DNA from: Candidatus Fervidifonticultor quintus
GTDB taxonomy: Bacteria; Sysuimicrobiota; Sysuimicrobiia; Sysuimicrobiales; Humicultoraceae
Direction: 5' to 3'
DNA: 40,000 bases
Assembly (NCBI GenBank): GCA_031459535.1
Contig: JAVKIJ010000001.1
Coordinates: 52,510 to 92,509, forward strand
This document shows positions 1 through 40,000 of this stretch, piece by piece. How positions within the stretch are numbered: position 1 is the stretch's first letter; every line of letters starts with the position of its first letter. The notes beneath the pieces are model-generated. The model was not told the DNA's origin. It saw only the letters and a list, made by a program, of their open reading frames with translations, and did no database searches. The translations under genes and the position numbers were made by a program.

Positions 1-570
1 CGGCCGCTGTGGGTGTTGGCCATTTTCTCGGCGCTGGTGGGCCTGGTGGGCGCGCCATTCCTCGGAGCTCCGGTCGGCCACTTCATCACATTTGAGGGCA
101 TCGAGCACATCCCGTTCAGCGTGCAGATGGCTCTGGCCTCCACGGCGATTGCCGGGGTCGGCATCCTGGCCGCAGCGGCCGTGTACTACTGGAAGATCGT
201 GCCGTCCTCGGCGCTGCGGCAGGCGGCGGGGCCGCTGTTCACCCTGGTGTCGAACAAGTACTACGTGGACGAACTCTACGGCGCGGTCTTTGTGCGCCCG
301 ACGGTGGCCGTGGCGGGATTCCTGCGCAACTTCGACGTCTACGTGGTGGACCTGATCGTCAACCTGTTTGGGTTCGTGGGCGTGGGGCTGGCCCGCCTGT
401 ACCGCGCCTTCGACCTCTATGTGGTGGACGGCGTGGTGAATCTCGTGGGCTGGATGGCGAAGGCGGCGGGCGGGACGCTGCGCTACGTACAGACGGGTCG
501 CGCGCAGAACTACCTGCTGGTCATTGCCCTGGGCGTGATCGTGCTGCTGGCGGCCGGCCTGTTCCGCTAG
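1..570 (+). CDS. nuoL: NADH-quinone oxidoreductase subunit L, C-terminal fragment (5' end outside window)
   Basis: The frame is open from base 1 (track ORF 13..570). The TM-rich sequence carries NuoL C-terminal signatures NKYYVDELY and YVQTGRAQNYLL. It is followed by nuoM and nuoN in canonical order. Confidence 0.88.
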   Translation, partial: RPLWVLAIFSALVGLVGAPFLGAPVGHFITFEGIEHIPFSVQMALASTAIAGVGILAAAAVYYWKIVPSSALRQAAGPLFTLVSNKYYVDELYGAVFVRPTVAVAGFLRNFDVYVVDLIVNLFGFVGVGLARLYRAFDLYVVDGVVNLVGWMAKAAGGTLRYVQTGRAQNYLLVIALGVIVLLAAGLFR

Positions 571-596
571 CGGGGGGCAGAGGAGGACACCACGGC

Positions 597-2105
597 ATGG
601 ATCGGTACCTGCTGACCATCACCACCTTCCTGCCGCTGCTCGGCGGAGTCATCATTCTGTTGATTCCCAAGGATCAGGAGCGCCAGATGCGCGAGGTGGC
701 CCTGACCACCTCGGTGCTGACGTTCTTGCTCTCGCTGTTGCTGCTCGGGCCGTTCGAGATCGGGAAGACCGGGATGCAGCTGGTGGAGCGTTACGCCTGG
801 ATCCCCACCATCGGCATCAACTACCACCTGGGCGTGGATGGACTCAGCCTGCCGCTGGTCATCCTGACCACGCTGCTCAGCGTGGTTTCCATCGTGTACT
901 CGTGGCGGATCGACGTACGGCTGCGGGAGTACCTGTTCCTCTTCCTCCTGCTGGAAACGGGCATGCTGGGCGTGTTCGTGGCCCTGGACTTCTTTCTCTT
1001 CTATGTCTTCTGGGAGATCACGCTGGTCCCGATGTACTTTCTGATCGGCATCTGGGGCGGGCCACGCAAGGAGTACGCTGCCATCAAGTTCTTCCTCTAC
1101 ACATTGATCGGGTCCCTGGCTATGCTGCTGGCGATCCTGCTCCTCTACTTCAACGCCTCGCCGCGCACGTTCGGCATCCTGGACCTAATCCAGCAGCAGC
1201 CGCTGGCCCGCGCGCCTTTGCTGGCCGCGCTGGCATTCTGGGGATTCTTCCTGTCGTTCGCCATCAAGGTGCCCATGTGGCCCTTCCACACCTGGCTGCC
1301 CGACGCCCATGTGGAGGCGCCGACGGCCGGCAGCGTGATCCTGGCCGGCATCCTGCTGAAGCTGGGCACCTACGGTTTCGTGCGGGTCAGCTTGCCGATG
1401 TTCCCCGAGACGTTCAAGCAGTACGCGTTCTTCATCGCGATCCTGGCCCTGCTGGGGATCACCTACGGCGCGCTGGTCGCCATGGCGCAGTCCGACCTGA
1501 AGAAGCTCGTGGCGTACTCCAGCGTCAACCACATGGGCTACGTGATGCTGGGCGTGTCCGCGGCTGCCGGCGCCGTGGGCGTGGCCGAGAAGGCCGCAGC
1601 CGCCACGGTGGCGCTCAACGGCGCCGTCTTCGAGATGGTGGCCCACGGGATCATCACCGGCGCCCTGTTCCTGATCGTGGGCGTGATCTATGACTACCGG
1701 GCCCACGTGCGGGGGGTGAACGACTTCGGCGGATTGGGCGCCATCCTGCCCAAGTACACCGGCATCACCACCATGGCCATGCTGGCGTCGCTGGGCCTGC
1801 CGGGGCTGATGGGATTCGTGGCAGAGTTCTTGGTCTTCGTGGGGTCGTTCGGCGTCTTCCCTGAGCTCACCGTGATCGCCGTGACGGGTGTGATCTTCAC
1901 CGCCGCCATGTTCCTCTGGACCATCCAGCGGATCTTCCTGGGGCCGAAGAACCCCAGGTGGGAGACCCTGCCCGACCTGGACAGACGCGAAGCCTGGTCG
2001 CTGATGCCCCTGGCCGCGCTCATGCTCATCTTCGGGATCTACCCGAAGCCGCTGCTGGACATCATCAACACCGCCATGACCGGCCTGGTCGCCGCGCTGA
2101 AGTAG
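597..2105 (+). CDS. nuoM: NADH-quinone oxidoreductase subunit M
   Basis: 502-aa polytopic membrane protein with the ND4/NuoM motif FHTWLPDAHVEAPTAGSVILAG. GAGGAGG lies 10 nt upstream of the ATG. Confidence 0.95.
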   Translation: MDRYLLTITTFLPLLGGVIILLIPKDQERQMREVALTTSVLTFLLSLLLLGPFEIGKTGMQLVERYAWIPTIGINYHLGVDGLSLPLVILTTLLSVVSIVYSWRIDVRLREYLFLFLLLETGMLGVFVALDFFLFYVFWEITLVPMYFLIGIWGGPRKEYAAIKFFLYTLIGSLAMLLAILLLYFNASPRTFGILDLIQQQPLARAPLLAALAFWGFFLSFAIKVPMWPFHTWLPDAHVEAPTAGSVILAGILLKLGTYGFVRVSLPMFPETFKQYAFFIAILALLGITYGALVAMAQSDLKKLVAYSSVNHMGYVMLGVSAAAGAVGVAEKAAAATVALNGAVFEMVAHGIITGALFLIVGVIYDYRAHVRGVNDFGGLGAILPKYTGITTMAMLASLGLPGLMGFVAEFLVFVGSFGVFPELTVIAVTGVIFTAAMFLWTIQRIFLGPKNPRWETLPDLDRREAWSLMPLAALMLIFGIYPKPLLDIINTAMTGLVAALK

Positions 2106-2114
2106 GGACCGCCG

Positions 2115-3557
2115 ATGCCGCTGCCGCCTGAGGATTTCTGGTCTATCGTCCCGGAACTGTGGCTGGCCGGGCTGGGGCTGGCCCTGCTCCTCCTCGATCT
2201 GGTCCTGCCAGCCGAGCGGAAGACGGCCGTGGGCTGGGCCGCAGTGGTCGGGCTGGCGTTGAGCCTGATCCCGATCTTCGGGATGCTGCAGACGACGCCG
2301 CGGACGGTCTTCTTCAACACCTACGCAGTGGACGGGTTCGCCGTCTTCTTCAAGCTGATCGCGGTCGCCTCCACGATCCTGGTGATCCTCTCGGCGATGG
2401 ACGTGGTGCGCGGGAGGACACAGTTCGAGGGCGAGCTGTACATCCTGCTCACGTTCACGGCTCTGGCACTGTGCCTGATGGCCGGCAGTGCCGACTTGAT
2501 CCTGCTGGCCCTGTCCATCGAGTTCGTCAGCCTCTGCTCGTACGTCATGGCCGGGTACTTCAAGGCCGACCCCAAGAGCAACGAGGCCGGTATCAAGTAC
2601 TTCCTGTTCGGCGCCAGCGCATCGGCGGTGATGATCTACGGATTCTCGATCCTCTACGGGCTGACGGGCCAGACGAGTCTGTACGCCATTGCCGACGCGG
2701 TGCGGACCGCGCCCCAGCCGGCGTTGATCGCAGCGCTGGCGCTGGCGCTGGCGGGCTTCGGGTTCAAGATCTCGATGGTGCCCTTCCACCAGTGGACGCC
2801 GGACGTCTACGAGGGCGCCCCCACGCCGGTGGCGGCCTACCTGTCGGTGGCGTCCAAGGCGGCGGGCTTCGCGGCGCTGGTGCGGCTGCTGGTGGTCGCC
2901 GTGGCGCCCAGCGCCCTGGACTGGGTGACGCTGGTCGCCGGTCTGTCGGCGCTCACCATGACCGTCGGCAACCTGCTGGCGCTGCCCCAGCGCAACATCA
3001 AGCGCATGCTGGCGTACTCCAGCATCTCGCATGCCGGGTTCCTGTTGATGGGCGTGGCCGCCTACCGGGGCGACTTCGGTGCGCCGGGGTTGCTCATCTA
3101 CATCCTGGCGTATACCTTCACGAACCTGGGCGCGTTCTTCGTAGCCGTGGTCGTGGGCCAGCGTCTGGCCTCCGACGAGATCCCGGACTACGCCGGGCTG
3201 GCCCAGCGGGCGCCTGGGCTGGCGCTCCTGATGGCGCTGTTCATGCTCTCGCTCACCGGTATTCCGCCCACCGCAGGGTTTTTCGGCAAGTTCTACGTCT
3301 TCGGGGCCGCGGTCAGCAATCAGTTGTTGTGGCTGGCCCTCGTCGGGGTCACGAACAGCGTGGTGGCTCTGTACTACTATGTAGGCGTCATCCGGGTGAT
3401 GTACCTGCTGCCGGCGCCCTCACCTGAGGGCGTGCGCGAACCAGCAGCCCTGCGCCTGGCCCTGGGTATCGCCGCGCTGGGCGTGCTGGTCATGGGCCTC
3501 TTCCCTCAGCCGTTCATCGGTCTGGTCACCGCTGCGGCGCTGCTGCTACGGCTGTAG
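2115..3557 (+). CDS. nuoN: NADH-quinone oxidoreductase subunit N
   Basis: 480-aa membrane protein with the ND2/NuoN motif FHQWTPDVYEGAPTPVAAYLS. It is last in the nuo gene order. Confidence 0.93.
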   Translation: MPLPPEDFWSIVPELWLAGLGLALLLLDLVLPAERKTAVGWAAVVGLALSLIPIFGMLQTTPRTVFFNTYAVDGFAVFFKLIAVASTILVILSAMDVVRGRTQFEGELYILLTFTALALCLMAGSADLILLALSIEFVSLCSYVMAGYFKADPKSNEAGIKYFLFGASASAVMIYGFSILYGLTGQTSLYAIADAVRTAPQPALIAALALALAGFGFKISMVPFHQWTPDVYEGAPTPVAAYLSVASKAAGFAALVRLLVVAVAPSALDWVTLVAGLSALTMTVGNLLALPQRNIKRMLAYSSISHAGFLLMGVAAYRGDFGAPGLLIYILAYTFTNLGAFFVAVVVGQRLASDEIPDYAGLAQRAPGLALLMALFMLSLTGIPPTAGFFGKFYVFGAAVSNQLLWLALVGVTNSVVALYYYVGVIRVMYLLPAPSPEGVREPAALRLALGIAALGVLVMGLFPQPFIGLVTAAALLLRL

Positions 3558-3633
3558 CGCCCCGCACCGGAGGACGCTTCGCGTCGCCAGCATGGGATCG
3601 CGCAAACCCGCGTCGGTGCTGCTTTTCGGTGCC

Positions 3634-3662
3634 TTGACGTGGGGTAGGGGCTCTGCTATCTT
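3634..3662 (+). promoter_or_regulatory. Candidate sigma-70-type promoter for the V/A-ATPase operon
   Basis: TTGACG (3634-3639), a 17-nt spacer, then TATCTT (3657-3662). It sits in the 174-nt nuoN/ATPase gap, about 70 nt upstream of the first ATPase gene. Confidence 0.4.
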
Positions 3663-3731
3663 CACGATGTGTGCCCCCAGGGCCCACGTCCTGGGGGTTT
3701 CGTGTGACGAATTCCCGAGGGGCTCAAACGC

Positions 3732-4085
3732 ATGGAGGCGGAGAAGGCAGCGCACGGGAGTGGCCACCACGCCAACGACAACCTCCTTCAGATCATCGCC
3801 GCAAAGGAAAAGGAACTCGAGATGCAGCTCGCCGCCGCCCGGGCCGAAGCCGCCGCTCTCGTCGCCGCGGCCCGCGCCGAGGCCGAGCGGATCGCGCGGG
3901 AGGGCCAGGAGCAGGCGACCCGTCTGATCCGCGAGTACCAAGAGCGCATCAGCGCCGCCACCGCCCGGATCCAGCGTGAGGCCGAGGCCAGAGCGGCCAC
4001 CGAGGTGGAGGCCCTCCGCCGGCAGGCTACGGCGCGGGCCCAGGCGGCCGTGCGGACCGTCGTCGAGCGGGTCATCAAAGGTTGA
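3732..4085 (+). CDS. V/A-type ATPase peripheral-stalk subunit (G/H-like)
   Basis: 117-aa protein that is almost entirely an Ala/Glu/Arg-rich helix (EKELEMQLAAARAEAAALVAAARAEAERIAREGQ). It is the first gene, as in the Thermus G-I-L-E-C-F-A-B-D arrangement. A GAGGGG Shine-Dalgarno (SD) sequence lies 9 nt upstream. Confidence 0.7.
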   Translation: MEAEKAAHGSGHHANDNLLQIIAAKEKELEMQLAAARAEAAALVAAARAEAERIAREGQEQATRLIREYQERISAATARIQREAEARAATEVEALRRQATARAQAAVRTVVERVIKG

Positions 4086-4089
4086 TCCC

Positions 4090-6057
4090 ATGATTGTAGC
4101 CATGTCCCGGGTGCTGGTCGTCGGCCCCAAGCGGCTGCTCGGTGATGTCCTGCGGGAAGTACAGCGCGTGGGCGCCGTCCACGTGGAGCACCTGGAGACA
4201 GCCAGCGAGGGCATTGGGGCGCTCAAGCTCGACGAACGGGCGGCGGCCGAGCAGGGCCGGTTGGAGGCCATGCGCACGCGCATCGACGGCCTGCTGGGGT
4301 TGCTCCCTCACGTGTCCGGGCCCGACCTGCGGCAGCGGCCCGGATCCGACAGCCCTTCCGGCGACAGCCTCGAGGACCTCGAAGCCGGCATCTCGGCCGT
4401 CGAGGCCGAAGTCCACGAGCTGAGCCGCCGTCGTCTCGAGGCCGAAGACGAGCTTGAACTCATCCACACCTATGAAGGTGCCGTCCGGGCCCTCTCTCCG
4501 CTGCTCGATGCGCTGGCCGGCAGCAGGGCGCTGGAGACCATCGGCTTCATTCTTCGCGGCAAGGACCTCACGGTGGTCACCGCCATCCGCAATCAGCTCC
4601 GCGAGCTCACCGAGGGGCGCGTCGAGGTCGTGAGCCGGACCATCGAGGAGGGCAAGATCGGCGTCGTCGTGGCGTTCCTGCGGCGTGACGGCGAGACCGT
4701 GCGGGGGTTCCTGACGCGTGCCGGTGTGGCCGAGCTCCGCCTGCCAGCACGCTACGCCGAGTACGGGCCGGCGGAGGCCGTCCGGCTCATGGCCCAGCGC
4801 CGCGCCGCGCTCCCCGGGGAACTGTCGAGTATCGCGTCTGCGCTGGCCGACGCCGCTCGCCGGCACCGCCCCTGGTTGACGGCGGTGCGCGGCAGGATCG
4901 CCGACCACCTGGCCCGGCTGCACGTGGCGTCGCAGTTGGGCGCCTCGCGGTACGTCTTCATCCTGCACGGCTGGGCTCCCGCGGCCAAGGTGCCCGGGTT
5001 GCGTGAGGCGCTCCGTCGCCGGTTCGGCCAGGAAGTCGTCATCGAGGACGCCCCGGTCGATCCCCACCGCACGAGAGAGGTGCCGGTGCTGCTGGACAAC
5101 CCGCCCCTCCTGCGGCCCTTCCAGCGCCTGCTGGGCCTGTTCAAGCCGCCCCGGTACGGTACCCTGGATCCGACGCTCTACCTGGCAATCTTCTTTCCCA
5201 TTTTCGTCGGCGTCGTGATCGGGGACGTGGCCTACGGCGCCCTGCTCTTCGTGTTTGGCTGGTGGCTGCGCAACAAGGGCCGCCGAGGCGAGACCTGGGA
5301 CATCGCGCTGGGGCCCATCCGGCTGGGCATGCGCGTAGAGCCCGAGGTCATCGCCGACCTGTCGTGGATCGTCCGGATCATGGCAATCTGGGCCATGCTC
5401 TTCGGTGTGCTCTACCTGGAGGTGTTCGGCAACCTCATCGAGCACCACCTCGGGCTCCACCCCGTCTTCAACCGGGTGGAGCTGGCCACGTCGTTCTTTC
5501 GTCTCACCGTGGCGCTCGGTATCGTTCAGGTGACCCTGGGCAACATCCTGCATCTGATCCTGGCGCTGCGGCACAGGCATGCCGGCGGTGTCTTCGAGTC
5601 CCTGGCGCTCATCTGCGGTGTCGTGGGGCTCCTGGCCGTGCTGGGCGCCATGAGCAACCAGCTCCCGAGGACATTCTTCACACCGGGGGTGGCGCTCCTG
5701 GCCGCGTTTCTGCTGTTCTTCCTCGTCGGGTTTGTCTTCAACCGGTTCGCGCCCATGTGGTTGCTCGAGGCCGTCTCGGGGATGGGCAATGTGCTCTCCT
5801 ATGCGCGGTTGTTCGGTGTCGGGCTGGCCGCGGCGGTGCTGGCCAACGTCTCCAACCAGCTCGGGGGGATGATGGGCCCGGTCTGGATCGGCGTGTTCGT
5901 GGGGATCGTCATCCAAATATTCTTCTTCGTCTTCACGTTGCCCGGCCACATCATCCAGCCCGCCCGTCTCAACTGGGTCGAATTTCTCACCAAGGTGAAG
6001 TACCACGACGAGACCGGCAACTCATACCGCCCGCTGAAGACCACAGGAGGTGACTAG
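4090..6057 (+). CDS. atpI: V/A-type ATPase subunit I (a-subunit, membrane stator)
   Basis: The track ORF 3976..6057 is trimmed to the ATG at 4090, just after the upstream stop at 4083-4085. The N-terminus MIVAMSRVLVVGPKRLL matches typical subunit I starts. It has a cytoplasmic N-terminal half and a polytopic C-terminal half. Confidence 0.9.
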   Translation: MIVAMSRVLVVGPKRLLGDVLREVQRVGAVHVEHLETASEGIGALKLDERAAAEQGRLEAMRTRIDGLLGLLPHVSGPDLRQRPGSDSPSGDSLEDLEAGISAVEAEVHELSRRRLEAEDELELIHTYEGAVRALSPLLDALAGSRALETIGFILRGKDLTVVTAIRNQLRELTEGRVEVVSRTIEEGKIGVVVAFLRRDGETVRGFLTRAGVAELRLPARYAEYGPAEAVRLMAQRRAALPGELSSIASALADAARRHRPWLTAVRGRIADHLARLHVASQLGASRYVFILHGWAPAAKVPGLREALRRRFGQEVVIEDAPVDPHRTREVPVLLDNPPLLRPFQRLLGLFKPPRYGTLDPTLYLAIFFPIFVGVVIGDVAYGALLFVFGWWLRNKGRRGETWDIALGPIRLGMRVEPEVIADLSWIVRIMAIWAMLFGVLYLEVFGNLIEHHLGLHPVFNRVELATSFFRLTVALGIVQVTLGNILHLILALRHRHAGGVFESLALICGVVGLLAVLGAMSNQLPRTFFTPGVALLAAFLLFFLVGFVFNRFAPMWLLEAVSGMGNVLSYARLFGVGLAAAVLANVSNQLGGMMGPVWIGVFVGIVIQIFFFVFTLPGHIIQPARLNWVEFLTKVKYHDETGNSYRPLKTTGGD

Positions 6058-6058
6058 G

Positions 6059-6385
6059 TTGAAGAAGACTCTGTTCGTATGCGCCGCCCTGGCGGCAGTC
6101 CTGCTGTTCGGCACGACGGGCGTCCTGGCAGCCGAGGCACCGCCCGCCGAAGCCGCGAAGGGCCTGACGCTGGCTCACGGTCTGCTGGCTCTGGCCGCGG
6201 CGCTGGCGGTGGCCTTCGGCGCTGCCGGCACCGCGTGGGCGCAGTCCCGGATCGGTTCGGCTGCGGCTGGCGCGATGGCCGAGCGCCCGGAGATCGGCGG
6301 GCAGATGCTGATCTTCCTGGTGCTGCCCGAGACGATGATCATCCTCGGCTTCGTGATCGCGTTCTTCATCCTCGGCAAGATTTAG
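6059..6385 (+). CDS. atpK: V/A-type ATPase proteolipid subunit K/L (c-ring)
   Basis: Hairpin proteolipid with AQSRIGSAAAGAMAERPE and the carboxylate helix LVLPETMIILGFVIAFFIL. The TTG at 6059 is 8 nt after GGAGG. The track start GTG 6050 overlaps the SD. Confidence 0.88.
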   Translation: MKKTLFVCAALAAVLLFGTTGVLAAEAPPAEAAKGLTLAHGLLALAAALAVAFGAAGTAWAQSRIGSAAAGAMAERPEIGGQMLIFLVLPETMIILGFVIAFFILGKI

Positions 6386-6395
6386 TACGGCGCCG

Positions 6396-6980
6396 GTGGC
6401 CACCAGCTCTGAACTCATCACGCTGCTCGAGCGCGAAGCGGCGGCGGAACGCGAGCAGATCCTCAGCGACGCCAGGGCGCAGGCCGAACGAATCCTGGCC
6501 GACGCGAGGCGCGAGGCCGAGGCGTACGTGGCCGCCACGCGCGATCGCCTGGCTGGCGAGGAGAAGGCGGCGCTGGTCAAGGCGCATAGCACCGCGGCGC
6601 TGCGGGCATCCTCCATGGTCCTCCAGGCCAAGGAGCAGGAGATCGCCCGGGTCTTTACCACCGCCGAAGCCGATCTGGCGGCGTTCAACCGGGATCAGAC
6701 CCGGTATCCCCAGGCGCTCCTCGCGTTCATAGAGGAGGGCTTGCAGGGGTTCCCGGCGCACGCGGTGGTGACGGTCAACCCCGCCGACCAGGCAGTGGTC
6801 CACGATCTGGTGCGCCTGCGGGGATGGCAGGTGACGGTCCGGGCCGATCCCAGCGTCTGGGGCGGCGCGCGGATCATGTCTCCGGACGGACGCTTCATGG
6901 TTACCAACACTTTGGCATCCCGCCTCGAGCGTGCCAAGCCGGCGCTGGCTGCAGAAGTGGCGAAGATCCTTTGGGAGTGA
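6396..6980 (+). CDS. atpE: V/A-type ATPase subunit E
   Basis: 194 aa with a long N-terminal helix (LLEREAAAEREQILSDARAQAERILADARREAEA) and a globular C-terminus. Its position in the operon fits subunit E. Confidence 0.85.
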   Translation: MATSSELITLLEREAAAEREQILSDARAQAERILADARREAEAYVAATRDRLAGEEKAALVKAHSTAALRASSMVLQAKEQEIARVFTTAEADLAAFNRDQTRYPQALLAFIEEGLQGFPAHAVVTVNPADQAVVHDLVRLRGWQVTVRADPSVWGGARIMSPDGRFMVTNTLASRLERAKPALAAEVAKILWE

Positions 6981-6992
6981 CGCTCGAGCTCC

Positions 6993-8027
6993 ATGCCGGA
7001 TTTCCCCTACATTAACGCCAGGGTGCGCGCCATGCGCAGTCGCCTGTTGAGCGCGGCTCAGCTGGAGGAACTGCTGGCGACGCCGTCGCTGGCTGCGTTC
7101 CAGCATGCCCTGGCCGCGACCCCCTATGGCGATGATCTCCAGCAGGCTCAAACGCGCTACCAGGGGGTGCGCGCCGTCGACGAGGCCCTGGCCCGCAATC
7201 TCCAGCGCACAACGCGCAAGATCCTGGAGTTTGCCGACGGGCTGCCGCAGGTACTCATCACGGTGCTCCTCCTGCGGTGGGACCTGGCCAACCTGCGCGC
7301 GGTCGCCCGTGGCAAGCACGCCGGCCGGTCACCGGACGACATCGCCGAGGCGTTGATGCCTGCTGGAACCCTGGGCGAGGCGGTCCTGCGCGAGATGGTG
7401 GCTTCCCCGGACATGAGCGGCATCGTCGGCACCCTGGAGGCGTTGAACCACCCCTTCACCGCGGCCATGGCGGAGGCGCTCGCCGCGTATGGCGAGGCCC
7501 GCGACCTCGCTGCGCTGGAGTTGCGGCTGGATCGCGCGTATGCTGAGGTGGGGCTGGGGCGGACCGCAGGCCTCGGTGCCGATGCTCGGGTGCTGCGGTG
7601 GGTGCTGCAGACCGAGATCGATGTCACGAACATCAAGACGGCGCTGCGGCTGGCGGCCGTCGGGAATCTGGATGAAGAGCGCCGGTTGGCGCTGTTCATC
7701 CCCGGGGGATCGGTGCTCTCGCCAGAGTTGTTCCTGGAACTCTCTGCCCTCGCCACTCAGGCCAGGACCTGGCGGGTGGTGAGGGCAGCAGGGTTCCCGA
7801 TCGGTGACACACCTACGGATCTGGTGGCGTTCGAGCGCCGGATCGACCTGGCGCTGACCAGGGCCATGGTCCGTCGCTACACTCACGGTGACCCGCTGGG
7901 GCTGGACATCGTCATGGGGTATCTGACCATGAAGTCGGTGGAGGTCGCCAACATTCGGTTGATCGCCCGCGCCAAACTCCTTAACTTGCCGCGGGAGCGA
8001 GCCAGAGCGGAGATGGTCCTTGTTTAG
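6993..8027 (+). CDS. atpC: V/A-type ATPase subunit C (eukaryotic d-like)
   Basis: 344-aa helical protein with the N-terminus PYINARVRAMRSRLL typical of subunit C. Operon position supports the call. Confidence 0.85.
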   Translation: MPDFPYINARVRAMRSRLLSAAQLEELLATPSLAAFQHALAATPYGDDLQQAQTRYQGVRAVDEALARNLQRTTRKILEFADGLPQVLITVLLLRWDLANLRAVARGKHAGRSPDDIAEALMPAGTLGEAVLREMVASPDMSGIVGTLEALNHPFTAAMAEALAAYGEARDLAALELRLDRAYAEVGLGRTAGLGADARVLRWVLQTEIDVTNIKTALRLAAVGNLDEERRLALFIPGGSVLSPELFLELSALATQARTWRVVRAAGFPIGDTPTDLVAFERRIDLALTRAMVRRYTHGDPLGLDIVMGYLTMKSVEVANIRLIARAKLLNLPRERARAEMVLV

Positions 8028-8337
8028 GTTTGCGGTGATCACCGACAGCGAGTCCGCCACCGGCTTCCGCCTGGCCGGCGCCGAGGTCCGCGAAGCGTCC
8101 ACGCCACAGGAGGCGCTGGAGCACCTGCGCCACTTCATGGCACTGGACTATGGGTTGGTGGCGATCAACGAAGCGCTGCTGGAGGGCACCGAGGCGGAGC
8201 GGGCACGCCTGATGCGCGGTCGCGACCTACCCATCGTCGTGCCATTTCCGGCGCCGCAGGCTCATATTGAGCGTGGCGAGGCCTACATCGCGCGCCTGGT
8301 CAAGGAGCACATCGGGTTCTACGTGAGGCTGCGCTAG
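8020..8337 (+). CDS. atpF: V/A-type ATPase subunit F
   Basis: 105 aa with AVITDSESATGFRLAGAEV, typical of subunit F. The TTG start is 7 nt after GGAG and overlaps the atpC stop. Confidence 0.85.
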   Translation: MFRFAVITDSESATGFRLAGAEVREASTPQEALEHLRHFMALDYGLVAINEALLEGTEAERARLMRGRDLPIVVPFPAPQAHIERGEAYIARLVKEHIGFYVRLR

Positions 8338-8364
8338 CGGGACGGGTCCATGGGAGGGGCAGTC

Positions 8365-10125
8365 ATGTCGAGCCGGGGTTCCATCATCAACATTGCCGGA
8401 CCTGCGGTCATCGCGCGGGGCATTCCCGGCGCCCGCATGTACGACCTGGTCCGGGTGGGCCGGGAGGGCCTCCTGGGAGAGATCATCCGCCTGGATGGCG
8501 ACACGGCGTTCATCCAGGTCTACGAGGATACGTCGGGCCTGATGGTGGGTGAACCGGTGGCGAGCACCGGCGCACCGCTGGCGGTGGAACTGGGGCCGGG
8601 ACTCCTGACAGGCATCTTCGACGGCATCCAGCGACCGCTGCAGGCCATCCGCCAGCAGAAAGGCGACTTCATCGCCCGCGGCGCTGTGACCGAGGCTGTT
8701 GATCGGTCGAAGAAGTGGGAGTTCACCCCCACTGTGGCCCCCGGGGCCACCGTCGGGCCCGGCGACGTGGTGGGAACCGTCCGTGAGTTCGGCTTCGAGC
8801 ACCGGATCATGGTGCCGCCTTCGGCCCGGGGTGGGCAGGTGACCGAGATCCGCAGCGGTGAGGTCACGGTGACGGACGTGGTCGCCAGGCTCTCCGACGG
8901 GACGGACGTGCGGCTGCTGCAGCACTGGCCGGTCCGCCAGGCGCGGCCGGTGGCGCGCAAGCTCGACCCGCGGGAGCCGTTCATCTCAGGGCAGCGCATC
9001 ATTGATGTGCTCTTTCCCGTGGCCATGGGTGGCGCGGCCTCCATCCCCGGGCCGTTCGGCTCGGGCAAGACCGTCATGCAGCAGACGCTGGCCAAGTGGT
9101 CCAACGCCGACGTCATCATCTACGTGGGTTGCGGCGAGCGCGGCAACGAGATGACCCATGTGCTGGACGAGTTCCCCGAGCTGGAAGATCCGCGCACGGG
9201 CCGGCCGCTGATGGAGCGCACCATTATCATCGCCAACACGTCCAACATGCCCGTCGCCGCCCGTGAAGCGTCGGTCTACACCGGGATCACCATGGCGGAG
9301 TACTGGCGCGACCAGGGCTACAAGGTGGCGCTCATGGCCGACTCGACCAGCCGCTGGGCCGAAGCCATGCGGGAGATTTCGTCCCGGTTGGAGGAGATGC
9401 CCGCCGAGGAAGGCTATCCTCCGTACCTGTCCAGCCGCCTGGCGGCCTTCTACGAGCGGGCCGGCCGCGCGGTCTGTCTGGGTTCGCCCGAGCGCACCGG
9501 CTCCGTGACGGTGATCGGCGCCGTCTCGCCGCCCGGCGGTGACCTGTCCGAACCGGTCACGCAGGCGACGCTCCGCATCACCGGCACGTTCTGGTCGTTG
9601 GACGCCGGCCTGGCCAACCGTCGGCACTTCCCGGCGATCCACTGGCTGCGCAGCTACAGCCTCTACATGCCCCTGTTCCAGGAGTGGTACCGGGAGCACA
9701 TGCCGGAAGACTTTCCGCACCTGCGCGATCGGGCATCGGCGCTGCTCCAGCGCGAGGCGGAGCTCCAGGAGATCGTCCAGCTCGTGGGCCCCGACGCGCT
9801 GCAGGACGACCAGCGTCTCGTCATCGAGGCGGGCAAGATGCTCCGGGAGGACTTCCTCCAGCAGTCGTCGTTCTCCGAGGTAGACGCCTACTGCTCGCTG
9901 GAGAAGGCCTACGGCATGCTCAAGGCCATCATCACGTTCTACGACGAGGCGTCAGCGGCACTCCGACGCGGCATGGCCATGGACGACCTGCTGAACCTGA
10001 AGCAGCTCGAGGAGATCGCGCGCATGAAGGAAGTGTCCAACGAGAGCTGGCGGTCGTGGTTCGAGCCGTGGCTGCGGGCGCTGCCCGAGGCGTTTGGCGC
10101 CAAGCCCGCCGCTGAGGGGGCGTAG
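8365..10125 (+). CDS. atpA: V/A-type ATPase catalytic subunit A
   Basis: P-loop GPFGSGKTV and N-terminus [23 protein letters not shown]. The ATG at 8365 follows a GGGAGGGG SD. The track start at 8350 is an alternative. Confidence 0.97.
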
Positions 10126-10129
10126 GTCC

Positions 10130-11548
10130 ATGTCGCTGGTCACCAAGCAGTACCAGAGCATTTCGTACATCTCGGGGCCGCTGCTGTTCGTGGAGGGGGC
10201 GCGGGACCTGGCCTATGGCGCCATCGTGAACATCCATCTCCCCGATGGCGGCGTGCGCGGTGGTCAGGTGATCGAGGTCTCGGAGAAGCACGCCGTCATC
10301 CAGGTTTTCGAAGAGACCGCAGGGCTCGATCTGGCCAGGACCTCGGTGAGCCTCCGTGAGGACGTGGCACGCATCGGCGTCTCGCGGGAGATGATCGGCC
10401 GCCGGTTCAGCGGCCTGGGCGAACCCATTGATGGCCTACCCCCCATCATTCCCGAGAAGCGGCTGCCTATCATCGGCGCGCCCATCAATCCCGTGGCCCG
10501 GCAGCGCCCGCAGGAGTTCATCCAGACCGGCATCTCCACCATTGACGGACTGAACACCCTGGTCCGGGGGCAGAAGCTGCCGATCTTCTCTGGCGCGGGG
10601 CTGCCCCACAACGAGATCGCGGCGCAGATCGCGCGCCAGGCCAAGGTCCTGGGCGCCGCCGAGGAGTTCTCGGTGGTGTTTGCGGCCATGGGCATCACCC
10701 AGCGGGAGGCGGCCTACTTCATCGAGCAGTTTGAAGCCACCGGCGCGCTGGCGCGCAGCGTCGTCTTCCTCAACCTGGCCGACGACCCGGCCATCGAGCG
10801 GCTGCTCACCCCGCGCATGGCGCTCACGGCGGCCGAGTACCTGGCCTTCGATCTGGACATGCAGGTGCTGGTCATCCTGACGGACATGACCAACTACTGC
10901 GAGGCGCTCCGCGAGATCGGCGCCGCCCGCGAGGAGATCCCTGGCCGCCGCGGCTACCCCGGGTACATGTACACCGACCTAGCCACCATCTACGAGCGGG
11001 CGGGCCGCATCTTCGGCCGCAAGGGCTCGATCACACAGCTCCCGATTCTGACCATGCCGGACGACGATATCACGCACCCCATCCCCGACCTGACCGGCTA
11101 CATCACCGAGGGACAGATCGTGCTCTCAAGGGCCCTGCACCGCAACGGCATCTATCCGCCCATCAACCCGCTGCCCAGCCTGTCCAGGCTGATGAACGAC
11201 GGCATCGGTCCCGGTCGGACCCGGGCCGACCACGCCAACGTGAAGGACCAGCTCTTCGCCTCGTATGCCAATGGCGTGGACCTCCGCCGGCTGGTGGCCA
11301 TTATCGGTGAGGAGGCACTGACCGAGCGCGACCGGCTCTACCTCAGGTTCGCCGAGGACTTCGAGCGCGAGTTCATCGGCCAGGGCCAGACCGAGCGCTC
11401 CATCGAGGAGACCCTCACGATGGGGTGGAAGCTGCTGTCCATGTTCCCGCGGGCCGAGCTGAAGCGCATTAAGCAGGACCACGTGGACCGGTACTACTTC
11501 GGCGAGCAGATGGAGAAGCTCTGGGAGGACCGCTCGCTCCGCAGGTAG
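10130..11548 (+). CDS. atpB: V/A-type ATPase subunit B
   Basis: [17 protein letters not shown] and [22 protein letters not shown]. The ATG at 10130 lies 4 nt after the atpA stop. The track ORF starts at 10094, inside atpA. Confidence 0.97.
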
Positions 11549-11591
11549 GCGAGGCGCACCGGAGGGCTACGAGGGGTCGAGGAGCCGCACG

Positions 11592-12233
11592 ATGGCCGAG
11601 GTCATCAGCCCCACCCGCATGAATCTCCTGCAGCGGCGCAACCAGCTCCGCGTCGCGCAGCAGGGTGTGGATCTCCTCAAGCGCAAGCGGGACGCGCTGG
11701 TGGCCGACTTCTTCAAGATCGTGCGCCAGTCGCTGGCGGCCCGCGACCAGTTGGCCTCGGCGTGCAGCGAGGCGTACGTCATGCTGACCCTGGCCAAGGC
11801 CTGGGAAGGCCGGGAGGCCCTGGAAGCCGCGGCCATGGCCTCCCAGCGAGACATCCTGCTCGACATCGAGGTTCGCAATGTCTGGGGCACGAAGATCCCT
11901 GAGGTGACGGTGACCCCGGTGCGCCGGTCGGTGCTCGAACGTGGCCAGAACCTGGTGGCGACCAGCGCGCGCACCATGGAGAGCACCTCGAACTTCGAAG
12001 AGGTCATCACCGCCATCCTGGCGGTGGCCGCCACGGAGATCAAGCTGCGCAAGATCGGCGAGGAGATCAAGAAGACAACCCGCCGGGTCAACGCCCTGGA
12101 GCAGGTGGTGATTCCGCGGCTGAGGGGCGAGACGCGTTACATCGCGTCGGTGCTGGAGCAGCGGGCCCGCGAAGACGTCTTCCGCCTCAAGCGGATCAAG
12201 CAGAAACTGGAGACCAAGGCGAGTCATGGGTGA
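11592..12233 (+). CDS. atpD: V/A-type ATPase central-stalk subunit D
   Basis: 213 aa with PTRMNLLQRRNQLRVAQQGVDLLKRKRDAL, typical of subunit D. A GAGGAG SD lies 7 nt upstream. Confidence 0.93.
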   Translation: MAEVISPTRMNLLQRRNQLRVAQQGVDLLKRKRDALVADFFKIVRQSLAARDQLASACSEAYVMLTLAKAWEGREALEAAAMASQRDILLDIEVRNVWGTKIPEVTVTPVRRSVLERGQNLVATSARTMESTSNFEEVITAILAVAATEIKLRKIGEEIKKTTRRVNALEQVVIPRLRGETRYIASVLEQRAREDVFRLKRIKQKLETKASHG

Positions 12234-12996
12234 TGACGGTGCTGGCCGATCGGTCTTCTTCGGCGTCTTCCGGCGCGCCAGCCGTCTGCATGCGGTCATG
12301 GCGGTGCTATTTTGCGTCGTGGGGTTCGTGGCCGTCACCCAGGTCCGCACCGAGTGGCTCATCAGGCGCACCCTGCGCATTCCCTCCACGCAGCTCGAGG
12401 AGTTGGCCTTCGTGCTCCGGGAGCAGGAGCGCGACCGGTCCCGCTTGGAGGCCCAGATCGCCGACCTGCGCACCCGTCTGGCGGAATACGAGCGCGTCGC
12501 CGCCGAGGGCCGCAGCGTGGCGGCACGCATGAACCGGCAGCTCCAGGACCTGCGCGCGCTGGCTGGCCTGACGGCCCTGGAAGGCCCCGGCATCGTGATC
12601 ACCCTCGATGACAGCCCCCGGCCATCGCAGCCCGGCGAGGACCCCAACAAGACGATCCTGCACTACTCGGATCTGGCGGCAGTCGTGGCCGAGTTGTGGG
12701 CCGCCGGGGCCGAGGCCGTGGCCATCAACGGCGAACGGGTCACCTCCACCAGCGGCATCAACTGTGTGGGAACCACGATTCTCTGCAACATCAAGCGCAT
12801 GGCGCCCCCCTACGCGATCACGGCCATCGGCGATGCCGCCCGGCTCCAGGGGTATCTGCGCAGGCCCGGCGGGGTGCTGGACCAACTGGCGTCGTTCGAC
12901 TTTCCCATCAGGTTGGCGACCTACACCCGGGTCCGGGTGCCACCCTATCGCGGGACGTTCCGGTTTGAGTATGCTGGAATCAGCGAGAGGGAGTAG
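12226..12996 (+). CDS. DUF881-family membrane protein (YlxW/YlxX-like)
   Basis: It has an N-terminal TM segment, a coiled coil (RSRLEAQIADLRTRLAEYE) and the C-terminal domain GPGIVITLDD...AINGERV...I.C.G typical of DUF881. Its ATG overlaps the atpD stop by 8 nt. Confidence 0.8.
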   Translation: MGDDGAGRSVFFGVFRRASRLHAVMAVLFCVVGFVAVTQVRTEWLIRRTLRIPSTQLEELAFVLREQERDRSRLEAQIADLRTRLAEYERVAAEGRSVAARMNRQLQDLRALAGLTALEGPGIVITLDDSPRPSQPGEDPNKTILHYSDLAAVVAELWAAGAEAVAINGERVTSTSGINCVGTTILCNIKRMAPPYAITAIGDAARLQGYLRRPGGVLDQLASFDFPIRLATYTRVRVPPYRGTFRFEYAGISERE

Positions 12997-13002
12997 AGTG
13001 CC

Positions 13003-13350
13003 ATGTGGTTGCCGTTCGTCGGCCTGGTCCTGGGCATCGCACTCGGCTTTCTGATCTATGTGGAGATCCCGCTGGGCTATGTCAAGTACACTGCGATCGC
13101 CATCCTGGCCGCCATTGATACCATTCTGGGCGGCCTGCGGGCTCAGCTCGAGGACCGCTTCGACCTGGCCATTTTCCTGTCGGGTTTCGTCGTCAACGCC
13201 GCATTTGCGGCGCTGCTGGCGGGCATCGGTGACCTGCTGGGCCTGGACATCTATCTGGGCGCCGTCCTCGCGTTCTCGATCCGGATCTTTGACAACGTGG
13301 GGTTCATCCGGCGGGACGTGCTGATGCGCTACCTGAAAGGCGGGAGGTGA
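13003..13350 (+). CDS. sbp: Small basic family protein (DUF1290, Sbp-like)
   Basis: 115 aa starting MWLPFVGLVLGIALGF, with AILAAIDTILGGLRA and FDNVGFIRR. This is the pattern I recognise from Firmicute sbp, which normally follows DUF881 genes. Confidence 0.68.
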   Translation: MWLPFVGLVLGIALGFLIYVEIPLGYVKYTAIAILAAIDTILGGLRAQLEDRFDLAIFLSGFVVNAAFAALLAGIGDLLGLDIYLGAVLAFSIRIFDNVGFIRRDVLMRYLKGGR

Positions 13351-13353
13351 GCA

Positions 13354-14367
13354 ATGGCAGTCCGTGTGGGCATCAACGGCTTCGGGCGGATCGGCCGGCT
13401 GGTGCTGCGCGCCATGCGCCAGTACTATCCCCAGGAGATCGAGGTGGCTGCCGTCAACGACATCGCCGATCTGGCCACCAACGCCCATCTGTTCAAGTAC
13501 GACTCCAACTACGGCACCTACGGCGGGTCGGTGGAGACCCGGGAAGGCAAGTTGGTCATCGATGGCCAGGAGATCATGGTATTCGGCGAGCGGGATCCGT
13601 CCACCATCGCATGGTCCAAAGCTGGCGTCGAGGTCGTGGTGGAGTCCACCGGCCGGTTCACCCAGGCCGAGAAGGCCAAGGGGCACCTGCAGGGCGGGGC
13701 CAAGAAGGTCGTGATTAGCGCGCCGGGCAAGGGTGAAGACATCACCATCAATATGGGCGTCAACCATGAGCTCTACGATCCGGCCAGACACACCATCATC
13801 AGCAACGGTTCCTGCACCACCAATGGGCTGTCGGTGACGGCCAAGGTCCTCAGTCGCCAGTTCGGCATCAGGCGCGGCTTCATGACCACCGTGCACTCCT
13901 ACACCAACACCCAACGCATCCTGGACGTGGTCGGGGAAGATCTGCGGGAGGCCCGGGCAGCGGCGCTCAACATCATCCCGGCCAGCACCGGCGCCGCGAA
14001 GGCCATCTTCCTGGTGCTCCCGGAGCTGAAGGGCAAGATGACCGGCATCGCGCTGCGCGTGCCCACGCCCACGGTGTCCATCGTGGATCTGACCGTGGAG
14101 CTGGAGAGGCCCACGACCGCCGAGGCCATCAACGCGGCGTTTGCAGCTGCGGCCGCGGGTGAGATGAAGGGCTACCTAGGGTACAGCGAGATCCCGCTGG
14201 TGTCCATGGACTTCAAGGGCGACCCGCACTCCGGCGTGGTGGACGGGCCACTGACCGCAGTCATGCACGAGACCATGGCCAAGGTCATGACCTGGTACGA
14301 TAACGAGTGGGGCTACGCGTGCCGGGTGGCCGATCTGGTGCACTACATGGCACAACGAGGGCTCTAG
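13354..14367 (+). CDS. gap: Glyceraldehyde-3-phosphate dehydrogenase
   Basis: [12 protein letters not shown]-binding motif, catalytic SCTTN, and WYDNEWGY at the C-terminus. Confidence 0.97.
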
Positions 14368-14381
14368 GTGAGGCGCAGCCG

Positions 14382-14409
14382 GGGGCCGCGGGCGACCGCC
14401 CGCGGCCCC
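14382..14409 (+). other. Very stable GC hairpin in the gap-pgk intergenic region
   Basis: GGGGCCGCGGGCG-AC-CGCCCGCGGCCCC has perfect 13-nt arms, giving an effective 12-bp stem with a 4-nt loop. No U-tract follows. Confidence 0.5.
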
Positions 14410-14469
14410 TCGCATGACCGGCCGGCTTGGTGCTGGCGCGGCGAGACTCCGCCAAGTAGGGAGACTGAG

Positions 14470-15648
14470 ATGAAGAAGACCATTCGCGACGTGGATCTGG
14501 CCGATCGACGGGTGCTGGTGCGCGTGGATTTCAACGTGCCCATGGACGGCGGCATGGTGACCGACGACAGGAGGATCCGGGAGTCGCTCCCGACGGTGCG
14601 TTTCCTGGTCGAGCGCCGCGCCAAGGTCGTGTTGTGTTCGCACCTGGGGCGGCCGGGGGGCAAGGTGAACCCCGCGTTCAGCCTGGCACCGGTGGCGGCG
14701 CGGCTGGGCGAGTTGCTTGGGCGACCGGTGCCGCTGTTGCCCGATTGCGTCGGCCCGGCGGTGGAGGCCGCGGTGACGGCCATGCGGCCCGGTGATGTGG
14801 TGCTGCTGGAGAACCTGCGGTTCCACCCAGAGGAAGAGGCCAACGACCCGGCGTTTGCGCGGCGCCTGGCGGGCCTGGCCGATCTCTACGTCAACGACGC
14901 GTTCGGCACGGCCCACCGCGCCCACGCCTCCACCGCCGGCGTGGCCGCCTACCTGCCCGGTGTGGCGGGGTTTCTGATGGAGAAGGAGCTCAGGCATCTG
15001 GGCCAGGCCCTGGATGCCCCCCTACGGCCCTTCGTCGCCATCCTGGGGGGCAAGAAGGTCTCCGACAAGATTGCGGTGATTAGGAACCTGTTGACCCGGG
15101 CCGACGCGCTGCTGGTCGGCGGCGGCATGGCGTACACGTTCCTGAAGGCCAAGGGGTACGAGATCGGCGGCTCCATTCTCGATGCCGAGAACCTGGCCAT
15201 GGCCAGCGACTTCCTGGCCGAGGCCGACCGCCGCGGTGTGCGGTTCGAACTGCCGGTGGACGTGGTGGTAACCACGGCGCCGGACGGGAGCGCAGGTGCC
15301 CGGGTCGTTGATGCCAGAGCGATCCCGGCTGGCGAGGTGGGGGTGGACATCGGACCGCAGACTGCCGCGCGGTTCGCAGGGGTCATCCGCGGTGCGGGCA
15401 CCGTGCTGTGGAACGGCCCGATGGGCATCTTCGAGGTGCCCGCGTTCGCGGCCGGCACCAGGGCTGTGGCCGAGGCCATGGCCGCTTCCCAGGCCGTGAC
15501 CGTGGTGGGCGGCGGAGACACGGCCGCAGCCGTCGAAGAGTTTGGTCTGGCGGACCGCATGACCCATATTTCGACGGGCGGCGGTGCGTCGCTGGAGTTT
15601 CTCGAAGGCCGCGAGCTCCCCGGCATCGCGGCCTTGCAGGACGCGTAG
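14470..15648 (+). CDS. pgk: Phosphoglycerate kinase
   Basis: [11 protein letters not shown] and SHLGRPGG motifs. The ATG at 14470 follows a GGGAG SD. The track start at 14368 adds an Arg-rich non-homologous extension. Confidence 0.97.
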
Positions 15649-15672
15649 ACGTCATCGTCATTCGGAGGACGC

Positions 15673-16440
15673 ATGCGCACGCCCTTGATCGCGGGTAACT
15701 GGAAGATGCACAAGACCGTGCGGGAGGCGAGGGAGCTGGCCGAGGGTCTGCGGGCGCGCCTGGCTGGTTTCGCGGGCGCCGACGTGGTGGTCTGCCCGCC
15801 ATTCACCGCGCTGGCCGAGGTGGGCAGGATGCTGGCCGGATCGGCCATCGAACTGGGCGCGCAGGACCTGCACTGGGAGCCTGCGGGGGCGTTCACCGGC
15901 GAGATCTCGGCGCCGATGCTCTGGGACCTGGGGTGCACCTATGTGATCATCGGACACTCGGAGCGTCGGCGTCTGCTCGGTGAGGACGACGAGGCGGTGC
16001 GCCGCAAGGTGGCCGCCGCCCTCGCCAACGAGCTCATCCCGATCCTGTGCGTGGGGGAGTCGCTGGAGGAACGGGAGGATGGGCGGACCGAGCGGATCGT
16101 GCAGACCCAGGCGCGCATCGGTACCCTGGAGGTGCCCGACGGCCAGGCGGGCCAGCTGGTCATCGCCTACGAGCCGGTGTGGGCCATCGGGACCGGCCAC
16201 CCGGCCACCGGGCAGGAGGCCAATCGGATCGCCGGCCTGATCCGTGGCTGGCTACGACAGTGGTTCGGGAGTGCCGCCGAGGCCGTGCGGGTCCTTTACG
16301 GGGGCAGCGTGACGCCGGAGACCATTGCCGAGTTCGCCGGTCAGCCCGAGATCGACGGCGCGCTGGTCGGCGGCGCCAGTCTCGATGCGGACGCGTTCGC
16401 CAGCATTGTGAGGACGGTGGCCGAGCAGAAGAGATCCTGA
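15673..16440 (+). CDS. tpiA: Triosephosphate isomerase
   Basis: AGNWKMHK, IIGHSERR and AYEPVWAIGTG motifs. Confidence 0.97.
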   Translation: MRTPLIAGNWKMHKTVREARELAEGLRARLAGFAGADVVVCPPFTALAEVGRMLAGSAIELGAQDLHWEPAGAFTGEISAPMLWDLGCTYVIIGHSERRRLLGEDDEAVRRKVAAALANELIPILCVGESLEEREDGRTERIVQTQARIGTLEVPDGQAGQLVIAYEPVWAIGTGHPATGQEANRIAGLIRGWLRQWFGSAAEAVRVLYGGSVTPETIAEFAGQPEIDGALVGGASLDADAFASIVRTVAEQKRS

Positions 16441-16451
16441 CCGGGCTCCGC

Positions 16452-16892
16452 CTACGACTCCACCGTTACCCGCACCGGGCGCGGCCGCACCGCGGGGTTC
16501 TTGGGCAGGATGATCTCCAACACGCCTGACCGCAGGGATGCCTTCACCCCCGATGCGTCAATCTCCACGGGGAACTCCACCAGGCGGGCAAACTTCCCTG
16601 ACAGGCGCTCACAGCACAGGTAGCCCTCGGGCCTGCCTTCTGCCGGCCTCCGCTCGCCGCGTAGGGACAGCACCGCGCCTTCTACAGAGATCTCCAGGTC
16701 CTCGGCTCGCACCCCGGGGAGGTCTGCGCGGACCACGAAGTGCTCGCCGCCGTCGTACACGTCCACCTCGGGCGCGAACACGTACTCGGCCTGCCCACCC
16801 CGCGCGCCGGCTCTGCCCTCGATGCGCATCGGATGCCAGCCCATGCGACCGTACGGCCCTTGCCGCCACGGTCCGGTTCCCCATGTCTTCAT
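16452..16892 (-). CDS. Hsp20/alpha-crystallin small heat-shock protein
   Basis: Alpha-crystallin domain (VVRADLPGVRAEDLEISVEGAVLSLRGER...GKFARLVEFP...SGVLEIILPK). The ATG at 16892 lies 7 nt after AGGAGG. Confidence 0.9.
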   Translation of the reverse strand: MKTWGTGPWRQGPYGRMGWHPMRIEGRAGARGGQAEYVFAPEVDVYDGGEHFVVRADLPGVRAEDLEISVEGAVLSLRGERRPAEGRPEGYLCCERLSGKFARLVEFPVEIDASGVKASLRSGVLEIILPKNPAVRPRPVRVTVES

Positions 16893-16935
16893 GCGCGTGT
16901 CCTCCTGTGGCAGGCGCACTCACTGACACCCTGGA

Positions 16936-17385
16936 TCATGGTCCGCTCACCGCCGGGTACCCTGCCGCGACCCAGGCCTGGATGCCGCCCGCCATGCTGG
17001 TCACCTTCGTGTACCCGGCGCGGCGCAGGATGTCTCGACCCTGGCGGCTCCGATTGCCAGTTCGACAGACGACGACCACGTCCCGATCGCTTGGCACCTC
17101 GTTGACCCTCGACGCCAGGGCGCCCAGCGGAATCAGCGTGGACCCGGGAATGTGCACCTGGTGCCACTCCTGGGGTTCGCGCACATCGAGGATGAACGCC
17201 CCGTTCCCACGCCTGGCGGCGGCCTCGGCTGTCGAGATCTCGTCTGGATACGACGCGCGACCGCTGCCTCGCAGCCCCCAGGTCGCTGCTGCGGCCACGG
17301 CCAGGAGCACCACGAGGCCGACGACCAGATAACCGGTCGTTGACGGCTGCTGGGCACCGCCTCGCCTCGTCGTCCTCAAGCTCAT
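16936..17385 (-). CDS. Membrane-anchored single-domain rhodanese (sulfurtransferase)
   Basis: N-terminal TM helix (YLVVGLVVLLAVAAAATW) and a rhodanese domain with the active-site loop CRTGNRS. Confidence 0.85.
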   Translation of the reverse strand: MSLRTTRRGGAQQPSTTGYLVVGLVVLLAVAAAATWGLRGSGRASYPDEISTAEAAARRGNGAFILDVREPQEWHQVHIPGSTLIPLGALASRVNEVPSDRDVVVVCRTGNRSRQGRDILRRAGYTKVTSMAGGIQAWVAAGYPAVSGP

Positions 17386-17463
17386 CGGTTCACCTCGGTC
17401 ACCAACGCTGTGGAGGGCGCTGTGTCCCGCGCCGGCACCCGGCCGGCGCTAGAACCGGACCCC

Positions 17464-17667
17464 TCAGCCCCCTCCGGTCGAGCACGCGCCCTCCCCGCCG
17501 CCCGCCGTGGAGCGGCCGCGGCCGATGGCCGCGAACGCCGAGATCCTGCGTCTGATCTGCTGGCTGCCGCAGTGGGGACAGCCGACGTCCTTGACTTCGC
17601 TGTGGCTCCAGACCAGCGCCTCGAAGGCCTCGCCGCACGACTGACAGGTGAATTCGTAGACCGGCAC
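17464..17667 (-). CDS. FmdB-family zinc-ribbon protein (CxxC...CxxC)
   Basis: A GTG start gives MPVYEFTCQSCG...CPHCGS, the canonical FmdB/CxxC_CxxC_SSSS N-terminus. GGAGG lies 9 nt upstream. It has a Gly-rich tail. Confidence 0.75.
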   Translation of the reverse strand: MPVYEFTCQSCGEAFEALVWSHSEVKDVGCPHCGSQQIRRRISAFAAIGRGRSTAGGGEGACSTGGG

Positions 17668-17668
17668 C

Positions 17669-18079
17669 TCACTCACCCTCCAGGAGCGCCGCCACACGAT
17701 CCAGGCGCGCCCGGGCCTCCTCGGCTATAGGGCGCAGGTCGGCAGCTCCGATCACACCCAGCATGGCCACCGGATCGACCAGCGAGACCTCGTTGACCCC
17801 GGGCTCGACCTCCGACACGGTGACGTTGCAGGGCAGCAGCAGGCCCACCGCGGGCACGACGCTCAACGCCCGGTACGCCAGCGGAGGGTTGCACGCGCCC
17901 AGGATCGTGTACGGCCGGAACTCCACGTTGAGCTTCTGTTTCAGGGTCTCTCTCACGTCGATCGTCGTCAACACCCCGAATCCCTCGGTCTTGAGGGCGT
18001 CGGTCACCCGCGCGATCGCCTGACGGTGGTCGGCCCTGAGGCGAACCGTGCGGCCAATCGCGCTTGGCGCAACGTTCAT
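17669..18079 (-). CDS. DUF302 domain protein
   Basis: The 136-aa product has FGVLTTIDVRETLKQKL...YTILGACNP, typical of DUF302. The ATG at 18079 follows AAGGAGGTG. The rest of track ORF 17669..18523 overlaps the upstream gene. Confidence 0.8.
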   Translation of the reverse strand: MNVAPSAIGRTVRLRADHRQAIARVTDALKTEGFGVLTTIDVRETLKQKLNVEFRPYTILGACNPPLAYRALSVVPAVGLLLPCNVTVSEVEPGVNEVSLVDPVAMLGVIGAADLRPIAEEARARLDRVAALLEGE

Positions 18080-18147
18080 GGTGGTGTGCACCTCCTTGTG
18101 TGACATGGCAGCGATGACCAGTGTCCGACGAACCTCGAACGCGGCAC

Positions 18148-19536
18148 TCACTCGACCGGGAAGCCGCTCCGCACCCAGGCGGCAGTGCCTCCGCTGACGT
18201 TGTAGACCGCGGCGAACCCTCTGTGGACCAGCAGCGCCGCCGCCGACTGGCTGCGGTTGCCGGTTTCGCAGATGACCGCCGTGGGCCGGGCCGGATCCAG
18301 CTCGCGCACCCGCTCGAGCAACTGGCCCAGCGGGAACAGCCGCGCCCCTGGCACGTGACCCTGCTCGAATTCCCAGGGCTCGCGCACGTCCAGCACGACC
18401 GGCGCGCTGCCGCCGCCCGCCCCGAGCATGGCGCGCAACGCTTCGGCGGAGAGGTCGTGCACGCCTCCGCTGGCAAGCGGAAGACCCATCGCCTGCCAGG
18501 CGTTCAACCCCCCGTTGAGACAACCGAGTACTTGCTCGAATCCCACACGGGCCAGCGCCAGGACCACCCGGCTATACGCGGCGTGATCGTCGAGCAACAG
18601 GATCACCGGTGCATCCGCCGGGAGGACGAAGCCGCTGCGGTTGCTCAGTTGAGGATCGGCCTGCAGGTGCACCGACCCGAGGATGTGGGCCCGGACGTAC
18701 TCCACCCGCGGCCGCACATCGAGCAGCACCGCGCCCTGGTCGAGGCGCGCGAGGGCTTCACCGATCGGAATGGCTCGCGGGGTGACCTCACCGAGCGGGG
18801 TCGGACCTCGTCGGTTGGCCTGTTTGATCCACGCGTGGTTGGCCGGCTGTTCCGGTAGCCGGTCAGTGGCGAACTGGACGAAGCCGGGCTTCGGGCGCGG
18901 GCGCAGCGCCGGGTTGAACCGCCGCTCGAATCCCAGGGTCGTGGTCGGCATGGCGCCGATAGACCTGCCGCACAACGATCCCTTGCCGTGCCCCGGGTAG
19001 ACCAGCACGCTGTCGGGCAGCGCCAGGAGCCTGCCGAACAGGCTGTCGTACAGGTGGCCCGCAAGCTCGCGCGCCGCGTCCAGGCCGACCAGGTCCGGCC
19101 GGCCCACGTCGCCTACGAAGAGCGTGTCGCCGGTAAACGCCAGCCACGGTTCGCCCGAGCGCCGCAGGTCGGCCGCCAGCACTGTGACGCTGTCAGGCGT
19201 GTGCCCCGGCGTATGACGCACCTGCAGCCGCGCCGTGCCGAGCTCGAGGATGTCGCCGTCTCGCATCGGAGCGTGCGGAAACTCGGCGCGGCCAGCCTCG
19301 TGGACGCAGATGGTCGCCCCGGTCCGCGCGGCCAGATCGGTATTGCCGGAGATGTGATCGGCGTGGAGGTGCGTTTCGATGATGTGGCTAATGCGCGCGC
19401 CGCGGGCCGCGACGGCGTCCAGGTACCGTCTGGTGTCGCGGTCGGGATCAATGACCGCCGCGACGCCGTGCACCTCGCAGCCGATCAGGTACGACGCGCA
19501 CCCGAGCCCATCCACGGTGAACTGCTGGACGTACAT
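18148..19536 (-). CDS. Persulfide dioxygenase-rhodanese fusion (MBL fold plus two rhodanese domains, CstB-like)
   Basis: HLHADH metallo-beta-lactamase motif. The middle rhodanese-like domain lacks the Cys (LLLDDHAAYS). The C-terminal rhodanese has the active loop CETGNRS. Confidence 0.88.
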   Translation of the reverse strand: MYVQQFTVDGLGCASYLIGCEVHGVAAVIDPDRDTRRYLDAVAARGARISHIIETHLHADHISGNTDLAARTGATICVHEAGRAEFPHAPMRDGDILELGTARLQVRHTPGHTPDSVTVLAADLRRSGEPWLAFTGDTLFVGDVGRPDLVGLDAARELAGHLYDSLFGRLLALPDSVLVYPGHGKGSLCGRSIGAMPTTTLGFERRFNPALRPRPKPGFVQFATDRLPEQPANHAWIKQANRRGPTPLGEVTPRAIPIGEALARLDQGAVLLDVRPRVEYVRAHILGSVHLQADPQLSNRSGFVLPADAPVILLLDDHAAYSRVVLALARVGFEQVLGCLNGGLNAWQAMGLPLASGGVHDLSAEALRAMLGAGGGSAPVVLDVREPWEFEQGHVPGARLFPLGQLLERVRELDPARPTAVICETGNRSQSAAALLVHRGFAAVYNVSGGTAAWVRSGFPVE

Positions 19537-19571
19537 GACCGCCCCCTCCGCGCCTCGGGCGTGTCAGGGCC

Positions 19572-19856
19572 CTACCGCAGCATCAGAAACACCTTCCGCA
19601 GGCGCGCCATGTTTGCCCGAGCCTGCGGAGTGCCCCCGGCGTCTGTGCGCAGACACTTCTCCATGCCGGCGGCGATCAGGTCGATCGCCACCCGATCCAG
19701 CGCGGCCCGCGCCGCCGCCACCTGCTGGGCCACATCGGCACAGTCGCGACCCTCAGCCAGCATCCGCTGGAGGCCCTGGACCTGCCCTTCAACCCGGCGC
19801 AGCCTGCGGATGATCTCGTCGACCTCGGGCTCCCCCAGCTGCAGCACCGGCGTCAT
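19572..19856 (-). CDS. CsoR/RcnR-family (DUF156) repressor with a CstR-like two-Cys signature
   Basis: 94 aa with RRLRRVEGQVQGLQRML and Cys in RDCADV and MEKCL. The residue four before the second Cys is Gly, not the His of copper-sensing CsoR. Confidence 0.86.
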   Translation of the reverse strand: MTPVLQLGEPEVDEIIRRLRRVEGQVQGLQRMLAEGRDCADVAQQVAAARAALDRVAIDLIAAGMEKCLRTDAGGTPQARANMARLRKVFLMLR

Positions 19857-19868
19857 CGTCTTCTCCTG

Positions 19869-20534
19869 CTACGCAGCGTTCAGGATCTCAGCCAGGAACG
19901 CGGCCTCCGGCTGGGCACCTTCGAAGCCGCCGGTCTCGTTGATAACGACCTTCGGCACCCCGTAGACATGGTAACGGGCTGCCAACTCGGGGAACTCCAT
20001 GGCCTCGTACACATCGGCCCGAATCCGGGCTGACTCCTGCGCAAACGCGTGCGCCAGGCGCGCGGCCTTGGGGCAGTAGGGACAGGTCGGCGTCACGAAG
20101 ACTTTGAGGTGCACATCCCTCTGGAGGCTGGCCAGCGCTGCCCGGGTCTGCGCCGACAGCCCGCTGTCGCCGCGGGAGACCGCCACTAAGTCGTCGAGGA
20201 AAGCCGCGAACTCGAACCCCGACGGGATCCCGTAGTACCGTAGGTTGTTCTGGCCGTTGCGGCCGATCAGCACCGCCGGCAGGTGCTCGATGGCCAGGGC
20301 GCGGGCGGTGACCGGGTCGCCGGCCGTGCTGTGGACCTGCAGGCGAATGCGGGGGTCGAGGGCCGCGACCTCCTCGAGGAGCTGCCTGGTGGTTTCGCAA
20401 GTCTCGCAGTCGCGGCCGGGAACCGCCAGGCCCCCGATAGTGTTGACGAAGAGCCTCACCGTGACGTCGCCGGCTAGCTCAGCCTGGAGCCGCTGCCGGA
20501 CCTGCTCGGCCTGCTTGGCGCTCATGAGAGCCAT
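19869..20534 (-). CDS. Protein disulfide oxidoreductase (PfPDO/glutaredoxin-like, two thioredoxin folds)
   Basis: Two CxxC sites (CETC and CPYC) in a tandem thioredoxin-like architecture. The ATG at 20534 lies 9 nt after GAAGGAG. Confidence 0.8.
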   Translation of the reverse strand: MALMSAKQAEQVRQRLQAELAGDVTVRLFVNTIGGLAVPGRDCETCETTRQLLEEVAALDPRIRLQVHSTAGDPVTARALAIEHLPAVLIGRNGQNNLRYYGIPSGFEFAAFLDDLVAVSRGDSGLSAQTRAALASLQRDVHLKVFVTPTCPYCPKAARLAHAFAQESARIRADVYEAMEFPELAARYHVYGVPKVVINETGGFEGAQPEAAFLAEILNAA

Positions 20535-20581
20535 TGCGCATCGCTCCTTCCCAGGAATGTTCCCAGACGCGGGCATAACCG

Positions 20582-20595
20582 TACCCTGTAGGGTA
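20582..20595. promoter_or_regulatory. CsoR/CstR-type operator palindrome
   Basis: TACCC-TGTA-GGGTA is a perfect inverted repeat of the GC-tract type bound by CsoR-family repressors. It directly abuts the minus-strand -10 box. Confidence 0.55.
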
Positions 20596-20624
20596 TAATA
20601 GCAAACGTCTTGCGGATCTGTCAA
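20595..20624 (-). promoter_or_regulatory. Promoter of the sulfur-cluster operon
   Basis: On the minus strand: TTGACA (20619-20624), an 18-nt spacer, then TATTAT (20595-20600). Confidence 0.5.
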
Positions 20625-20650
20625 CAGGCTGGCGAGGCTGGCGCCGGCGG

Positions 20651-20679
20651 TTGCCGGTGGCGGAGCTGGGTGGTAGGAT
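20651..20679 (+). promoter_or_regulatory. Candidate secG promoter
   Basis: TTGCCG (20651-20656), a 17-nt spacer, then TAGGAT (20674-20679). It is divergent from the sulfur-cluster promoter. Confidence 0.3.
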
Positions 20680-20725
20680 AAGTTGACTTCGGGGGCCGCG
20701 GGGCCTCGAGGCCGCGTCTGGAGGG

Positions 20726-20950
20726 GTGGCGGTGAATGAAGTCATCCTGATCGTTCACCTGGTCGTGTCCTTGGCTCTGATCGGGATCATCCTGCTGCAG
20801 GGGCCCAAGGGCGAAGGGCTCGGCGCCATCGGCGGCAGCGCCCGGATGTTTCACGGACCGCGCCCGCGCGAGACGCTGCTCACGCGGATTACCGCCGGCG
20901 CCTCGGTGTTGTTTCTGGTGACGGGTGGACTGCTGGTCTTCTTGAAGTAG
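20726..20950 (+). CDS. secG: Preprotein translocase subunit SecG
   Basis: 74 aa with two TM segments and LLQGPKGEGLGAIGG, typical of SecG. The start may instead be the GTG at 20732. Confidence 0.85.
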   Translation: MAVNEVILIVHLVVSLALIGIILLQGPKGEGLGAIGGSARMFHGPRPRETLLTRITAGASVLFLVTGGLLVFLK

Positions 20951-21030
20951 CGCGACTGGCCGCGTGGGCGCCCAGGCGGCAGTGGAGGGAGCTCTGGCAG
21001 GAGGCCTGCCAGGGCTCCTCGCGTGGTGAG

Positions 21031-21405
21031 ATGCCCCCTGTCCTTGCCATAGCCCTGATGGTGGCCGCCGCGACCGCTCCGGCGCCGTCGTGGAAGGCGC
21101 TGTACCCCGGCGCGTATGGGGTGACCGTGCCGGCTGGAAGCGTCAAGATGCTGACGCTGCCCATCCCGTCCAGGCTTGCCAGCGCCGAGCGCCCGATGAG
21201 CTTCGCCTGGATTGTCCTCCGCCCTCTTCCCATCCCGGTCATGGTCGTCATGGAGCAGTGCAACCAACCCGACGTCTGCATTCCGTTGATCATGCGCGCG
21301 AGCGGTCAGGGGAGCGGGACGACGGTGACCACCTTCAGGGTGACCAATCGGAGCGGGCGGGCGCTGGACGTCCAGTTCCGTTACACCATCTGGGACGCGC
21401 GCTGA
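21031..21405 (+). CDS. Hypothetical small secreted protein
   Basis: Signal-peptide-like N-terminus (MPPVLAIALMVAAATAPAPS), GC-rich third codon positions and two Cys (CNQPDVC). I recognise no family. Confidence 0.4.
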   Translation: MPPVLAIALMVAAATAPAPSWKALYPGAYGVTVPAGSVKMLTLPIPSRLASAERPMSFAWIVLRPLPIPVMVVMEQCNQPDVCIPLIMRASGQGSGTTVTTFRVTNRSGRALDVQFRYTIWDAR

Positions 21406-21426
21406 GGGCGCTGGCGTCGGCGGCGT

Positions 21427-21456
21427 TTGACACCCCGAAATCGGCGTTCCTATAAT
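21427..21456 (+). promoter_or_regulatory. Consensus sigma-70 promoter upstream of tRNA-Leu
   Basis: TTGACA (21427-21432), an 18-nt spacer, then TATAAT (21451-21456), about 50 nt upstream of the tRNA. Confidence 0.55.
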
Positions 21457-21506
21457 GAAGTGCGCTTTCTCCCGACGGCCTCGGTCGGGCCCACCGCGCG
21501 TGCAAT

Positions 21507-21592
21507 GCCGGGATGGCGGAACTTGGCAGACGCGCACGCTTGAGGGGCGTGTGGGGTTTCCCGTGGGGGTTCAAATCCCCCTCCCGGCACCA
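21507..21592 (+). tRNA. tRNA-Leu (anticodon GAG), type II with long variable arm and encoded CCA
   Basis: Acceptor stem GCCGGGA/TCCCGGC. Anticodon stem CACGC/GCGTG with loop TTGAGGG. Variable arm TGGGGTTTCCCGTG. T-arm GGGGG-TTCAAAT-CCCCC. The 3' end is ACCA. Confidence 0.93.
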
Positions 21593-21641
21593 AGTGTTGT
21601 CAAGGCGATGGAGTCCGCCTGAACCGCCCTGACGGGCTGAT

Positions 21642-21671
21642 GGCTCCTACCCAACTCAGCGGGTAGGAGCC
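21642..21671 (+). terminator. Terminator-like hairpin after tRNA-Leu
   Basis: GGCTCCTACCC-aactcagc-GGGTAGGAGCC forms an 11-bp perfect stem. It is followed by the pyrimidine-rich CTCTCTGTT. Confidence 0.45.
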
Positions 21672-21704
21672 CTCTCTGTTCCCGCTGTCAACAGAGGCGG
21701 ATCC

Positions 21705-22901
21705 GTGGAGCAGGTCTGGTTCACCGCAGCCATCTGGCTTGGACTCGCCCTCATCGCCACCCTCCTGTCGATCTGGCTGCGGGTGTCCGTCGCCCTAACC
21801 GAGATCACCGTGGGCATGGTGGCCCAACTGGTCGTCGCGGGAATCGCCGGGCCGGGGGCGCTGGGTGCCCGGGAAGGATGGATCGCCTTCCTGGCCGGCC
21901 TTGGGGCGATGGTGCTCACGTTTCTGGCCGGCGCAGAACTCGACCCGGACTCCTTCCGAAGGAACTGGAAAGAGGCAACCGTCATCGGGCTCGTGGGATT
22001 CTTCGCGCCGTTTCTGGGAGCCACGTGGGCGGCGCGGGCCTTGCTGGGGTGGGGTGTCCAGGCCAGCCTGCTTGCCGGCGTCGCCCTCTCCACCACATCG
22101 GTCGCCGTCGTCTACGCCGTACTCCTGGAGCTCGGCCTCAACCGGACTGCCTACGGCAAGATCATTCTCGCTGCCTGCTTCATCAACGATCTGGGCACGG
22201 TGGTCGCTCTGGGCCTGATCTTCGCACCGTTCACGCTGCGCAGCCTGGCGTTTGTCGTGGGCCTGGGGGCGGGCCTTGCGGTATTGGTCCGGGCCACCGG
22301 CGCGCTTTTTGGGCGGTACGGGGGGCGGACTTCAGAGCTCGAGGCCAAGCACCTGCTGTTCGGCCTCTTTGTGCTGGGCGGGCTCGCGGTATGGTCGGGC
22401 TCCGAGGCGGTGCTCCCTGCCTACCTCATCGGCATGGTCCTGGCGGGCACCGTGGGCCGTGATCAGGCCCTGGTCAGGCGGCTCCGGACGCTGACCTTCG
22501 GGTTATTGACCCCCTTCTACTTCATCCGGGCCGGATCGTTCGTCGATGTGCCTGCGGTGGTGGCGGGTCTCGGCGTGTTCACCGTGCTCTTCCTGGCGAA
22601 AGCGGTCAGCAAGTTCGTCGGCATCTTTCCGCTGACGCGCCGGTACGGCTATCCCCACAATGAGGGCATGTACACCACGCTGTTGATGTCCACCGGCCTG
22701 ACGTTCGGCACCATCGCCGCGCTCTACGGCCTCTCTCACGACATCATCACCCAGAAGCAGTACTCGTTCCTCGTAGCCACGGTGATCGCGAGCGCTGTGG
22801 TACCCACCTGGGTGGCCAACAAGTTTTTCCTGCCGGTGCGCCATCTCCCGTCCGAGGAGGCACGCGACCCCCAAGATGCGCTGACGGCTGAGCCCGAGTA
22901 G
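21705..22901 (+). CDS. Cation:proton antiporter (Na+/H+ exchanger family, CPA-type)
   Basis: 398-aa polytopic membrane protein whose N-terminus AAIWLGLALIATLLSIWLRVSVALTEITVGMV is typical of the Na_H_exchanger family. GTG start. Confidence 0.86.
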   Translation: MEQVWFTAAIWLGLALIATLLSIWLRVSVALTEITVGMVAQLVVAGIAGPGALGAREGWIAFLAGLGAMVLTFLAGAELDPDSFRRNWKEATVIGLVGFFAPFLGATWAARALLGWGVQASLLAGVALSTTSVAVVYAVLLELGLNRTAYGKIILAACFINDLGTVVALGLIFAPFTLRSLAFVVGLGAGLAVLVRATGALFGRYGGRTSELEAKHLLFGLFVLGGLAVWSGSEAVLPAYLIGMVLAGTVGRDQALVRRLRTLTFGLLTPFYFIRAGSFVDVPAVVAGLGVFTVLFLAKAVSKFVGIFPLTRRYGYPHNEGMYTTLLMSTGLTFGTIAALYGLSHDIITQKQYSFLVATVIASAVVPTWVANKFFLPVRHLPSEEARDPQDALTAEPE

Positions 22902-22929
22902 AGATGCAGGAATGCGGAGGGAGCGGACA

Positions 22930-23349
22930 ATGATCACGCACATCCTCATTGCTCACGACGGTTCCGATGTGGGGCGGCGGGCGGTTGAAGTCGGCACCGA
23001 CCTGGCCCTGCGCTATGGGGCGAAAGCGACTCTGCTGACGGCGATTCAATATCCCGCCTATGCGGCCACGGTGGACGAGGTCCAGGGCGCCGACGAGGAG
23101 CAGCGGGCCTTCGCCGAACGGGTCCAGCGTCAGGCGATCGAGTACGCTCGGATGCGCGGCCTCGACATGTCGGTCGCGATTGTGGCGGGCCATCCGGCCG
23201 AGGTGATCGTGGACTATGCAGGGCAGCACGGGATTGACCTGATCGTGATGGGACATCGGGGGCTGTCCGGGTTGAGGCGGTTTCTGGTGGGCAGTGTTGC
23301 GGACCGAGTGGTGGATCACGCACCATGCATGGTGTTGGTGGTGAGGTAG
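22930..23349 (+). CDS. Universal stress protein (UspA family)
   Basis: ILIAHDGS and the C-terminal GHRGLSGLRRFLVGSVADRVVDHAPCMVLVV. The ATG at 22930 lies 6 nt after GGAGGGAG (track start 22912). Confidence 0.9.
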   Translation: MITHILIAHDGSDVGRRAVEVGTDLALRYGAKATLLTAIQYPAYAATVDEVQGADEEQRAFAERVQRQAIEYARMRGLDMSVAIVAGHPAEVIVDYAGQHGIDLIVMGHRGLSGLRRFLVGSVADRVVDHAPCMVLVVR

Positions 23350-23461
23350 GGGGCCGGGACGCGGCCCGGCGGCTGACGCCCACTGTGACCGGTGTGGGAC
23401 TGACCAGCCTGTTCTTTTGACTGGAGTCATAAGCTGGTCCCGGCGCTCATCGACGCCGGGC

Positions 23462-25078
23462 CTACGGGCTCGCCGCAGACACGGGGCTTGGGGGCATGCC
23501 GAAGACGCGCCGATACACGTCCTCTCCATGGCTGGTGGCGAGCGGCTCGCCTTCCAGGATTCGGTAGGTCCGACGCCCGTCGGGGAGTCGTTCGGCGCGA
23601 AGGAAGAGAGCCTCATCCAGTTGCTGCCGGTGCAGTGAGCGTGCGAGATCGAACAGGTGGGTGACGAAGACGATTCGCACACCGAGGTCCGCGAGCGCTC
23701 GGAGCACCTGGCGCGCGATCTCTGATCCTTCGCGCTCGTTGGTGGCAGCAAAGGACTCGTTGAGAAGAATGACAGAGTCCGGGCGGACGTGATCGATGAT
23801 CTCACTCATACGCCGCAGTTCTTCGTCGAACTTGCCGCTTCTCATCTCGACGTCCTCTTCCCTCTTGAAGTGGGTGAAGAGACCGCGGCAGAGGCTGGCG
23901 TGGAACGAGCGGACCGGAACGATCATACCCGCCTGCATCATCAGTAGCGCCGTGCCGATCGTGCGCAGGAAGGTGGACTTGCCGCCGGAGTTGGGACCGG
24001 TGATGATCAGGAGATTCTTCCGGTTCGCGTAGAGGTCGTTGGGGACCACGGGGCTATCGAGAGTCAGGGCGAGAGTGACGTCGTGCAGGCCCTGAAACGA
24101 CAGCCGCCGCTCGCTCGCGGGAGAGGGCAGGGGCAGGGACGTGGGGTACCCCTTGCGGGTCAAGGATTCGTGGAGATTCAGACAGCCGATGTAGAAGGCG
24201 AGTTCCGCTCGCAGCATGGTGAAGAAGTCGCGCACGTGGTTGGCGGCTTGGCCCAGGGCGTCGGCGGCCGAGGCAGTGGCCCGATTGCGGAGCTCGGCCA
24301 GGGCCTGGACGCCGGCTTCGTCGCGGGGGGAGAGCTCGAAGCGATAGGTGGCTGGGTGCTCTTCGAAGAGGTTCTTCCACCAGTCGATCCAGGCTCGCCT
24401 GCGGGCCGAGGTCCGGTGCAAGCGGTAGTGGGTGCCCTTGTTGGCGGGGCCGAGCTCGGCACTGAACAGCAGGCCGTGTGGGAATGTGAGGTCGTGCAGG
24501 TGGCGTTCGACCGCTGTGAGGTAGTCGCCGCCGAGGTTCTGTTGGACCATGGCGAAGAACGTGGTCCAGGCCTGGGCGCCGAAGTGCCGTGCGTGGAACT
24601 CGGCGAGGTCGCGGAGCTTCCGGAGCGGTCCGAGGAGCTTCGTCATCGTCTCGCGGGAGTCGCGGAGCACCCAATCCGGGTAGCGAGAGAGCACGCCGAG
24701 ATAGTGCCCCCTCAACGGTTCTGTGGCTTCCACCGCGAGGGCGTAGAGATGGCGGACCACAGCCGGTTGGCGGAGGCAATCGGCCAGAACACACTGACGA
24801 TACAGAATCGTGTCGAGATCACCTTGCACGGCCTCCAGGAGGACTCTGCGGCTGACCTCAAAGACCCAGTCGTCGCCCCGTGCCATGGCGTCCAGGAGGG
24901 GAATCAGGGCCAGGTCCCGCTCGAGGTCCTCGGCGTTCCAGGGAAAGCCGGCATGGGGATTGAAGCCAGCGGGACGGGAGCGTCGTTGTCCAGTACGCGC
25001 GGCGGTGCGCTCCACTGCCGCCTGCTGTACGTGCTCCCAGTCCAGATCCAGCGTGGGATGCAGAAGGTGGGCCTTCAT
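23462..25078 (-). CDS. MutS-family ATPase B (domain V plus helical core; no mismatch-binding or Smr domain)
   Basis: Walker A GPNSGGKST, Walker B region VILLNESFAATNEREG and H-loop FVTHLFDL. The ATG at 25078 overlaps the upstream stop (ATGA). The track ORF extends to 25243 inside the upstream gene. Confidence 0.85.
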   Translation of the reverse strand: MKAHLLHPTLDLDWEHVQQAAVERTAARTGQRRSRPAGFNPHAGFPWNAEDLERDLALIPLLDAMARGDDWVFEVSRRVLLEAVQGDLDTILYRQCVLADCLRQPAVVRHLYALAVEATEPLRGHYLGVLSRYPDWVLRDSRETMTKLLGPLRKLRDLAEFHARHFGAQAWTTFFAMVQQNLGGDYLTAVERHLHDLTFPHGLLFSAELGPANKGTHYRLHRTSARRRAWIDWWKNLFEEHPATYRFELSPRDEAGVQALAELRNRATASAADALGQAANHVRDFFTMLRAELAFYIGCLNLHESLTRKGYPTSLPLPSPASERRLSFQGLHDVTLALTLDSPVVPNDLYANRKNLLIITGPNSGGKSTFLRTIGTALLMMQAGMIVPVRSFHASLCRGLFTHFKREEDVEMRSGKFDEELRRMSEIIDHVRPDSVILLNESFAATNEREGSEIARQVLRALADLGVRIVFVTHLFDLARSLHRQQLDEALFLRAERLPDGRRTYRILEGEPLATSHGEDVYRRVFGMPPSPVSAASP

Positions 25079-26607
25079 GGACGAACGCGTTCTCGGATCG
25101 CGTCGTACGTCAGGCCGTGCTTCCGCGCCAGTGTCAGGGCGTAGGCAAGGCCGTCGGCGGGCCGCCGGACGATCTTGAAGGTGCGCACCTCGGGATTGTC
25201 GGGGGTGACCGTGGCGACCATGCTGACGGTCTTGGCGCTCCACGAGGCCAGCTCATCGAGGAATGTCACCCACACGCAGAAGGCGTCGAGCTCCGAGATG
25301 GCAGAAATGACTTGTCTGGCCAGAGAAAGAGCATCGCGCAAGGTGGTGGAGGAAAAAACCTCGTTGATGACGAGGACACTGCTGGCTGTGGCAGCTTGGA
25401 GGATCTGGTGGATCCTGAGCACGTCGTGCTCCAACTGGCCCTGGGGGCTCGCGACGGGCTCCCCTCGTTCGAAGTGGCTGAAGATCCGATCCGGCAGAGA
25501 TAGCCGCGCTGAGGCGGCTGGGACGGGGCATCCCAGTGACGCTAGGTAGTGAAGCTGACCGAAGGTGCGGGCAAAGGTGGTCTTTCCACCCTGGTTTGGA
25601 CCGGTGACGATGATGATGCGCTCCGGATCATTCAGGCAGAAGTCGTTGCACACCGGCAGGGAGCCCTCTCGGACGAGTCTGGCCGCCAGCGCCAGATCGA
25701 AGCACTGATGAGCGTACACCCGCTGGGACGAATCGCCGATCCGAGGATAGCAGAAGTTCAGACCCGCACGCTTCATTGGTGCGATGTACTCGAGATAAGC
25801 CATGTAGAATTGCACTTCTCGGTCAAAGGCCTCGATAGCGGGTTCGAGGAACGATCCATGGGCGCCGCGAAATGCGGCGAGGTCGGCGAAGAGTTCGGGG
25901 TACAGGGCTGCGACGCCGTCGAGGACTTGGGCCTCGACGTGGTTCATGTTGGAGGAATTTGGGAAGGTGAACTGGTAGCCAGAAGAGTGGGTCTGGCGGA
26001 AGCGTTGGAACGTGTGGGTGATTTCTGCGCTGTAGTCGGTCTCACCCTGGTGGTGGCGCACCTCGACGAGCAATCCGCGGATGAGGGTAGCGTAGCGGAG
26101 CGAGGAAAGCGCAGCCCGAAGACGGTCGGCTTCGTCTCTGAGTTGCCTGAAGGCCGGCCCAGATGCGTAGGCGAGGAGGAAGCGGCGAAACTCCAGGAGC
26201 CCGGCGGACTGAAGTCGCGCGGCGGAGAGGTGCTCGGCTAGGCGGGAAACGGCGTGGCAGTAAAGCCCGACGGCATCCAGGAACCAGCGCTCCTGCTGCC
26301 GCTGCCAGTACGCTTCTCTGGAGAGAGCGAGATGCGATCGAACGGTGCGCATGGCCGATGCAAAGTCAGCCACCTGGGCGAACAGCATGGAATCTTCCAG
26401 ATCCTTCATGACCGCCTGGCGGAAGAGGACCCCGCGGACCGAGGGGAGAGGGGTGTAGAAGAACGGGTTGAGATGATACTCCTCGCGGCCGGCGGCGACG
26501 CCGTTGACGACTTGGTCGAGAAGCAAGTCGGTAAAGAACGGCGGAGGCTCTGGCTGGAGGACCAGGCGCGCCTGATCGGGCGGAAAGAGCAGGCTCAGCC
26601 TCGTCAT
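25075..26607 (-). CDS. MutS-family ATPase A (domain V plus helical core; degenerate H-loop)
   Basis: Walker A GPNQGGKTT and Walker B region VLVINEVFSSTTLRDA. WVTFLDEL occupies the place of the MutS TH motif. The ATG at 26607 overlaps the TPR gene stop (ATGA). Confidence 0.85.
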   Translation of the reverse strand: MTRLSLLFPPDQARLVLQPEPPPFFTDLLLDQVVNGVAAGREEYHLNPFFYTPLPSVRGVLFRQAVMKDLEDSMLFAQVADFASAMRTVRSHLALSREAYWQRQQERWFLDAVGLYCHAVSRLAEHLSAARLQSAGLLEFRRFLLAYASGPAFRQLRDEADRLRAALSSLRYATLIRGLLVEVRHHQGETDYSAEITHTFQRFRQTHSSGYQFTFPNSSNMNHVEAQVLDGVAALYPELFADLAAFRGAHGSFLEPAIEAFDREVQFYMAYLEYIAPMKRAGLNFCYPRIGDSSQRVYAHQCFDLALAARLVREGSLPVCNDFCLNDPERIIIVTGPNQGGKTTFARTFGQLHYLASLGCPVPAASARLSLPDRIFSHFERGEPVASPQGQLEHDVLRIHQILQAATASSVLVINEVFSSTTLRDALSLARQVISAISELDAFCVWVTFLDELASWSAKTVSMVATVTPDNPEVRTFKIVRRPADGLAYALTLARKHGLTYDAIRERVRP

Positions 26608-26945
26608 GGCTTCGGCATCTGACGCTCGCATCGTAAGAGCAGCCCGCGCGCGGGCTCGAATCCTGGTTGGTCGTCGAGGATCTCGCGCAGGATCTTCGCC
26701 GCGTCGGCGAACTGGCGTTGCTCGACGAGACTGTGGGCGAGGTGTAAGCGAAAGTGTGGTTCATACGGGTTGAGCCAAACAGCCAGCCGGAAGAAGCGCT
26801 CGGCAGGTTGGTACGCTTCGCACTTCATGAGATGTGCGCCGATTCGATCCTCGGCGTATCCCAGATGGGGACTAGGGCGCAGCAGTTCGTTGCGTCGCTC
26901 GTGAGGCGTGCCCCGGGTTCGACGCGCCGCCGCTACCATCGCCAC
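26604..26945 (-). CDS. Small TPR-like repeat protein
   Basis: About two TPR-like helix pairs (AERFFRLAVWLNPYEPHFRLHLAHSLVEQRQFADAAKILREIL). The start is either GTG 26945 or ATG 26939, and both overlap the upstream gene. Confidence 0.6.
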   Translation of the reverse strand: MAMVAAARRTRGTPHERRNELLRPSPHLGYAEDRIGAHLMKCEAYQPAERFFRLAVWLNPYEPHFRLHLAHSLVEQRQFADAAKILREILDDQPGFEPARGLLLRCERQMPKP

Positions 26946-27661
26946 ACCACGCCCGGCGCACCCACGTACTTGTGGAGCACACGCTGCCAGGAGGTGGCCT
27001 CCCCCTGGCTCATGGGCTCGTGCCTAAACCGATAGTCGTGCTTTCGCCAGAATTCCGACAGGTCGTTCAACAGACCCTCCAGGAGCGCTCGCTCCGCATT
27101 CGTTAGCCACTCGAGGTCCGAGGAGGACTCGGTCTGGGTCATCACGGTGGCGAGATGTCGGAGACACAACCCCAGGCTCGACGCGTAGCGGGCGCGGAAG
27201 TCCTCGTCCGGCAGCGCCTGGGCCGTGGCCCACGTGTACCGCTCCTCCGCCTGCCACTGGTCGGCGCAGGCGAGGCAGGGCCGCTGGGGAGTCAGCCATG
27301 CTGACAGGCTGCGGCCGAGCCCTCCGTTCGATCCACCGAACAACGCCAGGCGCAGCCCGACGGGCTGACTCACGCGTCCAGCGGCTTCCGTAATGAAGGT
27401 GTCATAGAACTCCTGCAGCAGATGGCGATAGACAATGGCGATGCCGGTCTGGCTGTCCAGGATGTGTGTCAACCGCCAAGCGTGCGCCGCGCAGAAACCG
27501 CGCGAGGCGAGCAGGTCCTCTCGGGTCCAGGGGTCATTGACCCGCTCGTACAGAAATCCGTCGATCAGCCGCTCGACCCCCTGCACGCTGAGATGACAGA
27601 CCGCGCAGTGCTGCCAGTCGAGGGCATGATAGACCGCGAGGAACAACTGGTCGTGCTGCAT
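26933..27661 (-). CDS. Cys/His-rich protein with duplicated CxxC...CxxH module (DUF6062-like)
   Basis: CAVCH...FCAAHAW and CLACA...LCLRHL sit in equivalent positions in the two halves. The C-terminus has KHDYRF...SW. It resembles my recollection of the uncharacterised DUF6062 family. Confidence 0.7.
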   Translation of the reverse strand: MQHDQLFLAVYHALDWQHCAVCHLSVQGVERLIDGFLYERVNDPWTREDLLASRGFCAAHAWRLTHILDSQTGIAIVYRHLLQEFYDTFITEAAGRVSQPVGLRLALFGGSNGGLGRSLSAWLTPQRPCLACADQWQAEERYTWATAQALPDEDFRARYASSLGLCLRHLATVMTQTESSSDLEWLTNAERALLEGLLNDLSEFWRKHDYRFRHEPMSQGEATSWQRVLHKYVGAPGVVWRW

Positions 27662-27664
27662 GGG

Positions 27665-28132
27665 CTATCGGCGCTCTCCAACGGGGCTGTCGCGCCCGGG
27701 CCGTGGTCCTGCACCATCGCCGGTGCTGATCAGACTGGCCTCGAGCTCGGCCACGGCCCGACGCAGCCGATCGTGCCGTGCCCGCTGGATGGCCAGCGAT
27801 CGCTGATACTGGGCGTTGGACGCTTCCAGCCCCGTGATGTTGAGACGGAGAGTGCGGATGGCCTCATCGGCCAGGTAGGCCCGGTGCCGGAGGATAGCCA
27901 TCTCGGCCCTGGCAGCCGACCACTCATTGTGGAGCTGTTCGGTGGGTCGCTCCGATGCCGTCAATGCGTCAGCGGCATATGCCAGGAGGATCTTGACTCC
28001 CTCCTCAGGCGTCCAGCCCCTCTCGCGGATGAAGGCCTCGAACCGCGTACGGAGCCGGGCCGGGATCGGAACGGCGATCCGCTCCATCCGTGGAAAGACG
28101 AACTCACTCACGCCTGAACCTGCCCACGCCAA
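27665..28132 (-). CDS. RHH-like N-terminal domain plus coiled-coil protein (paralog 2)
   Basis: ERIAVPIPARLRTRFEAFIRERGWTPEEGVKILLAYA fits a strand-helix-GxT-helix (RHH) pattern and is followed by heptad-rich helices. The likely start is ATG 28087. The alternatives GTG 28111 and TTG 28132 overlap the upstream gene. Confidence 0.6.
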   Translation of the reverse strand: MAWAGSGVSEFVFPRMERIAVPIPARLRTRFEAFIRERGWTPEEGVKILLAYAADALTASERPTEQLHNEWSAARAEMAILRHRAYLADEAIRTLRLNITGLEASNAQYQRSLAIQRARHDRLRRAVAELEASLISTGDGAGPRPGRDSPVGERR

Positions 28133-28607
28133 GGAGCCTGGCCAACCGGTTTCCCAGCGCCTGTGGACGCCTAGGCGATGGCGTCGGTGCAGTCAGCGCC
28201 TCTCGAAGTGATCGAAGCTTCGCGTCCAGCGCGTCCGTCTCACGTCGCAGAGGCCACATCTGCCCCCGGTTGGTCCGTAGCTCAGCCCCCAGGGCGTGCA
28301 CCCTCTCCGAGAGCTCATGCATGAGTTTCTCGCTGGCAATGGTGCGGGCACGCAGGGACACCAGGAGGGCCTCGGTCTCCCGTCGCTTGAGTTCCTCACG
28401 CCGCCTCTGGGCGTCGAGGCCCGATTCTCCCTCCAAGGCTCGCCAGGAGGCTTCGTCCTGGGCGAACAGATCGATCCCCTGCTCCAGGAGCCATGGCAGT
28501 CCCGCGTCGACTTCACGGCCGGCCATCTCAAGGGCTCGCCGGATCACAGCCCAGTCGTCGCTCAGCAACTCTACATCGATTGTCATTGCTTCAGCGAACT
28601 CCTGCAT
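28104..28607 (-). CDS. RHH-like N-terminal domain plus coiled-coil protein (paralog 1)
   Basis: MTIDVELLSDDWAVIRRALEMAGREVDAGLPWLLEQGIDLF followed by a long coiled coil. It has the same architecture as the next gene. The opposite-strand ORF 28090..28614 is Ser/Arg-rich and looks like an antisense artefact. Confidence 0.6.
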   Translation of the reverse strand: MQEFAEAMTIDVELLSDDWAVIRRALEMAGREVDAGLPWLLEQGIDLFAQDEASWRALEGESGLDAQRRREELKRRETEALLVSLRARTIASEKLMHELSERVHALGAELRTNRGQMWPLRRETDALDAKLRSLREALTAPTPSPRRPQALGNRLARLLGVGRFRRE

Positions 28608-28711
28608 CCCGTAAACAAGAAGCCCCTACCGATCCACAGATCAGTAGGAGCTATCAGCCTCGCGACATGAGGCGACGGCGAGCTCCATCGCCTATTCGAT
28701 TTGAGCCTGCT

Positions 28712-28750
28712 TTGTAACACAGTCTACCTTACCGGAAGTCACTGTGTCAA
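28712..28750 (-). promoter_or_regulatory. Candidate promoter of the six-gene operon, embedded in an inverted repeat
   Basis: On the minus strand: TTGACA (28745-28750), an 18-nt spacer, then TAGACT (28721-28726). The inverted repeat ACACAGT (28717-28723) / ACTGTGT (28741-28747) has one arm on each box. Confidence 0.4.
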
Positions 28751-28852
28751 CGCGCCGAATCGCGCCGCCTGAGATCTTACCCTGGGGCCTATCGTCGCGT
28801 CATAGAAGATCTTACCGAGCCAAACCGGCATGCCAGGGTCCTGGGAGTAGAG

Positions 28853-30105
28853 ATGAGCCCTACGTCGAGACGAGAATACATCCAGGCAATCCGCCAGCGC
28901 TATGTCCGCGCCCCGCGTGCTGTCAAGCAGCACCTGCGCGATGAGGTCTGTGCCGTGACTGGGTACCAACGCAAGTACGCTAGCCAGGTCCTCAACAGCG
29001 CGTCCCCGGCCAAGCACCCGTGTCCCCGGCGGCGCCGGGCTCCCACGTACGGCGCCAGGACCATCGCCCTCCTGGCCGCAATTTGGGAAGCCGCCGGGTA
29101 CCCCTGGTCGGCGCGGCTCAAGGCCCTGCTGCCGCTCTGGTTGCCCTGGGCCACGCCGCGGTTTGCGATCACCCCCGAGCAGGAGCGCAGTTGCTGACGA
29201 TCAGCCCCCGGACCATCGACCGTCGCCTCGAGGCCACGAAAACCCACCTGCGGTGCCGCCTCTATGGTCGCACCAAGCTTGGCACGCTACTCAAGCACCA
29301 CATCCCCCTCAAGACCGATCGGTGGGACGTCACCACCCCCGGCTTCGCCGAGACGGACTTGGTCTCGCACTCCGGCAACGCCGCCGACGGCGAGTTTGTC
29401 CACTCCCTCAATCTGACCGACATCCAGTGCACCTGGGTCGAAACCCGCGCGGTGCTGGGCCGCGGGCAGACCGGCGTCCTCGCAGCCGTGGACGAGATCG
29501 CGGAGGATCTCCCCTTTCTCCTGCGAGGACTAGACGCCGACAACGGCTCCGAGTTCATCAACCACCACCTCTTCCGGTACTGCCAGGACCACGGGATCCA
29601 GCTCACCCGCGGCCGGCCCTACAAGAAAGACGACAACGCCCACGTTGAGCAGAAGAACTGGACGCACGTCCGCAAGCTTCTGGGCTGGGATCGCTACGAC
29701 TCCCACCAAGCCCTGGAGGCGATCAACGACCTCTACCGCCACGAGCTCCGGCTCATGATGAACCTGTTCCAGCCCTCGGTGAAGCTCGTCCGGAAAGTCC
29801 GCGTCGGCTCCCGGCTCAAGCGGGTCTATGACCGGCCCCAGACGCCCTTGGATCGTCTCCTGGCCACCGGCGCTGGCGACCCGGCGAAGGTCGCCGCCTT
29901 CCAGCAGCTGCGCACGCGCCTGGATCCCTTCGCGCTCACCCAGCCGATCGATCGGAAACTCGCCCGAATCTACCGCCTCGCGAACCACCGCCCCAGCCTC
30001 CCGTGCGTCGCCCCGCCACAAGGTCCGCCAGTGAAGTGCAAGGGGTGGGGTCCCGGCAGTGCCGCCGCGGAGGACTGGTTCGTCATCCGCGCGAAAGCAG
30101 ACTGA
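28853..30105 (+). mobile_element. DDE (rve/integrase-core) transposase gene, disrupted by a frameshift (ISNCY/ISDol1-like by recollection; family unverified)
   Basis: The N-terminal HTH part is in ORF 28853..29197 (CAVTGYQRKYASQVLN). The catalytic part is in ORF 29020..30105 (DADNGSEF...YKKDDNAHVEQKNW). The frames join near 29180-29197 (ITPEQE | AQLLTISPRTIDRRL). Confidence 0.8.
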
Positions 30106-30142
30106 GAAAGCCCTGGGGCATCCTTCGGTGGAGGATTTTGCC

Positions 30143-31984
30143 ATGTTCGGATGGACCGGAAACATCCTCAGAGTCGATCTGACGCACAAGACATTCCGAA
30201 GAGAGACGTTCGACGAGGCATTCGCCCACAAGTGGATCGGCGGCCGGGGATTCGCCGTGAAGACTCTCTGGGACGAGCTCGAACCGGGCATTGATCCCTT
30301 GGGGCCCAAGAACAAGTTCGTCGTGGCCCTGGGCCCCATCGCCGGCATTGCCGCGCCCAATACGGGCAAGACCGTGGTCGCGGCCAAGTCGCCGCTGACC
30401 GGAGGGTACGGGGACGGCAACCTGGGCACCCGGGTCACGGAGCAACTCCGAAAGGCCGGCTACGACATGCTCATCGTCGAGGGGGCGGCGGAAGCACCCA
30501 CGGTCCTCTTCATCGAGGATGATCGGGTGGAGTTCCACTCTGCCGCCGAGGTCTGGGGCCAGGGGACGTACGCAACTCACCACTGGATCTACGAGCGCTA
30601 CGGCAAGACGGTTGGGGTGCTGGTCATCGGGCCCGGAGGGGAAAACCTCAACCGCTATGCCGTGGTCCGGAGCATGGAGGGACGCTCGGGCGGCCGGCCC
30701 GGGATGGGCGCGGTGATGGGGTCGAAGAAACTGAAGGCCATCGTGGTGAGGGGGCGCGGGTCCGTTCCCCAGGCCGATCCCGCAGCCATGAAGAAGCTGG
30801 GCTCCGCCGACCTGCGCGCGGTGCACCAGATCGACAAGAAGACCGGTTGGTCCCTCCAGGGCACCACCGGCATTCTCGCGTGGTGCAATGAGGTGGCCGC
30901 GCTGCCGGTCCGCAACATGAGGAAGACCCATCACCCTGATGCCAGGTTCATCGACGGGGAGCGGCTGCACGAAGCGCGGGTGGCGACCTACGGCTGTCCG
31001 ATCTGCACCATGCCCTGCGGGATCGCCATCCACGACCGCGAAGGCCGGGAGTCCGAACTCGACTACGAGAACATCGGCATGCTAGGCAGTAACCTGGAAA
31101 TCTTCGAACTCGACCAGGTTGGCTCCCTCAACTTCCTGTGCGACGACTACGGCCTGGATACCATCTCTGCCGGCGGCGTCCTCGCCTTCTACGCCGACGC
31201 CATCGACCGGGGAGCGGTCAGTGGCGATTTCCGGTTCGGCGATGGCGAGCGAGCCAAGGTGCTGCTCCGTCTGGCGGCCCTCAGGGAAGGGGAGGTGGGC
31301 AACCTGCTGGCCGAGGGCACCATGCGCATGGCGCAGAGATTCGGCCGGGGCTCAGACGCCTACGCCATGCACGTCAAGGGGATGGAGATCTCCGCGTACA
31401 ACTGCAAGCTCTCGCCCGCCATGGCCCTGGCGTACGGGACGAGCCCGATCGGTGCGCATCACAAGGACGCCTGGGTGATTACCTTCGAACTCAACCAGAC
31501 GGTTCGGGATTCCTACGGCCGGGAGAAAGCTCAAAAGGTCGTCGAGCTGCAGAGGATTCGGGGAGGCTTGTTTGAGTATCTGATTGCGTGCCGCTTTCCC
31601 TGGATCGAGGTCGGCTGGGAACTCGATCACTATCCGGTGTATTTCAACACCGTCACCGGGCTCCACTGGACGCTGGACGACTTCTGGAAGGTCAGCGACA
31701 GGATCTACGCACTCATGAAGTTCTTCTGGTTGCGGGAGTTTCCGGATTGGAACCGCAAGATGGACTACCCGCCTATGGTCTGGTTCGATCCCGCCAACGC
31801 CGATACCGACGGACCCATCGCGGGCAAGGTCCTCGATCTGGCACAGTACGACCGCCTCCTGAGCCACTACTATGATCTCCGCGGCTGGGACGAGAGAGGC
31901 GTGCCAACCCGGAGGACGGCGGCAGCCCTCGGCCTCGAGGACGAAGCTCGGCGGGCGGAGACGTTCGGAAGGTTGGAAGACTGA
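30143..31984 (+). CDS. aor: Aldehyde:ferredoxin oxidoreductase (tungstopterin AOR family)
   Basis: N-terminus GNILRVDLT, the [4Fe-4S] motif CPICTMPC, and CDDYGLDTIS. The ATG at 30143 lies 8 nt after GGAGG (track start 30059). Confidence 0.93.
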   Translation: MFGWTGNILRVDLTHKTFRRETFDEAFAHKWIGGRGFAVKTLWDELEPGIDPLGPKNKFVVALGPIAGIAAPNTGKTVVAAKSPLTGGYGDGNLGTRVTEQLRKAGYDMLIVEGAAEAPTVLFIEDDRVEFHSAAEVWGQGTYATHHWIYERYGKTVGVLVIGPGGENLNRYAVVRSMEGRSGGRPGMGAVMGSKKLKAIVVRGRGSVPQADPAAMKKLGSADLRAVHQIDKKTGWSLQGTTGILAWCNEVAALPVRNMRKTHHPDARFIDGERLHEARVATYGCPICTMPCGIAIHDREGRESELDYENIGMLGSNLEIFELDQVGSLNFLCDDYGLDTISAGGVLAFYADAIDRGAVSGDFRFGDGERAKVLLRLAALREGEVGNLLAEGTMRMAQRFGRGSDAYAMHVKGMEISAYNCKLSPAMALAYGTSPIGAHHKDAWVITFELNQTVRDSYGREKAQKVVELQRIRGGLFEYLIACRFPWIEVGWELDHYPVYFNTVTGLHWTLDDFWKVSDRIYALMKFFWLREFPDWNRKMDYPPMVWFDPANADTDGPIAGKVLDLAQYDRLLSHYYDLRGWDERGVPTRRTAAALGLEDEARRAETFGRLED

Positions 31985-31994
31985 GCCGCCGACG

Positions 31995-32222
31995 ATGAAG
32001 GTCACGGTGAAGCTGATCGGCGGCTTTGTCTACGCCGCCGGATTCAGCGAGAAGACATTCGAGCTCGCCCCCGGCAGCACCGTGGAGACCGTGCTCGAGT
32101 CGCTGGGGCTGGACGCATCGATACCGAAGATCGTGGCCCGCAACGGCGCCGTGGTCGCCACGGAAGAGGCGCTGGAAGAAGGCGACCGTGTGGTCATCTC
32201 CCCCATCTATTCAGGAGGATGA
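31995..32222 (+). CDS. MoaD/ThiS-family ubiquitin-like sulfur-carrier protein
   Basis: 75 aa starting MKVTVKLIGG and ending with a C-terminal di-glycine (ISPIYSGG). It lies 10 nt after the aor stop. Confidence 0.8.
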   Translation: MKVTVKLIGGFVYAAGFSEKTFELAPGSTVETVLESLGLDASIPKIVARNGAVVATEEALEEGDRVVISPIYSGG

Positions 32223-33428
32223 CCGCCGTACCCGCGGCAGCAGGGCCAGGGCGCTGCCGGCAGCGACGCACCCGCTGATCGCCAGGGCCACCGGCGCACC
32301 CAGCAGCGTCGCCAGCAGTCCGACCCCGAATCCCGTCACCTGGTTGAACCCGATGGTGGCGGAGTAGAATCCCTGCACCCGTGCCCGCATCTGGTCAGAC
32401 GCCGCCAGCAGCAGCACGGTGGCCATGCCAGCGTCGTAGAGGCTGCCGAGCGCGCCCACGGCCCCGACCAGGGCCAGCGACGCAGGGTACCAGGGCGATA
32501 GGCCGAACAGCGCAACTGCCAGCCCGAAGCCGATGGCCGTGGTCACCGTGAAGCGGTCCTTGTGGGCGAGATCACCCTGCGACGCCAGCCCCAGGGTGGC
32601 GGCCAGTTGCCCCAGGCCGCCGGCCGCCGAGAGATACCCGAGCCCGAGGCCGCCAACCTGGAGCACGTCGCGGGCCACGACGGGGAGCATCGAGCTGTAG
32701 GAGAACCCAAACCCCTCGGTCATCAGGCTGAGCCAGAGGAACTGACGGACCTGCGGCGTGCGCGCCACGTATCGGACGCCGCTGGTGACCGCCGCCAGGA
32801 ACGGCTCGGCCACCCTGCTGGGTGTGGCCTGAGTCTGCAGGGCCAGCACACAGGCAGCCCCGGCGACGTGCGCTGCCGCCGCCAACACGTAGTTCTGGCC
32901 GATGCCGAAACGGTCGATGATGTAGCCGCCGGCGACGGCCCCGATGACGCGCACGGCGCTGCCCGCCATGAACCGGAAGACGCTGGCGTTGAGCAGCCGG
33001 GCCTGCCCCACCAGGTCGTAGGTGAGCCCGCTGGAAGCCGGCTTTTCCAGCGCCGAGGTGACACCCGTCAGCAGGGAGAAGGCGATGACGTGCCCGAGGC
33101 GCACAGCACCCCACAGCACCAGCGGCGCCAGTACCAGGAGCCCCAGCGCCGGCAGGATCTGACTCAGGAGGAGGAGGCGGCGGCGGTCCATGCGATCCCC
33201 GAGTACTCCACCCGGCACACTGAAGGCAAACAGGCCGACGCCGCGCACACCCGCCACGATCCCCACCCAGAACGGCGAGTTGGTCATCTCCAACGCCAAC
33301 CAGCCATTCGTGAGCGTCTCGACGGTCCAGGCCACGGCGCTGAAGAGGGCGCTCAGCCACAGCCAGCGGAACCCGGGCGCTTCGAACGCCCGGGTCGTCC
33401 CGGCGCGTCTCGTCCGGTCATGTTGCAT
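32211..33428 (-). CDS. MFS transporter
   Basis: 405 aa with about 12 TM segments. FRWLWLSALFSAVAW and GVLGDRMDRRRLLL match the MFS loop 2-3 motif. Confidence 0.88.
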   Translation of the reverse strand: MQHDRTRRAGTTRAFEAPGFRWLWLSALFSAVAWTVETLTNGWLALEMTNSPFWVGIVAGVRGVGLFAFSVPGGVLGDRMDRRRLLLLSQILPALGLLVLAPLVLWGAVRLGHVIAFSLLTGVTSALEKPASSGLTYDLVGQARLLNASVFRFMAGSAVRVIGAVAGGYIIDRFGIGQNYVLAAAAHVAGAACVLALQTQATPSRVAEPFLAAVTSGVRYVARTPQVRQFLWLSLMTEGFGFSYSSMLPVVARDVLQVGGLGLGYLSAAGGLGQLAATLGLASQGDLAHKDRFTVTTAIGFGLAVALFGLSPWYPASLALVGAVGALGSLYDAGMATVLLLAASDQMRARVQGFYSATIGFNQVTGFGVGLLATLLGAPVALAISGCVAAGSALALLPRVRRSSS

Positions 33429-33451
33429 GGGCCATCAGGGGAAGGGATTGA

Positions 33452-34702
33452 TTACCCTGACGGCCGCGCCGTAGGGTCGGACGCCTGACCGATTGCGATT
33501 GGTTGCTCCGGGTCGATCGCCTGCAGCTGCGGCTGCACCAAGTCCGCGTACTTCATCCCGGCACCGGTCAGCAATAAGAGCACACGATCATCAGGGCGGA
33601 GCGCTCGGCTCTCCAGCAACGGGTCCAGGGCCGCCACAGTCGCCGCCGCCTCTGGGGCCGCGAAGACGCCCTCGAGCCTGGCCAGCTCGGCCATGCCGGC
33701 CTGCAGGTCGGCGTCGGTGACCGCGAGCGCGCCCCCCTCGCTCTTGCGGATGGCCCGCAGGATGAGGTAGTCACCGATCGCCGCCGGCACGCGGAGGCCG
33801 GCGGCGATGGTGTGCGCGTTCTCGAACGGCTCCGCATACGGCTGGCCCGAGCGGAACGCGCGGACAATGGGCGCGCACCCGGCGGCCTGGACGGCGAACA
33901 TCCGAGGCCGTCGCGGGCCAATCCAGCCCAGGGCGTCCATTTCCTCGAAGGCCTTCCAGATGCCGACGATACCGGTGCCGCCGCCGGTGGGGTAGACAAT
34001 GGCGTCGGGGAGATCCCAGCGGAGTTGCTCGGCGATCTCGTATCCCATGGTCTTCTTGCCTTCGACACGGTACGGTTCTCGGAGCGTGGACAGATCGAAC
34101 CAGCCGCGCGCCCGTGCTACCTGACGGAGCACGCGACCGGCGTCGTCGATCAGACCCCTGATGCTGTATGCGCGGGCGCCATAGATGGCACACTCGGCCT
34201 TGTTGATCGGCGGGGTGTCCTCGGGCATGACGATGTAGGCGTCCAGTCCACCCCGGGCCGCATAGGCCGCCAGCGCCGCCCCCGCGTTGCCCGCCGTGGG
34301 CATGGACACCGCCCCAACCCCCAGTTCCCTGGCGCGCGATGTGGCCACGCATAGCCCGCGGGCCTTGAAGGTCCCTGTGGGGTTCTTGCCCTCGTCCTTC
34401 ATCAAGATCTGACGGAGGCCGTAGCGGGAGGCCAGTCGGCGGGCTTCGAGGATAGGGGTCATGCCCTCGCCGAGGGTGAGCACGTGGCGCGGGTCGCGGA
34501 TCGGGAGGACCTCGTGGTACCGCCACATGTCCGGGGGCCGGGCGCGCAGGGCGTCTTTGGTCAGCGAGCGGCCTGCGGCGACCAGGTCATAGCGTGGAAA
34601 GAGGACCTTGCCGCACTGCGGGCAGGTGCCGTGCAGGGCGTCGGCGTCGAGGATCGTCCCGCAATGGGTGCACTCCAGGTGGGAGAGAAAGCTGAAGGCC
34701 AC
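33452..34702 (-). CDS. thrC: Threonine synthase-family PLP enzyme with N-terminal zinc ribbon
   Basis: CTHCG...CPQCG ribbon and the PLP-lysine motif NPTGTFKARG. The GTG at 34702 lies 7 nt after GAGGAGG. The track ORF extends to 34915. Confidence 0.82.
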   Translation of the reverse strand: MAFSFLSHLECTHCGTILDADALHGTCPQCGKVLFPRYDLVAAGRSLTKDALRARPPDMWRYHEVLPIRDPRHVLTLGEGMTPILEARRLASRYGLRQILMKDEGKNPTGTFKARGLCVATSRARELGVGAVSMPTAGNAGAALAAYAARGGLDAYIVMPEDTPPINKAECAIYGARAYSIRGLIDDAGRVLRQVARARGWFDLSTLREPYRVEGKKTMGYEIAEQLRWDLPDAIVYPTGGGTGIVGIWKAFEEMDALGWIGPRRPRMFAVQAAGCAPIVRAFRSGQPYAEPFENAHTIAAGLRVPAAIGDYLILRAIRKSEGGALAVTDADLQAGMAELARLEGVFAAPEAAATVAALDPLLESRALRPDDRVLLLLTGAGMKYADLVQPQLQAIDPEQPIAIGQASDPTARPSG

Positions 34703-34789
34703 GTCGATTCCTCCTCGGGTCTTGGACGGCAGGGCGATCGCCCCAGTCCAGAGTATACCCTGCGCAGCACTCACCCGAGGTGTGGTCGC

Positions 34790-35827
34790 ATGGAGCTCAC
34801 TATTGTCGGTGCGGGTGCCGTCGGTGGCGTGATCGGTGCGCACCTGGCCAGGGCCGGCCACCGCGTCCAGCTCATCGACCGAAACCGCGACCACGTGGAG
34901 GCGATCCAGCGTCATGGCCTACACGTGGGCGGCGTCGTCGACTTCACGGTGCACGTACCGGCGTGCCTGCCCGATGAGGCCGCCGGTCCGATCCACACCA
35001 TCATTCTGGCGGTGAAGACCCTCCACACGCGCGAGGCGCTGGCGCCGCTGGTACCCGCCCTGTCCCCGGATGGGTGTGTGGTCTCCATGCAGAACGGCCT
35101 GGAAGAGCCCAAGGTTGCTGCGCTGGTCGGCTGGCCGCGCACAGTGGGGGCGTTCCTCACCTTCGGTGCCTACTACGAAGGGCCGGGCCGCCTGGTCTAC
35201 AGCGGTCCGGCATCGCTGCGGGTCGGCGAGCCCGACGGTCGCATCACCCCCCGCGTCCTGGCCCTCGCTGGGGTCCTCTCAGACTTTCACCCCACGGAGC
35301 CGACGGACAACATCTGGGGATTCCTGTGGGGGAAGCTGATCCTGGGCACGATCTACTTCGCCACGGCCACCGTCGACGCCGATGTGACGGAGATCCTCGC
35401 CCGCGATGAAAACCGGCGCGTCCTGGCCGAGCTCGCCACCGAGGCGTGTCAGGTCGCCGATGCCCTGGGGGTCCGCGTCGAGTCCGTGGATGGCTTCAAT
35501 CCTCATGCCGTTCGGACCGATGCGATGGCCAGTCCGACCGCGGCCGACGCCGCCTGGGCGGCGCAGGTGGCCTACTGGCAGCGGGGCACAGCGCGGCGGG
35601 CCGGCGTCTGGCGCGATCTGGCGATCCATCACCGGAAGACCGAGGCGGAGCCGATCCTGGGAGCGCTGATCGAGGCCGCCCTGCGGGCCGGCCGGCCGGT
35701 GCCCCGCGTGCGGGCGCTCCTGCGGATCATCGGCGAACTGGAAGGAGGGCGCCGGCGGATGGGGTGGGCCAATCTCTGGGAGATCGCGCGGGCTGGCCCC
35801 GGCTCGTCAACCCGGTTGCCGGGCTAG
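34790..35827 (+). CDS. 2-dehydropantoate 2-reductase family (PanE/ApbA-like)
   Basis: N-terminus MELTIVGAGAVGGVIGAHLARAGH (Rossmann fold) and the central motif SMQNGL. The ATG at 34790 lies 7 nt after GAGGTG. Confidence 0.85.
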   Translation: MELTIVGAGAVGGVIGAHLARAGHRVQLIDRNRDHVEAIQRHGLHVGGVVDFTVHVPACLPDEAAGPIHTIILAVKTLHTREALAPLVPALSPDGCVVSMQNGLEEPKVAALVGWPRTVGAFLTFGAYYEGPGRLVYSGPASLRVGEPDGRITPRVLALAGVLSDFHPTEPTDNIWGFLWGKLILGTIYFATATVDADVTEILARDENRRVLAELATEACQVADALGVRVESVDGFNPHAVRTDAMASPTAADAAWAAQVAYWQRGTARRAGVWRDLAIHHRKTEAEPILGALIEAALRAGRPVPRVRALLRIIGELEGGRRRMGWANLWEIARAGPGSSTRLPG

Positions 35828-36621
35828 ACCCGGGTGCCGAGGCCGCTGGCTGCGGCCATGTGCGTGCGGCCGCAGTGCGCCCCGCCCGTGACATAGAGGA
35901 TCTCGCCGTGGACGTAACTGGCGCGCTCCGACGCCAGAAAGAGCACGGCGCTAGCGACCTCGTTCGGGCTGCCGGTCCGTGCCAGGGGAATGGCCGCGAG
36001 CATGTCGCGGACATACGGGTGGGGCGCTTCGTCGCCCTGGCGCAGGACGCCGTCGAGGAACAGACCCGGTGCCACGGCGTTGACGCGGATCCCATACGGC
36101 CCCAGTTCAATGGCCAGCACGTGGGTGAGCATGTTCACGGCTGCCTTCGATCCGCAGTAGTGGGCTGCGCCGGCCCGGGCGGAGGTCGCCGCTGCCGACG
36201 AGATGTTGACGATGGCGCCCCGGGCCCGGCGGGCGATCATCTGGCGGGCGACCGTTCGGCAGGTCAGCATCGTTCCCTTGACGTTCACGTCGAAGACCTG
36301 ATCCCACTCTTCTTCGTCCATGTCCACCACGAAGCGCGTTGGGACATACCCGGCAAAGTTCACGAGGACGTCCACGGGGCCAAGCAGGCGGCTCCCTTCG
36401 CTGACGACCCGCTCGATGTCGGTCGCCGATCGCACGTCGGCTGGAATCGCGGCAACCGGCGCCCCCGCGTCCCGGGCCGCGGCGGCTGTTTCGGCGAGCG
36501 GGGCTTCGGCCAGGTCGGTGAGCAGCAGACATGCTCCTGCGCGGGCAAAGGCCAGCGCGCACGGCGTGCCCAGGCGGCCCGCCGCGCCGGTGATCATGAC
36601 CACGCAGTTCTCAAACTCCAC
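35824..36621 (-). CDS. SDR-family short-chain oxidoreductase
   Basis: ITGAAGRLG cofactor motif and catalytic YCGSKAA (YxxxK). The GTG at 36621 lies 5 nt after GAGGAGG. Its stop overlaps the convergent PanE-like stop. Confidence 0.9.
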   Translation of the reverse strand: MEFENCVVMITGAAGRLGTPCALAFARAGACLLLTDLAEAPLAETAAAARDAGAPVAAIPADVRSATDIERVVSEGSRLLGPVDVLVNFAGYVPTRFVVDMDEEEWDQVFDVNVKGTMLTCRTVARQMIARRARGAIVNISSAAATSARAGAAHYCGSKAAVNMLTHVLAIELGPYGIRVNAVAPGLFLDGVLRQGDEAPHPYVRDMLAAIPLARTGSPNEVASAVLFLASERASYVHGEILYVTGGAHCGRTHMAAASGLGTRV

Positions 36622-36639
36622 AAGGTCCTCCTCAGGCTG

Positions 36640-36660
36640 GGGCCGCACGGTGTGCGGCCC
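36640..36660 (-). terminator. Hairpin between the ABC permease gene and the SDR gene
   Basis: GGGCCGCAC-GGT-GTGCGGCCC forms a 9-bp perfect stem with no U-tract. It could terminate or attenuate transcription. Confidence 0.35.
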
Positions 36661-36673
36661 GACGTGATGCTGG

Positions 36674-37528
36674 CTACCGCGGCAACATCCGACGCAGATC
36701 GACCCCGCGGGAGAGTGCGAACGCCAAGGCCAGCAGCATCCCTGCAAACCCGATCAGCAGCGTCGAGAGTGCGGCGATGGTCGGGTCCTGCCACTTCTCC
36801 ATGTAGAGGAACATCTCGATCGGCAGGGTGTTGTTCTCGCCCCGGGTGAGGAAGATCGAGCTCTCCACCTGATCAAAAGAGACGATGAAGGCGAACAGGG
36901 CGCTGATGACCAGGCCCGAACGGATCTGCGGCAGGACGATGCGCCACAGCACCGTGACGGCCGACGCGCCCAGGTCTTGAGCCACTTCCTCCAGTGAGAC
37001 GTCAAGCCCGACCAGGTTGGCGGCCAGAATGTTGATGACGAAGGGCAGCACCACGATGGTGTGGGCCAGGGTGATGGGCACAATCCCGCCCTGCATGCCC
37101 AGGCGGGCGAAGAAGATGAACCACCCCACGCCCAGCACGATCTTGGGCATGACGATCGGCGACAGGAGGAAGCCGCGGAGCGGCTCTTTGCCCGGGAATC
37201 TGGCGCGCACCAGAGCCAGGGCGCACAGCAGGCCCGAGACCAGGGCCAGCGTCGTGGCCAGCAGGCCGATGACCACACTGCGCAGGAACGCCGCTCGAAA
37301 CGCCCCCTGCTGGAGCAGGTGGCTGTACCAGCGCAGCGACAGCCCCGGCGGCGGGAAGACGCCGTAGGCGACGCTGCTGAACGAGTAGATGACCACGATG
37401 GCGAGCGGCAGCAGAATGAACCCCACGCCCACGGCCAGGGTGGCACGCAGCAGGGCCGTGCGGATGGTTTCGGCCCGGGCTTCTTGCGCCTCGATGCGAG
37501 CCTCCCCCATGGCTGCCCCGGCGTTCAT
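36674..37528 (-). CDS. ABC transporter permease (PotC-like)
   Basis: 284 aa with 6 TM segments and the EAA-type loop LEEVAQDLGASAVTVLWRIVLP. Its ATG overlaps the upstream stop (ATGA). Confidence 0.9.
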   Translation of the reverse strand: MNAGAAMGEARIEAQEARAETIRTALLRATLAVGVGFILLPLAIVVIYSFSSVAYGVFPPPGLSLRWYSHLLQQGAFRAAFLRSVVIGLLATTLALVSGLLCALALVRARFPGKEPLRGFLLSPIVMPKIVLGVGWFIFFARLGMQGGIVPITLAHTIVVLPFVINILAANLVGLDVSLEEVAQDLGASAVTVLWRIVLPQIRSGLVISALFAFIVSFDQVESSIFLTRGENNTLPIEMFLYMEKWQDPTIAALSTLLIGFAGMLLALAFALSRGVDLRRMLPR

Positions 37529-38385
37529 CGGGACGCCTCGATGCTGGGGAGCCTGCGCAAGAGGGCGTTCAGGGCCCAGACTGCCGCGACCGACATCAGC
37601 AGCAGCGCGAGGCCCGTGACGGCGCCGCTCGGCCAGTTGATTTCCACCGTGTTGTTGTAGACTGCAAGCGGCATCACCTGGACCCGGCCCCCTCCCAGTA
37701 GCCGCGGCGTGACAAAGGCGGAGAGGGCCAGGGTGAAACAGATCAGCGCGCCCGCGACGACACCCGGCATGGTGAGGGGCAGGGTGATGTGCCGGAAGGT
37801 CTCCCACCAGCCTGCGCCCAGATCCCGGGCGGCTTCTTTCAGCGAGATTTCCAGCCTCCCCATGACACTGTAGATGGGGAAGATGGCGAACGGCAGCAGA
37901 ATGTGCGTCAGGCTGATCACGACCCCCGTGGCGTTGAAGAGCAGGCTGAGCGGCTGGCCGATGACGCCCGTCCGCAGCAGGACCGTGTTGACCAGCCCCT
38001 GCCCGGCCAGCAGGATGAACCACCCGTAGGTGCGGACTACGACGCTCACGACCAGGGGCGAGAAGATCAGCAGGGACACCACCGCGCGAGCCGCAGGGCT
38101 GGAGACGCGGGTGTGCAGGGCATAAGCGATCGGATAGCCGATCAACAGCGCCAGGCCGGTGACGATGGACGACAGGCGGATCGACTCACCGATGATCTTG
38201 TAGGAGAACGGGTCCGTAAAGTACTCGACGTAGGTCCTCAGCGTCCAGACGGGCAGGATCCGGCCATCCTTGAACAGGTGGAAGCTGTTGATGAGGTAAC
38301 TGCCGAGCGGGATGACATAGAGGAGCACCATCAGCACCACCGCGGGTGCCAGCAGCCCCAGGGCGACGGGGCCGCGAATCCTCAT
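37525..38385 (-). CDS. ABC transporter permease (PotB-like)
   Basis: 286 aa with the EAA loop LKEAARDLGAGWWETFRHITLP. Its ATG overlaps the upstream stop (ATGA). Confidence 0.9.
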   Translation of the reverse strand: MRIRGPVALGLLAPAVVLMVLLYVIPLGSYLINSFHLFKDGRILPVWTLRTYVEYFTDPFSYKIIGESIRLSSIVTGLALLIGYPIAYALHTRVSSPAARAVVSLLIFSPLVVSVVVRTYGWFILLAGQGLVNTVLLRTGVIGQPLSLLFNATGVVISLTHILLPFAIFPIYSVMGRLEISLKEAARDLGAGWWETFRHITLPLTMPGVVAGALICFTLALSAFVTPRLLGGGRVQVMPLAVYNNTVEINWPSGAVTGLALLLMSVAAVWALNALLRRLPSIEASR

Positions 38386-39512
38386 TCGTTGGGTACCGCC
38401 ACGGCCTGCCTGGGATCCCAGTGGGCGGCGACGACCTGATCGATATCGTAGAGGGGGGTGTCGCTCGCATAGGGCACGGTCGCATGGAGGCGTAGCCCAT
38501 CGGCCAGCAGTCGGTACTTGACCACGTGGCCGGAGAAGGCTCGCTCTTCGATGCGGGCGAGCACGGCGCCGGGGGCGCCCGGCGCCGTCTCCAGGCGCAC
38601 CCGCTCCGGGCGCACACAGACGGTGAGCGACTGCCCGACCCGCTCCCACCCCTGGCGTCTGGCTCGCACCAACCGCTGGCCGGCCCGGACGGTGATGGTA
38701 GCCCCCTCATCGAGGCTCTCCACGGTGCCGTCGATGAGGTTCGCGTCCCCGATGAAGTTGGCGACGAAGCGGGTGGTGGGACGCTCGTAGATCTCCATGG
38801 GCGATCCCACCTGGTAGAGGCGGCCGCCGTCCATGACACCGATCCGGTCGCTCATCGCCAGCGCTTCACCCTGGTCGTGGGTCACGTAGATGAACGTGGT
38901 CCCGAGCTCACGTTGGAGGCGCTTCAGTTCCTCCTGCATCTGCAGCCGCAGCTTCAAGTCCAGTGAGGAGAGCGGCTCGTCGAGGAGCAGGACCCGGGGC
39001 CGGTTGACCAGGGCCCTGGCCAGGGCGACCCGCTGCTGCTGGCCGCCCGAGAGTTCCGCGATTCGACGGCTCGCCAGGCCCGGCATCTGCACCAGGTCCA
39101 GCGCCTCACCGACGCGATGCCTGATCAAGGCCTCGGGCATCCTCTTCATGCGTAGCCCGAAGGCCACGTTGTCGAAGACCGTATAGTGCGGGAACAGGGC
39201 CAGCCGCTGGAAGACCATGTTGGTCGCCCGGCGGTTCGGCGGGGTGCGCCCCATCACCTGACCGTCGATGCGGACCTCGCCCTCGTCCACGTGCTCGAAG
39301 CCACCGATGATCCGCAGCGTCGTGGTCTTCCCGCATCCAGACGGCCCGAGCAGCGAGAAGAACTCCCCCGCCTGCACCGCAAAGGAGACCGACCGGACGG
39401 CCGTCACCGGTCCGAACCGCTTGGTGATCTCCCGGACCTCGACGCCGGCGCCGTGGGCGCCGGGTGTGTCCGCGCAGACCGCTACAGCCGCGACTTGACT
39501 TCCTTCTCCCAC
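38382..39512 (-). CDS. ABC transporter ATP-binding protein (PotA/CysA-type with C-terminal TOBE-like domain)
   Basis: Walker A GPSGCGKTT, signature LSGGQQQRVALAR and Walker B LLLDEP. The start is uncertain (GTG 39512 or 39524) and overlaps the 3' end of the binding-protein gene. Confidence 0.88.
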   Translation of the reverse strand: MGEGSQVAAVAVCADTPGAHGAGVEVREITKRFGPVTAVRSVSFAVQAGEFFSLLGPSGCGKTTTLRIIGGFEHVDEGEVRIDGQVMGRTPPNRRATNMVFQRLALFPHYTVFDNVAFGLRMKRMPEALIRHRVGEALDLVQMPGLASRRIAELSGGQQQRVALARALVNRPRVLLLDEPLSSLDLKLRLQMQEELKRLQRELGTTFIYVTHDQGEALAMSDRIGVMDGGRLYQVGSPMEIYERPTTRFVANFIGDANLIDGTVESLDEGATITVRAGQRLVRARRQGWERVGQSLTVCVRPERVRLETAPGAPGAVLARIEERAFSGHVVKYRLLADGLRLHATVPYASDTPLYDIDQVVAAHWDPRQAVAVPNE

Positions 39513-40000
39513 CGCACACGCCACTCGCTGGCCTTCTGGCCCATGGTTGCCCAGTCCAGCCAGATCGCCGAGTCGAGCAGTCGGGGATTCAGGATGTTCC
39601 TCACCGTTTCCGACACCTCGGCCTCGGGCAGCGACGGGATGCCGAAGGTCAGGCGCGCGTACCGCGCGTTGTTCTCGGGCAGCAGCAGTTCGTTGACAAT
39701 CTCCTCGGCCACCCTGATCTGCTCCGGGGTGCTTCCCTTGACGATCTGCAGGTAGATCGGAAACGCCACGACCCCTTCCTTGGGGACAGAGAAGCCCAGT
39801 GGCGCGCCGTCCATCTCCCAGTACTTCCAGATGCTGGTGAACCAGGGGGCAACCCACGCCTCGCCCGTGACCAGCAGCTGCAGCAACTGGTCGTTGCTGT
39901 TGGCCAGCGCCCGGATGTTCTTGGCGTTCTCGGTCCAGACCTTGAAGCCTGGATCGATGTTTGTCTCGCTGCCGTTGTGGAAGCGCGCGGCCAGGACCAG
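39482..40000 (-). CDS. ABC transporter periplasmic substrate-binding protein, C-terminal part (5' end outside window)
   Basis: The frame stays open to the window edge (…NIRALANSNDQLLQLLVTGEAWVAPWF…). It sits first in the operon, ahead of the ATPase and two permeases. Confidence 0.78.
   Translation of the reverse strand: MVLAARFHNGSETNIDPGFKVWTENAKNIRALANSNDQLLQLLVTGEAWVAPWFTSIWKYWEMDGAPLGFSVPKEGVVAFPIYLQIVKGSTPEQIRVAEEIVNELLLPENNARYARLTFGIPSLPEAEVSETVRNILNPRLLDSAIWLDWATMGQKASEWRVRWEKEVKSRL

Follow-up and report, generated by a model that had tools for sequence, protein, structure and literature searches.

Gene order and leader of the operon

Six minus-strand open reading frames (ORFs) in the window, the whole 40,000-nucleotide stretch analysed, encode two coiled-coil proteins (CC1 and CC2), a DUF6062 protein, a small TPR protein and two MutS-type ATPases (Table 1). 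An ORF check found all six at the coordinates given in the original prediction, and direct reading of the sequence bears out the coupled layout described there: ATGA stop/start overlaps lie at 26607-26604 and 25078-25075, a 3-nt gap (27662-27664) separates the CC2 and DUF6062 genes, the DUF6062 and TPR genes overlap by 7 or 13 nt depending on the start codon (public gene calls choose ATG 26939), and a 16-nt gap follows CC1 if CC2 starts at ATG 28087. These junctions and a single promoter-like site agree with the view that the genes form one unit. The site is the sole sigma-70-like match in a scan of positions 23000-29200 and lies about 20 nt upstream of a predicted riboswitch aptamer. An IS-like integrase ORF abuts this promoter.

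Table 1. Features of the operon and of the convergent transporter unit (window coordinates)
Feature	Position	Strand	Details
Promoter-like site	28721..28750	-	TTGACA, spacer 18 nt, TAGACT; 10/12 positions
Fluoride riboswitch aptamer (crcB RNA motif, RF01734)	28638..28701	-	operon leader, Rfam match
Terminator-like hairpin	28611..28652	-	14 pairs, 28652-28621, then UCUUGUUU; from terminator scan
CC1	28104..28607	-	167 aa; 160 aa if start is ATG 28586; no Pfam family
CC2	27665..28087	-	140 aa from ATG 28087; 155 aa from TTG 28132 (27665-28132)
DUF6062 protein	26933..27661	-	242 aa; PF19538
Small TPR protein	26604..26945	-	113 aa from GTG; 111 aa from ATG 26939
MutS4A-type ATPase	25075..26607	-	510 aa; MutS_V
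MutS4B-type ATPase	23462..25078	-	538 aa; MutS_V
Second fluoride riboswitch	21595..21656	+	59 bits, E 5e-14 (Rfam); serves convergent transporter unit
Na+/H+ exchanger family transporter	21705..22901	+	398 aa; PF00999, E 7e-39
Universal stress protein (Usp)	22912..23349	+	145 aa; PF00582, E 3e-35

The leader aptamer matches the full length of the Rfam model with 40.8 bits (E 4e-8), a margin of just 6.8 bits above the gathering score of 34 bits. Its sequence is kept in the leaders of CC1-CC2-DUF6062 loci of relatives, and among 74 aptamer matches the helices covary, with 93.7% of cells paired, compensatory changes in six of the eight pairs and a covariation score matched in none of 500 shuffles. 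The original prediction overlooked this element, although its own span included positions 28701-28638. In the fluoride riboswitch class, bound fluoride (as a Mg-F complex) locks the aptamer and stops the terminator from forming, and RNA polymerase reads into the genes. Shortly ahead of the first start codon, the 5′ arm of the terminator-like hairpin (z = -3.6 for the minimum-energy fold) overlaps the 3′ tail of the leader aptamer, an arrangement that on sequence grounds corresponds to an ON-switch expression platform; crcB motifs are often overlapped by terminators (Weinberg 2010). The six genes are thus predicted to be one coupled operon, served by the single promoter-like site, whose transcription is gated by a putative fluoride riboswitch. 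Such a leader argues against the autoregulation by RHH proteins that had been suggested as the control logic.

Proteins encoded by the operon

In CC1, for which Pfam gives no family, a small N-terminal domain is joined to a coiled coil. Paralogy with CC2 is not detected by BLASTP (E 0.66); in a profile-profile comparison, however, the two match (hhalign 92%, E 5e-7), and CC2 is most likely a distant paralogue of CC1. Of the earlier description of a paralogous RHH-like pair, the paralogy is retained on this basis, whereas the RHH-like label is not established, because RHH_1 matches one of eight family members, and weakly (E 0.018). In 12 distinct related loci a CC1 homologue immediately precedes CC2-DUF6062, and CC1 and CC2 appear to be lineage-restricted paralogous partners of DUF6062.

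The DUF6062 protein matches its Pfam family with 63 bits against a cut-off of 27. Its two CxxC...CxxH modules, noted at the outset, are invariant in 25 homologues (C19 C22 C57 H60 and C129 C132 C166 H169), and it also bears an RKHDYRF motif. The AF2 model is all-alpha (pLDDT 88.6) and matches no fold in a comparison with the PDB (best E 0.9); no mention of DUF6062 was found in the literature searched. The small TPR protein passes the TPR_19 cut-off marginally (25.5 against 25, Pfam) and is a near-orphan, with two matches among 5.8 billion proteins; in a Sumerlaeota locus (L081), a fluoride riboswitch is followed by a homologue and, directly after it, by DUF6062. DUF6062 and a small alpha-solenoid protein, which is a TPR protein in the window and a HEAT protein plus zinc ribbon elsewhere, recur beside MutS4A/B inside fluoride-riboswitch units of several phyla, in agreement with their proposed role as companions of the MutS-like pair.

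In both large ORFs Pfam finds MutS_V only (74 and 81 bits), and neither MutS_I-IV (mismatch-binding, connector) nor Smr, as had been read from the sequence; with 34% identity in the ATPase domain, they are the diverged paralogous pair that was expected. The pair is not novel: it fits the MutS4A/MutS4B subfamily described by Lin, Nei & Ma (2007), which has domain V only and adjacent genes with overlapping stop and start codons; by sequence comparison it belongs to this known but unexplained group. In the subfamily, as in the window, the C-terminal ATPase domain alone is detectable by sequence. The distribution of MutS4 is patchy, consistent with the horizontal transfer inferred in the literature (Lin, Nei & Ma 2007; the M. 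yongonense study, 2017); such pairs are present on 118 plasmid records, and MutS4B of the window (O6) aligns over 93% of its length with an M. branderi protein, at 47% identity. The same neighbours accompany MutS4 in the mycobacterial island, with enolase in M. yongonense and, in M. branderi, Usp together with subunits of NADH dehydrogenase/hydrogenase. The M. yongonense study, the only experimental paper on MutS4, claims a role in homologous recombination in its title; its tests used recombinant M. smegmatis with the operon. Neither MutS4 paper ties the subfamily to fluoride or reports DUF6062, HEAT/TPR or dynamin partners, the Walker B substitution considered below, or the direct coupling to DUF6062/TPR genes seen in the window.

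The Walker A and Walker B motifs are GPNQGGKT and VINE in MutS4A and GPNSGGKS and LLNE in MutS4B. Walker A is preserved, as is the residue that aligns with the catalytic Glu, whereas at the Asp position of Walker B both subunits and nearly every family member examined have Asn; in a profile alignment the motif corresponds to LLDE of Taq MutS. In E. coli MutS the corresponding Mg-coordinating Asp is D693. The E. coli D693N structure (PDB 3k0s) is among the fold matches of MutS4B; there the Asn was engineered and impairs the Mg-dependent switch, whereas in MutS4 it is the natural, family-conserved state, which would imply a nucleotide cycle different from that of MutS1. The family-wide Walker B Asn in both subunits, as far as it can be read from alignments, looks new.

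The predicted fold of MutS4B has MutS-like helical, beta-rich and ATPase regions and can be superposed on MutS/MSH structures along almost the entire chain (515-620 alignment columns); the presumed clamp region, a helical/beta-rich insert, has a pLDDT below 50. MutS2, one of the best matches by sequence and by fold, forms homodimers and carries a Smr nuclease (and KOW) domain at its C-terminus. MutS2 of B. subtilis and T. thermophilus resembles MutS4A/B in that Pfam finds no mismatch-binding or connector domain; MutS4A/B differs in having no Smr domain, two encoded paralogues and Asn in Walker B.

Fluoride riboswitches in the window and in related loci

A second fluoride riboswitch, with a downstream hairpin (GGCTCCTACCC...GGGTAGGAGCC), stands ahead of the Na+/H+ exchanger and Usp genes that converge on the operon, and the stretch from 21.6 to 28.75 kb is therefore read as a fluoride-stress locus. 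Exchanger and Usp alike are co-conserved with DUF6062 and MutS4 in many genomes. With their own riboswitch and this shared history, they are not the accessory stress genes they had been taken for and probably belong to the same fluoride regulon.

In 160 related loci, which are dense with fluoride riboswitches, MutS4 pairs, DUF6062, small HEAT/TPR proteins and dynamin-like GTPases cluster together and with enolase, Na+/H+ antiporters, Usp, MFS transporters and CrcB. The genes that have an Rfam-level fluoride riboswitch ahead of them in relatives are those for CC1, NaH, MutSA, Usp/enolase and dynamin. A custom covariance model finds the motif 43 times in 88 sources and 113 times in 84 sources, and at least one riboswitch is present in 37 of the 53 MutS4 loci that have enough upstream sequence; CrcB homologues occur in nine MutS4 loci. 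On a K. pneumoniae plasmid island, a riboswitch precedes antiporter-Usp-MutS-MutS, and adjoining riboswitches precede ppaC-usp-eno-gpmA-crcB and CLC; K. pneumoniae plasmid NZ_CP017986 is one carrier of mutS4AB. With their transporters, dynamin-like GTPases and cyclopropane-fatty-acid synthase, the neighbourhoods of MutS4 hint at the membrane no less than at DNA.

The window shares its aptamer class, the overlapping terminator and the Na+/H+ antiporter and Usp gene classes with RF01734 regulons such as ppaC-uspA-eno-gpmA-crcB of E. cloacae FRM, a fluoride operon that has been experimentally tested, and its relatives add enolase, CrcB, CLC, pyrophosphatase and formate-hydrogenlyase-like subunits. 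Genes typically associated with fluoride riboswitches include those for Na+/H+ antiporters, enolase and pyrophosphatase. Weinberg (2010) lists mutS, ion transporter and formate hydrogen lyase genes downstream of the motif; a 2024 review of fluoride resistance mentions neither MutS nor dynamin. Unlike these regulons, the window operon has neither an exporter nor a known fluoride-inhibited enzyme and consists entirely of proteins without a known fluoride role (CC1, CC2, DUF6062, TPR, MutS4A/B). The presence of DUF6062, the coiled-coil pair and the solenoid protein in a predicted fluoride regulon looks new.

Possible functions of the operon

The explanation that we hold with considerable confidence is a fluoride-stress operon in which a predicted riboswitch gates a MutS4A/B pair and its recurring, uncharacterised partners. 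With the same regulation, the MutS4A/B-DUF6062-solenoid module could act on membranes or proteins rather than nucleic acids, using ATP to work with dynamin-like GTPases and transporters and so keep the membrane intact, or ions and pH in balance, during HF influx. One riboswitch unit indeed contains the overlapping genes MutSA-MutSB-dynamin-DUF6062-dynamin-HEAT/Zn-ribbon (L149), a dynamin-like GTPase is fused to a DUF6062-like domain in L009, DUF6062-MFS-NaH-Usp-MutSA-MutSB are translationally coupled in L170, and cyclopropane-fatty-acid synthase and P-type ATPases are among the neighbourhood genes. The NCBIfam KamC family, a MutS_V-type ATPase, is named an enzyme reactivase, so the domain is not confined to DNA work, although the match to it is far under the cut-off (76.6 against 300 bits). 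No dynamin-like gene adjoins the operon in the window, however, the MutS4B model fits DNA-bound MutS/MSH structures, its top-ranked structural matches are all MutS-family proteins acting on DNA or (MutS2) ribosomes, and the sole experiment on MutS4 concerns recombination; we regard this alternative as rather unlikely.

Somewhat less likely still, CC1-CC2-DUF6062 and TPR-MutS4A-MutS4B may be unrelated fluoride-regulon cassettes that came to share a riboswitch by local rearrangement, for which the integrase ORF at the promoter offers a possible trace. The closest relative (DUF6062 80% identical) has CC1-CC2-DUF6062 followed directly by convergent Usp and NaH, with no TPR gene or MutS pair; the trio likewise occurs without MutS in L001, L003 and L005, a genome scan finds no MutS gene inside 10 kb in five of eight distinct CC1-CC2-DUF6062 loci, the MutS4 pair of L007 stands behind its own riboswitch without the other four families, and gene order and orientation vary widely among loci. 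The six genes are therefore not co-conserved as a set, contrary to what was expected, and their adjacency may reflect shared regulation rather than physical partnership. Against chance, DUF6062, a solenoid protein and the MutS pair stand side by side in unrelated phyla (Anaerolineae L020, Thermoflexales L051, alphaproteobacterium L008 and, for Armatimonadota, the window), the DUF6062 profile matches 23 of 83 MutS4 loci at E <= 1e-10, many of these loci being truncated contigs, and the codon overlaps at gene junctions of the window imply that co-expression has been selected for.

The anti-phage or mobile-element surveillance first envisaged, with a MutS-like clamp and autoregulating RHH repressors, is very improbable: MutS4 pairs do move horizontally, an IS-like ORF is nearby, the CC2 N-terminus is weakly RHH-like and there are weak matches to defence ATPases, but PADLOC finds nothing significant or beyond the P-loop in the operon proteins (best mad8, 41 residues), viral contigs yielded no true MutS4 or DUF6062 homologues, Pfam finds no nuclease or other effector domain in the six proteins, the leader is a metabolite- or ion-sensing type of riboswitch, and the neighbours (enolase, antiporters, Usp, CrcB) are ion-homeostasis or metabolic genes.

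In the favoured fluoride-stress operon, fluoride would lock the aptamer and block the terminator, allowing transcription into the six genes, and MutS4A and MutS4B would form a heterodimer. A tentative proposal, in which we place a little less than even trust, is that this pair is a nucleotide-switched clamp on DNA or another nucleoprotein substrate, with DUF6062 and the solenoid protein as possible adaptors or regulators. Such a clamp would keep working while fluoride poisons Mg-dependent phosphoryl-transfer enzymes, and the Asp-to-Asn change may be a form of fluoride-proofing that lowers Mg dependence and metal-fluoride trapping.

Fluoride riboswitches and layout of the operon

Comparison of the leaders of related loci revealed a block of about 90 nt upstream of the first gene that is conserved too strongly for a spacer. 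Judged by score, covariation and leader position, the leader of the window operon is a fluoride riboswitch, with fluoride binding predicted; the original prediction, which read the six genes as a MutS-like surveillance or defence module, had left this element out. Both this aptamer and a second one in the window cover the full Rfam covariance model (positions 1-64). Among 74 matches from related loci, 93.7% of cells in the aptamer helices are paired, a value somewhat inflated because the alignment had been fitted to the model, and compensatory change is seen in six of eight aptamer pairs; none of 500 shuffles scored as high, and slid registers came nowhere near. The aptamer nucleotides G16, G17, G19 and C52, C53, T54 are invariant, and the tertiary contact GGAG...CUCC is conserved.

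In this class of riboswitch, fluoride locks the aptamer, the terminator does not form and the operon is transcribed. As read from the sequence, the leader of the operon is arranged as a canonical ON switch: a promoter-like site (sigma-70-like, the only one in the region) comes first, followed by the aptamer, a 14-bp hairpin whose 5′ arm doubles as the aptamer's 3′ tail, a stretch rich in U and, 14 nt on, the first ATG. Fluoride would likewise lock this leader aptamer, the terminator would fail to form, and the six genes would be transcribed. The second riboswitch lies directly upstream of genes for a Na+/H+ exchanger and a universal stress protein (Usp) that converge on the six-gene operon, so that two riboswitch units face each other in the locus.

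The six minus-strand ORFs, encoding in order two small coiled-coil proteins (CC1 and CC2), a DUF6062 protein, a TPR protein, MutS4A (ORF5) and MutS4B (ORF6), were all recovered where they had originally been placed, and the coupled junctions were read from the sequence as predicted: two ATGA overlaps, a 3-nt spacer, an overlap of 7 or 13 nt between the DUF6062 and TPR genes, and, between CC1 and CC2, a 16-nt gap or an overlap according to the start codon taken. Within the coding region of MutS4A, a hairpin resembling a terminator, with a T6 run, lies over the Walker B codons; with 4 such sites found and 2.6 expected in shuffles, chance is its most likely explanation.

Several further features flank the locus. 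The tRNA-Leu(GAG) gene ends 2 nt ahead of the riboswitch of the Na+/H+ exchanger; because tRNA genes are common integration sites, it may bear on the assembly of the fluoride locus. An IS-like element lies about 100 nt past the promoter-like site of the operon and at its far end runs into the start of the gene for an aldehyde:ferredoxin oxidoreductase. The longer ORF of the element shows a weak integrase-core (rve) match of 23.6 bits, under the cut-off of 32.6.

Features of the fluoride locus and its surroundings in window coordinates
Feature	Position	Strand	Remarks
Metallo-beta-lactamase-rhodanese fusion protein and thioredoxin-like protein	18148-20624	-	Downstream of the fluoride locus
tRNA-Leu(GAG) gene	21507-21592	+	
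Second fluoride riboswitch	21595-21656	+	Rfam 59 bits (gathering score 34)
Na+/H+ exchanger and Usp genes	21705-23349		
Walker B codons, MutS4B (ORF6)	23740-23765		
ATGA overlap, MutS4A/MutS4B	25078-25075		
Walker B codons, MutS4A (ORF5)	25340-25362		
Terminator-like hairpin	25359-25375	-	Most likely a chance match
ATGA overlap	26607-26604		
3-nt spacer	27662-27664		
First ATG of the operon	28607		
14-bp hairpin	28652-28621		
Fluoride riboswitch aptamer (crcB motif, RF01734)	28701-28638	-	Rfam 40.8 bits (gathering score 34), E 4e-8
Sigma-70-like site	28750-28721		
IS-like element	28853-30105	+	ORFs of 114 aa and 361 aa
Aldehyde:ferredoxin oxidoreductase gene	30059-31984		

The MutS4A/MutS4B pair

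The Pfam search agreed with the original prediction that MutS_V is the only MutS domain in the two large proteins, with no MutS_I-IV and no Smr. Assignment to MutS1 was rejected, since MutS_I and MutS_II (mismatch-binding domain I with GxFYE and connector domain II) are missing and scores were 74-82 bits against cut-offs of 480-642, as was assignment to MutS2, in view of the missing C-terminal Smr nuclease domain and 55-89 bits against a cut-off of 400. The KamC-type MutS-like reactivase (NF052383) was matched over the ATPase core only, at 44 and 77 bits against 300, and serves as a precedent and not as a family assignment.

MutS4A and MutS4B were described as adjacent MutS genes with the ATPase domain only, the stop of A overlapping the start of B, and with function unknown (Lin, Nei & Ma, 2007). 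The window pair resembles them in that the C-terminal ATPase (MutSac, or domain V) alone is detectable and in that the genes are adjacent with an ATGA stop/start, and by this shared sequence signature it matches the MutS4A/MutS4B subfamily. Indirect support comes from a pair carried by a plasmid of Mycobacterium branderi, with which ORF6 shares 47% identity across 93% of its length; the island around that pair (NADH-dehydrogenase/hydrogenase subunits, Usp and NUDIX) resembles the published MutS4 island of M. yongonense, which contains enolase, an NADH dehydrogenase complex and a hydrogenase subunit. The two window proteins are 34% identical in the ATPase domain. Of 83 related loci, 76 have both an A-type and a B-type gene, with A preceding B wherever the two are listed, and ORF6 has more than 8,000 relatives in several phyla, many of them 55-68% identical. 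MutS4 pairs occur on 118 plasmid records and are mobile, being carried within fluoride-resistance islands; horizontal transfer of the pairs has been inferred in the MutS4 literature.

Sequence matches of MutS4B in the PDB are confined to the ATPase domain (residues 343-520). Its AlphaFold model (pLDDT 71.5) can be superposed on structures of MutS and MSH proteins across 515-620 alignment columns, and the helical N-terminal part, beta-rich insert and ATPase of the model appear to correspond to MutS domains III, IV and V, respectively. The insert, taken for the clamp, is modelled poorly: pLDDT falls below 50 around residues 200-252. MutS4A and MutS4B would together form a heterodimeric, nucleotide-switched clamp.

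The Walker B Asp of MutS1 coordinates Mg. At this position, where the motif of Taq MutS reads LLDE, both MutS4 subunits carry Asn (hhhhNE); among the genes of loci L090-L169 it is found in 66 of 67 A-type and in all 84 B-type sequences. Walker A and the Glu after the Asn are intact. Among the structure matches of MutS4B is 3k0s, the crystal structure of an engineered E. coli MutS D693N mutant. The Asn suggests a nucleotide cycle less dependent on Mg and, because fluoride toxicity and fluoride sensing both proceed via Mg-F chemistry, it is tempting to speculate that it shields the ATPase from metal-fluoride trapping. Replacement of Asp by Asn would then keep the NTPases cycling while metal-fluoride complexes poison ordinary Mg-dependent ATPases.

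Partner proteins and gene neighbourhoods

Assignment of the third protein to DUF6062 was confirmed by Pfam (PF19538, 63 bits against a cut-off of 27), and the eight Cys/His residues of the two predicted CxxC...CxxH modules are invariant in 25 homologues; the resulting two CCCH sites could hold Zn or an Fe-S cluster. Its model is all-alpha and of high confidence (pLDDT 88.6), and Foldseek found no counterpart in the PDB. The protein looks like an internal duplication of one CxxC...CxxH half, and tandem DUF6062 duplicates are frequent (L021, L023, L025, L027, L046, L059 and L145, the last with three consecutive copies). The TPR assignment holds marginally (TPR_19, 25.5 bits against a cut-off of 25); the protein is a near-orphan for which the homologue search gave almost nothing, one homologue being located directly upstream of DUF6062, behind a riboswitch, in Sumerlaeota (L081). 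Because BLASTP gave no significant match between CC1 and CC2 and a jackhmmer link was discounted as possibly passing through a mis-called fused ORF in L017, their predicted paralogy was assessed by profile-profile comparison, which upheld it (117 columns, 92%, E 5e-7). The two had also been called RHH-like autoregulators; the RHH search returned RHH_1 at E 0.018 in one of eight members, RelB at E 0.074 and the NikR N-terminus at E 0.12, and a regulator role was supported by no test.

The loci compared were 80 genomic DUF6062 loci and 80 metagenomic MutS4 loci, with ORFs clustered and representatives named by Pfam. Directly upstream of DUF6062 are CC1 and CC2 in 12 distinct loci, mostly of Armatimonadota, and enolase in 11; directly downstream are an MFS transporter (about 15 loci) and a HEAT and zinc-ribbon protein of about 150 aa (about 12). 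Na+/H+ exchanger and Usp genes each accompany DUF6062 in 9 loci, and the MutS4 pair is near it in 6 scanned loci in addition to the window. Around MutS4 (83 loci), the most frequent neighbour is a dynamin-like GTPase/DUF6062 cluster (35 loci), in which single-linkage merged the two families through fusion proteins; the DUF6062 profile at E <= 1e-10 was found in 23. Other neighbours are the MFS transporter (25), Usp (20), enolase (20), the HEAT and zinc-ribbon protein (17), the Na+/H+ exchanger (17), NuoH/NuoK-like subunits (9-10) and metallophosphoesterase (9), together with cyclopropane-fatty-acid synthase and P-type ATPases. An approximate E. coli CrcB sequence used as query detected CrcB in 9 of these loci and gave no match in the window. 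'MutS' reportedly appears in the gene-association figure of Baker et al. 2012. These neighbours match the gene classes associated with the riboswitch in the literature, typically Na+/H+ antiporters, pyrophosphatase, enolase and formate hydrogen lyase; Weinberg (2010) reported the crcB motif ahead of genes for mutS, ion transporters and formate hydrogen lyase, and a ppaC-uspA-eno-gpmA-crcB operon confers fluoride resistance on E. cloacae.

Fluoride riboswitches themselves recur at these loci. Thirteen were detected at the Rfam level in 8 related loci, and our own covariance model gave 43 and 113 matches in two sets of related loci, with a density of about 0.9 per 10 kb in the MutS4 set. At least one is present in 37 of the 53 MutS4 loci with sufficient upstream sequence, and in 14 the distance to MutS4A is no more than 600 nt, with a riboswitch directly ahead of that gene in, for example, L120, L149, L113, L171 and L007. 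Elsewhere they directly precede DUF6062 or CC1, the Na+/H+ exchanger, Usp/enolase or dynamin genes. In an alphaproteobacterial MAG (L008, 13402-13469 and 13700-13766), two aptamers stand in tandem ahead of the gene for a dynamin-like GTPase, an arrangement that could give a steeper fluoride response. In two Armatimonadota MAGs (L003/L004, 8894-11248) a membrane H+-pyrophosphatase gene immediately follows CC1-CC2-DUF6062, in line with the established connection of fluoride with the inhibition of pyrophosphatase. In seven Chloroflexota MAGs (L036, L044, L050, L054, L061, L066 and L082) a multihaem cytochrome c gene follows DUF6062, directly or past an ABC-transporter gene, with enolase upstream in six; DUF6062 may be regulated differently there, because no fluoride riboswitch was detected at these loci.

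On a conjugative plasmid of clinical K. pneumoniae (NZ_CP017986, 89420-110982) a fluoride island is present in full, and its three Rfam-level riboswitches precede antiporter-Usp-MutS-MutS (MutS4A-MutS4B), ppaC-usp-eno-gpmA-crcB-P-ATPase and CLC-DUF190, respectively. Four hypothetical genes beside its MutS pair were checked as a CC1-CC2-DUF6062 trio and are not that trio.

Contrary to the idea of a constant set, the neighbourhood comparison indicated that the six genes are not co-conserved as a fixed unit. In the closest relative, whose DUF6062 is 80% identical, riboswitch-CC1-CC2-DUF6062 is followed at once by a convergent Usp-Na+/H+ exchanger unit, with no TPR or MutS4 genes; the trio occurs without MutS genes in other relatives too, and in L007 the MutS pair stands behind its own riboswitch, the other four families being absent. 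At the other extreme, CC1-CC2-DUF6062-MFS-Na+/H+ exchanger-Usp-MutS4A-MutS4B forms one coupled operon in L170. A core of DUF6062, a small alpha-solenoid protein and MutS4A-MutS4B, in that order, recurs in unrelated lineages (Anaerolineae L020, Thermoflexales L051 and the alphaproteobacterium L008). Dynamin-like GTPases, often two per locus, share riboswitch operons with MutS4A/B, DUF6062 and the HEAT/Zn-ribbon protein (L120, 1451-9854), as in the single riboswitch unit MutS4A-MutS4B-dynamin-DUF6062-dynamin-HEAT/Zn-ribbon of L149 (3520-12047), and in L009 (2679-5195) a DUF6062-like domain is the C-terminus of an 838-aa dynamin-like protein. The six genes therefore share a regulon and probably a common pathway.

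Function and significance

We favour DNA or nucleoprotein as the substrate of the putative MutS4A/B clamp, tentatively and at somewhat under even chances, on the basis of the MutS4B fold and the only experimental paper on MutS4, which deals with homologous recombination and used M. smegmatis carrying the M. yongonense operon. A role directed at membrane or protein, to which the association with transporters, dynamin-like GTPases and lipid-modifying enzymes points, is the less probable of the two and rather unlikely. The anti-phage or mobile-element role originally proposed was rejected, because the PADLOC scan of the six proteins gave P-loop noise alone (four match no family and the others only P-loop segments, best mad8 over residues 344-384), true viral homologues are missing (on viral contigs the MutS4B profile found only distant ATPase-domain matches of 25-42% identity, many on contigs labelled giant-virus MAGs, and the DUF6062 profile none), the operon has no effector domain, and the context is ion homeostasis and glycolysis.

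MutS4A/B, DUF6062 and a small HEAT/TPR adaptor, often with a dynamin-like GTPase pair, might constitute a widespread and unrecognised fluoride-stress machine whose NTPases are Asn-adapted to keep cycling under metal-fluoride, a proposal that we regard as doubtful. If true, it would be a second layer of defence, for DNA/nucleoprotein (or membrane) transactions, beyond export and enzyme replacement.

Already known are the class of riboswitch, the fact that it is loosely associated with genes resembling mutS, and the MutS4A/B subfamily. Such genes have been seen downstream of fluoride riboswitches since the first description, and we know of nobody who has explained the reason. Apparently undescribed in the searched literature are an explicit statement of MutS4 as a member of the fluoride regulon, the family-wide Walker B Asn of MutS4, and the recurrent partnership of MutS4 with DUF6062, CC1/CC2, HEAT/TPR proteins and dynamin-like GTPases. 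Searches of that literature for DUF6062, and for MutS together with dynamin, HEAT or enolase, found nothing relevant, fluoride is not mentioned in the MutS4 literature, and a 2024 review of fluoride resistance mentions neither MutS nor dynamin.

The window locus and its 160 relatives tie the riboswitch-mutS and MutS4 threads together, placing MutS4A/B within the fluoride regulon with a defined partner set, and DUF6062 gains its first biological context. The findings are also relevant to the engineering of fluoride tolerance for organofluorine degradation. Because the MutS4 pair stands behind a riboswitch on conjugative K. pneumoniae plasmids, its function is testable in a culturable organism. 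The regulation of the operon is ordinary; its genes bear on why fluoride would induce a MutS-like clamp, a question for which the K. pneumoniae plasmid now offers a tractable system.

Follow-up and report, generated by a model that had tools for sequence, protein, structure and literature searches.

A MutS4A/MutS4B gene pair with remodelled ATP sites at the end of an operon under predicted fluoride riboswitch control

Two adjacent genes on the reverse strand of the window (the whole 40,000-nt stretch of DNA analysed here), designated A and B, encode ABC-type ATPases of the MutS family. The pair stems from an ancient tandem duplication and is, judged by reciprocal matches to named reference proteins, a member of the known MutS4A/MutS4B subfamily. 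A and B are predicted to form the end of a six-gene operon under fluoride riboswitch control, and we consider it fairly probable that their products act as a fluoride-induced obligate heterodimer whose subunits have the MutS core-clamp-ATPase fold and whose two ATP sites are remodelled and unequal. While the subfamily itself was already known, the motif-level detail of MutS4 and a testable link to fluoride are new here. Coordinates of the features are given in Table 1.

Table 1. Features of the MutS4 operon, its ATP-site motifs and the convergent operon, in window coordinates
Feature	Position	Strand	Details
Promoter-like site, antiporter-Usp operon	21427-21456	+	12/12
Second fluoride riboswitch aptamer	21595-21656	+	RF01734, 59 bits, E 5.2e-14; heads antiporter-Usp operon
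Terminator-like hairpin	21642-21671	+	Overlaps second aptamer
Na_H_Exchanger (Na+/H+ antiporter)	21705-22901	+	Convergent with MutS4 operon
Universal stress protein (Usp)	22912-23349	+	Convergent with MutS4 operon
Protein B, MutS4B	23462-25078	-	538 aa; Pfam, motifs, fold, reference matches
B T473-H474	23657-23662	-	Switch His kept
B Walker B N440-E441	23756-23761	-	
B GKF	23828-23836	-	STF position
B Walker A GPNSGGKST	23972-23998	-	
ATGA stop/start overlap, A/B junction	25075-25078	-	A TGA 25077-25075, B ATG 25078-25076
Protein A, MutS4A	25075-26607	-	510 aa; Pfam, motifs, fold, reference matches
A T448-F449	25261-25266	-	Phe at switch His position
A Walker B N415-E416	25360-25365	-	
A GQL	25432-25440	-	STF position
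A Walker A GPNQGGKTT	25576-25602	-	
Small TPR protein	26604-26939	-	111 aa; TPR_19, E 1.6e-5; TGA overlaps ATG of A (ATGA)
DUF6062 protein	26933-27661	-	242 aa, Cys-rich; PF19538, E 3.8e-17
g2	27665-28111	-	148 aa; 8-nt overlap with g1; no reliable family match (Pfam)
g1, first operon gene	28104-28586	-	160 aa; no Pfam match
Terminator-like hairpin	28621-28652	-	14-pair stem then TCTTGTTT; pattern match
Fluoride riboswitch aptamer, six-gene operon	28638-28701	-	RF01734, 40.8 bits (gathering score 34), E 4.4e-8, full-length model match
Sigma-70-like promoter TTGACA-18-TAGACT, six-gene operon	28721-28750	-	10/12, directly upstream of riboswitch; pattern match only

Products of 510 and 538 residues are also present in public gene calls on identical contigs, and MutS_V is the sole Pfam family matched by either (residues 332-497 of A and 357-530 of B); MutS_I, MutS_II and Smr were not found by Pfam in A or B, and nuclease domains and the KOW domain used by MutS2 are likewise absent from both. 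The two proteins are full-length paralogs, aligned by hhalign with a probability of 99.9 over 444 columns. By blastp, A scored 413 bits against MutS4A of M. branderi (WP_083134047.1) versus 92 bits against MutS4B of that species, while B scored 434 bits against MutS4B (WP_083134046.1) versus 101 bits against MutS4A; the assignment to MutS4 is based on these reciprocal matches to named references. The references, which are the coding sequences of M. branderi locus L086, are so named in Table S3 of Kim et al. 2017 (PMC5742357), and the signature of the subfamily in the literature is a pair of adjacent genes, the stop codon of the first sharing nucleotides with the start codon of the second (Lin, Nei & Ma 2007, PMC2190696). 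The first-pass annotation had mentioned MutS subfamilies lacking domain I, some of them occurring as adjacent gene pairs; the reciprocal matches and the ATGA overlap identify these as MutS4A/MutS4B.

Other assignments were rejected. For MutS1, the NCBIfam MutS equivalog (cut-off 480 bits) gave 81.6 bits for A and 80.2 for B, TIGR01070 (cut-off 641.7) gave 76.7 and 73.5 bits, and the canonical hhhhDE, STF and TH motifs of a MutS1-type subunit are replaced by N-E in both proteins, by GQL or GKF, and by Phe in A. For MutS2, the scores with TIGR01069 were 55.1 and 88.7 bits (cut-off 400) and Smr is missing; for KamC-type reactivases, NF052383 gave 44.3 and 76.6 bits (cut-off 300), covering the ATPase domain only. 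PADLOC, used for anti-phage defence, returned no match for A, and for B nothing longer than the P-loop. An apparent A-B fusion in locus L062 (a single 1025-aa ORF) was discarded as well, the junction having a normal ATGA and the ORF being an out-of-frame high-G+C artefact.

In the window, the gene order is g1-g2-DUF6062-TPR-MutS4A-MutS4B, and all junctions are overlaps or 3-nt gaps. The aptamer ahead of this operon reaches 55.5 bits with our self-built model R1, and its 3′ end at 28638 is overlapped by the 5′ arm of the terminator-like hairpin (28652-28621), which by coordinates and sequence would be the expression platform of a predicted ON switch. Two internal terminator-like hairpins (25375-25359 and 27577-27560) fall within genes and are at chance level (6 found, 3.3 expected), and were therefore not treated as operon breaks. 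A homolog of g1 sits behind a riboswitch in locus L062, where the homolog of g2 is 48% identical, and DUF6062 recurs near MutS4 pairs and behind fluoride riboswitches. The fluoride-riboswitch context of the pair had been missed in the first-pass annotation.

Searched with the self-built model, 1.38 Mb of MutS4 loci from 80 other genomes contained 163 riboswitch matches. At least one fluoride riboswitch is present in 66 of 79 loci, and in 39 it lies no more than 400 nt upstream of MutS4A (34 scoring at least 27 bits); A and B stand alone behind a riboswitch in 39 of 79. Since 13 of the 79 loci have no riboswitch within about 10 kb, and none was detected directly upstream of MutS4A on the Rhodococcus and Rubrobacter plasmids, fluoride control appears to be common, not universal. 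In M. branderi and Burkholderia multivorans the riboswitch is immediately upstream of MutS4A; on a Klebsiella conjugative plasmid it heads antiporter-Usp-MutS4A-MutS4B, and the same four genes form one riboswitch-led string in loci L085, L008 and L062. Neighbors of MutS4 are typical fluoride-regulon genes (enolase, CrcB, DUF190 and hydrogenlyase-like hydrogenase subunits) that vary among loci, with no fixed partner gene for the pair, and they appear to share a regulon with MutS4, not a complex. These comparisons place the pair, by prediction, in the fluoride regulon of many phyla. A "mutS" has been listed among crcB-motif-associated genes (Weinberg 2010, PMC2864571), and this riboswitch-associated MutS is the MutS4A/B pair. 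A literature search combining fluoride with MutS function or expression found nothing relevant.

AF2 monomer models (pLDDT 85.3 for A and 80.7 for B) had MSH2, MutS and the MutS2 core as their top Foldseek matches, over about 500 columns at E values near 1e-17. As modelled, each protein is a MutS core with a small clamp-like insert and an ATPase domain, and on domain matching both are without the mismatch-recognition and connector domains. The small size and poor prediction of the insert (pLDDT below 50 at A 200-219 and B 222-243), together with conserved residues that are mostly acidic or aromatic and not basic, weaken the reading of the pair as a DNA clamp. We regard DNA as a tentative target, possible rather than probable; the only functional datum for MutS4 is an increase in recombinants in M. 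smegmatis, from a single heterologous assay (PMC5742357). Action on something other than DNA, either stalled or collided ribosomes as with MutS2 or a fluoride-poisoned enzyme to be reactivated as with KamC, is unlikely in our view. The non-basic insert residues speak for it, as do the fold matches to MutS2 on collided disomes (7qv3), the weak NCBIfam matches to KamC, whose name marks this MutS-domain ATPase as an enzyme reactivase, and the presence in the regulon of enolase and pyrophosphatase, which are fluoride-inhibited enzymes (PMC11139923); however, the KOW/Smr domains of MutS2 are missing, the KamC matches reach 44 and 77 against 300 bits within the ATPase domain only, and the pair has no fixed partner gene, A and B standing alone behind a riboswitch in many loci.

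MutS4 was found in at least 597 species, against 5 bacterial and 2 archaeal species in 2007 (PMC2190696). It occurs patchily and tends to spread by horizontal transfer (PMC2190696; PMC5742357), and the pair is also carried on conjugative plasmids of Klebsiella, Enterobacter, Citrobacter and Salmonella. B directly follows A in 80 of the 80 loci with room for it, and the 4-nt stop/start overlap is kept in 67 of 70 other loci, across phyla. Taken with the invariant His/Phe asymmetry described below, this comparison strongly favors the obligate A/B heterodimer that had been proposed from the window. Bacterial MutS1 and MutS2 are homodimers, a precedent for supposing that A and B are separate homodimers merely co-expressed, and the complete Walker A and catalytic Glu in each protein would in principle permit a self-paired site. 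We nevertheless consider this highly unlikely, given that A and B are never apart in the 80 loci, that their coupling is conserved, and that the His/Phe difference has been invariant since the duplication, which fits a division of labor in one complex. Lineages in which the A signature deviates also tend to deviate in the Walker A of B (Fisher p = 0.025, kinship ignored), a weak hint and not evidence; no co-variation of the two was found in the reciprocal direction.

The ATP-site motifs depart from those of MutS in both proteins. Aligned by phmmer to solved structures, the Asn of A falls on the Asp of Thermus MutS2 (LIDELGSGT) and human MSH2 (IIDELGRGT), its Phe on the His of TTH/ATH and its GQL on STF, and by phmmer the Asn of B falls on the Asp of Taq MutS (LLDEVGRGT), its His on that of ATH and its GKF on STF. 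The same motif columns are paired by hhalign of the A and B families, so the substitutions are at the MutS positions claimed for them and were not misassigned; the MutS-type Walker A in both proteins and the Asn for Walker B Asp in both are as first read. Among 70 species of many phyla, the Walker B Asn is invariant (70/70 in each family), the catalytic Glu after it is present in 70/70 A and 69/70 B proteins, and the Walker A Lys is invariant in both families. The switch position is Phe in 70/70 A and His in 70/70 B proteins, in agreement with the TH motif reported as kept in B and altered in A, and MutS4 sites no longer have the DExGRGT Arg. Being invariant across the aligned families, the odd residues are evidently fixed family-wide and therefore not signs of decay. 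The segment equivalent to STF, described as differing between the proteins, is a mixed case: GQL and GKF do align on STF, with a family consensus of (R)GKL-x-DDL in A and (S)GK(L/F)DEEL in B, but part of the difference is peculiar to this lineage, as the window's A has Gln for a Lys and His for an Asp that are each found in 67 of 70 and is unlike even its closest relatives. The earlier proposal of one degenerate site holds to the extent that A is without the switch His, but not in other respects, as A keeps the Walker A Lys and catalytic Glu and the Asn is in both sites.

Mg2+ coordination normally depends on the Walker B Asp, and the TH-motif His is important in ABC-type ATPases. With these replaced, the pair might be catalytically dead nucleotide-binding scaffolds in which Asn and Phe abolish hydrolysis, and in E. 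coli MutS the D693V change leaves hardly any activity (PMC2857095). To this we give little credence: E. coli MutS D693N still hydrolyses ATP, at the wild-type rate in 10 mM Mg2+ and faster at higher Mg2+, and the invariant Glu and Lys are unexpected for dead sites. The D693N protein has a lower Mg2+ affinity, has lost high-affinity ATP binding and has its two sites uncoupled (PMC2857095). Because the Asn is invariant in both MutS4 sites and D693N retains hydrolysis, the Walker B Asn looks, by analogy, like a fixed redesign and not a degeneration.

In the mechanism that we propose, aptamer and terminator would be mutually exclusive and the fluoride riboswitch would release transcription of the translationally coupled operon, so that A and B would be made as cytoplasmic fluoride rises, alongside the convergent riboswitch-controlled antiporter-Usp operon; the conserved ATGA overlap would couple the synthesis of one to the other. 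The subunits most likely join through their ATPase domains to form two composite ATP sites, both rebuilt relative to MutS1 and MutS2 (Asp to Asn, signature Ser-Thr to Gly-Lys, loss of the DExGRGT Arg), with Mg2+ coordination probably weakened as in E. coli MutS D693N. The switch His, found only in B's site, suggests a faster B site and a slower or regulatory A site, and with the catalytic Glu kept in its site, A may not be slow at all. Such a complex may act as an ATP-driven clamp on DNA under fluoride stress. In a further and quite unlikely extension, MutS4A/B would be a fluoride-proof back-up clamp. Its rebuilt sites, in which Asn stands at the place of the Mg-coordinating Asp, the partner's signature motif contributes a Lys and the GRG Arg is gone, would make a nucleotide switch independent of a tightly held catalytic Mg2+. 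Fluoride poisons phosphoryl-transfer enzymes as Mg/ADP-fluoride complexes, and such a switch would therefore keep cycling, or specifically report trapping, while ordinary ATPases, including MutS1 and MutS2, are blocked; if true, this would be a previously unrecognised hardening of an ATPase against fluoride.

That A and B are DNA mismatch repair protein MutS, the name used in the source annotations and one in line with MutS_V and the overall MutS-like fold, is hardly credible, as domain I (mismatch-binding) and domain II (connector) are absent, the scores are far under the equivalog cut-off, control by a predicted fluoride riboswitch is not that of a housekeeping gene, and the pair is also present in mycobacteria, whose first MutS homologs it reportedly represents (PMC5742357).

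A "MutS" has been on fluoride-riboswitch lists since 2010, and MutS4A/B is a subfamily named in 2007 without an assigned function; a link between the two was not found in the accessible literature, and the MutS4 literature found makes no mention of the N-E Walker B, the Gly-Lys signature, the His/Phe asymmetry or fluoride-riboswitch control. With catalytic residues rewritten in an invariant, asymmetric way, MutS4 gives the much-studied D693N mutant of E. coli MutS a counterpart in nature. The published "recombination/pathogenicity" island of Mycobacterium yongonense can be re-read as a fluoride island, and direct experiments are opened on why a MutS-like ATPase joins the fluoride response.

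Compared with known systems, the window's pair shows no structural difference from the MutS4A/MutS4B subfamily, sharing adjacent paralogs, a C-terminal MutS ATPase region as the only recognisable part, and the stop of A over the start of B. The crcB-motif regulon, reportedly treated by Baker in 2012 alongside Weinberg in 2010, is alike in its upstream riboswitch-led ON switch and in its CrcB, enolase, Na+/H+ antiporter, Usp, DUF190 and formate-hydrogenlyase-like members; published lists say only "mutS / DNA repair", whereas here MutS4A/B is named and the association quantified. The MutS2 core (Thermus thermophilus 7vuf; B. subtilis 7qv3) matches in fold (E about 1e-15, TM 0.55-0.60) and shares the core-clamp-ATPase architecture without domains I and II, yet MutS2 is a homodimer with canonical D-E and TH and a C-terminal KOW/Smr, which MutS4 does not have. 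The MSH proteins, the best fold matches of A and B, likewise combine paralogous subunits and two non-equivalent composite ATP sites in one complex (MSH2-MSH6, MSH2-MSH3, MSH4-MSH5), but with D-E, STF and TH in both subunits, an asymmetry that is kinetic and not one of catalytic residues, and no riboswitch stress induction. Heterodimeric ABC proteins with one degenerate nucleotide site, such as TM287/288 and CFTR, also have one site without the switch His; in classical degenerate ABC sites the catalytic Glu is missing too and the signature deviates, whereas MutS4 keeps the Glu in both sites. Finally, E. coli MutS D693N (PDB 3k0s; Lebbink 2010, PMC2857095), itself among the fold matches of A and B, has the same Walker B Asp to Asn change as an engineered, repair-defective mutation, while the Asn of MutS4 is wild type and invariant, and comes with the Gly-Lys signature and loss of the GRG Arg.

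The two adjacent minus-strand genes, here A and B, are joined by a stop/start overlap in which the TGA of A (25077-25075) lies on the ATG of B (25078-25076), and the same two products are predicted in public annotations of identical contigs, with the nearest database entries coming from Armatimonadota metagenome-assembled genomes. MutS_V was the sole Pfam match in both proteins, and both scored far under the cut-offs of the NCBIfam MutS1, MutS2 and KamC models. They are full-length paralogs (hhalign probability 99.9 over 444 columns, 23% identity). The MutS4 subfamily was defined by Lin, Nei and Ma (2007, PMC2190696), who gave its function as unknown, as adjacent genes with the MutS4A stop overlapping the MutS4B start; Kim et al. 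(2017, PMC5742357) named WP_083134047.1 and WP_083134046.1 of M. branderi as MutS4A and MutS4B, respectively, and these are exactly both coding sequences at our M. branderi plasmid match (H13). Protein A matches M. branderi MutS4A at 413 bits (44.6% identity) and MutS4B at 92 bits, and B matches MutS4B at 434 bits (47% identity) and MutS4A at 101 bits. Based on the paralogy, the gene arrangement and these reciprocal matches, we assign the pair by sequence to MutS4A/MutS4B. Elsewhere, a B homolog directly follows A in all 80 loci with room for one, and the overlap is 4 nt in 67 of 70 loci and 1 nt in two more. MutS4B is fragmentary, by internal deletion or truncation, in two loci of other genomes (L021, 5025-5785, and L070, 11480-11863) where MutS4A is seemingly intact; either decay of the pair or misassembly may account for this.

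Features of the A/B locus in the window and of related loci in other genomes (L numbers)
Feature	Location	Strand	Detail
A (MutS4A)	25075-26607	-	510 aa
B (MutS4B)	23462-25078	-	538 aa
Fluoride riboswitch heading A/B operon	28638-28701	-	Rfam, 40.8 bits (gathering score 34)
Sigma-70-like promoter before this riboswitch	28750-28721	-	Pattern match
Terminator-like hairpin overlapping aptamer 3' end	28652-28621	-	Pattern match
Second fluoride riboswitch	21595-21656	+	Rfam, 59 bits; same promoter/terminator arrangement
g1-g2-DUF6062 module or DUF6062 alone	window 26933-28586; L062 4171-5792; L007 2503-3365; L061 14438-15242; L047 7172-7854	- (window)	
Small protein families, clusters 6 and 9 (examples)	L007 7833-8300; L031 7965-8429		
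Plasmid fluoride island (example)	L085, Klebsiella pneumoniae plasmid NZ_CP017986, 88940-114460		

Confident AlphaFold monomer models (pLDDT 85.3 for A and 80.7 for B) retrieved the MSH2, MutS and MutS2 core over approximately 500 columns in Foldseek (E ~1e-17), placing both proteins in a predicted MutS clamp-ATPase fold. In the predicted architecture, long lever helices carry a small clamp-like beta-hairpin insert whose tip is poorly predicted (residues 200-219 in A, 222-243 in B), and the ATPase domain follows; neither protein has domain I, domain II or a nuclease domain.

Scanning the window with Rfam identified two fluoride riboswitches. Downstream of the minus-strand copy lie six tightly packed genes, namely g1 and g2 (lacking a reliable family match), DUF6062, a small TPR protein, A and B, with junctions of 8-, 7-, 4- and 4-nt overlaps and one 3-nt gap, so that the sequence places the pair on what reads as one coupled message behind a predicted fluoride ON-switch architecture. 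The plus-strand copy heads a Na+/H+ antiporter-Usp operon converging on B. An rve-family integrase/transposase open reading frame (28853-30105, +) just past the riboswitch promoter bounds the fluoride gene cluster and is followed by an aldehyde:ferredoxin oxidoreductase gene (30059-31984). Just outside the riboswitch-controlled genes, 18148-20624 (-) encodes a metallo-beta-lactamase-rhodanese fusion (sulfur-dioxygenase-like) and a thioredoxin-fold protein. The housekeeping genes at 1-16440 (+), which include proton-antiporter-like Nuo/Mrp subunits, a V/A-type ATPase operon, DUF881 and then gap-pgk-tpi, indicate a chromosomal location for this fluoride island.

For other species, a covariance model built from 16 Rfam-confirmed aptamers was searched in 80 loci, which are best matches and no random sample of the MutS4 family. 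The search returned 163 riboswitch matches in 1.38 Mb, with at least one in 66 of 79 loci. In 39 of the 79 loci, a riboswitch on the same strand preceded the A reading frame by no more than 400 nt; 34 of these scored at least 27 bits and five fell below that under a model less curated than Rfam's. In 18 further loci one lay within 2.7 kb. Directly upstream riboswitches occur in M. branderi and Burkholderia multivorans. Such control of MutS4 is not universal; the search found no riboswitch in 13 of 79 loci, and none was detected before MutS4A on Rhodococcus and Rubrobacter plasmids. Recurring neighbours (enolase, CrcB, DUF190, Na+/H+ antiporter, Usp, MFS transporter and hydrogenlyase-like hydrogenase subunits) are the recognised fluoride regulon, and dynamin-like GTPases and DUF6062 also recur.

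The Cys-rich DUF6062, with two CxxC pairs, has a riboswitch within 350 nt for 5 of 11 clustered copies, and in several unrelated genomes a separate fluoride riboswitch immediately precedes either g1-g2-DUF6062 or DUF6062 alone; for this reason it looks like an undescribed fluoride-regulon member. A dynamin-family GTPase (cluster 1, ~600-700 aa) is present in 25 of 80 MutS4 loci (L005-L084; e.g., L039 8123-9907, L088 9080-11197), with a fluoride riboswitch of its own directly upstream for 14 of 33 copies. Two small protein families (clusters 6 and 9), one of 155 aa with no Pfam match and the other a zinc-ribbon plus HEAT-repeat protein, occur in 14-16 of these loci, several directly behind riboswitches. 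On IncFIB/IncHI1B conjugative plasmids of Klebsiella, Enterobacter, Citrobacter and Salmonella, we observed a large fluoride island with three riboswitches, antiporter-Usp-MutS4A-MutS4B, ppaC-usp-eno-gpmA-crcB-P-type ATPase, and a ClC-type channel plus DUF190, adjoined by an IS5 element in the Klebsiella example. The 13-ORF island OEM_51290-51410 of M. yongonense was described as pathogenesis- and recombination-related (PMC5742357); its enolase, 'NADH dehydrogenase'/hydrogenase subunit and MutS4A/B genes match the fluoride islands of other MutS4 loci, and the related M. branderi locus has five fluoride-riboswitch matches.

The MutS4A/B family is already in the literature, as is, in coarse form, a link between mutS and the crcB motif, mutS being among the genes listed downstream of it (Weinberg et al. 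2010, PMC2864571). In the accessible literature we did not find the riboswitch-associated MutS identified as MutS4, the family's size (at least 597 species here), its spread on enterobacterial conjugative plasmids, or the invariant catalytic pattern of Asn-Glu, Gly-Lys and His versus Phe described below. The locus thus offers a testable mechanistic lead on MutS4. The fold and the one published experiment, in which recombinants became more frequent in M. smegmatis with the MutS4 operon of M. yongonense (PMC5742357), point to DNA as the target, while non-DNA targets are kept alive by the small non-basic clamp insert and by the precedent of MutS-fold proteins working on ribosomes (MutS2) or, going by its name, on enzymes (KamC). 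Since the pair stands without an accompanying partner gene in half of the loci, MutS4A/B appears to be a self-contained module.

The first-pass annotation had listed MutS-type Walker A motifs in both proteins, Asn in place of the Walker B Asp in both, a TH switch motif kept in B and replaced by Phe in A, and differing STF-equivalent segments; every motif was found at its position, and phmmer alignments to solved structures showed the assignments to be real and no alignment artefact. Asn415 of A aligns to the Walker B Asp of Thermus MutS2 and human MSH2, Phe449 to the TH-motif His and GQL to STF, and in B, Asn440 aligns to the Asp of Taq MutS, His474 to the TH His and GKF to STF. Where MutS/MSH2 have the Arg-bearing GRGT after Walker B, A reads FSST and B reads FAAT. 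Among A/B pairs aligned from 70 species of many phyla, the Walker B Asn and the Walker A Lys are each present in 70/70 members of both families, the Glu after the Asn in 70/70 (A) and 69/70 (B), and the switch position is Phe in all 70 A and His in all 70 B proteins. By this alignment, the substituted catalytic residues are fixed family characters. Both families carry Gly-Lys at the signature position, with consensus (R)GKL-x-DDL in A and (S)GK(L/F)DEEL in B. The STF-segment difference is present as noted but is partly a lineage peculiarity, because the GQLEHDV of the window's A (25432-25446, residues 388-396) is absent even from its nearest relatives, which have GKLEDDL; GKL(E/Q)DDL occurs in 67 of 70 relatives, the closest included. 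The window's B has a rare Walker A, GPNSGGKST, versus the family's GANQGGKST, and in a heterodimer this and GQLEHDV would fall in the same composite site.

By what is established for MutS and ABC ATPases, A and B would dimerise head-to-head through their ATPase domains, each ATP being held between the Walker A/B motifs and switch His from one subunit and the signature from its partner. The sequences thus predict two differently equipped ATP sites: that of A would have Asn-Glu, no His, and the Gly-Lys of B in trans, and that of B would have Asn-Glu, His, and the signature of A in trans. The His/Phe difference would plausibly yield one faster and one slower site. Because fluoride acts on phosphoryl-transfer enzymes via metal-fluoride complexes (PMC11139923), it is a suggestive hypothesis that an ATPase induced by fluoride would have its Mg2+ coordination redesigned. 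The natural Walker B Asn of MutS4 has an experimental counterpart in the same change, D693N, in E. coli MutS, which lowers Mg2+ affinity, abolishes high-affinity ATP binding and uncouples the two sites, and which retains ATP hydrolysis, at high Mg2+ exceeding the wild-type rate (PMC2857095). Because the mutant still hydrolyses ATP, the Asn in MutS4 is no sign of a dead site, and by analogy its presence in both sites would mean altered Mg2+ handling.
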